Below are positions 1-64,000 of a stretch of DNA of 64,000 nucleotides, in pieces; the stretch's first letter is position 1; each line of letters begins with the position of its first letter. Source of the DNA: a virus (Duplodnaviria > Heunggongvirae > Uroviricota > Caudoviricetes); the IMG/VR virus record IMGVR_UViG_2837719392_000001; one strand, 5' to 3'. The translations under genes were made by a program, and so were the position numbers. The notes under the pieces were generated by a model. It made no database searches and had not been told where the DNA came from. It saw only the letters and a list, made by a program, of their open reading frames with translations.

Positions 1-1180
1 TAGATGTATTATAGCTGAAAGCTGCAGCATACTTATATTGAGAAGGATAATCAATTAAATGCTCATCATTTTTTTTACTGCAAGAATGTTCTGTTACATC
101 CTCATCTACAAATTGATTGTATAATGTTTCTCCACACCAGTAATCATTGTTATCAATTCTATGATACGTAAGCTGAGTGCCAGGATTTGATGATATTCCC
201 ATTAATTTTGTAAAAGTATATTGTCCAATAGGTGTTCTCGTACTGTTTTCACTTCCTGTTCCTACTCCAGCCTTACCAAAATCAGCTGTTGTCTTTAGAA
301 CTTCCTTCCATTTTCCATTCACCTTCTGATAATAAATAAATGTTCCTTGTCTTGATGAACTTGATGGAGCTGATGCAATCATGATTTTCGAATAGCTCTT
401 AGCAACTTTTAAATTTGCTACCCATAAATCTTTTGACGATGCACTGGATGAACCAGATGTTCCGGTATTCTTATTTGAAGAGCTTGAAGAATTGCTACTT
501 GCTGTTTTGTTACTCGTAGAACTCCCCGTATGTGATGAGTTTGAGTTGTTTGTCTTGTTTGATGACGTAGTTGTTGAACTTGAGTTCTTTTGTGATGATT
601 GACTTGTAGTGCTTCCCTTTGAAGAACTCTTAGAAGTAGTATTCTTTGATGCCGTTACAGCCTTTTCTTTGACTGTCAAATCAATTTCCTTTTGAGCCTT
701 GTTCTGATATTTATCAGTAGCTGTGACCTTCACCTTATAATTTCCTGATTTTGTATAGTCAATTTGACTATCTTCAACTGTAATGGTTACATCAGACAAA
801 TCTGTTGCCGTAAATTTCTTTTTATTAATCTTTTCACCATTATCAACAGTGACCTTTGTTGTTCCATCGGTAAAGGTTGGAGCCTTTGTGTCTTCAACTT
901 TCACTGTCACTTCCTGATTCGTATTTCTGTGACTAATCTTTAATGAATATTGCCCAACGGCAGGGTATTCTTTCCCTTCTTCATTTTCTGGAATCCCTGT
1001 CATTGTTGAATTTTTCATATATTCATCACTGTTTTCTAGATACGTTTTCAAATCCGAAGAAATGATTTCTCCATATTCTACTGTTAATTCTTTATTCTTT
1101 AATTTCATTTGTTCCTGCTGGCATCCACTAACCATTAATGACACTAACAGTACCAAAAAAACTTGTAAACATTTTCTCAT
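1..1180 (-). CDS. surface lipoprotein, 3'-truncated by window edge. Signal peptide MRKCLQVFLVLLVSLMVSGC (lipobox), Ig-like repeat region, S/T/N-rich linker, C-terminal domain of unclear (possibly L,D-transpeptidase-like) type
   Basis: Reverse-strand translation from ATG at 1178-1180 preceded by GGAGGAAGAAA RBS. Open frame continues to position 1. The ORF track misses it because it has no stop in the window. Confidence 0.6.
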   Translation of the reverse strand, partial: MRKCLQVFLVLLVSLMVSGCQQEQMKLKNKELTVEYGEIISSDLKTYLENSDEYMKNSTMTGIPENEEGKEYPAVGQYSLKISHRNTNQEVTVKVEDTKAPTFTDGTTKVTVDNGEKINKKKFTATDLSDVTITVEDSQIDYTKSGNYKVKVTATDKYQNKAQKEIDLTVKEKAVTASKNTTSKSSSKGSTTSQSSQKNSSSTTTSSNKTNNSNSSHTGSSTSNKTASSNSSSSSNKNTGTSGSSSASSKDLWVANLKVAKSYSKIMIASAPSSSSRQGTFIYYQKVNGKWKEVLKTTADFGKAGVGTGSENSTRTPIGQYTFTKLMGISSNPGTQLTYHRIDNNDYWCGETLYNQFVDEDVTEHSCSKKNDEHLIDYPSQYKYAAAFSYNTS

Positions 1181-1204
1181 TTTCTTCCTCCTTGCAACAA
1201 AAAA

Positions 1205-1240
1205 AAGATGTGTAGCTTTGTACACATCTCCTTCGTATAT
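1205..1240 (-). terminator. rho-independent terminator of recJ
   Basis: Hairpin AGATGTGTA-n6-TACACATCT followed by a T8 run on the minus strand. Confidence 0.55.
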
Positions 1241-1284
1241 ATTTACATGATTATTTTATCATATCTTGTTATTCTTGGGATAAT

Positions 1285-3099
1285 CTAAGCTCTATCAACT
1301 TCTATAACATTGTATCTTGGTCCAACCCCATTAAAATCAGTATATCCGACTTCAATCAGATAATTGACATTGGCCTTTTTATCCTTCTTTCTTTGATATG
1401 TTTCGGCACGGATTTCTCTAGCTTCATTTTCTGTGACATTATCTCTTTCCATGATTCGCTGAACATTATCACTCATTGTAAATGACTCTTCATTACAAAT
1501 CGGTTTAACATTTTTTAATCCTCCAAACAACCACAATTCTAAAGCTGGGAAGGATTTCTTTCCATGGTCAAAGACCATTTCATATTGCGTCATTTTAGCG
1601 TGGTTAGACTTGTAATAGAGGTCAATTCTTGATACATTGAAACTCATTTTTGCTATAGGCAAAGGCAATCCGTTTCCAAATGGCTTCAATTTCTTAATCT
1701 CTTCTACAAAAGCCAATCTTTCCTTGCGATTATGGATTTGAACATAAGTCTTTTCAATAACCTTACCTTGTTCTTGCTTTTCCACACTCTCGCAAAACTC
1801 TTGTTTAAACTCTTCCAAATTTTCATCCAGCACGGTCAACCCTGCTGCATCGGCATGTCCTCCATATGCATATAGCAAATGTTTTCTGTCATCAATGTCT
1901 TGAAGAGTATCATACAAGTTGATAAGCGAGTTTCCTCTTGCTGAACCTTTCCAGGCCTTTTGACCATCCACCATACAGTCTGTCATGACTAGAGTCGTCT
2001 TATTATTTTCATTCATGTAAGCACCAGCCAAAATCCCAATAATTCCCTCATGGATTCCTTCTTGAGCAATAAAATTGACTGATGTTGATTCATCAAGATG
2101 GATTCTTTCCATAGTCTGTTTTTTGATGTCCTTTCTTTCTTCATTTAAAAAGACAATAAATGAGCAGGCTCTTCTGGCATCTTCTTTATTATCAGTCGTT
2201 AAGAAATCAACTGCCAACTTAGCATCATGTAAACGTCCAACAGCATTGATGGCTGGCGCAATGGAAAATCCAATGGACTGCTCATCAAATGTTTCCTGAT
2301 TCACTTCCTGATAATCCATAAGCATTTTAAGATGCCAGTCGGGTTCAGTCTGGATAGACTTGATTCCATCCTTTAACCATTTTCTATTCTCATTGACCTG
2401 TGATAAGTCTTCATCAGCTGATGCAATAGGCATGACGTCTGAAACAATGGTCAAAGCTGAAAGCTGTAATAGGTATTTTCGAAGATTGTCTTTCTTCTTC
2501 TTTAAAGCCTTGCTATTATCCAATAACAAGCTTGCAACCTTATATGCAACCTGTGCCCCACTGATGTATGGGAATGGATATGCTCCAATTTGAGGATGCA
2601 CGATGAGATTGGCATTTGGCAAGACTGATGATGGTGTATGATGGTCGGTAACGTATACATACAATCCTTTCTCTCTTGCATAGTCAATAACCTCATGACA
2701 GGCAATTCCATTATCACAGGTTAAGATAGCCTTGATATTATCATCTAGAGCCTTATCTATCATCTCCTTGCATAATCCATACCCATTTCTGATACGATGA
2801 GGGATATCATAATCCACTCTAGCATGAATGAATGTTAAAGCAAGGTATAAGATAGAAGTTGCTCCTACACCATCCATATCATAATCTCCCATAATTCTGA
2901 TTTTTTCATTGTTTTTGATGTGAGTTTGAAGAGCTTCGCATAACTCTACACAATTATCCAATAACTTTGGCGAATGCAACTCACAGGGGTTGTAGAGAGT
3001 TTGGATGGATTTTTGGGAGAATCCTAAATGCGTTAACCATTCATCCATCTGAACATTGTCTACAAGTCCGCTTGTTTTATCTAATTCCTTCCAGTTCAT
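1285..3099 (-). CDS. recJ: single-stranded-DNA-specific exonuclease RecJ (DHH/DHHA1 family)
   Basis: 604 aa. DHH motifs (IMGDYDMDGVGATSIL, VTDHH) and GGHADAAG. AGGAGGAG RBS. Confidence 0.9.
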   Translation of the reverse strand: MNWKELDKTSGLVDNVQMDEWLTHLGFSQKSIQTLYNPCELHSPKLLDNCVELCEALQTHIKNNEKIRIMGDYDMDGVGATSILYLALTFIHARVDYDIPHRIRNGYGLCKEMIDKALDDNIKAILTCDNGIACHEVIDYAREKGLYVYVTDHHTPSSVLPNANLIVHPQIGAYPFPYISGAQVAYKVASLLLDNSKALKKKKDNLRKYLLQLSALTIVSDVMPIASADEDLSQVNENRKWLKDGIKSIQTEPDWHLKMLMDYQEVNQETFDEQSIGFSIAPAINAVGRLHDAKLAVDFLTTDNKEDARRACSFIVFLNEERKDIKKQTMERIHLDESTSVNFIAQEGIHEGIIGILAGAYMNENNKTTLVMTDCMVDGQKAWKGSARGNSLINLYDTLQDIDDRKHLLYAYGGHADAAGLTVLDENLEEFKQEFCESVEKQEQGKVIEKTYVQIHNRKERLAFVEEIKKLKPFGNGLPLPIAKMSFNVSRIDLYYKSNHAKMTQYEMVFDHGKKSFPALELWLFGGLKNVKPICNEESFTMSDNVQRIMERDNVTENEAREIRAETYQRKKDKKANVNYLIEVGYTDFNGVGPRYNVIEVDRA

Positions 3100-3608
3100 C
3101 TTGACTCCTCCTTTATGATTCTTTTGAGTTCTGAAGCGAATATCCAGTCGGGAAGTTCATAGTGGACGGTATGCCCTTTCCATGTTCCCTTTGTAAAGTT
3201 AATATTGTTGACAAGTTTAATTCCTGTCATGTTATGTAAAGCAACATCTTCCAGATTCTTTGTATAGTCATCAAGCAAGTATGACTCATGTGAATTATCA
3301 CTTGAATTCATGTAATGGCTCTTTTGCTTGCCATAGGGAACATAGATTCTATCTTTTTTATCAATAAACGGTAGATATTTATCAACAAGCTGATTCTTTT
3401 CTTCCAGAATGTAATCTCTGTCCAGACATGATGACAATATCTTGAGTTTCACATCTGGATTCTCTTTATGGAAAGTCTTAATCCCTCTAATGACATTATC
3501 GAATGGATAAAGTGATGAGAAAAAGCCTCTTTCCAGTATTTCATCCAGTGATGCATCCTTTTTAAATTCAAAACATGTTCCATCTAAATCTATATATAAT
3601 GTTTTCAT
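3096..3608 (-). CDS. HAD-superfamily 5'(3')-deoxyribonucleotidase-like protein (NT5C family)
   Basis: MKTLYIDLDGT HAD motif I. Start moved to the Met with AGGAGAG RBS (ORF track start 3656 lacks an RBS). 4-nt overlap with recJ. Confidence 0.6.
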   Translation of the reverse strand: MKTLYIDLDGTCFEFKKDASLDEILERGFFSSLYPFDNVIRGIKTFHKENPDVKLKILSSCLDRDYILEEKNQLVDKYLPFIDKKDRIYVPYGKQKSHYMNSSDNSHESYLLDDYTKNLEDVALHNMTGIKLVNNINFTKGTWKGHTVHYELPDWIFASELKRIIKEESR

Positions 3609-3707
3609 ATCTTCTCTCCTTTCTGTAGTGACATTATTTTCATTTATCCATGACATTTTTTGCTTTTCGTCTTGTATCTTGTGACAATATTTTCTTTTGG
3701 TCTTGTA

Positions 3708-5954
3708 TTAGATATCATATTGCTTTAGCAGTTCAGTCAACATGGTATTTCTTTTTCTTTCCTTGTTGTCCAATGCATGTTGCATCATATCCTTTTGACC
3801 AACAATAAAAAGTTCGTTTTTGTTTCTTGTCATTCCTGTGTAAACAAGACGTTTCTTTATCATGAATCGGTGTAATCCATCCATAAGCATAATAGAGCAC
3901 TTGTATTCAGAACCCTGAGTTTTATGAATGGTCATAGCATAAGCCAAGCGCAATTCATCAAACTCTTCTCTTAGGTATGTATGCTCCATTCCATCATAAT
4001 CCACAACAATTCTATCTTCATTGCTATTCTTTGTATCTGAGTAAATACAATCAATCACATTTCCAACCATACCATTGAACAGATTAAATTCTGGATGGTT
4101 CTTCAACTGAAGAACTCTATCCCCTACCCTAATGATTTTCTTGAATCCAACTTTCATTTCAGGCTTGTCTTCATCATAGGGATTTAATATAGCCTGTATT
4201 TCCACGTTCATGACATCACAGCCAATATCACCTTTATTCTGTGGCTCCAGCAAGCAGACATTTTCAACACCCCACTGTGTCACTTTCTTGAGATAAAGCT
4301 GTAACACTTCATCTTTAGTCGCCTGAATATCACTTTCTGGTGTTTCAATGAATGCAAAATCTTGAGCATCAGTTAAATCTGGTACTCTTTCCTGAAAGTT
4401 GAAGTCAAGAGCTCTTGGCAATGTTGTACTCCCATCAACAGCTCGATAGATTTTTTCAAGGATTGTTTTTGGAATATAATCTACATCAATCAAATCCTCC
4501 AAGACTTGTCCTGGGTCAACAGATGGCAACTGGTCCTTATCACCTGTCAAGATGACGACAGTATCTGAAGAGATGGCTTTCATCAATCGTTCAAAAAGAA
4601 CAATATCAACCATTGAAAACTCGTCGACAATCAACAAATCAACCTGCAAAGGATTATGTTCATTGTATTTCCATCCCGTTTCAGGATTATATCCAAGTAA
4701 TCTATGGATTGTGCTTGCTTCCATTCCTGTAGCTTCTGACATTCTTGTAGCAGCCTTTCCTGCTAGCGCACATAACTTAATGTTGACTCGTTTCTTGCTG
4801 TTTTGGAATATATAGCAGATACAATCAATCAATGTTGTCTTTCCACTTCCTGGTGGACCAGATATTATGGAAAACTGATTAATAGATGAACGCTTGATTC
4901 CTTCTCTTTGTTTGTCAGCCAACTGAAAACCCTTCATTGACTCATACTGCTCAATCATTTCATCTACTTTGCTCTCTGCAACTATTCTGTTTTTGCGTAC
5001 TGCTGTAGCAACCATTTGAGCAACATTGTTTTCTGCTTTGTAGATATATGGCAGGTAGATGACAATATCTGTTTTCTTCAGCCTCTTATAAATCTTTCTA
5101 GAATCCAGCATCTTAATGATTGCTTCTCTGATAAGCGATTCATCTACATTTAATCCTCTCTCTGCCTGAACAATCAATTCTTCTAGAATCATGTAACAGT
5201 CACCTGTATATAGTTTTGCTTTTAGCAACGATATGATATATGCCTCTATTCTTCTTAAATCCTCTTTTGAATAGTTGTAATATCTTAAACCAATCCCATC
5301 AACAGTCTCAAAAGAAAATCCGTCAACATTAATCAGTTGATAGGGATTATCATCTATGATGCTTGATGCATTTGTTCCCCAGAGTTTTAAGAGTTTTAGT
5401 GCTGAGTTTAGTGAAACACCAAAACGAACAAATTTATAATAAAGAGAATCTATCGCCTGGTATTTTTTTTGTTTTTCAAGAGCTTTGTCAATGGTTTTCT
5501 GTCCAATCCCACTTACATCCTTCATATCCACTCTGAACTCCTCAATGTTTTGTTTGAAGGTGTTGATGGCATTTAGTGGGTTGCTATCATAATAGTCAAT
5601 CAGTCTTTCTGCTCTTTTAGGACCGAATAGAAATGCAAGCATTGACGTTGCTCCTACGATGTCATCATCAGCTCTGATAGCGTAAGTGAAATGAAATTCA
5701 TCTTTCCCGTTCTTCCCTTTCTTCCATTCTCCAATGAATTCCAGATAATCACCTACAGAATGATGATTTGTTGTACCGACGGCTTTGAACTTCTTATTTG
5801 TCAATGGGTCTCTAACGTTCAAAACACACCATAATAGTTCATCTGCTTCTAGAAAACCTTTAGGTACTATTACATAATCAATCCATCCTCTGATTCTTTC
5901 TAAATTCTCCTGACTCTCCATCTTCTTTTTTATAATTCTTTCTTTGAGTCCCAT
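3708..5954 (-). CDS. recD2: RecD2-like ATP-dependent DNA helicase (SF1B)
   Basis: 748 aa. Walker A GPPGSGKTT, LIVDEFSMVD, VLTGDKDQLPSV, TIHKTQGSEY. AAAGGAGG RBS. Confidence 0.85.
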   Translation of the reverse strand: MGLKERIIKKKMESQENLERIRGWIDYVIVPKGFLEADELLWCVLNVRDPLTNKKFKAVGTTNHHSVGDYLEFIGEWKKGKNGKDEFHFTYAIRADDDIVGATSMLAFLFGPKRAERLIDYYDSNPLNAINTFKQNIEEFRVDMKDVSGIGQKTIDKALEKQKKYQAIDSLYYKFVRFGVSLNSALKLLKLWGTNASSIIDDNPYQLINVDGFSFETVDGIGLRYYNYSKEDLRRIEAYIISLLKAKLYTGDCYMILEELIVQAERGLNVDESLIREAIIKMLDSRKIYKRLKKTDIVIYLPYIYKAENNVAQMVATAVRKNRIVAESKVDEMIEQYESMKGFQLADKQREGIKRSSINQFSIISGPPGSGKTTLIDCICYIFQNSKKRVNIKLCALAGKAATRMSEATGMEASTIHRLLGYNPETGWKYNEHNPLQVDLLIVDEFSMVDIVLFERLMKAISSDTVVILTGDKDQLPSVDPGQVLEDLIDVDYIPKTILEKIYRAVDGSTTLPRALDFNFQERVPDLTDAQDFAFIETPESDIQATKDEVLQLYLKKVTQWGVENVCLLEPQNKGDIGCDVMNVEIQAILNPYDEDKPEMKVGFKKIIRVGDRVLQLKNHPEFNLFNGMVGNVIDCIYSDTKNSNEDRIVVDYDGMEHTYLREEFDELRLAYAMTIHKTQGSEYKCSIMLMDGLHRFMIKKRLVYTGMTRNKNELFIVGQKDMMQHALDNKERKRNTMLTELLKQYDI

Positions 5955-5994
5955 TATAATCCTCCTTTTAAAGAAAGAGGCCTAATAGCCTCTT

Positions 5995-6627
5995 CTAATG
6001 ATTCTTGATATATGCAAGATAAATGAATTCTAACATGGCTACGAGTCTTTCTGTTCTGACAGGGACAGATACTCTAGCTGTTTTCCCATCTCTTGTTTCT
6101 GAAACACCAATCATCCAGTTTCCTTCACGATTTCCTGGAGTGACTGTAAATGTTCTTTGGAATGCCTTCCCTTCAAATTCGGGTTGTTTAAATTCACTAA
6201 AGACTGCTGAAGCGAATTTTTTCTTTCCATCTCTCATGGCTTCTCTTTCTGTTGCTTCTAAATCAAAGATATAGCCTGACGTAAAGGCCCATCTTAAGTA
6301 TAGTAAATTCTTAAAATCCAAATAGTAAGGGATGAACGCCTTTTGTTTGTTGGATTCATCTAATTCGACGAAGTTCATATGAACCTTACAGTCCATACCT
6401 GCATCATCATCAACCAAATTAAATCCATCCTGTAAAACTTCTAGGAATACATCTCCTCCTGTTTTTCTTTGAGCATATACTTTATCAATTTTCTTAGCAT
6501 ATTCTTTCTTATCTTCCTTTTCTTTGACTTCAGTTTTAACTTCTGAACTCATAGTTTTAGGAGTATATGTTTTCATTTCTACTCCCTTGTTTTCTTTGTT
6601 TGCTTTTGCTTTGTCTTTTAATCCCAT
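5995..6627 (-). CDS. hypothetical protein (Lys/Glu-rich N-terminus)
   Basis: 210-aa ORF. No recognisable motifs. Confidence 0.45.
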   Translation of the reverse strand: MGLKDKAKANKENKGVEMKTYTPKTMSSEVKTEVKEKEDKKEYAKKIDKVYAQRKTGGDVFLEVLQDGFNLVDDDAGMDCKVHMNFVELDESNKQKAFIPYYLDFKNLLYLRWAFTSGYIFDLEATEREAMRDGKKKFASAVFSEFKQPEFEGKAFQRTFTVTPGNREGNWMIGVSETRDGKTARVSVPVRTERLVAMLEFIYLAYIKNH

Positions 6628-6746
6628 AGTTTTCCTCCTTTAAACAAAAAAGACACACATCATGTGCGTCTTTTCTTTCGTATATGATTTACATATATAT
6701 TTTATCATAAATCATTATTTCATTGTAAAGATAAATAATAATAATT

Positions 6747-6762
6747 TGGTCACTAGTGACCA
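6747..6762. repeat. parS-like perfect palindrome TGGTCACTAGTGACCA (copy 1), extended to a 24-bp palindrome AATTTGGTCACTAGTGACCAAATT; 3' of parB
   Basis: Exact self-complementary 16-mer. One of 5 identical copies in the window. Confidence 0.8.
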
Positions 6763-6770
6763 AATTTCAG

Positions 6771-7820
6771 TTAGTCAGCAATTTTGGATTTTAGAGTATT
6801 TAAAACTGTTTCGATTTCCTGAATACTATCTAGAATTTCCTTTCTCTCATTTTCATCCACTGTTATTTTTATTCCATCCATTTGTTGTACCTGTTTTTTT
6901 ATCTTATCAATGTTCTTGATTGCTTCAAATCCTTTCATTCGAGAAACCTTTTTTGGTTTTGATTCTTTGAAAGTCTTCAGATAAGCCTTGAATTCCTTGT
7001 CTGTCATTTTATTAGATTTTTCTAAAACATTTTTCTGCATCTCAAGAGGCATATCAGACACTATAAGTGCCTCACTTTTTGAAATATATTCTTTTTCATA
7101 ATATTGTCTCAACATTGGATGTCCGTTGTAGATTTTGTAATATTGTTTAATTGCTGTTCGCCCGAAACTATACCCCATATCCTTAAAGGCGTATTGTATC
7201 TGTTCAATTTTTTCTTTTTTAGGATTGAAAGATACATAATTTCCTTCATCATCTTTTTCAAATATAATATCAAAGCAACTAAACAACTCATCTAGTTCAA
7301 TTTTTCTGTTGTATGCATTGGTTTCAACAATAACTTCTTGAATTTCCTGCTCAGTTGTTCCTAAAGGTAAAACTGTACACCATACCTGAGAAAAACGCTC
7401 TGCGACTTTTTCGTTTCCTTCATCAATTGCAGAATTATGAATATTTGTAATAGCTTTAAAACGTCTTGAACCAGCTTTGATTTCATATTTCCCAGAAGGT
7501 TTACCATCCTCATTTTGTAGCGTCAGAATAATGATGGGTTGTAACTGTCCTAGTTTTTTTATTGATTTTTCTAGATAATAAGTCCCTTTCACTTTAAATG
7601 GATTAGCTGTGTTATCGACCAATTTATCTAATGTAATATATCTCGCATTTAATCTGGTTGTTTCAGCTAATGTTTTTTCTATATTATCGGCGTCTATTGC
7701 CATTCTTTGTTGAGGTGAAAACAAACTTGTGCTATGTTGGCTTTTACCCATTGAATTTATCGACTTTCTCTGCTTAGCCATTGCTTTCATCTCCTTTCTC
7801 GTTTTCTTCATCTTGTTCAA
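6771..7820 (-). CDS. parB: ParB-like partition protein (ParB/Srx N-terminal domain)
   Basis: 349 aa. GxxQPIIxxx...YEIxAGSRRFKAI ParB box. Overlaps parA end. True start may be a downstream Met (7781-7811). Confidence 0.75.
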   Translation of the reverse strand: MNKMKKTRKEMKAMAKQRKSINSMGKSQHSTSLFSPQQRMAIDADNIEKTLAETTRLNARYITLDKLVDNTANPFKVKGTYYLEKSIKKLGQLQPIIILTLQNEDGKPSGKYEIKAGSRRFKAITNIHNSAIDEGNEKVAERFSQVWCTVLPLGTTEQEIQEVIVETNAYNRKIELDELFSCFDIIFEKDDEGNYVSFNPKKEKIEQIQYAFKDMGYSFGRTAIKQYYKIYNGHPMLRQYYEKEYISKSEALIVSDMPLEMQKNVLEKSNKMTDKEFKAYLKTFKESKPKKVSRMKGFEAIKNIDKIKKQVQQMDGIKITVDENERKEILDSIQEIETVLNTLKSKIAD

Positions 7821-8736
7821 TGATTTCTTTTGCTAAAGAATATATGGCTTGTCTATATGATTGCCAAGCTTTGCCATTTTGTTGAACAGCAATCTCACCT
7901 GTTCCTGATAACTCTTTTAGCTTCAAGTTTCTTGGTATGATTGTTTTAAACATGTGAAGATTATTGTTACTAGCATAATCTGAAACCTCATCATAGGTTC
8001 TCTTGTCAAAATTCGTTTTTGCGAATTCATTGAAAAGCACCCCTCTTATTTTGAACATAGGAAGCACCTGACCTAAATCCTGTAAATTATCAAGAACCAT
8101 ATCAATTCCTAATGTACTTAATTGGTCTGTAATTGTTGGGATAATAATAGAGTCACATGCTAATAATGTACTAGTTACCAAGTATCCTAAATTTGGTGGA
8201 CAGTCAATAAAGATATAATCATAATCATACATCTTCTTGATTCTATTCACAATCATAGCTAATACTGCAGTTCCATATTGTCTATTTTCAGGCTGTATAA
8301 TAAAGGCGTCAGGTGGAGCTGCTGAATATATAAGTTCTGCTAATGATAAATCCTTACCAACGCTTGGAATTAAATCAAAGTAGAATTCCGTTTCTTTATC
8401 TTCCCATTGAATAGTTCCTTCTTTTCTTTGACTTTTTAGATATGTTGGGCGTATGATAGTTTCTTCAAAATCTTCATACTCAGGCAATTCCCCGAACCAT
8501 TGATATTTTTGTTCTAAATACCCTAACGTGCTGACTCCATCATCAACCTCAACTCTTCCGTTTTCCTTAATTGACATATTTGCCAAAAAGCTTAATGAAC
8601 ATTGGACATCGTTATCAATAACCAACACCTTCTTATTAAAATCTCTACCTAACGTCTCCGCTAGATTTATGGTTAATGTGGTTTTCCCGACACCACCCTT
8701 TGAATTATACATAGTAATAACTTTTGTATCGCTCAT
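7774..8736 (-). CDS. parA: ParA/Soj-family partition ATPase
   Basis: 320 aa. Deviant Walker A KGGVGKTT at the N-terminus. Confidence 0.85.
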   Translation of the reverse strand: MSDTKVITMYNSKGGVGKTTLTINLAETLGRDFNKKVLVIDNDVQCSLSFLANMSIKENGRVEVDDGVSTLGYLEQKYQWFGELPEYEDFEETIIRPTYLKSQRKEGTIQWEDKETEFYFDLIPSVGKDLSLAELIYSAAPPDAFIIQPENRQYGTAVLAMIVNRIKKMYDYDYIFIDCPPNLGYLVTSTLLACDSIIIPTITDQLSTLGIDMVLDNLQDLGQVLPMFKIRGVLFNEFAKTNFDKRTYDEVSDYASNNNLHMFKTIIPRNLKLKELSGTGEIAVQQNGKAWQSYRQAIYSLAKEIIEQDEENEKGDESNG

Positions 8737-8936
8737 TTCTTATCTACCCTTTCTATTCATTAAATAATTATAGCGAAATTAAATTATATAATCAAACCTT
8801 TTTATATAATATAGACTGATTAAAAAAGTGACTTTTAGAATTTTTTTAGATATTTGCGATTTTACAAGGAAACACATAGAAATCTTCACTTAGCGTATTC
8901 CTTACTATAACCTATCCAAACTCCATATATTAAAAA

Positions 8937-8952
8937 TGGTCACTAGTGACCA
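8937..8952. repeat. parS-like palindrome TGGTCACTAGTGACCA (copy 2), upstream of parA
   Basis: Exact 16-bp palindrome, flanked by AAA/TTT making a 22-bp palindrome. Confidence 0.8.
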
Positions 8953-9047
8953 TTTTTGTTTATTATTTATTTATTGCTAATATTGATATTATCCTTGCTA
9001 TCTTCTTTAATATCTTTTTAATGTATTTGATTTGTACTTATTGGATT

Positions 9048-9063
9048 TGGTCACTAGTGACCA
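9048..9063. repeat. parS-like palindrome (copy 3)
   Basis: Exact 16-bp palindrome. Confidence 0.8.
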
Positions 9064-9160
9064 TTTTTGAAAACATCATTTTCGCGCCCTCTGTCATTTA
9101 TGACAGTTTCTATCTATACCCTATATAACTTCATATTTCATATCGCATACTTGTATAATA

Positions 9161-9176
9161 TTGTTTCTTGGTCACT
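9161..9176. repeat. parS-like palindrome (copy 4)
   Basis: Exact 16-bp palindrome. Confidence 0.8.
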
Positions 9177-9199
9177 AGTGACCAAATTGAATTTATGAA

Positions 9200-11175
9200 G
9201 AATAAAGCATTGACTTTTAAAGGACTTCTTCCTTATGTCATATAAATTATAACTTTATATTCTAGGACGATTTTTTATTGTTTTATAAGGTTTTTCGATA
9301 GGTTTTTTTTAGTATTTTTCTCTTCTCTATATTTCTTTGGTTTTTTATACGTTTTATTCCATTTTTCTTTAGTTTCTATAATCATCTATCAATAATACCC
9401 CCCCTATTCTCGTCCCATTCAAACCCTACTCATCTCCCATTAATTCAAATGTATTTAGATAGAATTTGAATAGCTTATTCATTTAGACTCATTATGTATT
9501 CAACCCCTATTTATCTTCTATCCAACCTCCTTCATCCTCACAATTCATATTCTCACCATATCTGTCGATATCTTTTTCTCTATCCTTTATCTTATCATAT
9601 CCATACCACATCATATATGACGAGGATTGAGATAGAGTTTTATTAGGATTGTATATAAACACTCGTCTCTACTTCTTCACAAAAGAAAAGAGATGAAATC
9701 CTATCATTCCCCTATCTATTCCCTACAAGCTCAAGCTATACTTTAGTTGATATCCAGTAACGTTGTAGAGTGATGATAGAATATGGATAGAAAGAAGTCG
9801 CTTCTGTGCTAATTATTACCCTATACAAAAAGAATCCACACCTATTCATATCCTATCCAATTCCCCATAAATAAAGTAATGCTTTATAAAAGGATATTGA
9901 TAGAATTGAAATAGTATATCTATAAAAAAAACTAATCATAGACTTTACAATTGTACATAATCAATCCTATTTATAATCTATCAAATATCCTATACGTATA
10001 AAGTATGATGAATTGAATATAGCAAGGTTTTAAATAGATGCTGTGATATTTCTTTACAAAAGTCGTGATTAAAAACCTTTCATAATCTTTTACAATTCCT
10101 TCAGAACGAATCAGGAGTTGAAGGAATAGAAAAGAATTATAAAAGAATCTATCTTCTTCCCTCATTCTAAAAAGACTCTTTTCATATCCAAATATCTACA
10201 CCTTGTACCAATCTAAACCCTATCCAAACTCATTCAAGAACTCATTACATTATGAAAAGTTAAATTTAGATTTTGGGAAGGATAATATCCAGCTAAATTA
10301 TTGCTAAAGTATAACTTGAGTCATAGAAGAATTCTATCAATAATCTTTCAAGCTTCTTTCAGAGCTTTTATATAAGATAGGGTTAGTAGAGATAATGGAT
10401 TTTGATAGATGATGGATAGTATTTAGCTATGACATATAAAAATTATTATTTTATCAAAAAAGAAAATCCTATCAACTCTCTATCAAAATTCCTTCAATCT
10501 CAATTTATATAAAGTATAGCTTTAGTTATATAAACAACAACCCCTCATAAATTCCATTCATCTCCCATTCTGAATATAAAAATCTTATCGCATAGAAATA
10601 GTTTTAATAGAAGATAAAAAGAATATGAGGAGATTAAATGTACTTGGTATAAAATTATCAAATACCAATGTAACACCATCTAAACTCTTTTCAAAACAAA
10701 AAGATAACGATATCAGTTGAATAAGATAATGATAGAAGTAGGAGGGATGTGCAAAGAATCTTAATACACCATCAAAACTCTATCAAAAGCCTAATGATAT
10801 TGAATTGTAAAAGTTTGGATGATGATAGACTTTAGATGGGGTTGAAAGGGTTAAATTGATGGAAGGGTTTGGAAAGAATGTGGAGGGGTTCATATGAGCC
10901 TAAGAATAGGATAATGAGGGATATAGATAGACTCGTATTGGAAAAACAGTAAAAAAATACGATAAATCGCATATTTATCAAGAAAATAGTATTTTTAAGG
11001 AAAAAGAGGGAAAACCAATTAAAAACTATTAAAAAAACCAATAAGAAATAGGATAAAACTTAAAGTTATTATTCTTATTGTATAAGGAAGAAGTCCTCTT
11101 AAAGTCACTTTCATCAAACACTTAATTTATCCATCACAAAGAAGAATATGATACAATAGATACGTAATCTAATAC
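9200..11175. other. about 2-kb non-coding region with degenerate iteron-like repeats (ATCCTATC / CTATCAA(A) / TATCCAAACTC). Pyrimidine-rich top strand 9300-10600 switches to purine-rich at 10700-11050. Candidate replication origin and/or long ncRNA.
   Basis: No ORF >70 aa on either strand. Repeated motifs visible by eye. Ends at a strong intrinsic terminator. Confidence 0.35.
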
Positions 11176-11208
11176 GAATGGAGACATGTCATCGGCATGT
11201 CTCTTTTT
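11176..11208 (+). terminator. rho-independent terminator closing the non-coding region
   Basis: GAGACATG-n8-CATGTCTC hairpin followed by a T7 run. Confidence 0.6.
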
Positions 11209-11232
11209 TTGTAAAATTAAAGGAGGAATACA

Positions 11233-11890
11233 ATGAAGAAAAAGAAATGTCCAGTCTGCGGTGCATTACTAGACGAGGACAATGAATTAAGATGCAGTCG
11301 CTTTCCCATCTGCACCTTTCAAGAATCTACAAACACAAATCTAGAAAGATATATCATGTATGACCTTGAAACATCAGGATTTAAGGATAGTGACCATATC
11401 ATAGAAATTGGAGCTATTTATGTAGAGGATGGAAAGGTTGTGGATGGGTTTGATAAATTATGCAACCCTGGAATTTTCATCAATCAGAGAATCACTCAAG
11501 TAACAAACATTACAAATGATATGTTAAAGGACAAGGAGTCTGAAGAAAGTGTACTGAAGGAGTTTATCGAATGGGTCCACTCAAAGAATACAGACGTCTG
11601 TGTCGGTCATAACATTGACGCGTTCGATAACAGAATGTTAAACGCAGCATGCAAAAAATACAGACAGCAAATGCCATTCCATAGAACACTAGACACCCTC
11701 AAAATGGCAAGGAATCTAAAATTAAAGGAAAGGGGGGGTAGTCCAAGATTATAAACAGGAAACATTGGCAAATGAATATTGTCATTTTACATATTCAGCC
11801 CATAGAGCAATCCAAGACGTAGAAGCATTATTTAGAATTTTTGAAGTTTTAAGAAAGGAATATCAACAACTTCCAATTATCAATATCTGA
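11233..11890 (+). pseudogene. DEDDh 3'-5' exonuclease (DnaQ-like) with N-terminal zinc ribbon (CPVCG...C..C). Frameshifted in a G7 run at 11732-11738.
   Basis: Exo I DLETSG and Exo II GHNIDAFD are in frame 1, ending at 11754. The Exo III motif YCHFTYSAHRAIQDV continues in the -1 frame to TGA at 11888-11890. Removing one G restores a 218-aa protein. Confidence 0.65.
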
Positions 11891-11893
11891 TAA

Positions 11894-12604
11894 ATGGGAT
11901 TAAAACAGAAGTGTCTAAATAATGCAAAGAAATCTAACTATCTTGGAGATAAATGTTTTGAAGAAACATCTATGCACTACCTTGAAAATACTCAGATATT
12001 CAAAGACATGAATATTAGAGAAGTCGTTCATGATAGGTCGAGACAATTAAAAGGTATTGATGCTATAGGAAGCATAGGAAATCACAGCATCAATGTCGAT
12101 GTCAAGGCTATTGCATCTCAATTAAATACATTCTGCTTTGAAATAAGCGGTAATGTATCAACAAATCAGGTGGGATGGCTGATTAATCCAAAACTAGAAA
12201 CAACACATTATCTGATTGTCTATCACACAGTGAAAGGAGCTGAAAGAAATTACAGATTAGGAAAAAGAATTATGACAGTCAATAACGTGATAGAAACAGA
12301 AGCGTTGTTAATAGAAAAAGAAAAACTGAAGTCATTCATTCAAAAGGAATTAGGACAGAATCTTGATAGTGTTGTCAAGGAAATCAGAAAACAGGACTTA
12401 GAGGGTAGGGGAGTTGTAAGATTCAATAAAGAAATGAACGTAGTCAAAGGTACAGTGAATCAAAAGGCTTATCCTACAATTTCTCTAGGTTTAAAAGAAC
12501 AGCCTATCAATGTCGTTGTCAGAAAAGAAAGCTTAAAAGAATTAGCTGACAAGCATTGGATTATAGAAGATGAAAAGAATATGGTCACTAGTGACCAAAT
12601 CTAA
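11894..12604 (+). CDS. hypothetical protein. Its 3' end contains parS-like palindrome copy 5.
   Basis: 236-aa ORF, no clear motifs. The last codons ATGGTCACTAGTGACCAAATCTAA encode the palindrome. Confidence 0.45.
   Translation: MGLKQKCLNNAKKSNYLGDKCFEETSMHYLENTQIFKDMNIREVVHDRSRQLKGIDAIGSIGNHSINVDVKAIASQLNTFCFEISGNVSTNQVGWLINPKLETTHYLIVYHTVKGAERNYRLGKRIMTVNNVIETEALLIEKEKLKSFIQKELGQNLDSVVKEIRKQDLEGRGVVRFNKEMNVVKGTVNQKAYPTISLGLKEQPINVVVRKESLKELADKHWIIEDEKNMVTSDQI
12582..12597. repeat. parS-like palindrome (copy 5)
   Basis: Exact 16-bp palindrome TGGTCACTAGTGACCA. Confidence 0.8.
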
Positions 12605-12689
12605 AATTCACCTATTATCTTGCTAAAAAACATGATTAACTTTCACACATCAAAGAAAATATATGATATACTTTATGTGTAAATATTAT

Positions 12690-12730
12690 ACGAGAAGAGA
12701 TTCCTATTTTTAGTGAATCTCTTTTTTATT
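12690..12730 (+). terminator. hairpin + T-run (terminator/attenuator) immediately upstream of the SpoVG-like RBS
   Basis: AGAGATTC-n12-GAATCTCT followed by TTTTTTATTT. Confidence 0.5.
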
Positions 12731-12747
12731 TGAAGGAGGAAAATTTA

Positions 12748-13401
12748 ATGCCAAGTTTAAAAGGTAGAGCAAAAGCTAAAACAGAATCACAAGAAAAAGA
12801 AACTAAAACAGTAGATGTAAGAATGAGAAAAGTGGAATTTGAAAACAACCCATCACTTAAAGCATTCTTTACGGCTACAGTAACAGGATATCCAGTAGCT
12901 ACTAGAGTTACATTCACTGAAAAAGAAAAAGAAGAATCAGACGATACGGAAGAAATCAATCCAGATGACTTCAATATCTTATTCCAATCAAAAGTAGGTA
13001 AGGATGGTAAGCGATATCCATTGTTACATCCAATTGATGCAGAAACAAGAAATGATATTAAGTTAAATGTTTTGAGTGCATTTAAGAGATTCTTTGAAGA
13101 TGAAAAAGATGTATTTGTAGATGAAAACGACATTGCAGTATCTCAAGTTGCAGAGAAAAATTACTTTAAAGGTCAAGTTGGTGACGCACTCGTTCAAACT
13201 ACAAGAACAATGGCTTTAAAAGATATGGAATTACATGTCAATAAAGATGGTAATTACTATATTACTTATCCAAGTTATCCAAGTAAGCAAAAAAATGCTG
13301 AAGGAAAATATGATAGATTTCCATATTATTGGCCACAAAAAGATAGTGATACAACACAAGCTATCTTAGAAGCTGCAGTCAAAGAATATGAAAAAGCTTA
13401 G
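12748..13401 (+). CDS. SpoVG-like protein with repeated SpoVG-type modules
   Basis: VDVRMRKVEF...FFTATV...YPVATRV resembles the SpoVG N-terminus. Second and third repeats (KRYPLLHPIDAETRNDIKLNVLSAF; YYITYPSYPS...). Start moved to ATG with GGAGG RBS. Confidence 0.55.
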   Translation: MPSLKGRAKAKTESQEKETKTVDVRMRKVEFENNPSLKAFFTATVTGYPVATRVTFTEKEKEESDDTEEINPDDFNILFQSKVGKDGKRYPLLHPIDAETRNDIKLNVLSAFKRFFEDEKDVFVDENDIAVSQVAEKNYFKGQVGDALVQTTRTMALKDMELHVNKDGNYYITYPSYPSKQKNAEGKYDRFPYYWPQKDSDTTQAILEAAVKEYEKA

Positions 13402-13414
13402 AGCTAAATAAACG

Positions 13415-13450
13415 ATAGAAAAGGGATGCTCTGGCATCTCTTTTTTTATT
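13415..13450 (+). terminator. rho-independent terminator
   Basis: GGGATGC-TCTG-GCATCTC hairpin + T9. Confidence 0.55.
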
Positions 13451-13459
13451 TAATCGGAG

Positions 13460-14031
13460 GTGTTTCGTATTAGCCTAAAAAAAGTTTCACGTGAAACGAA
13501 ATCCATCAAAAAACTCCCATCAATCCAACTTTTTTTAGACGTCTCCTCTACAAACACAGGAGTTGCTATCTTGTTGGAAGATGGAAGGGTGATGATGGAC
13601 TCAATCAACCTCAAAAGATTCCAAAGACCACCCTGTATGTCTTTGACAGATTATGAAAAGGTCAAGATAGGAGTCATCAAGGAATATCTAGATAAGCTTG
13701 AAGAGAAATACAGGATTGATTTGGTGTGTGTTGAGGGTATATTCATTCGCCCTGGATATAATCAATCTTCTCAAATCCTTCTCAAACTCCACGGATTTTT
13801 GATGGGATATTTTCTGGATACACCATTCATATCAATACCACCATCAAACATAAAAAAGCTATAGCAGGGAAGGGTAATGCAAAAAAGGAAGAAGTGAGAG
13901 GAAGATTAGAAGAGGTATATCAATATCATTTTCGAAGTGATGATGAAAGTGATGCAATGGCCCTGCTCGTTACTTACAAAGGCCATAGTCAATATCAAAT
14001 AGAACAGAAGGAGGATACTTATGGAATATGA
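13460..14031 (+). pseudogene. RuvC-family Holliday-junction resolvase (phage-type). Frameshifted in an A6 run at 13852-13857.
   Basis: N-terminal LDVSSTNTGVAIL (RuvC motif I) in frame 1, ending at 13864. The C-terminal KKAIAGKGNAKKEEV...SDDESDAMALLV (RuvC motif IV) continues in the +2 frame to TGA at 14029-14031. Confidence 0.65.
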
Positions 14032-14608
14032 TACATTATATAAAGAAGTGCTAGGTAGACTGGATGCTTATAAGGACAATGAAAAGAAGATAAAAGACAC
14101 AGATGTCAATAAAAAAGCTTTTAATAAGATGTTATATAAGTATGAGGTTAATAACCAGACAGAAGAATTATCTGATGAGTTCAAGGAAAGTATTCAGTTG
14201 TTAAAGGATTCTGGATTAAGCTTGAACGATATCTTAACTGTACTTACTGTTTCAAGCAAAGAGATGAAACCTTTTTTAACCGAGGCTAAAAATGAGTTAA
14301 AAACTTTAGCAGAAACGAATGAAGAATTATATCAGGAAATTGGAAAGGTCATGTTGGAAGATGACAAAATGACTGAAAGAAGTATGCACTTCCCACATAT
14401 TGGAACAGTCAAAGTTGTAAGAGAAAAAGAAGTTAACATCACAGATGAAGACAAACTGATTGTTGAATTAGCAAAGAATAAAGACTGGCGAAATAAATAT
14501 TTAAAGATTTCAAAGACTGTCACAAAATTACCAGAGGCAAAAGATGGATTAATTGATGGAATCTCAATTGAAGAGAAATTCAAGGTCACAGTGAAGGCAG
14601 ATAAATAA
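14021..14608 (+). CDS. hypothetical coiled-coil protein (phage recombination-module context)
   Basis: 195-aa ORF, K/E-rich. Confidence 0.45.
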   Translation: MEYDTLYKEVLGRLDAYKDNEKKIKDTDVNKKAFNKMLYKYEVNNQTEELSDEFKESIQLLKDSGLSLNDILTVLTVSSKEMKPFLTEAKNELKTLAETNEELYQEIGKVMLEDDKMTERSMHFPHIGTVKVVREKEVNITDEDKLIVELAKNKDWRNKYLKISKTVTKLPEAKDGLIDGISIEEKFKVTVKADK

Positions 14609-14964
14609 TGGGATTAAAAGAACGAGTCCAAAAGCAAAGACAAAAGACTGAACAGTCTCCATCAAAAACCCAACAAAACTCCCCAATAGGAAATGAACTT
14701 GCTGGATATGTGCAATCATATCTTGCCTGGTTAAAGGTTCAAAATCCTAACTTTGCCGAAAACCTAACAACAGAAGAATTAGCCAATTATTTTTATGGGA
14801 AGGTCAAATTACCAGAGGAAATAATGATATACATGGAAAGCCATCCTCTCCAGACTCTTTCTAAAGTCTATGAATATATAGACCGTTACAAGGATAAGAC
14901 TGATATGTTTGCAATCAATAAAAAAATAGAACCCAAAGATAGAGGAAACTACAAGGAGGTATAG
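14608..14964 (+). CDS. hypothetical protein
   Basis: 118-aa ORF. ATGA overlap with the upstream gene. Confidence 0.45.
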   Translation: MGLKERVQKQRQKTEQSPSKTQQNSPIGNELAGYVQSYLAWLKVQNPNFAENLTTEELANYFYGKVKLPEEIMIYMESHPLQTLSKVYEYIDRYKDKTDMFAINKKIEPKDRGNYKEV

Positions 14965-15951
14965 ATGTATAAGAAGAAAGATTTCAACTTCCTAGAGAAA
15001 TATGAAAAGATATCTTTTAAGACAGGAATTATCCTTTGTACAGGAGAGTGGATTCACATCATCATCAACAGCCTTCAAGAATCTCACAAAATACAAACAG
15101 AATGTAGTCAGGATGTCTATTTCGACCTTAGAGATTTTCTAGGTAAGTATAAAAAGATTCATGGAAGCAGACATGTGTTTACAATTGGGAATGATGGATT
15201 GCATATCCAAACAAAAAAGACAGGAGAAGAAGAAATCATTGAAGTAGAGGAGGGGATAAAAGTATCTCCTCTGGTTCCAAAAGAAAAAGGATGTTATCTC
15301 AATGATTGTAACTTTAAACAGTTTGATATTCTTAGCTCCATTAACATGGATTTGAGTTATATCAGTTTTTTAAAGGATGCCTCGTTGGTGATAGATGATG
15401 ATAAATCCTATATCTGGAAAACAAATGGAATTACTGATATCTATATACAGATACCTTCATTTTCTAAACCAATGGGATATATTCCTCATAGCTTAATTTC
15501 ATTATTTGCCAATTGGCAAGGTAAAGAAGCGTATATCAGCATTGAAAAGAATGTACCAGGTATTGGGGTGAATAATCTTGTGTTACATGATGATGAAAAC
15601 ATCTTAGCTGTAGCAATGAATAGAAATCAGGAATACAACACCTATGAACTTCCATCATCTTCTCAACAATACGTCTTAACCAATGAAGAGCTGAAAAACC
15701 TTCAAAGCATCAAGTTTAAGAAGTTATTAGCTCAGATAAAGAAGGAAAAGAATCTGAAAACAAGTTATGAAGTATATGTTGAGATTGTTGATGGGATTTG
15801 GTATATGAATGAAGAGAAATTCTTTGAAACAGAAGGGAAGATAACAACACGACGCTATGAAGGCTATAAACTTGCCACATTCATTAACAATGCTAAACAC
15901 TTAACAGTTCATGATACTTATCTACAAGATGGAAATATTTATTTCATATAA
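14965..15951 (+). CDS. hypothetical protein
   Basis: 328-aa ORF, tightly packed in an operon. Confidence 0.45.
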   Translation: MYKKKDFNFLEKYEKISFKTGIILCTGEWIHIIINSLQESHKIQTECSQDVYFDLRDFLGKYKKIHGSRHVFTIGNDGLHIQTKKTGEEEIIEVEEGIKVSPLVPKEKGCYLNDCNFKQFDILSSINMDLSYISFLKDASLVIDDDKSYIWKTNGITDIYIQIPSFSKPMGYIPHSLISLFANWQGKEAYISIEKNVPGIGVNNLVLHDDENILAVAMNRNQEYNTYELPSSSQQYVLTNEELKNLQSIKFKKLLAQIKKEKNLKTSYEVYVEIVDGIWYMNEEKFFETEGKITTRRYEGYKLATFINNAKHLTVHDTYLQDGNIYFI

Positions 15952-15954
15952 ACG

Positions 15955-15990
15955 AAAAAGTCCCCTTATTGGGGACCTCTTTTTTTATTT
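15955..15990 (+). terminator. rho-independent terminator
   Basis: GTCCCC-TTATT-GGGGAC + T9. Confidence 0.6.
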
Positions 15991-16455
15991 ACTGAAAGTT
16001 TTGACTGTTCCTTGTAATACCTCTAGCATCTTTCCAGAATCTGTATCTTTGGCGGCCGAAATAGAGGTTAGTTTGCTATTGCTAACTAATTCATTTCTTT
16101 CTTCAAGATATACTTCTGAATATGCCTGCATTGTTGCCACATAATCCATATACTTATCAGAAAAGGCATCTAATATTTCTAAATCTAGGTTAACTCGATT
16201 TGATGCAATCTGATAAACATCATCCAAATACTTAACAGTCACAACCTGTTTTTGAGTATTCGTATCTGCTTTTTTCATATTTGTTTCATAAATATCTTCT
16301 GCTTTTTGAATCAATTCATAATCGCTTTGAACATTACTTAATTCGACTTCACTATAATCCATTGTTTTGCTGGAATCTATACTTTGCTTACATCCTAGAA
16401 GAGAAAAACAGAGAAGTAAGCAAATCACAGCCTTGAATAATCTTGATATTTTCAT
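15985..16455 (-). CDS. lipoprotein (signal peptide + LLGC lipobox)
   Basis: N-terminus MKISRLFKAVICLLLCFSLLGC. Confidence 0.55.
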   Translation of the reverse strand: MKISRLFKAVICLLLCFSLLGCKQSIDSSKTMDYSEVELSNVQSDYELIQKAEDIYETNMKKADTNTQKQVVTVKYLDDVYQIASNRVNLDLEILDAFSDKYMDYVATMQAYSEVYLEERNELVSNSKLTSISAAKDTDSGKMLEVLQGTVKTFSK

Positions 16456-16457
16456 AA

Positions 16458-17434
16458 CTATTTCACTGACTTAATAATATTCTTGACTTTATTCTGATAG
16501 CTTTTAGATGTGCTAGCTGAATTACCAGCGGAACTAATAGCTTTCTGTGCTGAAATTATCTGTTTTCTTAATGTATTATAGTTCTTTTGAATTGTTGTAT
16601 TTTGTTTCGCTGCAGCAGAGCCAAAGGCAGAATTATTTTGTTTGCTATTAGCAATATTATTGTTATTTTGTGCTGTTGATGAATTTTTATCATTCTTCAT
16701 CTCATTATTCTTTTTATCTATTGCTTGTTGATTCGCTTGTTGCTTTGAAGCTGTATCGGATGCATTGTTTTGCGCATTTTCCTCACTTTTGGATAGACTC
16801 CCTCCAAATTCTTTTGATTGACTTTCCTTATCTGTTAATGATTGTTGTTTCTGTTGGTCTTTGATGGCATTATAATCATCTTTACTGGCTAAGCTTTCAT
16901 CACCAAAAGCCTCAGCAAATGTCTCATTACCATCCTCGATTTTCAGTATGCTGTCTTCTTCCTCTTTTTGACTAGCTTCCTGTTGTTCTAGTTCTTTAGC
17001 TTTTTCTTCATCACTGACTCCTCCAACTGCATCAGCAAGACTATTCATAGTACTCGTATTTGCGTTAACTGTATAATAGCCTTGAGCTATCTGATTGATT
17101 TCATTTTGTAAAGCCTGATTTTCTTTATCTGCCTGAATACTTTTCAAATACGCTTGAAATCCTTTGCCTGCATTTGTTTCTTCATCTAAAGACCCGTATT
17201 GTGCCTGAAGATTTTGAAAATTCTGTTTAGCTTCTCCAAATAGAGAATAAGCTTCTTCTTGTATATCAAAAGGTTGTTCCTTTCTTGCCTCATTGCTATT
17301 ATCTTCTGACTTGAATCTTTCCTCGGCAGATTGTGTTGCATTTGTCTGCGAACTTTCTAGGGGGTTTGTAGCAAAGACAGGGGTAGGGGCTATCATGAAT
17401 AGAGATAAAGCACCTGCAAAAAACTTTTTATTCA
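16458..17434 (-). CDS. secreted Q/N/S/K-rich low-complexity protein
   Basis: GTG start with GGAGGTGA RBS. Signal peptide KKFFAGALSLFMIAPTPVFA. Confidence 0.5.
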
Positions 17435-17591
17435 CCTGTATCACCTCCACACTTTATTTTATCATACATAGGCTTCAATTCGATTTTCCTCAGATTGATG
17501 AATAGTTGATACAATAGTGTAAGGATAAAAACTTGAGAAAGTCATGGAAATGAGTTTTTGTCACTACACCAATAACAAAAGAGGTGATGAA

Positions 17592-18344
17592 ATGAAACAG
17601 ATTTATTTTTATGGAAATACAGCACAATGCCAATGTGATAAACAGGAAGATGCTATCTTTATGAGTGAATTAGAAGATTATTACATACTGATGATTGCTG
17701 ATGGTAATGGAGAACAGGCAGGGGACATCAATACTGGTCAGCTTGCCATAAACATCATGTTCAACTATCTACAAAAAATCATTACACCTTATTCCTCTTT
17801 ACAGGATATTAGAGATTCGATGGATTTTGGCATGTTTATAGTATCGCAGTCATTTCTGTCAATTAATGCTATCTCTGAAAAATATAGAAACATCTATGCA
17901 TCATTGGCAGTTGTTATCATTTCTAAGACAACACAAAAAATGATGTTTGCCAGTACAGGGAATACTGAATTGCAATTGATACGCAATGGTAAACTTCAAA
18001 GAATCAACAGAATCTATTCAGATGCCTATGAAGCTCTGCAAAGAGGAGAGATAGAAGAAAGGGATTTCTATATTCATCCTGGCAGAAGTATGTTAACAAG
18101 TGCAATAGGAGTCTTTCCAGATGTCTCAGCTGATATCATGCTGTTTGGAGAATTACAGGAAAAAGATATCTTTATTTTAAGTACAGACGGTGTCTATCGT
18201 TATCTAAATCCTGATGAAGTCATTTCTATCCTTGGAGAAGCATCCAATATTCAGGAAGGAGTGAATCAAATCTTAACAGAAATAAATGATAAAGGTGGCG
18301 AAGACAATGCCTCTTTAATAGTGGGACATCTGTTCAATCAGTAA
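17592..18344 (+). CDS. PP2C-family Ser/Thr protein phosphatase
   Basis: IADGNGEQAGD, STDGVY, GGEDNASLIV PP2C motifs. GAGGTGA RBS. Confidence 0.7.
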   Translation: MKQIYFYGNTAQCQCDKQEDAIFMSELEDYYILMIADGNGEQAGDINTGQLAINIMFNYLQKIITPYSSLQDIRDSMDFGMFIVSQSFLSINAISEKYRNIYASLAVVIISKTTQKMMFASTGNTELQLIRNGKLQRINRIYSDAYEALQRGEIEERDFYIHPGRSMLTSAIGVFPDVSADIMLFGELQEKDIFILSTDGVYRYLNPDEVISILGEASNIQEGVNQILTEINDKGGEDNASLIVGHLFNQ

Positions 18345-18465
18345 AAATACGATTTTACACAACTTGAAAATGAAATGATATAATGATTGAGATGTCAGAT
18401 TTGTTTTAGGCAAATACAGATACATCAAAATTATTTATGTAGCAAAGGCTACGGAGGATTTACAA

Positions 18466-18753
18466 ATGAATAAAATTATGAAGATTGGAAGTGGTATTGA
18501 AAGAGTAGACGGAGAAGCAAGAGAAGTGACAGCTTATGTAAGTAAATGTAGCACTTCATTAACAAGATTGTTAGAAGGAAACGACCCGGTAACAATCAAA
18601 GCTATGGGAAATAGAGCCATTGCTAACACAATGAAAGTTATTGCTAGAGTTCACAAAACTGTCCCTTTAAAATTAGATGCTCCAGTGTTCTTAGATGAAC
18701 AGGTTGGCGAATCTGAATTAGCAGTATTCAACATCACAGTAGAAAAAGCATAG
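18466..18753 (+). CDS. SpoVS-like protein
   Basis: 95 aa with the SpoVS pattern (KIGSG...AMGNRAIANTMKVIARV...ELAVFNITVE). Extended -10 promoter TGATATAAT upstream. Confidence 0.5.
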   Translation: MNKIMKIGSGIERVDGEAREVTAYVSKCSTSLTRLLEGNDPVTIKAMGNRAIANTMKVIARVHKTVPLKLDAPVFLDEQVGESELAVFNITVEKA

Positions 18754-18757
18754 TTCA

Positions 18758-19135
18758 ATGGATAATGGACAGTTAGAAGACTGGGGACAAATCATTCTTA
18801 TTTGCCCTTGTCATATAAAAGAAGCGAAGGAATGTGAAGATATTAGAAAAATGAAAGATATGACCATGAAGATGGTCAATGGATATAGAAATGTCAATTT
18901 TCAATGTCCTTACTGCACAAACAGCTTTGATTATGAAGTGAAAATTAAACTCTTTGAACTTCTTAACAAATACTTTCAAAACAACCAGACATATGTGGGA
19001 TTTAACAAGTATGTAAGTAGGAAAGGGGAAAGGATTCGTTTAAGATATATCAAAGAAATGAAAACTAACACAGGAAAAGCAATCATTATCGAAGCGGCTA
19101 ATCTCACACAACATCCAAGCTTTAAAAATGCTTAG
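18758..19135 (+). CDS. hypothetical Cys-rich (CPCH...CPYC) zinc-finger protein
   Basis: 125-aa ORF. Confidence 0.4.
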   Translation: MDNGQLEDWGQIILICPCHIKEAKECEDIRKMKDMTMKMVNGYRNVNFQCPYCTNSFDYEVKIKLFELLNKYFQNNQTYVGFNKYVSRKGERIRLRYIKEMKTNTGKAIIIEAANLTQHPSFKNA

Positions 19136-19160
19136 GACTCTGATGAGTCCTTTTTTTGTT
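19133..19160 (+). terminator. rho-independent terminator
   Basis: GGACTC-TGAT-GAGTCC + T7. Confidence 0.6.
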
Positions 19161-19455
19161 GAAAAATGAGAAGAAGTCGTTTATAATAGTTATTGGGTAA
19201 ATAAAAAAACAAAACACAGCAAATTTTTCAATGAAAACTAGCTAAAACATCTTGATTTTTAAATAGCAAAGATGTATTATAGTTATGCATTGATAATGCT
19301 TTTACGTACAAATTAAAGATTATGAAAAGTGCATGTATGAAGGCATGACCATTATTCAATGGTGATGCTGTGTATCGCCTTATTTACCCAACAAATAGGT
19401 CGTGACTTCGTACATGCATTTTTATTTTATAAAAAAGAAAGGAGGATAGATATTC

Positions 19456-21078
19456 ATGGACAAATATTATAAATATGAAGACAAAATAGTCAATTCCTTT
19501 CTTTTTGTACCAAAGTTCTTGTTTTCTGACGAACGCTTTATGAAGTTAAGTGTCACAGAGAAACTGATTTATTCCTTATATCTACACAGATATACAATAA
19601 GCCAATATCATGACGAGATAGGACGATATATCATTTTTACTGATGATGATATTGTTGACAAACTTTACATCACTTCAAGGACTTGTATCAGAGCTAGAAA
19701 AAAACTCGAAGAAGCAAATCTCATCAAAATCCAAAAAACTCTAACATATAACAAAATCTATCTTGTTAATGTACTTAAAGCTTCTGAAAGTGAACATTTC
19801 TTTAACGAAAATGATTTGGAGGGATTAAAATTTTATCAGTTCCCAAGAGAATTCTTTGAAGATACTTATAAAAACTTAACACTGAATGCCAAGATGGTCT
19901 ATACAGTTTTTCTAGATACTTTAACTCTTAGTCAAATGAATTACTTTGTAGATTCTAACAAAAGGATTTATTTTCAGGAGAACATGGACATACAGATAAA
20001 AAAACTAAATCTAACAAAGCCAACAATACGTGAGGCAAGATACCTCTTGATGGTATGTGGATTGTTGTTAGAGTATAAAACATTCACTGAAGATATCAGA
20101 TATTATCCATTAAAGTTGTCTCACTTTACAGATAGAACTGCTGAATATAAAAAATGTAAAACAGCAAAAGAGAAGAAAGAATTTATAGAGATGACAACAA
20201 AACAAGACAAAGATGAGTTAATACTGAATCCATTAAAAATAGGTGTAAAACTTAAGGACTATAGAAAAGACGCAGGACTTACACAGACAAGACTAATCTC
20301 TTTATTAAGAGAAAAAAATGTAGATATTACTCAGCAGACTTATTCTTCATATGAAAATGGAAAGTTACATATCAAAAAAGAACTTTATGATATCTGTTTA
20401 GAGTGCATACAGGACGAAAAGAAAAAATTGTCTGAGTATACAAGACCAAAAGAAAATATTGTCATGAATGACAACTCTAAAGAAAAAAATTGTCATGACA
20501 TACAAGCTGAAAACAAAGAAATGTCATTAGTGGAAGAAAAATTATTCACGAATGAAAAGAAAGAATTGACATCTCCTGAAAGAAAAGAAAGTCATATAAA
20601 TTATACTTATACAAACAAAAAAGAAAATAATTATAATGAAAAATTAATAGAATTAATTAATTATATTAATAACATTATAAATACTTCACATATTCTTTTA
20701 GAAGAAAAAGATTACTTAACTGCATGTTTTGATAAGCTTCGTATATATAAACGATTCTATCTCAATACTTCACAAGAACTATTCACAACAGAAAGATTAT
20801 ATGAAGTCTTACAGAAGATGAATGAAAGAAATAAAGTTGAAGAGGTGTGTTTGAAGATTTTAGATAGAATTGAAACTAGCCATTATCAATTTAAGACACC
20901 TGATTCAGCCATCAATTGTTTTATTACTTTCTTGCTTAATGAACTAAAAGTAGAGGAAAAACAAGCTGATGATGTCCCAGAATGGTTTTCTAAAAAGAAA
21001 TTTCAGTTTGGTAGATTACCTGAACGTCATGTTGATGTATCTGATGATATAAAAAATTTAAAATGGTGGGAGGATTAA
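19456..21078 (+). CDS. RepA_N-family plasmid replication initiator. Duplicated RepA_N module plus central XRE-type HTH and long K/E/N-rich C-terminus.
   Basis: YKYEDKIVNSFLFVPKFLFSDERFMKLSVTEKLIYSLYLHRY matches the RepA_N signature. Second copy YQFPREFFEDTYKNLTLNAKMVYTVFLD. AAAGGAGG RBS. Confidence 0.7.
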   Translation: MDKYYKYEDKIVNSFLFVPKFLFSDERFMKLSVTEKLIYSLYLHRYTISQYHDEIGRYIIFTDDDIVDKLYITSRTCIRARKKLEEANLIKIQKTLTYNKIYLVNVLKASESEHFFNENDLEGLKFYQFPREFFEDTYKNLTLNAKMVYTVFLDTLTLSQMNYFVDSNKRIYFQENMDIQIKKLNLTKPTIREARYLLMVCGLLLEYKTFTEDIRYYPLKLSHFTDRTAEYKKCKTAKEKKEFIEMTTKQDKDELILNPLKIGVKLKDYRKDAGLTQTRLISLLREKNVDITQQTYSSYENGKLHIKKELYDICLECIQDEKKKLSEYTRPKENIVMNDNSKEKNCHDIQAENKEMSLVEEKLFTNEKKELTSPERKESHINYTYTNKKENNYNEKLIELINYINNIINTSHILLEEKDYLTACFDKLRIYKRFYLNTSQELFTTERLYEVLQKMNERNKVEEVCLKILDRIETSHYQFKTPDSAINCFITFLLNELKVEEKQADDVPEWFSKKKFQFGRLPERHVDVSDDIKNLKWWED

Positions 21079-21094
21079 ACCCACCTTTTCTTAT
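21063..21094 (+). terminator. rho-independent terminator after the initiator gene
   Basis: GGTGGGAGG-n-CCCACC + TTTTCTT. Confidence 0.5.
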
Positions 21095-21235
21095 ATTCCT
21101 AAATTTCGGATTTTCCTAAACTATCATAAATAATGGTATAATATAACTGTATTAATAAACGATTTCCAGAGATTACATTTTTGTAGTCTCTTTTTTCTTT
21201 TAGGAGGGAAAAGGAAAACGTGGAAAGGAGTAAAT

Positions 21236-21439
21236 ATGAAAACATTAAAGAAAATCAAATGGAATCATGTAGCATTAACTTTCATGACTCCAATGTTCAT
21301 TGGAGTAAACTTCTATTGTATCTGGAAATTAATGTTAGCTTTTTTAACAGCCAACGTAAACACTGGATATAATGCTTCTTGTTTTCTATTAATTGAAGCC
21401 ATTATTCTATTTCTTATTATTACAATTAGATTTAAATAA
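21236..21439 (+). CDS. small membrane protein
   Basis: 67 aa, two predicted TM helices. Confidence 0.35.
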   Translation: MKTLKKIKWNHVALTFMTPMFIGVNFYCIWKLMLAFLTANVNTGYNASCFLLIEAIILFLIITIRFK

Positions 21440-21466
21440 TGACCTATCTTGAAAGGAGGGATTGAG

Positions 21467-21727
21467 ATGATGGTCATAAAGAAAAACCGTATTTTTGTGG
21501 ATTTGAGTAGCATATCATACTCAATCCACTCACAAGAAAAAGGTAGAGAGAAAAGAATGTCTTATGTTGGAGACATTGCTTCCATGCATGTTCTCAAATC
21601 ATTTAGTGTTGATAGAGGTCATTTTGACGGACCGGAAATCCATCTAATTACAACAGATGGATATATCATCATTGTCAATGCTTGGACATTTAAGTTATGC
21701 ACAGTCTTGATAGCAAGACCAGGATAG
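21467..21727 (+). CDS. hypothetical protein
   Basis: AGGAGGGA RBS then ATGATG. Confidence 0.35.
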   Translation: MMVIKKNRIFVDLSSISYSIHSQEKGREKRMSYVGDIASMHVLKSFSVDRGHFDGPEIHLITTDGYIIIVNAWTFKLCTVLIARPG

Positions 21728-21846
21728 ATTGATAGATATTATAAAGCTATCAATCAAAAAGCACCAGTATGGTTGCTTGATAAGGCTTTTTACAATCAAA
21801 AAAGAAAATTAAACAAACTCTAGTCTGGCCAACTAGTTAAGAAAGG

Positions 21847-22080
21847 ATGAAAATTATGAGTTATTTAGGTGAAACAAAATTAATACGTGCAATAAGAAAG
21901 AGATTAGAAAGATATGGTTACATGGATGTAGAAGTCGCTTGTGCTGCAGAGCATCTTATAGACAATAGATGTGCAATAGAATCAATTATTGCTGATGTCT
22001 TAGATGAAGATATGACAGTTAATGAAGCTGTCAAAAAAGCAGTGAATGCGGAAGTTGAAAGAATGGAATGTATGGAATAG
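21847..22080 (+). CDS. hypothetical small protein
   Basis: 77 aa. Followed by hairpin GAGTGAT-TCTT-ATCACTC. Confidence 0.35.
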   Translation: MKIMSYLGETKLIRAIRKRLERYGYMDVEVACAAEHLIDNRCAIESIIADVLDEDMTVNEAVKKAVNAEVERMECME

Positions 22081-22132
22081 AGTGATTCTTATCACTCTAT
22101 TTTATCTTAAAATAAATAATATAATATAATTA

Positions 22133-22161
22133 TTGACACAATATCATTTATATGATATAAT
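22133..22161 (+). promoter_or_regulatory. consensus sigma-A promoter for the tRNA array: TTGACA - 17 nt - TGaTATAAT
   Basis: Exact -35 and -10 hexamers with 17-nt spacer and extended -10 TG. Confidence 0.7.
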
Positions 22162-22271
22162 GTGTGTACAGTGATGAAAGGAGAGAACATATTAAGACGA
22201 TTTGTGATAGACTTTTCAATATTTCTTAATTTGTCGCTTCTTGGTCACAAGAAGTTTTTATTTTGAAAAAA

Positions 22272-22354
22272 CGTCCTCGTGATGGAACTGGTAGACATGC
22301 ATGGCTTAGACCCATGTGCTTATGCGTAAGGGTTCGAATCTCTTCGAGGACACC
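22272..22354 (+). tRNA. tRNA-Leu (anticodon TAG), class II
   Basis: Acceptor GTCCTCG/CGAGGAC, anticodon stem CATGG/CCATG with loop CTTAGAC, T-loop TTCGAAT, CCA encoded. Confidence 0.75.
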
Positions 22355-22398
22355 AATATCACTCCAATTCTTGTAAAGAGTGAATATATGAAATTATA

Positions 22399-22471
22399 TG
22401 AACATCTAGCATAATGGAAATGCGTAGGGTTCAGCGCCCTTCATGATACTGGTTCAAGTCCAGTGGTGTTC
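22399..22471 (+). tRNA. tRNA-like gene with atypical anticodon arm (loop TTCAGCG, identity unresolved), no encoded CCA
   Basis: Acceptor GAACATC/GGTGTTC (7 bp incl. G-U), D-arm GCAT/ATGC, T-arm ACTGG-TTCAAGT-CCAGT. Anticodon stem has a mismatch and a 6-nt variable region. Confidence 0.4.
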
Positions 22472-22521
22472 AAATACCAGATTAGAAATAAGGCTAAAAC
22501 AGGGATAATCATATCCCTACA

Positions 22522-22661
22522 TGGTCCTTTAGCTCAGTAGGTAGAGCAGATGACTGTTATACATCACTACATCAAATAAAGACAGTTAAGTACGTGATGT
22601 ATGTCAACACTTTGTGTTGACAAATCATAGCTTGCAGGTTCGAATCCTGTAGGGACCACCA
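22522..22661 (+). tRNA. tRNA-Asn (GTT) gene interrupted by about 67-nt insertion at the 3' side of the anticodon loop (about 22559-22625)
   Basis: 5' half GGTCCTT-TA-GCTC-AGTAGGTA-GAGC-A-GATGA-CTGTTA. 3' half TCATA-GCTT-GCAGG-TTCGAAT-CCTGT-AGGGACC-A-CCA. Near-identical to the intact paralog at 23946. Insert has two perfect hairpins. Confidence 0.6.
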
Positions 22662-22688
22662 AATATACATTTTTTGTGACAAACAATA

Positions 22689-22766
22689 TTGGTGAGTAGC
22701 GTAGTTGGTTAGCGCAATCGGCTGTTAACCGATGGGTCGTGGGTTCAAGTCCCACCTCGCCAGCCA
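22689..22766 (+). tRNA. tRNA-Asn (GTT)
   Basis: U1-A72, loop CTGTTAA, T-arm GTGGG-TTCAAGT-CCCAC, discriminator G, CCA. Confidence 0.8.
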
Positions 22767-22767
22767 T

Positions 22768-22843
22768 GGCCTGTTCGTCTAAAGGTTAGGACACAACCCT
22801 TTCACGGTTGCAATGTTGAGTTCAAGTCTCACACAGGTCGCCA
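22768..22843 (+). tRNA. tRNA-Glu (TTC)
   Basis: Acceptor GGCCTGT/ACAGGTC, loop CTTTCAC, CCA. Confidence 0.8.
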
Positions 22844-22848
22844 AAAAT

Positions 22849-22925
22849 GGACATTTAGCTCAGGTGGTTAGAGCCATCGCCTCATAAGCGATTGGTCGGA
22901 GGTTCAAGTCCTTCAATGTCCACCA
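22849..22925 (+). tRNA. tRNA with CAT anticodon, elongator Met or Ile2 (lysidine) type
   Basis: Acceptor GGACATT/AATGTCC (G1-C72, so not initiator), loop CTCATAA, CCA. Confidence 0.75.
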
Positions 22926-22934
22926 TATAAAGAT

Positions 22935-23009
22935 GGTGAGGTTAGCTTAATGGTAAAGCGCTGGACTGTGGCCCCAGTTATACGAGTTCGATTCTCGTAC
23001 TTCACACCA
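22935..23009 (+). tRNA. tRNA-His (GTG) with encoded G-1
   Basis: G-1 then GTGAGGT acceptor, loop CTGTGGC, T-loop TTCGATT, CCA. Confidence 0.75.
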
Positions 23010-23014
23010 AAAAT

Positions 23015-23091
23015 TGGAAAGTAGCTCAGTTTGGTAGGGCGCACACTTTGGGAGCGTGAGGGCATGGGTTCAAATCCCATCTTTCCAACCA
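23015..23091 (+). tRNA. tRNA-Pro (TGG)
   Basis: Acceptor TGGAAAG/CTTTCCA, classic Pro loop TTTGGGA, one A-C mismatch in anticodon stem, CCA. Confidence 0.7.
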
Positions 23092-23105
23092 TATATTCCA
23101 CATAT

Positions 23106-23181
23106 GCCACCATAGCACAACTGGCAGTGCAACTGACTTGTAATCAGGAGGTTGGAGGTTCGACTCCTTCTGGTGGCACCA
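23106..23181 (+). tRNA. tRNA-Thr (TGT)
   Basis: Acceptor GCCACCA/TGGTGGC, loop CTTGTAA, CCA. Close to B. subtilis tRNA-Thr. Confidence 0.8.
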
Positions 23182-23186
23182 TATTT

Positions 23187-23271
23187 GGGGAAGTATTCCG
23201 TAACAGGTAGCGGGCTTGACTGTAAATCAGGTGTTTAAACTCAGAGTGTTCGAGTCACTCCTTCCCCACCA
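23187..23271 (+). tRNA. tRNA-Tyr (GTA), class II
   Basis: Acceptor GGGGAAG/CTTCCCC, loop CTGTAAA, long variable arm, CCA. Confidence 0.8.
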
Positions 23272-23283
23272 ATAAAATAATCT

Positions 23284-23372
23284 GCCCAAATGGTGAAATC
23301 AGGTAGACACACTGGACTTAAAATCCAGAGGAAGAAAATTCCGTGCCAGTTCGAGTCTGGCTTTGGGTACCA
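23284..23372 (+). tRNA. tRNA-Leu (TAA), class II
   Basis: Acceptor GCCCAAA/TTTGGGT, loop CTTAAAA, long variable arm, CCA. Confidence 0.8.
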
Positions 23373-23378
23373 TATTTT

Positions 23379-23453
23379 GCGGGTGTGATTCAACGGCTAG
23401 AATGTCAGCCTTCCAAGCTGACTACGTGGGTTCGATTCCCATCACCCGCTCCA
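23379..23453 (+). tRNA. tRNA-Gly (TCC)
   Basis: Acceptor GCGGGTG/CACCCGC, loop CTTCCAA, discriminator T, CCA. Confidence 0.8.
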
Positions 23454-23458
23454 TAAAT

Positions 23459-23548
23459 GGAAAGTAAATCCAAGAGGTTTTGGAACACGCCTGCTAAGCG
23501 TTGTGTGGGTATGACACCCATGAGTTTCGATTACTCTGCTTTCCGCCA
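23459..23548 (+). tRNA. tRNA-Ser (GCT), class II
   Basis: Acceptor GGAAAGT/GCTTTCC, loop CTGCTAA, long variable arm, discriminator G, CCA. Confidence 0.75.
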
Positions 23549-23551
23549 TAT

Positions 23552-23682
23552 ACGTCCTTAGCTCAGAGGAAAGAGCACGCGCCTTCTACATTGCAATCTG
23601 TAGATAGCAAGACATTGAAAATCAATCAAGTTGATTTTCATATAAGCGTGATGTCGAAGGTTCGACTCCTTCAGGGCGTACC
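23552..23682 (+). tRNA. tRNA-Arg (TCT) gene interrupted by a 55-nt insertion (about 23590-23644) between anticodon-loop position 38 and the 3' anticodon stem
   Basis: 5' exon ACGTCCT-TA-GCTC-AGAGGAAA-GAGC-A-CGCGC-CTTCTAC. 3' exon GCGTG-ATGTC-GAAGG-TTCGACT-CCTTC-AGGGCGT-A-CCA. All other arms canonical. Insert has hairpins TCTACA/TGTAGA (pairs with anticodon) and GAAAATCAA/TTGATTTTC. Confidence 0.65.
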
Positions 23683-23691
23683 AATTCAATA

Positions 23692-23768
23692 TCGCGGGGT
23701 AGAGCAGTTTGGTAGCTCGTCGGGCTCATTCCCCGAAGGTCGCAAGTTCAAATCTTGCCCCTGCAACC
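23692..23768 (+). tRNA. initiator tRNA-fMet (CAT)
   Basis: C1 x A72 mismatch (CGCGGGG...CCCTGCA-A-CCA). Near-identical body to E. coli tRNA-fMet, but anticodon loop reads CTCATTC (T37 instead of A, unusual). Confidence 0.7.
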
Positions 23769-23771
23769 AAA

Positions 23772-23848
23772 TGGTCTGGTAGTTCAGTTGGTTAGAACGC
23801 CGCCCTGTCACGGCGGAGGTCGCGGGTTCGAGCCCCGTCCAGACCGCC
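23772..23848 (+). tRNA. tRNA-Asp (GTC)
   Basis: Acceptor GGTCTGG/CCAGACC, stem CCGCC/GGCGG, loop CTGTCAC, discriminator G, CCA. Confidence 0.8.
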
Positions 23849-23853
23849 ATAAA

Positions 23854-23941
23854 CGCTTGCGTGTGATAATTGGTAGTCGCGCGGTCTTGAAAACCGTTGA
23901 CGGGAAACCGTTTGAGAGTTCGAGTCTCTCCGCAAGCGCCA
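23854..23941 (+). tRNA. tRNA-Ser (TGA), class II
   Basis: Acceptor GCTTGCG/CGCAAGC, loop CTTGAAA, long variable arm, CCA. Confidence 0.8.
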
Positions 23942-23945
23942 ATAA

Positions 23946-24021
23946 GGTTCCTTAGCTCAGTAGGTAGAGCGGATGACTGTTAATCATTAGGCCGCAGGTT
24001 CAAGTCCTGCAGGGACCGCCA
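23946..24021 (+). tRNA. tRNA-Asn (GTT), intact paralog of the interrupted gene at 22522
   Basis: Acceptor GGTTCCT/AGGGACC, stem GATGA/TCATT, loop CTGTTAA, CCA. Confidence 0.8.
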
Positions 24022-24022
24022 C

Positions 24023-24097
24023 GGCCCGTTCGACAAGTGGTTAAGTCACTACCCTTTCACGGTAGTATCGTGGGTTCAAATCCCGCACGGGTCACCA
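24023..24097 (+). tRNA. tRNA-Glu (TTC), second copy
   Basis: Acceptor GGCCCGT/ACGGGTC, loop CTTTCAC, CCA. Confidence 0.8.
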
Positions 24098-24100
24098 TAT

Positions 24101-24176
24101 GGACATTTAGCTCAGGTGGTAGAGAGGATGATTATTAAAAATCATCAAGTCGGAGGTTCAAATCCTCCAATGTCCA
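24101..24176 (+). tRNA. tRNA-like gene. Paralog of the CAT tRNA at 22849 but with an enlarged anticodon loop (GATGA-TTATTAAAAA-TCATC) and no encoded CCA. Possible pseudogene or unconventional decoder.
   Basis: Acceptor GGACATT/AATGTCC, T-arm GGAGG-TTCAAAT-CCTCC. 10 nt between the 5-bp anticodon stem halves. D-stem has one mismatch. Confidence 0.4.
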
Positions 24177-24186
24177 CTTCTTTCGT

Positions 24187-24262
24187 GGTTTCGTAGCTCA
24201 ATAGGTAGAGCGCTTGGCTGAAGACCAAGGCAGTATTGGTTCAATTCCAGTCGAAACCACCA
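24187..24262 (+). tRNA. tRNA-Phe (GAA)
   Basis: Acceptor GGTTTCG/CGAAACC, stem CTTGG/CCAAG, loop CTGAAGA, CCA. Confidence 0.8.
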
Positions 24263-24267
24263 TAAAT

Positions 24268-24346
24268 GGGGAATGGGAATGCTAGGAGTGTTCACCTGCC
24301 TTGCAAGCAGGAATGCAGATGGGTTCAAATCCCATATTCTCCACCA
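24268..24346 (+). tRNA. tRNA-Ala (TGC)
   Basis: G3-U70 identity pair, stem CCTGC/GCAGG, loop CTTGCAA, slightly long variable region, CCA. Confidence 0.7.
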
Positions 24347-24353
24347 AAAATCT

Positions 24354-24429
24354 AGGAGCGTAGCACAAAGGTGAATGCACACGACCGATAATCGTGCGAC
24401 TGCAAGTTCGAGTCTTGCCGTTCCTACCA
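24354..24429 (+). tRNA. tRNA-Ile (GAT) with C at position 33
   Basis: Acceptor AGGAGCG/CGTTCCT, stem CACGA/TCGTG, loop CCGATAA, CCA. Confidence 0.65.
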
Positions 24430-24432
24430 TAT

Positions 24433-24504
24433 CATCTGTAGCTTATATGGTAAAGCCACAGCCGTTAGTGCTGGGGAAGTTTGGTTCGACTCCAGACCAG
24501 ATGC
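24433..24504 (+). tRNA. tRNA-like gene with aberrant anticodon loop (CGTTAGT, G at position 33, possible TTA/TAG-type anticodon). No CCA.
   Basis: Acceptor CATCTGT/CCAGATG (6 bp), D-arm GCTT/AAGC, T-arm TTTGG-TTCGACT-CCAGA. Anticodon stem has only 4 bp. Confidence 0.35.
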
Positions 24505-24918
24505 CGGAGTTAAGGATTCTCTGAGAAAAATCTATATTGGAAAGGACCACGGTGAGGAATTGTACGCGAAAGCCATGCAACACTATTCCAAATCCGAAAG
24601 CATCTAGCTAATGCCTTGTTGGTCTGAGTTTCAAGTGCGAGGTTGGGGCAGCTTGAACAAGAAATCGTATGGGAATAAAAAATCTGACGACAGCCGGATT
24701 GACAATATATTTCCGTCCTGTATAGGTAAAAGTGGTTTGATGTGAACCGTCAAAAGAAAAAACATCGCTGTCAAATACCGAACAAAGGAGAAGAGTAGGT
24801 AAAAGACAAACCAGAATCCTTGAGGCTATTAACCTCTATTTGAATATCATTGAATAAGTTAATGGTCGACAGTCCATTGGGTAACTCCATAGGAGCACTG
24901 TTAGGTCTTTTCTTTTAT
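24505..24918 (+). ncRNA. candidate structured non-coding RNA (about 410 nt) between tRNA genes. Identity unknown.
   Basis: No plausible ORF on either strand. GC content clearly above flanking DNA. Many short complementary segments. Lies inside the tRNA transcription unit. Confidence 0.3.
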
Positions 24919-24995
24919 AGCAGAATGGCGAAAATGGTAGACGCACAGGACTTTGACTCCTGCATTTGGAGGTTCGAACCCTTCTTCTGCTGCCA
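24919..24995 (+). tRNA. tRNA-Gln (TTG)
   Basis: Acceptor AGCAGAA/TTCTGCT, stem CAGGA/TCCTG, loop CTTTGAC, discriminator G, CCA. Confidence 0.8.
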
Positions 24996-25017
24996 AAATA
25001 CTCAAATGGGGTGATAG

Positions 25018-25604
25018 ATTTGTCAACTTATTATGATTATTATGTTTTTATTAAAAAGGATAATGAGTTTAAGTATGCTGGATACTATGATATTTCTGGC
25101 AAACCCCTTCCCATATATTATCATACCCGTAGCTTCTCATACGGTTTCTTAGATTATGGACAATATGTCGATGACCCAGATAAATATGGTATCCATTTAC
25201 CAAACGAAGGTGATGAGGAAGATGAAGCCAGATTCGGTTACGTTTTCCAATTACCAGATATAGAAGCCATTCCAGACAGAAGCCATAAAGAAGCCTATAT
25301 ATATAAAACACTGAAAAGAGATATGGAAATTAATCATTTCGAATATGACATAGAAGAATATTTGGAAAATGATGAAGAATCTGTCGATGGACATTCACTT
25401 GTTATTTGCAAGAGTGAATTTGATAGACTATCCATAGAAGAACAAAAGAAATACTTTTATTATAAGTGGATTGATTATGAAGATATGTCCTACCATAGAA
25501 ATATTCTATGCACCATCATCAATAACTGGATAAATATAAGACAATTCAAAGAATTTAAAGATATAGATAAAAAGGACATATATGTCATTGCCTTTGGAGG
25601 ATAG
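25018..25604 (+). CDS. hypothetical acidic protein (D/E/Y-rich)
   Basis: ORF 24966..25604, trimmed so it does not overlap tRNA-Gln. Probable TTG/GTG start after a GGGGTGA RBS. Start uncertain. Confidence 0.35.
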
Positions 25605-25617
25605 GGAGGTGATGTAA

Positions 25618-26340
25618 GTGCAATGTAAAATTTATAGACGCACTTGGTCGTTGAAAAGAAAGTATCAACAAGAAGCTTTATTTTTTGACATTGATTCCTT
25701 CTTTCTTCCATATTATAAAAGATGCCATTTAAAAGCGTACAATCGTCCCCAATTTTGGTGGGCAACAGAATGGAATCTTATCTGTGATGAATTCAATCCT
25801 GAAGAATATAAAGATATTGAGTGGTTTCGAAAGAATGTTGCGGGACGCTTTGTGTCTCCTAAAGCGCTTAAATATATTCCATTTGCCAAATCAGATGATG
25901 ATTTCCCTGTACATGAAATAGATGAAATAGAAGTGGTACAATATAAGGTTGTTGATGAATATGGATATCCTATAAGTATGGATGTCTATATTAGTGATTA
26001 TATTGAAGAAAATATCAAAAGATACAAGAACTCATATAGTTTAAACAATCATCATTGTTATCCATCTCTACGCTACTACTGGCGACATCCTCAAACGACA
26101 AATGAAAAAAGACAACAGTTATCTAAAGAAGAAAAAAGATATTATCAAGAAAATGGATGGCATATGAAAGAGCGTTCTAAAAGAAATGCAAGAAATCTGC
26201 CAGATTTATTCGATGATAAATTCATTCATGTTGACAAATGCTGGAAATCTCAGACTCGTCAGCCTCGACAATATTTGAGAAACAAAAGAGCCAAAAGAAA
26301 AAGAATTCATGGAGAGGAATACAGGAATTTTATGGGGTGA
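25618..26340 (+). CDS. hypothetical basic protein
   Basis: GTG start after GGAGGTGA RBS. 240 aa, K/R/Y/W-rich. Confidence 0.4.
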   Translation: MQCKIYRRTWSLKRKYQQEALFFDIDSFFLPYYKRCHLKAYNRPQFWWATEWNLICDEFNPEEYKDIEWFRKNVAGRFVSPKALKYIPFAKSDDDFPVHEIDEIEVVQYKVVDEYGYPISMDVYISDYIEENIKRYKNSYSLNNHHCYPSLRYYWRHPQTTNEKRQQLSKEEKRYYQENGWHMKERSKRNARNLPDLFDDKFIHVDKCWKSQTRQPRQYLRNKRAKRKRIHGEEYRNFMG

Positions 26341-26349
26341 TAAGTAAAC

Positions 26350-26643
26350 TTGTCGTACACTCAAAAACGTCATACAAAAAGCCATATTCGACATGAATTA
26401 TATACTCATATAAAAAGAAAAGAAAAAATATTAAAGAATGTTTACGATGCAGGCTATGGATACTGTAAAAACAATGAAAAACTTGGCTCTTATTATGGAT
26501 ACACGAAAGGACAACCGCATCGTCTTTCAAAAGAAAAGATTCATTGCTCTTGTCCAATGTGTAGAGAAAAGACGAGAGAAAGAGGCTGGAAACACAGTGA
26601 TTTAGTTAATATGATGAAAGGAATTGAAGATGAGAGAGAATAG
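26350..26643 (+). CDS. small basic Cys-containing protein, paralog of 28623..28880
   Basis: MSYTQKRHTK... with ...IHCSCPMCREKT. Shares the MSYxxKRH N-terminus and K-x-HKSCP motif with the ORF at 28623. Confidence 0.45.
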   Translation: MSYTQKRHTKSHIRHELYTHIKRKEKILKNVYDAGYGYCKNNEKLGSYYGYTKGQPHRLSKEKIHCSCPMCREKTRERGWKHSDLVNMMKGIEDERE

Positions 26644-26808
26644 CCAATGTGAATGATGGATAATTCTAGAAAAAATCCGTCAAGACTCTACTCCTATTGA
26701 GGATGGGAAAAACTCAAGCTGAAAGATGCACCAATAACCAAGTATAAGAGGAAGGCTATCAATAGAATGTCATGCTACAGACAGAGGATGTTCATTTGTA
26801 ATAAATAA

Positions 26809-26883
26809 CCGTCTGTAGTCTAATGGATAGGACACGGAGCTACGGACTCCGGGGTGGTGGTTCGATTCCATTCAGGCGGGCCA
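26809..26883 (+). tRNA. tRNA-Arg (ACG)
   Basis: Acceptor CCGTCTG/CAGGCGG, stem CGGAG/CTCCG, loop CTACGGA, discriminator G, CCA. Confidence 0.8.
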
Positions 26884-26896
26884 GTGAGGTAGAAAG

Positions 26897-27508
26897 ATGA
26901 TTAGAGAATTTGTTTATCAAAGGCTTAACTTTCTGATAAATAATGTACAGGTAGAACATTCATCTTTTCTTAATCAATATGCAAAAGATTTTATAAAAGG
27001 AATACAAGAGAAATGTGATGTTAACATGTCGCATGTGTTTATCGAGAATTTTCCTATAATTGTAGCCATACATGATATAGGAAAGAAACATATTCCAGAT
27101 TATATTTTAGAAAAAAAAACTCAGTTGACGGATGATGAATATGAATGTGTACAACGTCATTGCATTTTAGGATATGAAGACTTGCAAGAAGCTTTCAACA
27201 ACATACCTCTGAATGAAGAAGAAAAGGAGTTGATTAAATTATGCAAGGAATCATGTTTATATCATCACGAAAGACTTGATGGGAGCGGATATCCTTATGG
27301 TTATAAACAAATCCCTCTTATCGCTCAGATGGTAGGAATTCTTGATAGTTTTGATGCTATGACTGTAAACAGATGCTATAAGAAAGCCATGAGCAAAGAA
27401 GAAGCTATCAAAAATCTTATTCAATCAGACAAATATAATGAGGAATTTCTTTATGTATTATCGGAGGTGATAGAAGATGAAAATGAAACTAGAAATTCAG
27501 ACAAATGA
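26897..27508 (+). CDS. HD-GYP/HD-domain phosphohydrolase
   Basis: HDIGK...HHERLDGSGYPYGY motif. 203 aa. Confidence 0.65.
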   Translation: MIREFVYQRLNFLINNVQVEHSSFLNQYAKDFIKGIQEKCDVNMSHVFIENFPIIVAIHDIGKKHIPDYILEKKTQLTDDEYECVQRHCILGYEDLQEAFNNIPLNEEEKELIKLCKESCLYHHERLDGSGYPYGYKQIPLIAQMVGILDSFDAMTVNRCYKKAMSKEEAIKNLIQSDKYNEEFLYVLSEVIEDENETRNSDK

Positions 27509-27683
27509 ATTGAATGTAACTTATGAAGAATTAGTCAATCATGTTAAAGACTCTTTAAAAATGAAGAATGTCCCTTTAACAAAAGTGAAAGATGTAAAAG
27601 CATATTATGTTCCTAACACAAAAGTTTTGTATTACACAGCCATGTATAATGGTGAAGAAATCAAAGGAGAAAAATACTTGTAG
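27477..27683 (+). CDS. hypothetical small protein
   Basis: 68-aa ORF overlapping the HD gene's 3' end. Confidence 0.3.
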   Translation: MKMKLEIQTNELNVTYEELVNHVKDSLKMKNVPLTKVKDVKAYYVPNTKVLYYTAMYNGEEIKGEKYL

Positions 27684-28129
27684 TTTTATACTTACAGTTT
27701 TCTCTTTATGCCAGCATTGTGATGAAACCTCCTCGTGGTTGCTGGTGGGTCGCGCTAATATCATCACAAGAAACAGACATATGGCTGAAAATCCTTTCAA
27801 CGGGATAAGGCACACTTGCTTCATGGTGGGTGGAATTCCCATTATAGAAACTCGATTGAGATATAACATAAAGTGGTTCCAAGATGAACAATGCCGTTTG
27901 TAAATTGGCTGTGCGGACAAGGCTTTCCTATCCGGGTAACAAGGAAAGGGAAATCCTTCTGGTGATGCAAATGTCGAGGCACAGGCTCCATGGTAGAAAA
28001 ATCCAGAGAAGAAAAACATATGGTGATATATTCTGTAGTTGATGCCATGGTTGGAGGTCACAGAGTCCTTCTTTTATGCAATGAAAGCAAACGAGGAGCA
28101 GCTTGTTGAGGTATGTACGTCTGTTTTAT
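27684..28129 (+). ncRNA. candidate structured non-coding RNA (about 440 nt) upstream of tRNA-Gln(CTG). Identity unknown.
   Basis: Only Cys/His-rich nonsense ORFs on both strands. GC-rich relative to flanks. Adjacent to tRNA. Confidence 0.3.
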
Positions 28130-28204
28130 ATCGGGATAGCATAATGGTAATGCGCATGGCTCTGAACCATGTCAGTGGAGGTTCGAATCCTTCTCCCGAT
28201 GCCA
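28130..28204 (+). tRNA. tRNA-Gln (CTG)
   Basis: Acceptor ATCGGGA/TCCCGAT, stem CATGG/CCATG, loop CTCTGAA, discriminator G, CCA. Confidence 0.8.
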
Positions 28205-28282
28205 AAAAAATTTCAAAATTAGCAATTCATGATAAAATGATAGTGGTAATCCTAATATCAGGAGCCACTATAATAGAAGATG

Positions 28283-28446
28283 GTAGCAGGGAACTATCAT
28301 CTTCACTATTACATTAAAAAAAAGGAGAAAGATGATAGAAAACCACTATCATCTTAACTACTCTATTATAAAAGAGATGATAGAAGGTCACTATCATCTT
28401 CACTATACTATGACATTATTGATGATAGAAAACCAGTATCATCTTC
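28283..28446. repeat. tandem hairpin repeats: three 45-bp units (28331, 28376, 28421) each containing GATGATAGAAAACCACTATCATCTT (stem GATGATAG/CTATCATC), plus a degenerate copy at about 28283
   Basis: Direct inspection shows a 45-nt period. Repeat about 25 nt, inter-repeat 20 nt. Confidence 0.6.
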
Positions 28447-28450
28447 AAAT

Positions 28451-28525
28451 ATCTCCATAGTTTAGTTGGTAGAACGTCGGTCTCCAAAACCGAAAGCAGA
28501 TGTTCGAGTCGTCTTGGAGGTGCCA
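28451..28525 (+). tRNA. tRNA-Trp (CCA)
   Basis: Acceptor ATCTCCA/TGGAGGT, stem TCGGT/ACCGA, loop CTCCAAA, discriminator G, CCA. Confidence 0.8.
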
Positions 28526-28526
28526 T

Positions 28527-28600
28527 GGTTTCTTGGCAGATTGGTTATGCGCAGGACTGCAACTCCTGTCAAGCTGGTTCGATTCCAGCAGAAATCTCCA
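28527..28600 (+). tRNA. tRNA-Cys (GCA)
   Basis: Acceptor GGTTTCT/AGAAATC, stem CAGGA/TCCTG, loop CTGCAAC, U73 discriminator (Cys identity), CCA. Confidence 0.8.
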
Positions 28601-28622
28601 TAAATTCTATTGAGGTGATTTT

Positions 28623-28880
28623 ATGTCTTATATGAGAAAAAGACACGACAGAGCTACAAAGCTTCGTAATGATTACAAGCACATGGCTCGCAAGAAAGAA
28701 ATCATCCGTAATACATATACGGATAGCTTTTGGAGGGATGAAAGAGCAAAGAAAAGACTCTTTACGCATCGTCTAAGCGATGCCAAGATACACAAAAGCT
28801 GTCCTTTGCTTCAAAGGAAAACAAATAAACTTGGATATTCATATTCAGACAAGAAAAGAATGAAGCCTATTGAAGCGTAA
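28623..28880 (+). CDS. small basic protein, paralog of 26350..26643
   Basis: MSYMRKRHDR...KIHKSCPLLQRKT. GAGGTGA RBS. Confidence 0.45.
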   Translation: MSYMRKRHDRATKLRNDYKHMARKKEIIRNTYTDSFWRDERAKKRLFTHRLSDAKIHKSCPLLQRKTNKLGYSYSDKKRMKPIEA

Positions 28881-29159
28881 AGAAAATTTCAAGCGTGAAG
28901 GGTATCTCTTGCAGATAGCATCCTTTTAAAAAGTAAGTCATATTATAAAGTATATAAGGATACTCTTTTACTCGCTATCAGATAGCTTGAAATTTGTGAA
29001 CGTACTTTTCTGTTGTGTGCTTTCCTTGGAAAGCATTTGATGTAGCATCCTTTTAATTCTAAAAAACGGAAGATTGGGGAAGCAGAAAAGCTTATTGCTA
29101 CAAGATAGTTCGCATGGGGCTTTATGCCCCTTTTCTTTGTATATAAGGAGGTATAAAAC

Positions 29160-31121
29160 ATGGAATTAAAGAACAATTATCAGTATTTATTACTTTCACA
29201 ATATAGAATGGCTGTTTATGATGATACAGAATTGCCATTAACTCATGAAAATCTCATTAAAGCCATCACATTGAATGAGAATCTATTATCTCTCGGTTAT
29301 ACTTTAACAGCTAAGGATATCATTACATTAGCAACTTCTCCATCATTAGACACCTTTTACTCCTCAATCAAATCCATCATCCCAAATATCAAAGCTAAGC
29401 CAATGTATCCAAACTTTCCTCAACAGGTCATGAAGATGGATGAGGCAACATATCGCTTCCATCAAATGGTTCACTATTTTTCGACATATGGACTCGAATC
29501 TATGTTGCCAATTGAGATTTGTAAAGGATGGTTGCCTAGCGTTGAAGACACAGAAAAGATTAAAGAGGATGATACGTTATTAGAAGCCAAGGTACTAAGA
29601 CTTTTACCTTGTAAACTCCAATATCAAACTCCTTACACATTATCTGTATCAAAGACTGAAAGAATGACTGCCATGGAAAGAGAAATTGTCAGACATGCGT
29701 GTACAGAAATTCCTTTAAAAATCCTTCAGCAAACACCTATCCCATTTAAGGAGAATTTATTGGAATTATCATGGATTCTTTTCAATACATTAGAAAAACA
29801 ATCATTTCAGGATACACTTTCAAAAATCTGCAAACATACCGGAGATGTGTTAAGAGTCATCGCATACATCTATAAAAGAAATCATTACCATTTCAAGACA
29901 AGTCAGAAAAGAATGTTTGTGCAGGTTCTGGAAAGATATTCCCCTGCAGACCTTGAAATAAACCTGATGCTTTCTTGGAAGAAAAGAGAGGGAAATATCA
30001 AGGTTTTACAGGGGATTGATTATCAGAACTACTCTCGCTCATTACCTCATATGAATGCTGTCAAAAAGCTAAGAAACAAGGAGTTGCGTTCATGGAATGG
30101 ACAGGTTGATGCTATGCTTAAGATAAAGGATGAAAAGGCCGTCTCTTACATTGGTCAAAGACCAGGAATGCTACTGAGAATGATGGCATGGTTGATGAGA
30201 CTAGGATATGATAAAGAATCAATCAAGAAGGAACTGATGTATCATCGTGAAGACTTATCTATGCCAACTCTTATAACAGTCTTGACGTATTTCGGGGGAC
30301 ATGAGGAAAGAGAAGAGGCTGAAGGAATTTATGAAGTTTTAAGTGAGGTTCTTTTTGAAAAGATGAAATATCTCAAAACACCTCTACAGAACAAGAAAGT
30401 CTATGTGGATGAAGGAAACTTCTCCATGATAGATTCCATTGTTGAGTGTTCATCAAAATCTGATGAGGGAGGATACATCAGAAGTGGACTTGCCATCAAG
30501 ATTCCAGAGAATGTAAAGAGATTACGTTTCTTTGTCTACTGGAATGACAAGAAGAGAGTGGATATTGACCTCCACGCTGATGCCTTTGATAAGGAAGGAA
30601 ATGCATTTCATGTTGGATGGTATGGAGAATATCATAAAAATGGTATTGTGACATCAGGAGATATCACACATAGCAACGCTGCAGAATATATTGATATTGA
30701 TATGACAAAGAATGTAGCTCGTGTCGATGCTCAAATTGATATCTACGATGGAAAGAGAAGTTTCAAGGAAATAGAAGAGTGTTTTGTTGGAATGATGGCT
30801 GTCAATCAATTAGGAGAAGACGTGAAGCTATATAATCCAAAGAACTGCTTCTTCTCACATTATCTAAGAAGTCAGCTGGACTATATGAACTATGGATTTA
30901 TTGCTGTAGACAAAAGACTTCTAATCTTTGGAGGAAAGAATAGAATAGAAGACTTGTACTCATCAAAGTTCAATCTTAAAGTCTATGTGGATTTGCTTTG
31001 CTTGGCACAAGGGGCAACAATGGTTTCCAATAGAGAGGAAGCTGAAATCATCTTAAGTGTAGATAAGAGAGAAGAAGAGAATAGTGTATCTCTGATAGAT
31101 AATAACTTTTTTGTTGAATAG
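29160..31121 (+). CDS. large hypothetical protein with C-terminal TerD-like domain
   Basis: C-terminal VDIDLHADAFDKEGNAFHVGWYGE...SGDITHSNAAEYIDIDM matches the TerD fold pattern. AAGGAGG RBS. Confidence 0.5.
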   Translation: MELKNNYQYLLLSQYRMAVYDDTELPLTHENLIKAITLNENLLSLGYTLTAKDIITLATSPSLDTFYSSIKSIIPNIKAKPMYPNFPQQVMKMDEATYRFHQMVHYFSTYGLESMLPIEICKGWLPSVEDTEKIKEDDTLLEAKVLRLLPCKLQYQTPYTLSVSKTERMTAMEREIVRHACTEIPLKILQQTPIPFKENLLELSWILFNTLEKQSFQDTLSKICKHTGDVLRVIAYIYKRNHYHFKTSQKRMFVQVLERYSPADLEINLMLSWKKREGNIKVLQGIDYQNYSRSLPHMNAVKKLRNKELRSWNGQVDAMLKIKDEKAVSYIGQRPGMLLRMMAWLMRLGYDKESIKKELMYHREDLSMPTLITVLTYFGGHEEREEAEGIYEVLSEVLFEKMKYLKTPLQNKKVYVDEGNFSMIDSIVECSSKSDEGGYIRSGLAIKIPENVKRLRFFVYWNDKKRVDIDLHADAFDKEGNAFHVGWYGEYHKNGIVTSGDITHSNAAEYIDIDMTKNVARVDAQIDIYDGKRSFKEIEECFVGMMAVNQLGEDVKLYNPKNCFFSHYLRSQLDYMNYGFIAVDKRLLIFGGKNRIEDLYSSKFNLKVYVDLLCLAQGATMVSNREEAEIILSVDKREEENSVSLIDNNFFVE

Positions 31122-31270
31122 ACTGCTCATATAGGGTAGTCTATTTTTTATAAAGAAACGGATATGTTAATAATAGGAAAATCATAAAATTATTTAGAAA
31201 AATAACAAATATTTATAAAAATATGTTATTATAGAGAAGTCAAAAATAGTAAAGAAAGGAGGTTGGATGA

Positions 31271-32734
31271 ATGTTAAATACTATTTTATCGCCAGGAATT
31301 ATTATAGGAGCCATCGTTATTATCATTATTGTTTTGATTATGTTGACTGGTTATGTCAAGGCATCACCAGATACGGCGTATATTATATCTGGATTGAGAA
31401 AAGAACCAAAAGTTTTGATTGGTAAAGCAGGAATTAAAATACCTTTCCTAGAAAAGAAAGATGAATTGAATTTACAATTAATTCCTATTGATGTACAAAC
31501 TTCTAACGCTGTACCAACAGCCGATTATATCAATATTAATGTCGATGCTACAGTGAATGTAAAAATCAGTGACAAAACAGAATTATTGAATTTAGCTGCA
31601 CAAAACTTTTTAAATAAATCGACAGAATATATTGCAAGAGTAGCACGAGAAGTCCTTGAGGGAAACGTTCGTGAAATTGTCGGCCGAATGAATTTGGAAG
31701 AAATGGTTTCTGATAGACAAAAATTTGCTGAATTGGTTAAGGAAAATGCAGAACCAGATTTGGCAAAAATGGGACTAGATATCGTTTCTTTTAATGTTCA
31801 GAATTTCATGGATGACCAACAAGTTATTGAAAACCTTGGTGTTGATAATATTGTAAAAATTCAAAAGAATGCAGCCATTTCTAGAGCAGTGAGCGAACGA
31901 GACATTGCAGAAGCCCAATCAAAAGCTTCACAAGAAGCCAATGATGCTAGAATTGAAGCGGAAACAAAAATTGCAGAAAGAAATAATGAATTAGCCATTA
32001 AACAGGCAGAATTAAAGAAGGTTTCTGATGCAAAGAAAGCAGAAGCAGATGCTGCTTATAAGATTCAAGAAGAACAATCTCGTAAGTCTATTGAAATTGC
32101 CACTGCAGATGCCAACATTATGCGCCAAGAAAAGGAAATTGAATTAAGAAGAAAAGATGTAGAAGTCACTGAACAAGAATTAGAAGCCAAAATCAAAAAA
32201 CAGGCAGAAGCTGAAAAATTTGCTGCTCAACAAAAAGCTGATGCTGAATTGTATAAGCGTCAAAAAGAAGCTGAAGCAAGATTCTTTGAGACTCAAAAAG
32301 AAGCCGAAGCTCAAAAGGCTAAAGCAGAAGCTATCAAATATCAAATGGAACAGGAAGCTGCTGGTATTGCAGCCAAAGGTGAGGCTGAAGCCAAAGCCAT
32401 TGAAGCAAAAGGTATTGCTGAAGCTCAAGCTCTTGATAGAAAAGCAGAAGCTATGAAAAAATATGGAGAAGCTGCCATTGCTGAAATGTATTTCAATGCT
32501 TGGCCAAAAGCTGTTGAAGCAGCTGCAAAACCTCTTGAAAAGGTTGGTAATATTACTATGTATGGTGAAGGAAACAGTGCAAAGCTTATTGAGGACGTTA
32601 TGAAAAGTACAACTCAAGTCAATTCAGGTTTAGAAGGAAGTATCGGCATGGGATTAAATCCAATGTTATCTAGTTTGCTTGGAATCAAAGCAATGTCAAC
32701 TTTATCTGATAATCAGACTAATGAAGGAGAGTAA
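31271..32734 (+). CDS. flotillin-like SPFH/band-7 membrane protein
   Basis: N-terminal TM helix, SPFH region, long EA/AK coiled-coil repeats (AEAEKFAAQQKADAE...). Confidence 0.7.
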   Translation: MLNTILSPGIIIGAIVIIIIVLIMLTGYVKASPDTAYIISGLRKEPKVLIGKAGIKIPFLEKKDELNLQLIPIDVQTSNAVPTADYININVDATVNVKISDKTELLNLAAQNFLNKSTEYIARVAREVLEGNVREIVGRMNLEEMVSDRQKFAELVKENAEPDLAKMGLDIVSFNVQNFMDDQQVIENLGVDNIVKIQKNAAISRAVSERDIAEAQSKASQEANDARIEAETKIAERNNELAIKQAELKKVSDAKKAEADAAYKIQEEQSRKSIEIATADANIMRQEKEIELRRKDVEVTEQELEAKIKKQAEAEKFAAQQKADAELYKRQKEAEARFFETQKEAEAQKAKAEAIKYQMEQEAAGIAAKGEAEAKAIEAKGIAEAQALDRKAEAMKKYGEAAIAEMYFNAWPKAVEAAAKPLEKVGNITMYGEGNSAKLIEDVMKSTTQVNSGLEGSIGMGLNPMLSSLLGIKAMSTLSDNQTNEGE

Positions 32735-32881
32735 TCCCCTTCATTTTTTTTCTGTATTTTTCGCACAAAGCAACATTTATATGATAAAATATAGACAATT
32801 TGAAATAGGTGTAGACACCTGGAGGGCAGAGAAGATACGTATTCATTTATGTGTTTTCTCTGTCTTTTTATGGAGGTAGAA

Positions 32882-33181
32882 ATGATAAGAGTTAATTACG
32901 ATTTTACTATCAAATCTTATTCACAGGGATATAAGGTTTATCGTGAGTTACATAAGATTGATAAAAAGGGAAACCCATTATATGATTTTTTAGGATATGC
33001 TACTGATATTCCACATGCTCTGGGAATGATTCAAAAACGCATGGAAAGAGAAAAGGTAGATGAAGGTGATTGGACATTAAAAGAAGCAATTGAACAATTC
33101 AAGGCAATTCATGATGATTTATATAAGGATTTTTTAAGTATTGAACAAACTATCAAAAACCATGAAAACACTCACTCATAA
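32882..33181 (+). CDS. hypothetical protein
   Basis: ATG with GGAGGT RBS (MIRVNYDF...). Confidence 0.4.
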   Translation: MIRVNYDFTIKSYSQGYKVYRELHKIDKKGNPLYDFLGYATDIPHALGMIQKRMEREKVDEGDWTLKEAIEQFKAIHDDLYKDFLSIEQTIKNHENTHS

Positions 33182-33401
33182 TTGGATAAGATTTTGGATT
33201 GGCTACATAGCCCTGTTTATGATTTTATGCATGGCTGATGTAAAAACTGGATTGTTCTTTTATGGCCCCATCGGGATTATGCATGGAATGTTGATAGGAT
33301 ATATCATATATCCAAATATGAATGATAAGAAGTTTTATATTCCATACTATTTGTATTATATTTGGACATTTGTTAACTGTTTATTGTTTATATACTTGTA
33401 A
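33141..33401 (+). CDS. hypothetical small membrane protein
   Basis: 86-aa ORF with hydrophobic segments. Confidence 0.3.
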   Translation: MNKLSKTMKTLTHNWIRFWIGYIALFMILCMADVKTGLFFYGPIGIMHGMLIGYIIYPNMNDKKFYIPYYLYYIWTFVNCLLFIYL

Positions 33402-33496
33402 AATAAAAACAACAAAAAGTAGATAATAGCATATCTATATTGACTTAAAACAGTTAATATGATATAATATGTATACATTTGAAGGAGGTATGATAG

Positions 33497-34390
33497 ATGG
33501 CTAATAAAAGTTTTATTATTAATAAATTAAAAGAAAGATTAGCATGGATGAAGGAAAATACTGACTATAATGTGGCATTTATCTGTCTTCAGGGAAGCCA
33601 AAATTATGCTATGGATACAAAAAAAAGTGATGTTGACGTTAAGTGCTTTATAGTTCCTACGCTAAAGGACATGGTAAGCAATAAACAACCAGTCAGCAAA
33701 ATTTATACTATGGATGATAACAGCATCATTGATGTTAAAGATATAAGACTGTTACCTTCATTGCTACATAAATGCAATCCATCTTATCTTGAACTTTTGT
33801 ATTCTGATTATTTTTTAACAAACAATTCTTATCATCGCGTACCAACTTTAAGATTGAAAAAACAATTAAAGAAAGTTCGTCATGATATTTGCAATAGAGA
33901 TGTTATGCGTTTTATGAAATGCTTAAAAGGCAATGTACATGATAGACGTAAACATATGGAAAAAGAAACAGAAACGACTGCTAAGGACATTGAAATCTAT
34001 GGATATGTTCCTAAGGACTTTCATCATTTATTGAGATATACTTACATGATTGAAGAAATCAATAGACTTGGTAAAATCAAGTTTGAGTCATTAATGTCTC
34101 TTGATTTTTTAACAAGACCGAAATTCAATGAATTAAAGCTCTACAAGACAAATCCTGTTTCAAAAGTGGAAGCCATGAGATTAGCAGATATGTATGTCAA
34201 TAAAGCGGATAGAATTGTAGAAGAATTTGAAGCAAACTATAGTGGCAATATTAATGATGAAATTGATGAAAAAGTGAAACATTATGTCAATGAGTATGTA
34301 GAGTTCTGTATTGAACGTGATGTGATTACAGAATTCGTTGACAAGGTTCAACAAAAGAAATTAAAAGAAGTAGAAAGAGAAAGGAGCTAA
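33497..34390 (+). CDS. pol-beta-superfamily nucleotidyltransferase (GS-x10-DVDV motif). CD-NTase- or AbiEii-like.
   Basis: CLQGSQNYAMDTKKSDVDVKCF is the GS...[DE]h[DE]h NTase signature. Third acidic motif IIDVKDI. GAAGGAGG RBS. Confidence 0.5.
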   Translation: MANKSFIINKLKERLAWMKENTDYNVAFICLQGSQNYAMDTKKSDVDVKCFIVPTLKDMVSNKQPVSKIYTMDDNSIIDVKDIRLLPSLLHKCNPSYLELLYSDYFLTNNSYHRVPTLRLKKQLKKVRHDICNRDVMRFMKCLKGNVHDRRKHMEKETETTAKDIEIYGYVPKDFHHLLRYTYMIEEINRLGKIKFESLMSLDFLTRPKFNELKLYKTNPVSKVEAMRLADMYVNKADRIVEEFEANYSGNINDEIDEKVKHYVNEYVEFCIERDVITEFVDKVQQKKLKEVERERS

Positions 34391-34459
34391 GTTATAATTT
34401 TATAGAATCTGAAAAGCTACCTTTTATGGTGGCTTTTTTTTCTTAGGAGGGATACAAGC

Positions 34460-34960
34460 ATGACTTTAGAAGAATTAAAAAATATTAGTAATGAAATCAA
34501 GATAAGAAATAGTACAGGTACTCATATGATAAAGCATGTTTTTATTTATAAACCTTCAAAGAAAACATTTAAGACCTTTCAAAAATTAAATTTACCTTAT
34601 ATAAGTGACTTAATTCTTTCAATAGATGAGGACAAAAAATCATGCTTTCAGTTCTACTATGAGTCTCATCTAGAGAATGAGTTTCACGGTGTTATAGATA
34701 TAGAATGCAATGAAAATGGTTTTTGTTCCTATGTCTGTTTTAAAACAAGATACTTGAGAAAGAAATCTCCTAATAAGTATAGAGATTTAGGCAATTTTGA
34801 AATATATGGCGTCATAAGGGGTGGGAAGTTATTTCAATATCAGGTTTATACATCGATAGCTTTTTATAAAGATGCTGATATTTGTCCGGGTTGTGGAAAT
34901 ATTAATTATTTAAGCTATCAAGAAGCGTTAAAAAAAAGAAATAGCTATTTACATGAATAA
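34460..34960 (+). CDS. hypothetical protein, tandem paralog A
   Basis: MTLEELKNISNEIKIRN... about 40% identical to the next gene. Confidence 0.45.
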   Translation: MTLEELKNISNEIKIRNSTGTHMIKHVFIYKPSKKTFKTFQKLNLPYISDLILSIDEDKKSCFQFYYESHLENEFHGVIDIECNENGFCSYVCFKTRYLRKKSPNKYRDLGNFEIYGVIRGGKLFQYQVYTSIAFYKDADICPGCGNINYLSYQEALKKRNSYLHE

Positions 34961-35006
34961 CCCAGATTTTGGGCTAAGAAGAATGTATACACTGAAATAA
35001 AAGGAG

Positions 35007-35495
35007 TTGAAAAATATGACTTTAGAAGAATTCAAAAGCATCAGCAATGAAATTAAATTAAGAAATATGACATCTCAAAATATGATTCGACATTGCTTTA
35101 TTTATAATCCAACAGAGGAAGATTTTCAAAATCTTGTTAAGATGAAACTCATATATCATGAGCATAAGGATTCAGATTTCTTTACATTTGGAAAGTGGAA
35201 GCGTCCAAACAATGAAATGATTTCCTTTTTGAATGTAAAGATAGATATTCAATGCAATGAAGAAGGATTTGTAGCTTATACATGCTTCTTTGCTACTGAA
35301 GGAGGAAATAATAATAATCGAGGATATCTGAATTTAAAAGAAAACGAAATCATAGGAGTTATTCATAATCATCAATTTGGTTATTCAAAGTATGAGTCAC
35401 TTAATTTTTATTTAGATATGTTATGTAGAGATAGAGAAACAAGACCTGATTTTTCTATATATCAAGAAATTCAAAAGGCGACAGCTTTATGTTAG
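35007..35495 (+). CDS. hypothetical protein, tandem paralog B
   Basis: MTLEEFKSISNEIKLRN... Confidence 0.45.
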   Translation: MKNMTLEEFKSISNEIKLRNMTSQNMIRHCFIYNPTEEDFQNLVKMKLIYHEHKDSDFFTFGKWKRPNNEMISFLNVKIDIQCNEEGFVAYTCFFATEGGNNNNRGYLNLKENEIIGVIHNHQFGYSKYESLNFYLDMLCRDRETRPDFSIYQEIQKATALC

Positions 35496-35531
35496 AAATT
35501 TTATTGGGATTTTACCCAGGAGTGAAAGGAG

Positions 35532-36026
35532 TTGGAATTAAGAAATCTATTCCCTAATGAAGCTTTGGATTTTACACCATGGCTAGCAAAAAACAATTTA
35601 ATACCAGATATCATTCATACCCTCAACCTCTTTGATAATCCTATCCATCTCTATAAGACTGAAGTTTCAGTAGGAGACTATCGTTTAGATATGATTTACA
35701 AAGAATCTGGAGGGAAGGGGAGTCTGATAGTAGAAAATCAATATGGCAACAGTGACTCCCGACATCTCGGACAAATCATCGTTTATTCCAAGCTGACTCA
35801 TATACCTAAAATACTGTGGATATGTGATAAGGTGTGCTTGGAGCATCGAAGAATATCCGAGAGTTTGAATGGTATCGAGATAATCCCAGTGTCTATGGAG
35901 ATTGTTCCTAGAGCAGAGAGAAGATACTTCCTTAAATCTCACATATATGGCAACTATAACCGAGTTATCACTTATCGACTTGGGGAAGATTGTGAGGTTT
36001 TGGGAAGGATTATAAATGGAGTGTAG
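35532..36026 (+). CDS. putative PD-(D/E)xK-fold nuclease-like protein
   Basis: GDYRLDMIY...LIVENQYG arrangement resembles the D...ExK/Q restriction-endonuclease core. Low certainty. Confidence 0.35.
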   Translation: MELRNLFPNEALDFTPWLAKNNLIPDIIHTLNLFDNPIHLYKTEVSVGDYRLDMIYKESGGKGSLIVENQYGNSDSRHLGQIIVYSKLTHIPKILWICDKVCLEHRRISESLNGIEIIPVSMEIVPRAERRYFLKSHIYGNYNRVITYRLGEDCEVLGRIINGV

Positions 36027-36066
36027 ATATAAATTTCTTTGAAAAAAAGCATGAGGAGGTAGAAGA

Positions 36067-36507
36067 ATGGAAATTACAGTCAATTCAAATATTTTATTTG
36101 GAAGTATTATTGCAATTATAGTCATTATTGTTAGTCTAATAGGATTATTTTGTGATGAAGATGAAAAACATCTGACTCATATGGGATATTTTGCTTGTTT
36201 CTTTTTTGGAACAACAGCGTTAGCGTTAGTCCTTTTTGGAAACAGTGTATCATATTCTGAAAATACGGTATTTCTAACAGAAATTCCTAATACTCATGAA
36301 TATTACATCTATCATCAAGGAGATGAACAAAGTTCATTGCAGTATATGGCAGGAAATAAATTGATAACTGACAAAGTCAATGATTTAGAGATTATCTATG
36401 ATGCCAAAGATGAACCTTATATGGAAATAGAGGAAGGGAAAAGCATCATCAATCAGACAATAGAAAAAAATGTAACTATTCATATGACTATTGAGGGAAA
36501 TGAATAG
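36067..36507 (+). CDS. membrane-anchored protein, tandem paralog 1 of 4
   Basis: N-terminal TM helix. Conserved C-terminal motif PYMEIEEGKS...VTIHMTIEGNE. Confidence 0.45.
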   Translation: MEITVNSNILFGSIIAIIVIIVSLIGLFCDEDEKHLTHMGYFACFFFGTTALALVLFGNSVSYSENTVFLTEIPNTHEYYIYHQGDEQSSLQYMAGNKLITDKVNDLEIIYDAKDEPYMEIEEGKSIINQTIEKNVTIHMTIEGNE

Positions 36508-36552
36508 ACTTGAGATGCCAAAATGGCATTTCAAGATGTGAGGAGGTAATAG

Positions 36553-37014
36553 ATGGCAAATGTAATTATTATACTCGGAATAATTTTTTTAATCATTGGA
36601 TGCGTTTATGCTATATATTGTTTCATAAATGAAATGGACTTATATATGACGATATTCTTTTCTGTGTTTTGTTTGGTCATAGGTGGGATACTCATAAAAG
36701 ATGGAATAGATAGGAAGAACGCTAAAGAACAAGAACAAATGAGAAACGAGATTGTTGATATTGATGAAAGAACTGTTGTTCTCAAAGAATTACCAGAGCA
36801 ATCATCGTATTATGATGTTCAGAATTTGTCTGGTGGTACAAAGATAAAATATTTGGATGGCAAAGAATTAGTGACCTTAAATATTGATAATTATAGAGAA
36901 TTTTATGATGCCGAGAATCAACCATATATTGAAATCAAAGAGAGCAAAAATACATACGGTGACGTGCTAGAAACAAATGTTGTTATTCATTTGAAGGTGC
37001 TAGAAGATGACTAA
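36553..37014 (+). CDS. membrane-anchored protein, tandem paralog 2 of 4
   Basis: TM helix + QPYIEIKESKNTYGDVLETNVVIHLKVLEDD. Confidence 0.45.
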   Translation: MANVIIILGIIFLIIGCVYAIYCFINEMDLYMTIFFSVFCLVIGGILIKDGIDRKNAKEQEQMRNEIVDIDERTVVLKELPEQSSYYDVQNLSGGTKIKYLDGKELVTLNIDNYREFYDAENQPYIEIKESKNTYGDVLETNVVIHLKVLEDD

Positions 37015-37447
37015 TAATGAGCTTTTCCTTTATATAGGATTCGCATGTTTCTTCTTTGCGTTTATAGCTTTCTTGCAATTTCTTTGGGATGATTACGATG
37101 TTGTTATGAAGGAGTTTAGAGAAAGAGTATCCTTTTTTGCCATTTCCATAATCGTAGGATTCTTATGTTTTATTCCTGTGACGACATCTACTCAGGAAAA
37201 CACTATCAAACTCAAGCCTATACCTGAACAAGGAACTTATTACACGTATCAAGAGAGTGATAAAACAATACGATATTTAGATGGAAGTGAATTAAAGAGC
37301 ATGAAAGCAAATAGCTGTAAGGTTCTTTTTGATATTAATGATGATAAGCAGCCATATATGGTGAAAACTGATAATTACAATGTTTATGGCAATAAAATTC
37401 AGACAGAAGTAGTTGTACATTTGAATAGTTTAGAAACCCAAGAGTAA
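37007..37447 (+). CDS. membrane-anchored protein, tandem paralog 3 of 4
   Basis: TM helix + QPYMVKTDNYNVYGNKIQTEVVVHLNSLETQE. Confidence 0.45.
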   Translation: MTNNELFLYIGFACFFFAFIAFLQFLWDDYDVVMKEFRERVSFFAISIIVGFLCFIPVTTSTQENTIKLKPIPEQGTYYTYQESDKTIRYLDGSELKSMKANSCKVLFDINDDKQPYMVKTDNYNVYGNKIQTEVVVHLNSLETQE

Positions 37448-37458
37448 CGGAGGTATAT

Positions 37459-37884
37459 ATGATAATAGCATTTAGTCTTATATTGATAGGAATATTATTG
37501 TTTTGCTTAGGTTTATATTTGATGGAAGATTTTCATCCTGCATTATCATTATTATGCATTATTTTATGTTCAATTTCTGTGGCAGTAGGAGTTTTCTTTC
37601 CAATTGATAAGACAACAACAAAATATTATATTGCTGAAGAAATGAAAAATAACGAGGCTATTGCCTTACTAGAGAAAAACTGTGATGAATATACAATGAA
37701 GTATATAGAAGAAAATGAATTGAAGACAATAGATGAAGACAAGTCTGATACCAAAATTTACTTTGATGCTGAAAAGCCGTTTATCGAGGTGGAAAGAATA
37801 CAAACTCTATTCTTTAGTGGGACGTCTATGAGCTTGCATTTTCAAACACAAGAACAGATGGAAAAATTGATAGAAAATGAATAA
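37459..37884 (+). CDS. membrane-anchored protein, tandem paralog 4 of 4
   Basis: TM helix + KPFIEVERIQ... Confidence 0.45.
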   Translation: MIIAFSLILIGILLFCLGLYLMEDFHPALSLLCIILCSISVAVGVFFPIDKTTTKYYIAEEMKNNEAIALLEKNCDEYTMKYIEENELKTIDEDKSDTKIYFDAEKPFIEVERIQTLFFSGTSMSLHFQTQEQMEKLIENE

Positions 37885-37911
37885 CCTTATTTTAAATAGG
37901 AGGAGTAATAT

Positions 37912-38229
37912 ATGGATAAAACAAATCAAAACATTGAGCAGATATTTACTGACCCAAAAAAACTTGATAACTTCTTAGAAAATCCCAAGGAGTTAGAATA
38001 TGTATTATATGAATGTCTGACTCAAAAAGATAATACACGTTTTATTCAAATACTGACATTATTAAAAAGAAGGTTAAATCAAAGAACTAGAATGTCTGAA
38101 GATAATAATGAAAAAGCATATAAAATTGGATATGCTAAAGGAATGTTAAATCTCTGCATGAAAATGGCTACTATTAAGTCAGAAAATGAAATGAAAGAAT
38201 TAAATTCTTCAGATATAAAACAGAGGTGA
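37912..38229 (+). CDS. hypothetical protein
   Basis: 105-aa ORF with GGAGG RBS. Confidence 0.4.
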   Translation: MDKTNQNIEQIFTDPKKLDNFLENPKELEYVLYECLTQKDNTRFIQILTLLKRRLNQRTRMSEDNNEKAYKIGYAKGMLNLCMKMATIKSENEMKELNSSDIKQR

Positions 38230-38238
38230 TAAGGAAAA

Positions 38239-38634
38239 ATGACTGACAATTCAAAACACAAAATGAATTATGAAATTAAAACGGATGAAGATTATAACGT
38301 ATATATATTAGCTACAACAAATGACATCGATGTCCTTATTAAAATGAAAAATGGGCTTTTGCCGAATCCACATGGATATTCTAAAACGGAATTGTCCAGG
38401 GCAATAGAACTTTATAATACAGAAGAGTTTGTAAATACAAGAGAAGAACTTTTGAAAGATAATATTGAAGCATCCTATGAAGTAACACTGATTATTGATG
38501 ATTTTGGTAAAGACTTTTATTCAATTTATGGCGAACCAGAGATAGACGAATATTTAAAAAGTTTTTCAAATGAAAGATTTCGTATAAAGGATATAAAACA
38601 TTTAAAGGCTTTGAAAAGATATAAAAATTACTAA
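38239..38634 (+). CDS. hypothetical protein
   Basis: 131-aa ORF. Confidence 0.4.
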   Translation: MTDNSKHKMNYEIKTDEDYNVYILATTNDIDVLIKMKNGLLPNPHGYSKTELSRAIELYNTEEFVNTREELLKDNIEASYEVTLIIDDFGKDFYSIYGEPEIDEYLKSFSNERFRIKDIKHLKALKRYKNY

Positions 38635-38696
38635 TTGGTTTCAATCAAAAATAAGTATTAACAAAAACAAAAAAACAAAATATCAGAGGTGATACA

Positions 38697-38849
38697 ATGA
38701 CTATAGGAGATATAATACCTTTATTTCTTAAGCTATTTGCTCAATCGTGGGGACTCTGCTTTTTGGCTGTTTTTGCATGTATGAGCCTAAGTTTGTTGTT
38801 TTTGATTTTGATGGAACCAGTATTTCGAAAGTTAGATAAGAATACCTAA
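38697..38849 (+). CDS. small hydrophobic membrane peptide (50 aa)
   Basis: GAGGTGA RBS. MTIGDIIPLFLKLFAQSWGLCFLAVFACMSLSLLFLILMEPVFRKLDKNT. Confidence 0.4.
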   Translation: MTIGDIIPLFLKLFAQSWGLCFLAVFACMSLSLLFLILMEPVFRKLDKNT

Positions 38850-38883
38850 CCAAAAGTAGATAGAATTTTTGAAAGGTGATGAA

Positions 38884-39027
38884 ATGAATTATGTTTTGAT
38901 GATGATAGTTTGTGGAATGGTTGTTAATGGGTTTAGATTGACCATCAATAAAAAAATGGCTAAGGGCATGATAATGTACGCCTTAGCTATTGTTCTAACT
39001 GTATATAGTATTTCATGGCTTGGATAA
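38884..39027 (+). CDS. small hydrophobic membrane peptide (47 aa)
   Basis: MNYVLMMIVCGMVVNGFRLTINKKMAKGMIMYALAIVLTVYSISWLG. Confidence 0.35.
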   Translation: MNYVLMMIVCGMVVNGFRLTINKKMAKGMIMYALAIVLTVYSISWLG

Positions 39028-39055
39028 AAAAAGAGATGGCAAGCTATTTGCCATC
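39023..39055 (-). terminator. hairpin terminator (GATGGCAA-GCTATT-TTGCCATC) serving the minus-strand gene
   Basis: Hairpin followed on the minus strand by a T7 run. Confidence 0.5.
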
Positions 39056-39535
39056 TTCTTCACCTGTAAAGAAACCATCTAATAAACTATCAATTTCTTT
39101 ATCAAGTTTAGCATCGTCTTCAACTATAGGAGTATAGTTAGAAGTTGATACTTTTTGCTGAGTGTCTTTATTGACATCATTCAACATTGCCAAAAGCTCC
39201 TCTTTAGAGAAGTTTGACATGAGTGCTCTAAGTAATGGAGCATTTTGTTGGTCAGCAGCCTTAATATGTGCTTCCAACATATCTGCATTTGCAGAAATTT
39301 TGGCTTGTTCAACTTTAGCTCTTTCAACCTTAACTTTTTCTCTGTGAGCAAGTAAGTTAAGAACTGCACTTCCAATAATAGCAAAGATAGCCATTATGAA
39401 TAAGATAATTAGTGCAATTTGTACCAAGTTAAACATTCCTTCAACATTGTTCATGGCAGCAGTATTTTCTGCGTATGCCTGTTCGTACTGTGATGCTAAA
39501 TCTGCATATGAAGATAAAGTTATAAAGTTTGCCAT
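39044..39535 (-). CDS. membrane protein with coiled-coil C-terminus
   Basis: 163-aa ORF with central TM helix IALIILFIMAIFAIIGSAVLNLL. Confidence 0.45.
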   Translation of the reverse strand: MANFITLSSYADLASQYEQAYAENTAAMNNVEGMFNLVQIALIILFIMAIFAIIGSAVLNLLAHREKVKVERAKVEQAKISANADMLEAHIKAADQQNAPLLRALMSNFSKEELLAMLNDVNKDTQQKVSTSNYTPIVEDDAKLDKEIDSLLDGFFTGEEDGK

Positions 39536-39873
39536 AATATTCTCCCTTCCGATACATTCAAATGAATATACCTCACCCTGGCAAAGAATATATATTTTAT
39601 AGTTTATATATTCAGGTGGCCTAAATTTATTAGGACTTGAAATGAATAGTTGATATTTAATCCATAAATGATGTGAAGTGAAGAAAGATAAATATCAGAC
39701 TCCCAAAACACAAAAAAGAGACTTTGAAATAAAGTCTCAAGTCGGAATAAATATACATATATATTATAGCATCAACATTGCTATTTGTAATAAAACGAAA
39801 TATTTTAAATATATATTTAGAAAATAACTAAAGTCATGCTTGATATGATAAAATAAAGATGTGGAGGTGGAAC

Positions 39874-40524
39874 ATGACAGTAAATAAAATCATAAAAAAA
39901 ATCATTATTTATACTTTCTTCTTCTCTTTAATCTTTTCAACTGTTTATTTCATTAAAGACAATGTAGAAAAACAAAAAGAAATTAAGGAAACGATAGCCT
40001 TTTTGTTCGACAACTGGCACAGTCAGAACATGGAGGGTATCTATGATATTTCAAAGACAAAGGCAGAGGACAATATATTCCAATATAAGACTGGATTCGA
40101 AGAGAACGAAGTCATTAGTGATATTATTAATAAACATATATATGAAGGACCTGAGTATGACTTAGATAGAGATATTGTTATAGATGGTATAGGAAAAAAA
40201 GATGCAAAGGCTTCTGTCACAATAAGTCTGCGTACATATAATAATCTTGAAGTTATAGATACTGTTATAGAAACGTTACTCAATGATAATAGTAAAATTA
40301 CAAAAGATTATCAACATGACAAATTTGTCGAAAGCAACGAAGACAGTATTTTGAAAGCTACACAAGAGGTAGAAAAGACATCGCAGAAGAAAATGATTAT
40401 TTATATGGAGTGTGAAGATAATAAATGGACAATTCCTTATCAAAATAATAAAAATTTCTATGATGCTATGAGTGGTGGAATGATAACATTCAGTGAATCA
40501 GTTAATACTGAGGTTGATATATAA
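39874..40524 (+). CDS. membrane-anchored hypothetical protein
   Basis: GGAGGTGG RBS. N-terminal TM helix IIIYTFFFSLIFSTVYF. Confidence 0.45.
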   Translation: MTVNKIIKKIIIYTFFFSLIFSTVYFIKDNVEKQKEIKETIAFLFDNWHSQNMEGIYDISKTKAEDNIFQYKTGFEENEVISDIINKHIYEGPEYDLDRDIVIDGIGKKDAKASVTISLRTYNNLEVIDTVIETLLNDNSKITKDYQHDKFVESNEDSILKATQEVEKTSQKKMIIYMECEDNKWTIPYQNNKNFYDAMSGGMITFSESVNTEVDI

Positions 40525-40815
40525 AAAAGGCCTCCCATCTGGGAGACCTGTTCGTATGAGATAGATTTTCATAACATGATAAGATGAAATTCCTATCTCT
40601 AAAATCAAATATCAACTATATTCATTTTTTACTGAAATAATAAGGGAGAAAAAAATTTCAGCAGTCTTATTTTTTATCCTGACAGAAAAAATGGAGGGAG
40701 GTGGTCTGCATACAATGCAATCTGCCAAGACATTATTATATTATCGGTTAATTAAGACAATATTATTGTAGCATATAAATTGGATTTTGTAGGAAATCAT
40801 AAGAGGTGGTTATAT

Positions 40816-41061
40816 ATGGGAAAAAAAAGACATCCATTAACAGTTTTAAAGTCCATTAGGGAACAAAGGGGCATCACTCAAGCCGAATTAGCTAAAGAAT
40901 TGCTTGTCACTCCACAGTATTACAGTGCTCTGGAAAGAGGATTGAATGAACTGACATATTATGATGCCTATTTGATAGCAAGAAAATTAGGAATGCCTCC
41001 AGATGCATTGTTTATGGAAGATGCTATTGATAGATTGAGAGGAGAAGGGGGAAGAAGGTAG
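40816..41061 (+). CDS. XRE-family helix-turn-helix transcriptional regulator
   Basis: LTVLKSIREQRGITQAELAKELLVTPQYYSALERG HTH_3 pattern. Confidence 0.65.
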   Translation: MGKKRHPLTVLKSIREQRGITQAELAKELLVTPQYYSALERGLNELTYYDAYLIARKLGMPPDALFMEDAIDRLRGEGGRR

Positions 41062-41141
41062 CAAAAATTAATTAGATATAATAATTTGGTTAGAATGGAT
41101 TATCATTATTGAATATGATATGATATAGCAAAAGAAAAGAG

Positions 41142-42098
41142 TTGAGAAAAATGTTTAAAATGAATTACAATGGAGGACTATTAGGGGTAATCATAGATGA
41201 AAACATAAACTTTAATTCTAGATTTTTAAAAGAAGTATCTAGGATTTTCCCTATAGTTGATAAGAATGATGAAATAACGCAAATAGTAATTACACAGTTA
41301 GGGTCTATATATATTGATAATATATCATTGACATATTTATATAATATTTGTGCCTATTTCTACAAAAAGAAAGGAATAAAATGTATGGTACAAAAAATTT
41401 TATATAACAGAATCGATAATACTATTAAATCTTATGATGCTGATAAATATAATTTTATTGAAATGAATGAAATATATGTTGGAAAAATAAATTATTATAC
41501 ATTGTATGGAGAAAATGAATTTACTCATGTTGTAAAAGGAATAACGGATTATATTTTAAGTAAAAGTATTGTACATAAGAAAAATAAAATTGAAGAATTT
41601 CTAAAAACAACAATTGGAGAAATATTTTCAAATGCAAGTTATCATAATCAGATAAAAGAATATTATTTTTTTCAGGACTCGAGTTTAATCGAAGGAGAAA
41701 TATATCTTACGGTTAATGTTATAGATTATGGGAATACTATAATTGCAAATGTAAACAAGTATTTTAAAGAAAATAATATAGTTGAAAAAACCAGAGAAAA
41801 AAGAATAGACTGGGCTATTAAGCAAGGAAATACAACTCGCATAGGTAGTGGAGGATATGGGTTGAGTACATTAATTCAATATTTAAAAAATGTAAATGGT
41901 AAACTAATAATTCTTTCTGGCAATGAAATATATGAATTGTCACCAAAAAGTGCTAATACCACAAACCTAGAAAATGCTTCATTTCCCGGCACAATTGTGT
42001 CGTTTACAGTACATCTTTATGATTTGGATAATTACTTGGAATATGATACTGATAGAAACACAATTCAAACTAGAAGTATTAATTTAAATGATATATAA
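41142..42098 (+). CDS. GHKL-type (histidine-kinase-like) ATPase domain protein
   Basis: C-terminal N-box/G-box: IGEIFSNASYHNQ...VIDYGNTI...IGSGGYGLSTL...NGKLIILSG. Confidence 0.5.
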   Translation: MRKMFKMNYNGGLLGVIIDENINFNSRFLKEVSRIFPIVDKNDEITQIVITQLGSIYIDNISLTYLYNICAYFYKKKGIKCMVQKILYNRIDNTIKSYDADKYNFIEMNEIYVGKINYYTLYGENEFTHVVKGITDYILSKSIVHKKNKIEEFLKTTIGEIFSNASYHNQIKEYYFFQDSSLIEGEIYLTVNVIDYGNTIIANVNKYFKENNIVEKTREKRIDWAIKQGNTTRIGSGGYGLSTLIQYLKNVNGKLIILSGNEIYELSPKSANTTNLENASFPGTIVSFTVHLYDLDNYLEYDTDRNTIQTRSINLNDI

Positions 42099-42122
42099 TA
42101 TAAATGATAATGGGGTGAGAAG

Positions 42123-42425
42123 ATGATTATAAAGATTAAAGATTTTGCACAAGGAGATACAGCTGTCTCTTATGAAGAAGGAAGAAAATGTTATGATTTA
42201 ATGAAGGAAGGCTTAAATAGAGGCGAAAAAATAGTTTTAGATTTTAATGATGTCAAGTATGTTATAACAGCTTTTTTGAATCCAGTTATCGGCGATGCAA
42301 TATTAAATTATGATAAAAACATTATGAATAAAATAGATATAAATAATGCTTCTACAGATATTATAGAGAAAATAAAACTTGTAAAAGAAGGTGCTTTAAT
42401 TAAAAGAGAGGATTTAGATGAGTAA
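42123..42425 (+). CDS. STAS-like (DUF4325-type) small protein, partner of the GHKL ATPase
   Basis: 100 aa. Operon context. Pattern resembles anti-sigma-antagonist-like STAS. Confidence 0.4.
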   Translation: MIIKIKDFAQGDTAVSYEEGRKCYDLMKEGLNRGEKIVLDFNDVKYVITAFLNPVIGDAILNYDKNIMNKIDINNASTDIIEKIKLVKEGALIKREDLDE

Positions 42426-42930
42426 AGTATTTTTAGATACATGTGTATGGTTTGAGTTAGTAGCTGGAGCAAATCCAACTTCTGCTCATCAGATATTACA
42501 AACTCAAAAAGCAACAGATTTATTAAATAATATATTAAGTAGTAATGATGAAATAATTACATTAGATATTCAATTAATCGAATTAACTCAAACTATAATT
42601 AAAGCAAAATTAAAAGAATGTAATAGAGATTTAAAACAAAATGGGCAATCAGGAATTGGAAATATAAAACAATTTAGAAATGACCCTACATGCCATCAAT
42701 ATTATTCTAATGCAATAAATGTGTGTTCACATGCAATCAATGATATTAGAGCATTTTCTAAAAAAATTGAAATATATCATAGTGATATTGATAAAATATT
42801 ATGTAATTTAATTAAAGCGGATATAAATGACTATATATATTATGAATTTTGTCAAAAAAATGATATAAGACTATACACATTTGACCAAGATTTTAATGAC
42901 TTTGAATATCAATACTTAAATATACTTTAG
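42418..42930 (+). CDS. PIN-domain nuclease-like protein
   Basis: N-terminal VFLDTCVWFELVAG (PIN acidic motif 1). 8-nt overlap with the upstream gene. Confidence 0.45.
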   Translation: MSKVFLDTCVWFELVAGANPTSAHQILQTQKATDLLNNILSSNDEIITLDIQLIELTQTIIKAKLKECNRDLKQNGQSGIGNIKQFRNDPTCHQYYSNAINVCSHAINDIRAFSKKIEIYHSDIDKILCNLIKADINDYIYYEFCQKNDIRLYTFDQDFNDFEYQYLNIL

Positions 42931-43104
42931 AAAGCTTATTTTAGTTTCTACGCAGAAAAAATAATATGAGCAAGTTTATGGTAAAATATAAATGTAAATA
43001 TAAACGAAACAGGACATGTCAACAGATATGTCTTTTTTTATTGCTCATATTTACGAAAATAATGGAAAGGAGCTCTTCAATAAGCAAGAGAAAGTGACAA
43101 AAAA

Positions 43105-44490
43105 ATGAAAAAAGAACAATTCAAATCAGTGGAGATAGGACAATCTCGAAATAAAGCAATGATTATAGGATATCTGCCAGAATTTGATAAGATTTCAATT
43201 TATAACCATGTACAGGAAATTAAATTAAAAGCAACAGATGTTGAATATCAGTTTAATTTTAATCCTAGATATGTTCATATGAAAGAAAGTATCTATAGTG
43301 GGAGTGAAGAAGAACAAATCTGCAAAAAATCCAACAATAATCTCAAAAGATTATCTCAAATCATTAATAATACTAATAAAGACTTTAAAACGAATCATCA
43401 ATTTATAGTCTTTCATTACTCATTAATTGATTCTATTAATAAATGGTTAGACGATTTATGGGAATCAACCAAATATATGAAATATGGAAATTTGAAGAAT
43501 GATGTTGGGTTATTGCATGACGTTTTTCATAATACTGAAAAAGAATGGGTTGTGATTGATGGTAATAGTTACTTTTCATCAATTCATCAAAGTTATTTAG
43601 CAAGGAAACAATTAAAGAATGTCCCAGATGAAATTAAGGAATGGTCAAAGTATTATAATGTCAGAAAATCATTAGAAAAAGCTTATACAAAAGATATGCT
43701 GTCAACGCAAAGTGATGAATATGACATACAGATGATTCAATTGATTGCTTTGGTTATGGAAAAGAATATGAGTTCATGGAATCAAAGTGATAAAATAGAT
43801 TTTATGAAGATTTTGTATAGATTATTATTTGCCATTACTTATAGAAATAAGGATAAATGGATAAATGCTAATGATATGTTTGTTTATATACAAGCAATAA
43901 GATATCTTACATTGCCATTTGATAAGACAACAACATTTAAACAGACAAATAGAATGAATTATATTCTTTTGACTGCATTATATGAAAAGGATAAGAATCT
44001 AGAAAAAACAACTTTTAATATCAAGATGTTTAGAAACCTTATTGAGGGATTAATTTCAAAGAATGAACGAAAAGAGAAATTAGATTATGTCTTAGATGGT
44101 TTAAATGAAGTGTATAATGCGATGATTTACTATCAGAACGAATCTCTTCATATTTTAAAGGATATTGACGGACAATCTGCACGAGACAGATTGACAAAGA
44201 TTGATTCTTTATGTGCAAATGGAGTTATGAAATATACTTCAAAGTGTAGAGACAAGATTATTAATGATGATATTGATATTGTTCAGATGCGTAAGAAATT
44301 AAAACAAATGGCTGATAATATGATAAAAGTTTATCAAAATTATCTTAATAATAATGTAACAAAATTATTGCACAATAATCCCAAATTAGCGAGCAACATT
44401 TCAAATATTTATAAGCTTGGACACTTTGAAGACAACCTAACAGAAAGAGATTTTTTCTTATTGGTTATGGATGCTTTGAAATGTTCTTGA
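43105..44490 (+). CDS. hypothetical protein (very AT-rich gene)
   Basis: 461-aa ORF. Confidence 0.4.
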   Translation: MKKEQFKSVEIGQSRNKAMIIGYLPEFDKISIYNHVQEIKLKATDVEYQFNFNPRYVHMKESIYSGSEEEQICKKSNNNLKRLSQIINNTNKDFKTNHQFIVFHYSLIDSINKWLDDLWESTKYMKYGNLKNDVGLLHDVFHNTEKEWVVIDGNSYFSSIHQSYLARKQLKNVPDEIKEWSKYYNVRKSLEKAYTKDMLSTQSDEYDIQMIQLIALVMEKNMSSWNQSDKIDFMKILYRLLFAITYRNKDKWINANDMFVYIQAIRYLTLPFDKTTTFKQTNRMNYILLTALYEKDKNLEKTTFNIKMFRNLIEGLISKNERKEKLDYVLDGLNEVYNAMIYYQNESLHILKDIDGQSARDRLTKIDSLCANGVMKYTSKCRDKIINDDIDIVQMRKKLKQMADNMIKVYQNYLNNNVTKLLHNNPKLASNISNIYKLGHFEDNLTERDFFLLVMDALKCS

Positions 44491-44504
44491 AAGGAAGTGA
44501 TTAT

Positions 44505-45062
44505 ATGAATTTAAGAAAGAAAATAGAGGAAACGAAGAATTGTATTGAAAAAGATAATTATGCAAATAGAAATTATGAGATTTGCTGCAGTTATCTAGAA
44601 TCTATAAAACTCAGAATTCAAGATAAAGAAAGAGGTGAAGATAACCATTACACTGTTATGATGTGCCCACCTAAAACCCCAAACATTGATTCATACCTTA
44701 TATGTTCCAAACAACATAATGATTATGCTATTCAGATAAAGCAAGGAAAGAATAAGGATAAGGAATCAAAAAATAGAATGTGGCATAACAAATACAAAAA
44801 TATTATGAATACTGATAATTATCTCTATCTTACATATGAAAAAGAATCAGATAGAATAAGCTATAATAGCCAATGGCATGTTCAAGAAGATAATACAGTA
44901 GAAACAATTCAATATATCGAAAAAAGAAAGCAAGATAATCCAAAAGAATATAAGTTTCTGAAAAAGATGATGGAAAATCTTGCTTTTTCTAATGCAAATG
45001 AAGATGAGATGGATTGGATATTATTAAATAGATTCTATGCATATCTATTTCAAAATAACTAA
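44505..45062 (+). CDS. hypothetical protein
   Basis: Start moved to MNLRKK with RBS GGAAGTGA. ORF track start 44481 overlaps the upstream gene. Confidence 0.4.
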   Translation: MNLRKKIEETKNCIEKDNYANRNYEICCSYLESIKLRIQDKERGEDNHYTVMMCPPKTPNIDSYLICSKQHNDYAIQIKQGKNKDKESKNRMWHNKYKNIMNTDNYLYLTYEKESDRISYNSQWHVQEDNTVETIQYIEKRKQDNPKEYKFLKKMMENLAFSNANEDEMDWILLNRFYAYLFQNN

Positions 45063-45123
45063 TCCTCTTTATCCATTATCTATTTAAATATGATATACTA
45101 TTAATGTAATCTTAATACGAATA

Positions 45124-45155
45124 AAAGACACGTCATTTCGATGTGTCTTTTTTGT
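45124..45155 (+). terminator. rho-independent terminator
   Basis: AGACAC-n11-GTGTCT + T6. Confidence 0.55.
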
Positions 45156-45196
45156 TTAGGAGAAAAAATTAAAACAAGAAAGGATGAAACAAAATT

Positions 45197-47014
45197 ATGG
45201 CAAAAACATTAAAAAAACCAAAGTATGATGCATTAACATTTGCATATTCAAAAAAAGAAGCAGGGAAAATGATTCCTAATACAACTTTTACAGCAGGAGG
45301 AGAAGATGAAAGATTCTATAGTATTAAAAACAAGACAATCTTGCCATCTACTGGAAAAGTAGCATCTATATTATCTGATAAGATTGCAAAAGCAATTTTA
45401 GAATCTCAGTTAACAAATGATGAAACGATGATAGGATGGGGTAAAAATGGAACTGAGCAATTTATTTATGGAGAATTGCCTGGTGGTTCTGCAAGTGATA
45501 TAGAAAAATTCATTATTAACTTAGATGAAAAGAAAATCTATGCAACGAATATCTATTCACATCTTTTATATAAAGTTATCCTAGCATATGACTTATTGCA
45601 ATTTGTCTTAGCTGGTGAAAAAGCAACAGATGAACAAAGAGAGGCTTATGAGATTTTAGCAGGTATTAACTATTTACCTACTGAACCTTTTGATGAAACA
45701 TCTATTTTAGTAGATTCGGCTGAAAAAGAAAGTTTTGTCACTTTATGTGATAGTATTTTACAAACAGCATCAATGTTTAATGGTTATGAGTTTGATACTG
45801 AAATACCTAATAAAGATAAGGACTTTGATATCTATGCTAATAAGATTAAATATAATCTTTTGCCATTAGTTGCTATGCATAATAAGGTTGATGATATGTC
45901 TATTGATACTGGAGAAGAAGATGAAGATGGAAATCCTATCTATATTCCGGAAATCAAACCTCTCAAAGTCAAAAGAAAGAAAAAAGGAGCGAAATCTAAA
46001 GCAAACTCATCTATTCCGTATAAAGATAGAGATTATACGTTAATGACTGATGAAGAAGCTGAAGATTTACCTGAAGAATTAAAGATTCAAAGAGATGCAT
46101 GTATTGAACTTTATGAAAGAAATAAAGAGTTTATGGATGATAATGATGAGCTTTGGGAATGTATCTTAAGCTTCTATCATGGAAACATCTGGAAAATGGG
46201 ATTCTTTGGACCATCTGCTTCTGGGAAAACAACGTTTGTCAGAATGATGGCAGGAGCATTAAAATTACCTTTCGCACTGGTAACAGGTAATAGAGATACA
46301 GAAACAGCACAGTTGTTTGGACATATGACAATCAAAGATGGAGATATGGTCTTCGTTGATGGCCCATTGACTCAAATTGCGAGATACGGTGGTATCTTCT
46401 TATTTGATGAAAGAAATATGGTCAACGCTGGTGTCGTGTCAGCGACAAACAACTTGCTTGATGATACTCGTATGTGTACAATTCCTCAAACTGGAGAAAC
46501 TATCAGAGCTCATAAAAACTTCAGATATTGTGAAGCTTTCAATATTGGATATGAAGGGACAAAAGAAGACAACTTGTCACATATTTCACGTATTGATGAA
46601 TTCCATAAATTGGCACATACAGATGAAACAGAAGCTAAAATCGTCGTTGCGAATTCTGGAATTGAATTAGGAGTAGCCAAAACGATGATTCAAGTCAAAA
46701 ACAATATCACAAAAGAAATCATAGAAGACGGGGATGAAACTACTCAAAGAGTAGATTTACGTTCTTGTATTTCATGGGCTAAAAAGACAATGGATTTGGA
46801 AGGTAATGCATTAAGAGCAGCACTTTCTACAATCTTAACACCTCTATCAAAAGAAGTTGATACAGTTTTAAGCAGTAATAATATCAAGAACTTCTCTGCT
46901 ACAGGGGACCCTGTCGTAGATTATGCTTCTAATGAGATTAGAAAATATTTCGATGAAAGTGTTAAAAAGAAAGTCATCAAGAAAGAATATGAATTTGAAA
47001 AATATGAACTTTAA
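45197..47014 (+). CDS. MoxR/CbbQ-like AAA+ ATPase (AAA_5) with about 300-aa N-terminal extension
   Basis: Walker A FFGPSASGKTTFV, Walker B IFLFDE, sensor residues. Confidence 0.65.
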   Translation: MAKTLKKPKYDALTFAYSKKEAGKMIPNTTFTAGGEDERFYSIKNKTILPSTGKVASILSDKIAKAILESQLTNDETMIGWGKNGTEQFIYGELPGGSASDIEKFIINLDEKKIYATNIYSHLLYKVILAYDLLQFVLAGEKATDEQREAYEILAGINYLPTEPFDETSILVDSAEKESFVTLCDSILQTASMFNGYEFDTEIPNKDKDFDIYANKIKYNLLPLVAMHNKVDDMSIDTGEEDEDGNPIYIPEIKPLKVKRKKKGAKSKANSSIPYKDRDYTLMTDEEAEDLPEELKIQRDACIELYERNKEFMDDNDELWECILSFYHGNIWKMGFFGPSASGKTTFVRMMAGALKLPFALVTGNRDTETAQLFGHMTIKDGDMVFVDGPLTQIARYGGIFLFDERNMVNAGVVSATNNLLDDTRMCTIPQTGETIRAHKNFRYCEAFNIGYEGTKEDNLSHISRIDEFHKLAHTDETEAKIVVANSGIELGVAKTMIQVKNNITKEIIEDGDETTQRVDLRSCISWAKKTMDLEGNALRAALSTILTPLSKEVDTVLSSNNIKNFSATGDPVVDYASNEIRKYFDESVKKKVIKKEYEFEKYEL

Positions 47015-47024
47015 GAATTGAAAA

Positions 47025-47052
47025 GGCTGGTATTTCAGCCTTTTTATTTTAA
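47025..47052 (+). terminator. rho-independent terminator
   Basis: AAGGCTG-n7-CAGCCTT + TTTATTTT. Confidence 0.5.
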
Positions 47053-47066
47053 GGAAGGAGTAAATT

Positions 47067-49334
47067 ATGAAAAGAAAAACAGGAAAATTAATGAAAAAGA
47101 AGGTTAAGAAGATTTTAACTGGCATTGAGTTGCTTACAAGTAAAGGTTATAGAGCCAGCTATAAAAGTATGGCTGAAACTTATTGTAAACAGCCTCTTCA
47201 ATTTAAAATGCTTTTAAATGCAGGAAGTTTTACAAGTGTTAATGATAAAGGTCAGACATTGATGAATATTGACTTGAATATGTTTAGAGATGATAAGTTT
47301 TCAACATCTCACTATCATCTGTTTGCTAAAGGCGTGATTTTACATGAATCCGGTCATGTTTTATATAGTGATTTTGATGTGATTAGAAAAAACGCAGATA
47401 ATGTGAATCAGTTAAGAAATCAAATCAAGGCAATCGGAGAGGCATACTATCAAGAATCTGACCCTATTCTCAAACAGGACTGTGAAACAAAATTGTATGA
47501 TGCCATTTTAGAATTTACTAAGGCAAGTAATCTACCAGATGTCCTAAACTCTTTTGAAGATGCTGCAGTAGAGAGAGTCATGTCAGAAATGGGTAAAGAT
47601 GAAAATGGAAGCATTGCTTTTACAAGAAATTATATTGTAGAAAAAGATACACAACATAAATTAGATGGCATCAATAACGATGCGATTCCATTGGATTCAG
47701 ACAACTGGAATCAAGCCACTTTGGATGGAATTATCACTGAAGCCAGATTAATGGCTACAGCAGGATATAGAATGGCTATTGATATGACTATCATATCGCA
47801 TACTTTTGAGCCTGCAGAAATCAATCAGATTAAGGATATCTGTCAATATGTGAGATTTATGTCCAATACAACAGAAGATAGAAATATTTCCAGTGAAGTC
47901 TTCTTGGATATGTGTCAACCAATTATCGAGAAGATAGCGCAAGACTTAACAAACGCTTATATCAGAGATATTGATTATGCTGAAGACCAGTTGAACAACA
48001 TGCAACAAAACGCAAATGCATCTACTCAATCAACAGGTGGTCCAGGAAGCCAGCCAACTCAAGCAGGAGGAAATGGATTGCCTGGGCAAAAAGGAGGAAG
48101 TCAACCTCAGCCTACATCAAATAAGAATAGTTTACCTCTGCCTGATAGCCTAAAGAAACAATTACAAAACAAAGCCAATCAAACAGGGCAGCTATTAAGT
48201 GTTGGTGGACAGGGTTCAAACCAAGGAGACGCTTCACATGATGGACAGGGAGCAGATGGCGCAGGCACAGGAAATGAAAATAATAATGCTACATCAGGAG
48301 GAGGTTCAGGTGATGGGCCAAATGGAACATCAATCCCTAATGCGACAAAAACAAGTGAAGAGTTAAGTGATGAAAGTGTTACTGATATGACAGAGGCATT
48401 AAATAATGCAAAAAAGACTTTTCAGCGAAATGAAGATATGGTTCAAGATTCATTAATTAAAAGCGACCATAATATCAGAGCAGCCGAAGGACGCTGTCAT
48501 AAAGGTATTGGAATCAGCATAACAGACATCAATGATGTTTTGGATTTATCAGATTCTCGTGAAGGAAAAGAAGCCCAAAAAACAATTCAAAAAGATAATT
48601 TGAACATCTATGTTAATGAATTATCTAAAAAAATTAAAAAAGTTCTTATGAGAAAAGGCATGGATGATACATCAAGAGGACGTTATGAAGGAGATATTGA
48701 TTTCTCAAATCTTCATAGAATCAAAACAGACTGCCAGTTATTTAAAAAGGATATCGAAGGTAAGACAAACAAAATAAGATTTGCTATTCTTGTAGACGAA
48801 TCTGGAAGCATGTATGGTACAGAACTGTATAATGCCATATTAGGATGTTGGATGATTGCAAAAGCTGCACAAAAACTCAAAATCCCATTTGCTGTTTATG
48901 GCCATGATGAAGATGATGAGTTTGAACTCAGAAAGTACATCTCATATGAAAAATGTAAGAAAAATACAGCATTGAACTCATTATTTAAAATGAGTTCTAG
49001 AGGATGCAACAGAGATGGCCTGGCAATTTTCCATGTTTGTAGAGAATTAATTAAACATGCACAAGATGACGAGGATTTGTATTTTATCATCTTGAGTGAT
49101 GGACAACCAAATGGACACAATTATGGTGGACAACCGGCAATCGATGACATGAGAGAAGTTATCAATACTTTCAAAAAGCATTACAACGTCCATTCAATTG
49201 GAATTGGGATTGGAGATTTTAATTTTGAAAATATTGGCGTCATCTATGATAATCATGTCTGCGTAAAAGACGTGAAAGAATTGCCTAATGAGATGTTCAA
49301 GATTTTTAAACAGATTTTAAAAGTAGAAAGATAG
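47067..49334 (+). CDS. von Willebrand factor A (VWA) domain protein, CobT-like partner of the AAA+ ATPase
   Basis: C-terminal MIDAS motif ILVDESGSM. Central G/Q/S/P-rich low-complexity linker. Confidence 0.65.
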   Translation: MKRKTGKLMKKKVKKILTGIELLTSKGYRASYKSMAETYCKQPLQFKMLLNAGSFTSVNDKGQTLMNIDLNMFRDDKFSTSHYHLFAKGVILHESGHVLYSDFDVIRKNADNVNQLRNQIKAIGEAYYQESDPILKQDCETKLYDAILEFTKASNLPDVLNSFEDAAVERVMSEMGKDENGSIAFTRNYIVEKDTQHKLDGINNDAIPLDSDNWNQATLDGIITEARLMATAGYRMAIDMTIISHTFEPAEINQIKDICQYVRFMSNTTEDRNISSEVFLDMCQPIIEKIAQDLTNAYIRDIDYAEDQLNNMQQNANASTQSTGGPGSQPTQAGGNGLPGQKGGSQPQPTSNKNSLPLPDSLKKQLQNKANQTGQLLSVGGQGSNQGDASHDGQGADGAGTGNENNNATSGGGSGDGPNGTSIPNATKTSEELSDESVTDMTEALNNAKKTFQRNEDMVQDSLIKSDHNIRAAEGRCHKGIGISITDINDVLDLSDSREGKEAQKTIQKDNLNIYVNELSKKIKKVLMRKGMDDTSRGRYEGDIDFSNLHRIKTDCQLFKKDIEGKTNKIRFAILVDESGSMYGTELYNAILGCWMIAKAAQKLKIPFAVYGHDEDDEFELRKYISYEKCKKNTALNSLFKMSSRGCNRDGLAIFHVCRELIKHAQDDEDLYFIILSDGQPNGHNYGGQPAIDDMREVINTFKKHYNVHSIGIGIGDFNFENIGVIYDNHVCVKDVKELPNEMFKIFKQILKVER

Positions 49335-49467
49335 TATAGGCTGGGACGAATCATTATTTATTATTCGTTCCGACCTTTTCTTTTTTAAATATGTTATACT
49401 ATACATGTAGAAATAAACGATGAATGTATCTCACTGATACATTTTTTTTATAAAGGAGAGTGAAAGA

Positions 49468-50001
49468 ATGTCAGACAGATTAGATGGACAATATATCGTA
49501 TTGGACATTGAATTTACGAAATCTAAAGAAAGGACAGAAATTATTGAAATTGGAGCTCAAAGGCTTTTATCATACAACTATGGAACTCGGGTAAAAGAAA
49601 GCGACTCTTTCAATAAACTTGTCAAACCCCTTCATTTACCAAAACAATCTCTTTTGGATTTGCTAGGAATGAAGAAGGAAGACTTACAAGAAGCACAAAA
49701 CTTTGCTAATGTCTTTCAAGAATTCTTAGAATGGGTAGGCGATGAAAATACTTTTTATGTTGTATGGGGAACAAGAGACCCTAAGATTATAGAAAAGGAG
49801 TGCAAAAATTATCATTTAGTTAAAGAATTTCAAAGTATGGATTTCATCGATATTCAATCATATACGATGTTACAGGACAAAATAAAAAACTTGCCATCAT
49901 TAGCAAGCATGGTTAAGAAGTATGGAGAATTTGAAGGGAAACAACATAACGCATTAAACGACGCTGTCAATACAAGTAAAATTCTAAAGAATATTATTTA
50001 A
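49468..50001 (+). CDS. DEDDh 3'-5' exonuclease (DnaQ/epsilon-like)
   Basis: Exo I VLDIEFT, Exo II VVWGTRD, Exo III HNALNDAVNT. Confidence 0.7.
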   Translation: MSDRLDGQYIVLDIEFTKSKERTEIIEIGAQRLLSYNYGTRVKESDSFNKLVKPLHLPKQSLLDLLGMKKEDLQEAQNFANVFQEFLEWVGDENTFYVVWGTRDPKIIEKECKNYHLVKEFQSMDFIDIQSYTMLQDKIKNLPSLASMVKKYGEFEGKQHNALNDAVNTSKILKNII

Positions 50002-50158
50002 TTGCATGAAAAAGGAGGGTGGGAAGATAACGAATATGAATATTTTAAACTCTAGCAAAGCGTTCCACCCACTTTTTCATTTCTATATTGATATAATTTA
50101 GGAATAGGAATATAATTATATTAGATATAGATAACAAACGATAGAAAGGAGAATAATT

Positions 50159-50278
50159 ATGAATGGAAAACGTGTATTAAAATCTGTAAAGAAAAGAGTT
50201 TCAATTGCTGAGAAAAATTCCAAAATTTCTAGAAATATGCAGTATACAAATGGAGCATGGAATGATTCTCATAGATAG
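50159..50278 (+). CDS. candidate RiPP precursor peptide (39 aa): MNGKRVLKSVKKRVSIAEKNSKISRNMQYTNGAWNDSHR
   Basis: AAAGGAG RBS 7 nt upstream. Followed by hairpin + T-run, then modification-enzyme genes. Not in the ORF track (<60 aa). Confidence 0.45.
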   Translation: MNGKRVLKSVKKRVSIAEKNSKISRNMQYTNGAWNDSHR

Positions 50279-50286
50279 AATTTAAA

Positions 50287-50320
50287 GAGCTGTAACGATT
50301 ATTACGTTACAGCCTCTTTT
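50287..50320 (+). terminator. hairpin + T-run (attenuator/terminator) between precursor and enzyme genes
   Basis: GAGCTGTAACG-ATTATTA-CGTTACAGCCTC + TTTT. Confidence 0.55.
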
Positions 50321-50327
50321 CACATAT

Positions 50328-51050
50328 ATGAATTATATTTTTTTATTACCATTTGCTTTTGGTGGAAATCCTGCATGTGAATCAGGCCCTAGAGCTGCAT
50401 ATAATATAATAAAGGATAACTTCTCTACTCAGAAATACTCTGTTTTTATTATTGAACAAAAAATCAATGAAAGTCCGGAAAATTATTTATTAAAAGTAGA
50501 AGATATTATTGATAAAGAGGTTATAGATAATTCAAAATGTTGTGTAATTGGTGGAAATCATCTTTCTATATTACCTGTTTATAAACATATAATTAAATCT
50601 AACTTGTTATCTAATTTTTTAATATTAGATGCTCATCGAGATTTTTATCCTCAAAACGATTTATCCCATTCTACTTTTTTAAAATACATATCTCATGATA
50701 ATAATTTTTTGTTGGTGGGTTGTAGAGATAAAAATAGACATCATTCATTTATTAGAAATACAAAAGTGATTTTTAAAGAAGATTATAAAGAGTTATTACA
50801 AATAGATATGAATAAAATAAATATGATAGATATAGATTTAGATGTAATAGATGAAAGTGAATTTGCCAGTTATTCAGATTATATCCCAAATGGGCTTTCG
50901 CTAAATCAAATTCGTGAAATAATTTCATTATCTAAAAACAGGGAGGCACAGTTTTTATCAATTTCAGAATATAATCCTATTTTTGATTATGGACAAAAGG
51001 ATTTACTAAAAATAATTGATTTAATTAATCTATTTTTTGATGATTATTAA
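50328..51050 (+). CDS. arginase/agmatinase-family (ureohydrolase) enzyme, short form. Candidate peptide arginase.
   Basis: Ureohydrolase motifs GGNHLS, LDAHRD, DIDLDVIDES. N-terminal GGNPACESGPRAAY resembles the arginase N-terminal loop. Confidence 0.55.
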   Translation: MNYIFLLPFAFGGNPACESGPRAAYNIIKDNFSTQKYSVFIIEQKINESPENYLLKVEDIIDKEVIDNSKCCVIGGNHLSILPVYKHIIKSNLLSNFLILDAHRDFYPQNDLSHSTFLKYISHDNNFLLVGCRDKNRHHSFIRNTKVIFKEDYKELLQIDMNKINMIDIDLDVIDESEFASYSDYIPNGLSLNQIREIISLSKNREAQFLSISEYNPIFDYGQKDLLKIIDLINLFFDDY

Positions 51051-51069
51051 TAATAGGAGGTAAAATGAT

Positions 51070-52140
51070 ATGTTAATGCAGAGTTTTATCATACCCATAA
51101 TTAAAGTAACTGATTCATGTAACTTTAATTGTGAATTTTGTTATTATTCACAAAAAAAATTACATTCAGAATTAATGACACTCGAATTATGTAAGAAAAT
51201 AATAAAAGAAACATTTGAATATAATGCTAAGATGGGAAATAAAAGAATGAGAATAATTTTTCATGGTGGAGAGCCTTTACTTCAACCCATAACCTTTTAT
51301 AAAGAGTTATATAATTTTGAAAATGAGTTAAAACATAACTATCAAATGGATATTTTACATTCAATTCAAACGAATGGTTACAATATTAATAATCAATGGA
51401 TTGAATTATTTCAAATAATGAATATGGATGTTGGAATTAGTATTGATGGCCCTGATTTTCTTAATTTCCATTATAATGAATTAGGTCAGAAAAAGTGCAC
51501 TGATAAAGTTTTAGAGAATATACAATTATTAAATCAGAATAACATCTCTTATGGAATAATTAGTGTAATTACAAATTCTCATCTTAATTATGCAAAAGAA
51601 ATGTATGATTTCTGTATTAAAAATGATATACATAATCTAAGTCTTAATTATTGTTATAATGATGACTCAGATGATAGTGTTGATACGAAAGAATTAGTTT
51701 TTTTCCTAAAAGAACTTTTTGATTTATATTTTAATGGTGATTATGAGTTAAATATTAGAGAATTTAATGAGTCTATTGCAAAAATACTAGGGTATTGTAG
51801 TGATACATGTGCAACATGTAGTAGGGAAAATTGTGGGCAGTATATGTCTTTTGATTCCTATGGAAATGTATTCTTTTGTGATAATGCATATGATAAAAAT
51901 AATGCAATTGGAAATTTATATAATTCTTCATTATATGATATTATTGACTCCTCAAGATATTTAACAGAAATAATTAAATCAAGACGAAATTATGAAGAAA
52001 ACTGTAAAAATTGCTCACTATCTTTTGTGTGTGGAAGTGGATGTTATAGATATGATAACAACCTTGGAGTTAATTATTTTTGTCCAACCATGAAAGCGAT
52101 TAACAATTATATTATAAATAAAATAAATAATAATGATTAA
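51070..52140 (+). CDS. radical SAM enzyme with C-terminal SPASM domain (peptide-modifying maturase type)
   Basis: CNFNCEFC (CxxxCxxC). C-terminal Cys cluster CATCSRENCGQ...FFCDN...CKNCSLSFVCGSGCY. Confidence 0.7.
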   Translation: MLMQSFIIPIIKVTDSCNFNCEFCYYSQKKLHSELMTLELCKKIIKETFEYNAKMGNKRMRIIFHGGEPLLQPITFYKELYNFENELKHNYQMDILHSIQTNGYNINNQWIELFQIMNMDVGISIDGPDFLNFHYNELGQKKCTDKVLENIQLLNQNNISYGIISVITNSHLNYAKEMYDFCIKNDIHNLSLNYCYNDDSDDSVDTKELVFFLKELFDLYFNGDYELNIREFNESIAKILGYCSDTCATCSRENCGQYMSFDSYGNVFFCDNAYDKNNAIGNLYNSSLYDIIDSSRYLTEIIKSRRNYEENCKNCSLSFVCGSGCYRYDNNLGVNYFCPTMKAINNYIINKINNND

Positions 52141-52167
52141 AAAAAGTTGAAAAAAAATCAACTTTTT

Positions 52168-52638
52168 TTAATGAGTAATTACTAACAGTATCATTAGAAA
52201 TATAATATATCCAATCAACATCATCAAAGCCAGAGGAATCATAATGCTCTGTTTTTCTTTTAAGCTTCCACCATGATTCTTTCTTTTTTGCATAAATTTA
52301 TATAAGCAATAGAACCATGAAACAACAAATGTGATAAGAAAGAGTAGGAGGCTGTTTTCCATACCTAATAGAGAACCTACTGCTAACATCAGTTTGGCAT
52401 CTCCGCCTCCTATTTGGTGGAGTTTAAAAAGGATGAAACATATAATAAATAATGGAATCAACCATATCTGATTTTTCAATCCTTCCAACCATCCATATAA
52501 AAACATGCTATTGATAATACCTATAGGAATAAATGGTAATGTCATATAATTGGGTATGATTCGTTTCCTTGCATCGCTGTAGGCTGTTAATACCAGTAAG
52601 ATAAAAGTCAATATAATATCTAAATAAAGCATATACAC
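52168..52638 (-). CDS. A24-family prepilin/leader peptidase-like membrane protease
   Basis: DARKRIIPN and IGGGDAKLM motifs. Multiple TM helices. Confidence 0.6.
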   Translation of the reverse strand: MYMLYLDIILTFILLVLTAYSDARKRIIPNYMTLPFIPIGIINSMFLYGWLEGLKNQIWLIPLFIICFILFKLHQIGGGDAKLMLAVGSLLGMENSLLLFLITFVVSWFYCLYKFMQKRKNHGGSLKEKQSIMIPLALMMLIGYIIFLMILLVITH

Positions 52639-52657
52639 CTCCTAAAAAGAGACTGTC

Positions 52658-54298
52658 TTAGGCAGCCTCTTTTACATTTATATATAATTTTTCGATATCC
52701 TGTGCTAATAAGGTTTCTTTTTCTAGAAGACTTTTAGCAATGGTATCTAAAAGTGATTGATTTTCCTTGATAATATGAGTTGCTTCTTCATGGCATTGTT
52801 TTAAAAGGGTATTCACTTCCTCATCAAGTTTCTTTTGAGTTTCTTGAGAGGCTTGGTTATCAACTTTCATCAATCCCATTTTCCCCATCCCAAAAGAGCC
52901 AACATATCTTCTGGCAAGATTCGTAGCTTTTTCAATGTCATTGGATGCACCAGCCGTTATATCATCGAAGAAAAGTTCCTCTGCGACACGACCTGATAAT
53001 AACCCAACGATTTCATCATGAATAGAGCCTTTTGTAGGGAAAAATGTTTCTTCTTTTGGCATCATGAGGTTGTATCCTCCAGCTTCTCCACGAGGAATGA
53101 TTGTGACTTTTTCTACCTTCTTTGCATTTTCCAGGACAAGACCAGCAACGGCATGACCTGCTTCATGATAAGCGACAATTTTTCTTTCTTTATCAGTATA
53201 CTGATGTGTTGTTTTTGATGGTCCCATCAAGACTCTATCCACAGCTTCATCAATAAGGGAATCATTGATAGCATTTTGATGGAATCTGACAGCTAAAAGT
53301 GCCGCTTCATTCATAAGTGCAGCTAATTCAGCATTAGAAAATCCCTGTGTTTTCTTAGCAATACTTTCAAAATTCAAATTATCAATCTTTTTATTCTTTG
53401 CGTGCAACTTAAGGACATCAATGCGTTCTTCATATGTTGGTAAACCGACATAAATTTGTCTATCGAATCGTCCAGGACGAAGCAATGCAGAATCTAACAT
53501 ATCCTTACGATTTGTGGCAGCAATGACAATGTAGTTATTATCTTTGGTAAATCCATCCATCTCAACCAATAACTGATTAAGCGTATGTTCACTTTCTTTG
53601 TTATAACCGTTACTGCTTCTTTTTCCTCCCATTGCATCAATCTCATCAATGAAGATAATGCATGGTTCCTTGCTTTCTCTTGCAGAGTCAAATAGCTTTC
53701 TCACTCTTTCAGCTCCAACTCCAACAAACTTTTCAACGAATTCAGAACCTGAAGTATATAAAAACTTCACACCTGCTTCACCAGCTACAGCTCTGGCAAG
53801 TAATGTTTTCCCTGTGCCTGGAGGGCCTTCAAATAGGATTCCATGAGGAATTGTTGCTCCCATACTATGATATTTTGAGGGCTGCTTTAAAAAGTCGATG
53901 ATTTCGTATAATTCATCCTTTACTTCTTTAAATCCGGCGATGTCGTTTAAAGTGATATCGCTATGAGAAGGAGTAAATTCATTGCCAACATTTTTTTCAG
54001 TCATCTTTTCATTAATCATATCTTTAATTTTATTACTGTCAGCAGAAGAATTGACTGCTGTTTTCTTAGTTTCCTGTAAATAAGCAGTTGCAATCAGTTT
54101 GGCTTTATCCTTATATTCATTTCTTTCAATCTCAATAGTCTTCATTTTATAATAATATAAGCCTATGATGACAAAACTGGCAATGCCAATTAATGTCATC
54201 ATAATAAAACCAATCATAGAAATAGATGTAAAAAAATATATAAATAACAGTGCTAGAATATAAATGACACCGTAAATTTTAATGTATGTGTTTTTCAT
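52658..54298 (-). CDS. FtsH-like AAA+ zinc metalloprotease (short form)
   Basis: N-terminal TM, Walker [19 protein letters not shown] zinc motif. Start trimmed to the Met with AAGAGG RBS. Confidence 0.75.
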
Positions 54299-54427
54299 AT
54301 CATAACCTCTTTTCCCTGCTAATAGCATTTGTCTTTAGCTTTTTCACAAGTCTATTTTACCATAAATCCTAAAAAATATCAAGAAAAATTTAGGGAAATA
54401 ACAAAAAAGAGAATTTTTCATTCTCTT

Positions 54428-54934
54428 TTACTTTTTATATAGCTTATGAAATAGAGAGGATATGAAATCATTTTCGTATACGACTTTGGCATAAACGTCC
54501 TCTACATTAATTTCACCAATAATTCTAGAATCAATAGAATTATTTCTATTATCACCCATGACAAATACGCAGTCTTGAGAAACAGTCACTTCTTCCATGT
54601 CAGAATACATCTGTTCACTGATATAGGATTCTTCTTGTTTTTCTCCATTGATATAAAGATATCCATCCATAATAGCGACTGTATCGCCAGCAACAGCAAT
54701 GACTCTTTTAATGATATATTCTGCTCCTATGTTGTATTGGGAACAGTCAACAATAACGACATCCTGACGGGCATAGTTTCTATCTATTTTAACGCCTAGA
54801 ACGACATCCCTGTCTTCGTAAGTGGGATGCATTGATTCTCCTGATACTATGGCAGTAGCAAATGTCACTTGTACACCAAAAAAAACAGCTAAACATAAAA
54901 GAACAAATCCAATTTTTTCAATTATCTTTTTCAT
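54428..54934 (-). CDS. lepB: signal peptidase I (S26)
   Basis: SGESMHPT and GDNRNNSIDSR boxes. N-terminal TM. Confidence 0.8.
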   Translation of the reverse strand: MKKIIEKIGFVLLCLAVFFGVQVTFATAIVSGESMHPTYEDRDVVLGVKIDRNYARQDVVIVDCSQYNIGAEYIIKRVIAVAGDTVAIMDGYLYINGEKQEESYISEQMYSDMEEVTVSQDCVFVMGDNRNNSIDSRIIGEINVEDVYAKVVYENDFISSLFHKLYKK

Positions 54935-54937
54935 GTT

Positions 54938-55414
54938 TTATCCCTCCAGTCGTGTTGCTGAGAATTCTTCGTTGGTGTTGAGATTGACTATGCTTAAGCT
55001 ATTGATACCATTCATCTGAAAAGCAAATTCACTGCTTTGCTTAGATAATGAAGAAGAATAGTTTTCACCATTCAAAATAAAGGTATCATAATTCATTTTA
55101 TAATAATAGATATGTTTTTCTAATAGACTTGCTTTATTGGATTCTGGTGCTTGAATGGCTTCTAATGCATCTTCTTGTGTTAAAACAGTAGGGGAAGTGG
55201 CATGATAATAACTCTCTTTTGTGTTGTCCTGATACCAGTAAAATTCATCTTCAGATATCACCATGACACTTCCATTGTTCAATATCCATTCTCCTTCAAT
55301 CCCTGGTACATGTTGGGTACAGCCTATTAGCAAAAGGCTTAGTAAAAAGAAGAGACTAATCCTTTTGAAGTACCCAATGTTCAATTTCTTTAGCGAGTTC
55401 ATTATTTTTCTCAT
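54938..55414 (-). CDS. lipoprotein (LIGC lipobox)
   Basis: N-terminus ...ISLFFLLSLLLIGCTQ. Confidence 0.45.
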   Translation of the reverse strand: MRKIMNSLKKLNIGYFKRISLFFLLSLLLIGCTQHVPGIEGEWILNNGSVMVISEDEFYWYQDNTKESYYHATSPTVLTQEDALEAIQAPESNKASLLEKHIYYYKMNYDTFILNGENYSSSLSKQSSEFAFQMNGINSLSIVNLNTNEEFSATRLEG

Positions 55415-55775
55415 ATACACGATAAAATTTATAAGATTTTCCTTCTGCAGTGATTTTGAAGTATCTTGGAGCTATGTGTATTTTATCAATGGAATGAAAC
55501 GTATATTCTTTATCATTAACATGGAATGTAATAGCATCATCTATCACAACACTATCATTATGCCTTTTCATAATGTCTGAAATAGGGTGAGTGTAGATAG
55601 TATGTCCTATGATTATCAAGATGACTGCTAGGAAGATGAGAATCAAACCTTGCCAAATGGCCATATACCTTAAGACTGTGATACTGAATAAAAGTAATGT
55701 AAATAATGTGGCGAATGATATTTTTTTTAATCCCATAGCCTGTTTTTCATCATATAAATATGTCACTCCCTTCAC
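55356..55775 (-). CDS. membrane protein with bacterial PH-like domain
   Basis: Two TM helices then a small soluble domain. 139 aa. Confidence 0.4.
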   Translation of the reverse strand: MKGVTYLYDEKQAMGLKKISFATLFTLLLFSITVLRYMAIWQGLILIFLAVILIIIGHTIYTHPISDIMKRHNDSVVIDDAITFHVNDKEYTFHSIDKIHIAPRYFKITAEGKSYKFYRVYEKNNELAKEIEHWVLQKD

Positions 55776-55777
55776 CT

Positions 55778-64000: not shown

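What the first reader, a model, noticed from the sequence alone, without database searches (positions are those of the whole stretch)
50159..52140. Candidate RiPP biosynthetic cassette: 39-aa precursor, attenuator hairpin, arginase-family enzyme, radical-SAM/SPASM maturase
A strongly ribosome-bound 39-aa ORF (MNGKRVLKSVKKRVSIAEKNSKISRNMQYTNGAWNDSHR) is followed by a terminator-like hairpin and two modifying-enzyme genes. One is a short ureohydrolase with all arginase metal-binding motifs (GGNH, DAHRD, DIDLD). The other is a CxxxCxxC radical-SAM enzyme with a C-terminal SPASM cysteine cluster. Arginase-family enzymes acting on peptides (Arg to ornithine) are rare tailoring enzymes, so pairing one with an rSAM-SPASM enzyme would be an unusual RiPP class. 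The precursor has three Arg residues in the C-terminal half. The cluster faces three minus-strand proteases: A24 leader peptidase, FtsH-like protease and signal peptidase I.
Basis: partly seen in the sequence, partly recalled or inferred. Interest (0 to 1): 0.75.

Follow-up and report, generated by a model that had tools for sequence, protein, structure and literature searches.

The report
Peptide, arginase, radical-SAM gene cassette
A conserved three-gene cassette encodes a small peptide and the two enzymes that most likely modify it, by ring-forming cross-links and by turning its last arginine into ornithine. It is a rare, undescribed family of modified-peptide natural products carried on mobile DNA.

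Summary

**The three genes**
- The 39-aa ORF (50159-50278) is a genuine, conserved gene.
- It is followed by a stable hairpin.
- Next come a 240-aa arginase-fold enzyme with all binuclear-metal ligands and a 356-aa radical-SAM/SPASM enzyme.

**Comparative evidence**
- 13 independent homologous loci from metagenomes carry the arginase and a peptide ending in an invariant W-x-D-S-H-R. The radical-SAM gene is seen at all of these except L072, where an IS66 transposase sits upstream, and L062, a 1-kb contig fragment.
- The genes occur in five different arrangements and in unrelated neighbourhoods.
- No fourth gene is conserved. The three neighbouring proteases are backbone genes of the mobile element, not part of the cassette.

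**Most likely chemistry**
- The radical-SAM enzyme sits between anaerobic sulfatase maturases and three-residue cyclophane synthases.
- The peptide cores contain tandem aromatic-x-(Asp/Asn/Glu) units (YTN and WND here).
- I therefore favour cyclophane cross-links plus Arg39-to-ornithine conversion.

**Novelty**
- Pairing an arginase with a radical-SAM enzyme has precedents in enteropeptins and biphenomycins.
- This peptide family, the minimal arginase and this radical-SAM clade are undescribed in the literature searched.
- Both enzyme families are very rare: about 30 clusters among 1.84 billion representatives.
- Verdict: a new variant of a known kind, of moderately high interest.

The parts
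50088..50116 (+). Promoter-like site, TTGATA-17 nt-TATAAT, upstream of the peptide gene
   Evidence: 11 of 12 consensus matches. This is a consensus match only. Such sites are not enriched in this AT-rich region, so the assignment is an inference.
50144..50151 (+). Shine-Dalgarno sequence GAAAGGAG, 7 nt before the ATG of the peptide gene
   Evidence: Read from the sequence. Equivalent AGGAG or GGAGG boxes precede the peptide start in all six loci compared.
50159..50278 (+). Precursor peptide gene (39 aa). The leader carries the N-terminal NGKRVL motif. The core is ...NMQ-YTN-GA-WND-SHR, and the invariant W34-x-D36-S37-H38-R39 sits at the C-terminus.
   Evidence: 13 distinct homologous peptides lie next to homologues of the enzymes; the core codons differ only by synonymous changes.
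50289..50320 (+). Stem-loop plus T-run between the peptide and enzyme genes. It resembles an intrinsic terminator and is presumed to be a partial terminator that sets the peptide:enzyme transcript ratio.
   Evidence: -16.3 kcal/mol, z = -7.5; every homologous locus checked has a stable hairpin directly after the peptide gene, most of them followed by a T-run. The hairpin sequences differ between loci, and the hairpin is present whatever the gene order.
50328..51050 (+). Minimal (240 aa) arginase/ureohydrolase-fold enzyme, the presumed peptidyl-arginine hydrolase that acts on R39
   Evidence: PF00491, E = 2e-13; invariant H78, D101, H103, D105, D168, D170, H114 and E214 across 26 homologues. 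AF2 pLDDT 90.9, TM about 0.8 to agmatinases and arginases at 13-20% identity; only 31 representatives at E <= 1e-30.
51070..52140 (+). Radical-SAM/SPASM peptide maturase (356 aa, no RRE domain), lying between the anSME and cyclophane-synthase clades
   Evidence: Radical_SAM plus SPASM. Best NCBIfam matches are anSME (187 bits), DynA (162) and GrrM/OscB (143), all below their cut-offs. AF2 pLDDT 92.9; best PDB matches are anSMEcpe (TM 0.84) and the triceptide synthase ChlB (TM 0.82); the Cys residues of all three clusters are invariant or nearly so.
52138..52170 (.). AT-rich hairpin between the convergent radical-SAM and A24-peptidase genes, probably a bidirectional terminator that ends the cassette
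   Evidence: -11 kcal/mol, z = -5.2. The consensus scan did not flag it because it has too few G-C pairs.

Best explanation
This is a self-contained three-gene RiPP cassette: a ribosomally made peptide plus the two enzymes that modify it.

**Proposed steps**
1. The peptide gene is transcribed and translated strongly. A hairpin after it probably lets only part of the transcripts continue into the enzyme genes (inferred).
2. The radical-SAM/SPASM enzyme recognises the leader, probably the conserved N-terminal N-G-x-x-V-L. It abstracts a C-beta hydrogen in the core.
3. [quoted passage not shown] In this window that means Y29-T30-N31 and W34-N35-D36 (inferred from the repeat pattern and from the enzyme's relatives).
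4. The binuclear-metal arginase-fold enzyme then hydrolyses the guanidino group of the invariant last arginine, R39. This gives ornithine plus urea (inferred from the intact catalytic site and from the only invariant Arg).
5. Leader removal and export are not encoded in the cassette, so unlinked functions must supply them.

The cassette is low-GC cargo. It moves between plasmid-like, conjugative and chromosomal sites in anaerobic Firmicutes-type genomes.

**Confidence by layer**
- The three genes form one peptide-modification unit: about 0.9.
- Arg-to-Orn conversion at the C-terminal Arg: about 0.7.
- The cyclophane nature of the radical-SAM step: about 0.55.
For: **The three genes are functionally linked**
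- Every locus examined with a family-level arginase homologue also carries a peptide ending in W-x-D-S-H-R. These are L001-L006, L059-L074 and L078. The family-level radical-SAM gene is detected in all of them except L072, which is interrupted by IS66, and L062, a 1-kb fragment.
- Five arrangements occur: pep-arg-rSAM, rSAM-pep-arg, rSAM-arg-pep, arg-rSAM-pep, and arg-rSAM with the peptide on the opposite strand.
- No other gene is shared between the loci.

**The peptide is a real gene**
- The core codons differ only by synonymous changes.
- Strong Shine-Dalgarno boxes precede the peptide gene, and a hairpin of varying sequence follows it, in all loci checked.

**The arginase is catalytically intact**
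- All canonical Mn ligands, plus the His and Glu equivalents, are invariant in 26 homologues.
- The AF2 model is confident and has the ureohydrolase fold.
- The only Arg conserved in all the peptides is the C-terminal one.

**The radical-SAM enzyme fits a cyclophane synthase**
- It has the CxxxCxxC motif and a full SPASM cysteine set.
- Its NCBIfam neighbours are anSME and the cyclophane-forming maturases DynA, GrrM/OscB, AmcB, YhhB and XyeB.
- Its best structural matches are anSMEcpe and the triceptide synthase ChlB.
- Its best tblastn hit among sequenced plasmids is an annotated GrrM/OscB.
- The peptide cores are built of tandem aromatic-x-(D/N/E)-(G/S) units: YTNG plus WNDS in one clade, and WHES-WPDG-WRDS or WHES-WGDD-WTDS in another. 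This matches the aromatic-X2-X3 definition of triceptide precursors (PMC11499958).

**Precedent**
- PF00491-type arginases act after a radical-SAM or oxidative step in enteropeptins and biphenomycins.
Against: - No chemistry has been observed. Everything about the product is inferred.
- By profile score the radical-SAM family lies closer to anSME (201 bits) than to ChlB (129 bits). It also keeps the Cys-Asp pair that aligns with anSME's active-site region. Serine oxidation is therefore a live alternative.
- The enzyme fails the curated cut-offs of every named cyclophane-synthase model.
- I could not confirm, in the papers read, that Asp or Glu serves as the cross-linked third residue in a characterised triceptide.
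- No protease, exporter or immunity gene is conserved with the cassette, which is unusual for a secreted bioactive peptide.
- The arginase gene in this window has no obvious Shine-Dalgarno sequence.
Confidence: 0.7

Rival explanations
1. The three genes still form one cassette, but the chemistry differs. The radical-SAM enzyme works like its nearest relative, the anaerobic sulfatase-maturating enzyme, and oxidises the invariant Ser37 (in D-S-H-R) to formylglycine. The ornithine made from R39 may then react with that aldehyde, for example to form a cyclic imine, or it may stay free.
For: - The family profile scores anSMEcpe at 201 bits (E = 2.6e-58), against 129 bits for ChlB.
- The best fold match is anSMEcpe, at TM 0.84 and 24% identity.
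- The top NCBIfam hit is TIGR03942.
- The invariant C270-D271 aligns with the C-D of anSMEcpe in 'YPCDFY'. From memory, that Asp is the proposed catalytic base.
- Ser37 is invariant in all 13 peptides.
Against: - The sulfatase motif (C/S)-x-(P/A)-x-R is absent.
- The score is about half the anSME cut-off: 187 against 349 bits.
- This model does not explain why the aromatic-x-(D/N/E) unit is repeated two or three times, or why W and D are invariant.
- Cyclophane synthases are themselves close relatives of anSME, so similarity to anSME does not discriminate between the two models.
Confidence: 0.15
2. The cassette is an enteropeptin-like sactipeptide or thioether system. The radical-SAM enzyme would link a Cys sulfur to the Arg alpha-carbon, and the arginase would then trim the modified Arg.
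For: - The gene content matches KgrA/C/D: a small peptide, a radical-SAM/SPASM enzyme and a PF00491 arginase.
- In enteropeptins the arginase acts on a C-terminal-region Arg (PMC12703449).
Against: - Most of the 13 peptides, including the one in this window, contain no Cys at all.
- Where a Cys occurs (L064, L066) it is not next to the Arg.
- No Fe-S methyltransferase gene accompanies the cassette.
- The literature places KgrC with AlbA and SkfB (PMC10288494). This enzyme's nearest solved relatives are anSME and ChlB, while SkfB is only a weak match.
Confidence: 0.03
3. The peptide is a sacrificial scaffold for a small molecule or cofactor, as in PQQ or mycofactocin. The enzymes would modify the invariant C-terminal residues, which would then be cut off and used inside the cell. 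That would explain the absence of an exporter or immunity gene.
For: - The conserved motif sits at the extreme C-terminus.
- An optional, variable follower residue (none, N, G, K, R or E) can come after it.
- A radical-SAM/SPASM enzyme works with a small peptide, and no transporter or immunity gene is conserved.
- The analogy with MftA/MftC and PqqA/PqqE is from established knowledge.
Against: - No peptidase or further tailoring gene is conserved with the cassette, whereas cofactor pathways need several.
- The cassette is patchy and rare, and it rides on plasmids, conjugative elements and integrase-flanked islands. That fits an accessory competitive or signalling trait better than a cofactor.
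- The upstream aromatic-x-(D/N/E) repeats are conserved as well, so the core is longer than a C-terminal stub.
Confidence: 0.07
4. The adjacency is coincidental and the two enzymes are housekeeping ones. The arginase-like protein would hydrolyse free arginine or agmatine, the radical-SAM enzyme would mature a sulfatase, and the small ORF would be spurious or a regulatory leader peptide.
For: - The weak best hits are to agmatinase and to anSME.
- A putative agmatinase, 3lhl, is the closest solved sequence.
Against: - The agmatinase, arginase and HutG scores are 6 to 13 times below the equivalog cut-offs.
- No sulfatase or polyamine gene appears in any neighbourhood examined.
- The peptide is conserved under purifying selection. 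It keeps its linkage even downstream of the enzymes or on the opposite strand, which rules out a cis-acting leader peptide.
- The distant planctomycete arginase-like proteins have no such radical-SAM gene nearby, which shows that the linkage is specific to this family.
Confidence: 0.02

Closest known systems
Enteropeptin (KGR) pathway of Enterococcus cecorum: KgrA peptide, KgrC radical-SAM, KgrD arginase, KgrB methyltransferase
   Same: - Both combine a small precursor peptide, a radical-SAM/SPASM maturase and a PF00491-type, Mn-dependent arginase.
- In both, the arginase converts an Arg near the C-terminus to ornithine.
- In enteropeptins the arginase acts after the radical-SAM step (PMC12703449).
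   Different: - The core here has no Cys, so no thioether or thiomorpholine ring can form.
- No Fe-S methyltransferase gene is present.
- The radical-SAM enzyme belongs to the anSME/cyclophane-synthase neighbourhood, not the AlbA/SkfB/KgrC one.
- The precursor family is different (W-x-D-S-H-R against KGR).
- Sequence similarity to KgrD could not be tested.
Triceptides and their three-residue cyclophane-forming radical-SAM enzymes (XyeB, GrrM/OscB, YhhB, HaaB, HtkB, ChlB) and the related DynA/DarE
   Same: - Both use an RRE-less radical-SAM/SPASM enzyme of about 360 aa.
- Both precursors carry tandem aromatic-X-X units.
- ChlB is the second-best structural match.
- GrrM/OscB, DynA, AmcB, YhhB and XyeB models all hit at E = 1e-20 to 1e-47.
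- Triceptide definition: PMC11499958.
   Different: - This enzyme is below the curated cut-off of every one of those models.
- The third residue here would be Asp, Asn or Glu.
- An arginase partner is not reported for any triceptide in the literature searched.
- The invariant S-H-R tail has no counterpart in triceptides.
Anaerobic sulfatase-maturating enzyme (anSME, e.g. anSMEcpe, PDB 4K36-4K39)
   Same: - It is the best sequence-profile and fold match: 201 bits, TM 0.84.
- It has the same three-cluster architecture.
- It also abstracts a C-beta hydrogen from a peptide residue.
   Different: - This enzyme scores only about half of the TIGR03942 cut-off.
- No sulfatase gene and no C/S-x-P/A-x-R motif accompany it.
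- It has a dedicated small-peptide substrate and an arginase partner.
OspR-type peptide arginases (PF12640; landornamide, FlmR, OhkR) and PbsE (biphenomycin)
   Same: Both carry out the proposed reaction: post-translational conversion of Arg to ornithine in a RiPP core.
   Different: - This enzyme matches PF00491 and shows no PF12640 hit.
- It is a 240-aa minimal enzyme with no TPR or other extension.
- Some relatives carry an N-terminal HD domain instead.

Membership tests
RiPP biosynthetic cassette (generic) | A small precursor gene is conserved next to the modifying enzymes and is under purifying selection | tested here: met
   Thirteen distinct peptides lie next to homologues of the enzymes, and their core codons differ only by synonymous changes.
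RiPP biosynthetic cassette (generic) | The modified peptide product is observed | not testable with these tools
   This needs co-expression and mass spectrometry.
Triceptide / three-residue cyclophane synthase system | A radical-SAM enzyme with CxxxCxxC and a SPASM domain carrying auxiliary clusters | tested here: met
   Pfam Radical_SAM plus SPASM. C17, C21 and C24, plus the CX9GX4C and CX2CX5CX3C cysteines, are conserved across 38 homologues.
Triceptide / three-residue cyclophane synthase system | The enzyme scores above the curated cut-off of a named cyclophane-synthase model (GrrM/OscB, XyeB, YhhB, AmcB, DynA) | tested here: not met
   Score against cut-off, in bits: 142.9 / 310, 73.5 / 450, 119.7 / 445, 127.7 / 425 and 162 / 450.
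Triceptide / three-residue cyclophane synthase system | The precursor core carries aromatic-X2-X3 motifs | tested here: met
   YTN and WND in this window; WHE, WPD and WRD in L064 and L070; WHE, WGD and WTD in L074. Definition from PMC11499958.
Triceptide / three-residue cyclophane synthase system | A cross-link from the aromatic ring to the C-beta of residue 3 | not testable with these tools
   This needs MS/MS and NMR of the product.
Anaerobic sulfatase-maturating enzyme | The enzyme scores above the TIGR03942 / PRK13758 cut-off | tested here: not met
   187.5 against 349.45 bits, and 131.1 against 441 bits.
Anaerobic sulfatase-maturating enzyme | A sulfatase substrate with a (C/S)-x-(P/A)-x-R motif is encoded nearby | tested here: not met
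   No sulfatase domain appears in any of the neighbourhood tables or in the ORFs that flank the cassette in the window. The peptide lacks the motif.
Enteropeptin (KGR) type sactipeptide | A Cys next to the target Arg for thioether or thiomorpholine formation | tested here: not met
   The peptide in this window, and most homologues, contain no Cys.
Enteropeptin (KGR) type sactipeptide | A PF00491 arginase is encoded with a radical-SAM/SPASM enzyme and the precursor | tested here: met
Enteropeptin (KGR) type sactipeptide | Sequence relatedness to KgrD and KgrC | not tested
OspR-type peptide arginase (PF12640) | A match to PF12640 | tested here: not met
   Only PF00491 was found at E <= 0.01. The family assignment of OspR against KgrD comes from PMC12703449.
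Arginase/ureohydrolase superfamily (PF00491) | The ureohydrolase fold and the binuclear-metal ligands (His, Asp-x-His-x-Asp, Asp-x-Asp) | tested here: met
   PF00491 at 50.9 bits against a cut-off of 22. H78, D101, H103, D105, D168 and D170 are invariant. TM is about 0.8 to agmatinases and arginases.
Free-substrate arginase / agmatinase / formimidoylglutamase | The enzyme scores above the equivalog cut-off | tested here: not met
   30 against 174.3, 17.7 against 227.6 and 22.1 against 229.15 bits.

The most novel reading that the evidence does not exclude
The invariant C-terminal W-x-D-S-H-R may be turned, by an anSME-like radical-SAM enzyme and a minimal arginase acting together, into a structure not yet described in RiPPs. 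Examples would be a cross-link or cyclisation that uses the newly made ornithine side chain (to an oxidised Ser37, or an ornithine lactam that expels the variable last residue), or a Trp-Asp cyclophane with a C-terminal ornithine. Either would define a new RiPP class, spread as three-gene cargo on plasmids, conjugative elements and a tRNA-rich giant mobile element of anaerobic gut-type Firmicutes.
Probability: 0.25. Interest if true: 0.8.

Novelty: new variant of a known kind. Interest (0 to 1): 0.6.

Why it matters
**For natural-product chemistry**
- Ornithine in ribosomal peptides is rare, and only a handful of enzymes are known to install it.
- This cassette offers a very small (240 aa) PF00491-type candidate peptide arginase with a clear, invariant target site.
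- Its partner is a radical-SAM enzyme that sits exactly between sulfatase maturases and cyclophane synthases.
- Two enzymes and a 39-aa peptide make a directly testable system. Co-expression plus mass spectrometry would settle it.
- It could yield new macrocycle chemistry and compact tools for peptide engineering.

**For biology**
- The cassette is a minimal, mobile unit with no export or immunity genes.
- This raises the question of what such a peptide does for the plasmids and conjugative elements that carry it.

Tried and rejected
- **Near-identical DNA in sequenced plasmids and phages:** none found.
- **tblastn of the radical-SAM enzyme against plasmids:** only relatives of 28% identity or less, namely anSMEs and one GrrM/OscB.
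- **tblastn of the window's RepA_N protein against plasmids:** no match.
- **Species-representative genomes (185,579 species):** no close relative of the arginase. The only hits were planctomycete proteins of about 26% identity, and these lack the radical-SAM partner. I treated them as an outgroup.
- **Viral contig collection:** no relative.
- **Defence-system models (PADLOC):** only generic radical-SAM-core hits to viperins, and nothing for the arginase. A defence-system reading was dropped.
- **PHROGs:** no hit for the arginase, and no structural phage proteins among the ORFs tested. The phage-or-plasmid nature of the host element is therefore unresolved.
- **Literature searches:** the searches for the DSHR motif, for arginase plus triceptide or cyclophane, and for triceptide plus ornithine found no description of this family.
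- **The three facing proteases as leader peptidases:** rejected, because they co-occur with the cassette only in the near-identical element L006.
- **Comparison with KgrD and KgrC:** not possible, because the sequences were not retrievable.
- **Enzyme-peptide complex prediction:** not possible with the tools available.
Full report
**1. What is in the sequence**

The region contains three co-directional genes.

- **Peptide gene.** The 39-aa ORF at 50159-50278 encodes MNGKRVLKSVKKRVSIAEKNSKISRNMQYTNGAWNDSHR. A GAAAGGAG box lies 7 nt before its ATG. A promoter-like TTGATA-17-TATAAT site lies at 50088-50116.
- **Hairpin.** At 50289-50313 there is a stem-loop of 9-10 base pairs followed by CTCTTTT. 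Its free energy is -16.3 kcal/mol, z = -7.5 against shuffles.
- **Arginase-like gene.** The 240-aa ORF at 50328-51050 matches the arginase family PF00491 (E = 2e-13).
- **Radical-SAM gene.** The 356-aa ORF at 51070-52140 matches Radical_SAM and SPASM.
- **End of the unit.** An AT-rich hairpin at 52138-52170 ends the unit against the convergent A24-peptidase gene.

Two minor points need correcting. Only two of the four Arg residues lie in the C-terminal half of the peptide. The neighbouring A24 peptidase, FtsH-like protease and signal peptidase are not conserved with the cassette elsewhere.

**2. Comparative evidence that this is one functional unit**

Both enzyme families are very small.

- A word-indexed search of 5.8 billion proteins found only 27 relatives of the arginase-like protein.
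- An exhaustive profile search of 1.84 billion cluster representatives found only 31 at E <= 1e-30, followed by a clear drop in score.
- The radical-SAM enzyme has about 63 relatives at 36% identity or more. The next hits fall to 31% or less, and these include annotated sulfatase maturases.

I fetched the DNA around relatives of either enzyme.

- Every locus with a family-level arginase also has a small ORF ending in W-x-D-S-H-R.
- The family-level radical-SAM gene is present as well, with two exceptions. In L072 an IS66 transposase sits where the radical-SAM gene is expected. L062 is a 1-kb contig fragment.
- Five arrangements occur: peptide-arginase-rSAM (window, L001, L059, L074), rSAM-peptide-arginase (L004, L061, L063, L068, L073), rSAM-arginase-peptide (L066), arginase-rSAM-peptide (L070), and arginase-rSAM with the peptide on the opposite strand about 700 bp away (L064).
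- The surroundings are unrelated. They include conjugation genes (L001), relaxase with ParAB (L064), integrases (L070), ToxN (L066), histidine kinases with a serpin (L063), and ordinary chromosomal genes (L004).
- No fourth gene is shared, and no protease, exporter or immunity gene is conserved.
- Distant arginase-like proteins of planctomycetes, at about 26% identity, have no such radical-SAM neighbour.

**3. The peptide**

- Thirteen distinct peptides share an N-terminal N-(G/A)-x-x-V-(L/I) and an invariant C-terminal W-x-D-S-H-R. The motif is followed by nothing or by one variable residue (N, G, K, R or E).
- Within the Y-T-N-G-A-W-N-D-S-H-R core, the loci differ at many codons but only synonymously. 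The ORF is therefore translated and under purifying selection.
- Each locus checked has a strong Shine-Dalgarno box before the peptide gene. Each also has a stable hairpin of different sequence directly after it, most followed by a T-run, whatever gene comes next. A terminator-like element after the precursor gene is the classic way RiPP operons over-produce precursor relative to enzymes. That is established knowledge; its function here is inferred.
- The cores are built from repeated aromatic-x-(Asp/Asn/Glu)-(Gly/Ser) units. One clade has YTNG plus WNDS. Another has WHES-WPDG-WRDS or WHES-WGDD-WTDS.

**4. The arginase-like enzyme**

- In an alignment of 26 homologues the canonical binuclear-metal ligands are invariant: H78, D101, H103, D105, D168 and D170. 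So are H114 and E214, which align with the catalytic His and Glu of ureohydrolases.
- The AlphaFold model is confident (pLDDT 90.9). It superposes on agmatinases and arginases at TM about 0.8, with only 13-20% identity.
- It scores 6 to 13 times below the equivalog cut-offs for agmatinase, arginase and formimidoylglutamase.
- It has no PF12640 (OspR-type peptide arginase) signal.
- The only Arg invariant in all the peptides is the C-terminal one, which makes R39 the obvious target.
- Some relatives carry an N-terminal HD domain fused to the arginase. This hints at a further tailoring step in those variants.

**5. The radical-SAM enzyme**

- It has the CxxxCxxC motif and a complete SPASM cysteine set. 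These cysteines are invariant or nearly so in 38 homologues.
- It has no N-terminal RRE domain.
- Its best NCBIfam matches are anSME (187 bits), DynA (162), GrrM/OscB (143), AmcB, YhhB, DarW/DarE and XyeB. All are well below their cut-offs.
- By profile, the closest solved proteins are anSMEcpe (201 bits) and then the triceptide synthase ChlB (129 bits).
- By fold, the closest are anSMEcpe (TM 0.84) and ChlB (TM 0.82).
- Among sequenced plasmids, the best tblastn hit is an annotated GrrM/OscB.
- The enzyme therefore sits between sulfatase maturases and three-residue cyclophane synthases. Both abstract a C-beta hydrogen from a peptide residue.

**6. Most likely mechanism**

The shown facts are these:
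- Three genes are strictly linked and conserved.
- The ureohydrolase site is catalytically intact.
- The radical-SAM/SPASM enzyme has all three clusters.
- The peptide has an invariant C-terminal motif and repeated aromatic-x-(D/N/E) units.

The inferred steps are these:
- The radical-SAM enzyme binds the leader and forms three-residue cyclophanes at Y29-T30-N31 and W34-N35-D36.
- The arginase then converts R39 to ornithine and releases urea. It probably acts after the radical-SAM step, as KgrD and PbsE do in their pathways.
- Leader removal and export depend on unlinked functions.

The cyclophane assignment rests on two things. One is the repeat pattern, which fits the triceptide definition of aromatic-X2-X3 motifs (PMC11499958). 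The other is the enzyme's set of relatives.

The main alternative is anSME-like oxidation of the invariant Ser37. It is supported by the closer profile score to anSME and by an invariant Cys-Asp pair that aligns with anSME's active-site region.

**7. Comparison with what is known**

- PF00491-type arginases working with radical-SAM enzymes on peptides are already known. In enteropeptins, KgrD works with KgrC. A TPR-arginase, PbsE, works with a B12-radical-SAM enzyme in biphenomycins. The pairing itself is therefore not new.
- The differences are several. The core is Cys-free, so no thioether can form. No methyltransferase, MNIO or hydroxylase is present. The radical-SAM enzyme comes from the anSME/cyclophane neighbourhood. 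The arginase is minimal, at 240 aa. The W-x-D-S-H-R precursor family is new.
- Full-text searches found no description of this family and no triceptide with an arginase partner.

**8. Host element**

- The window also encodes RepA_N, ParA/ParB, RecD2, RecJ, topoisomerase III and a DnaE-type polymerase. The polymerase gene is interrupted by HNH and GIY-YIG endonuclease ORFs. There are 27 tRNA genes.
- None of the ORFs tested matched a phage structural protein, and there is no relative among sequenced plasmids or phages. The window is therefore a large mobile or extrachromosomal element of unresolved type.
- The cassette has 24-26% GC against 31-37% in its flanks, which is consistent with acquired cargo.

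**9. Verdict**

It is best filed as a new variant of a known kind: a radical-SAM RiPP with arginase tailoring, probably triceptide-like. It is rare, compact and directly testable. The product chemistry is unproven.

Noticed in passing
window 58065-63994 (-): A DnaE-type DNA polymerase III alpha gene is split into three pieces (62636-63994, 60590-61393, 58065-59522). The pieces are separated by an HNH/NUMOD endonuclease ORF (61547-62275) and a GIY-YIG endonuclease ORF (59622-60425). This looks like two intron or homing-endonuclease insertions. Rfam reported no group I or group II intron at gathering threshold.
   Followed up: partly
window 22273-28597 (+): There is an array of 27 tRNA genes on what otherwise looks like a plasmid-like or phage-like element (RepA_N, ParAB, its own replication and repair genes). 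This is typical of very large phages or megaplasmids. The type of element is unresolved.
   Followed up: partly
L074 1129-2784; proteins P0137, P0140, P0149: In some family members the arginase domain is fused to an N-terminal HD domain of about 310 aa. This suggests an extra tailoring activity in those variants, whose peptides have the form WHESWGDDWTDSHRE.
   Followed up: partly
L061 545-1606: A second radical-SAM gene (353 aa), not of the same family, lies directly upstream of the cassette's radical-SAM gene in one locus.
   Followed up: no
L063 1-7816: In one chromosomal locus the cassette follows two large hybrid histidine kinases on the same strand, with the second overlapping the radical-SAM start. 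A serpin gene comes after the cassette. This may be a regulatory or protease-related context.
   Followed up: no
L072 552-2228: An IS66-family transposase sits where the radical-SAM gene is expected, upstream of an otherwise intact peptide and arginase pair. Apart from the 1-kb fragment L062, this is the only locus without the radical-SAM gene.
   Followed up: partly
window 45197-49334 (+): An AAA_5 (MoxR/dynein-like) ATPase of 605 aa is followed by a 755-aa protein with a CobT-like VWA C-terminus and a long low-complexity Gly/Gln/Ser-rich middle. Such a pair also occurs in phages, where it is annotated 'porphyrin biosynthesis' or as an AAA-ATPase.
   Followed up: partly
window 52658-54328 (-): An FtsH-like AAA+/M41 protease on the mobile element also scores well against the PADLOC IetA model (139 bits). 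This probably reflects shared AAA+ similarity rather than a defence system.
   Followed up: no
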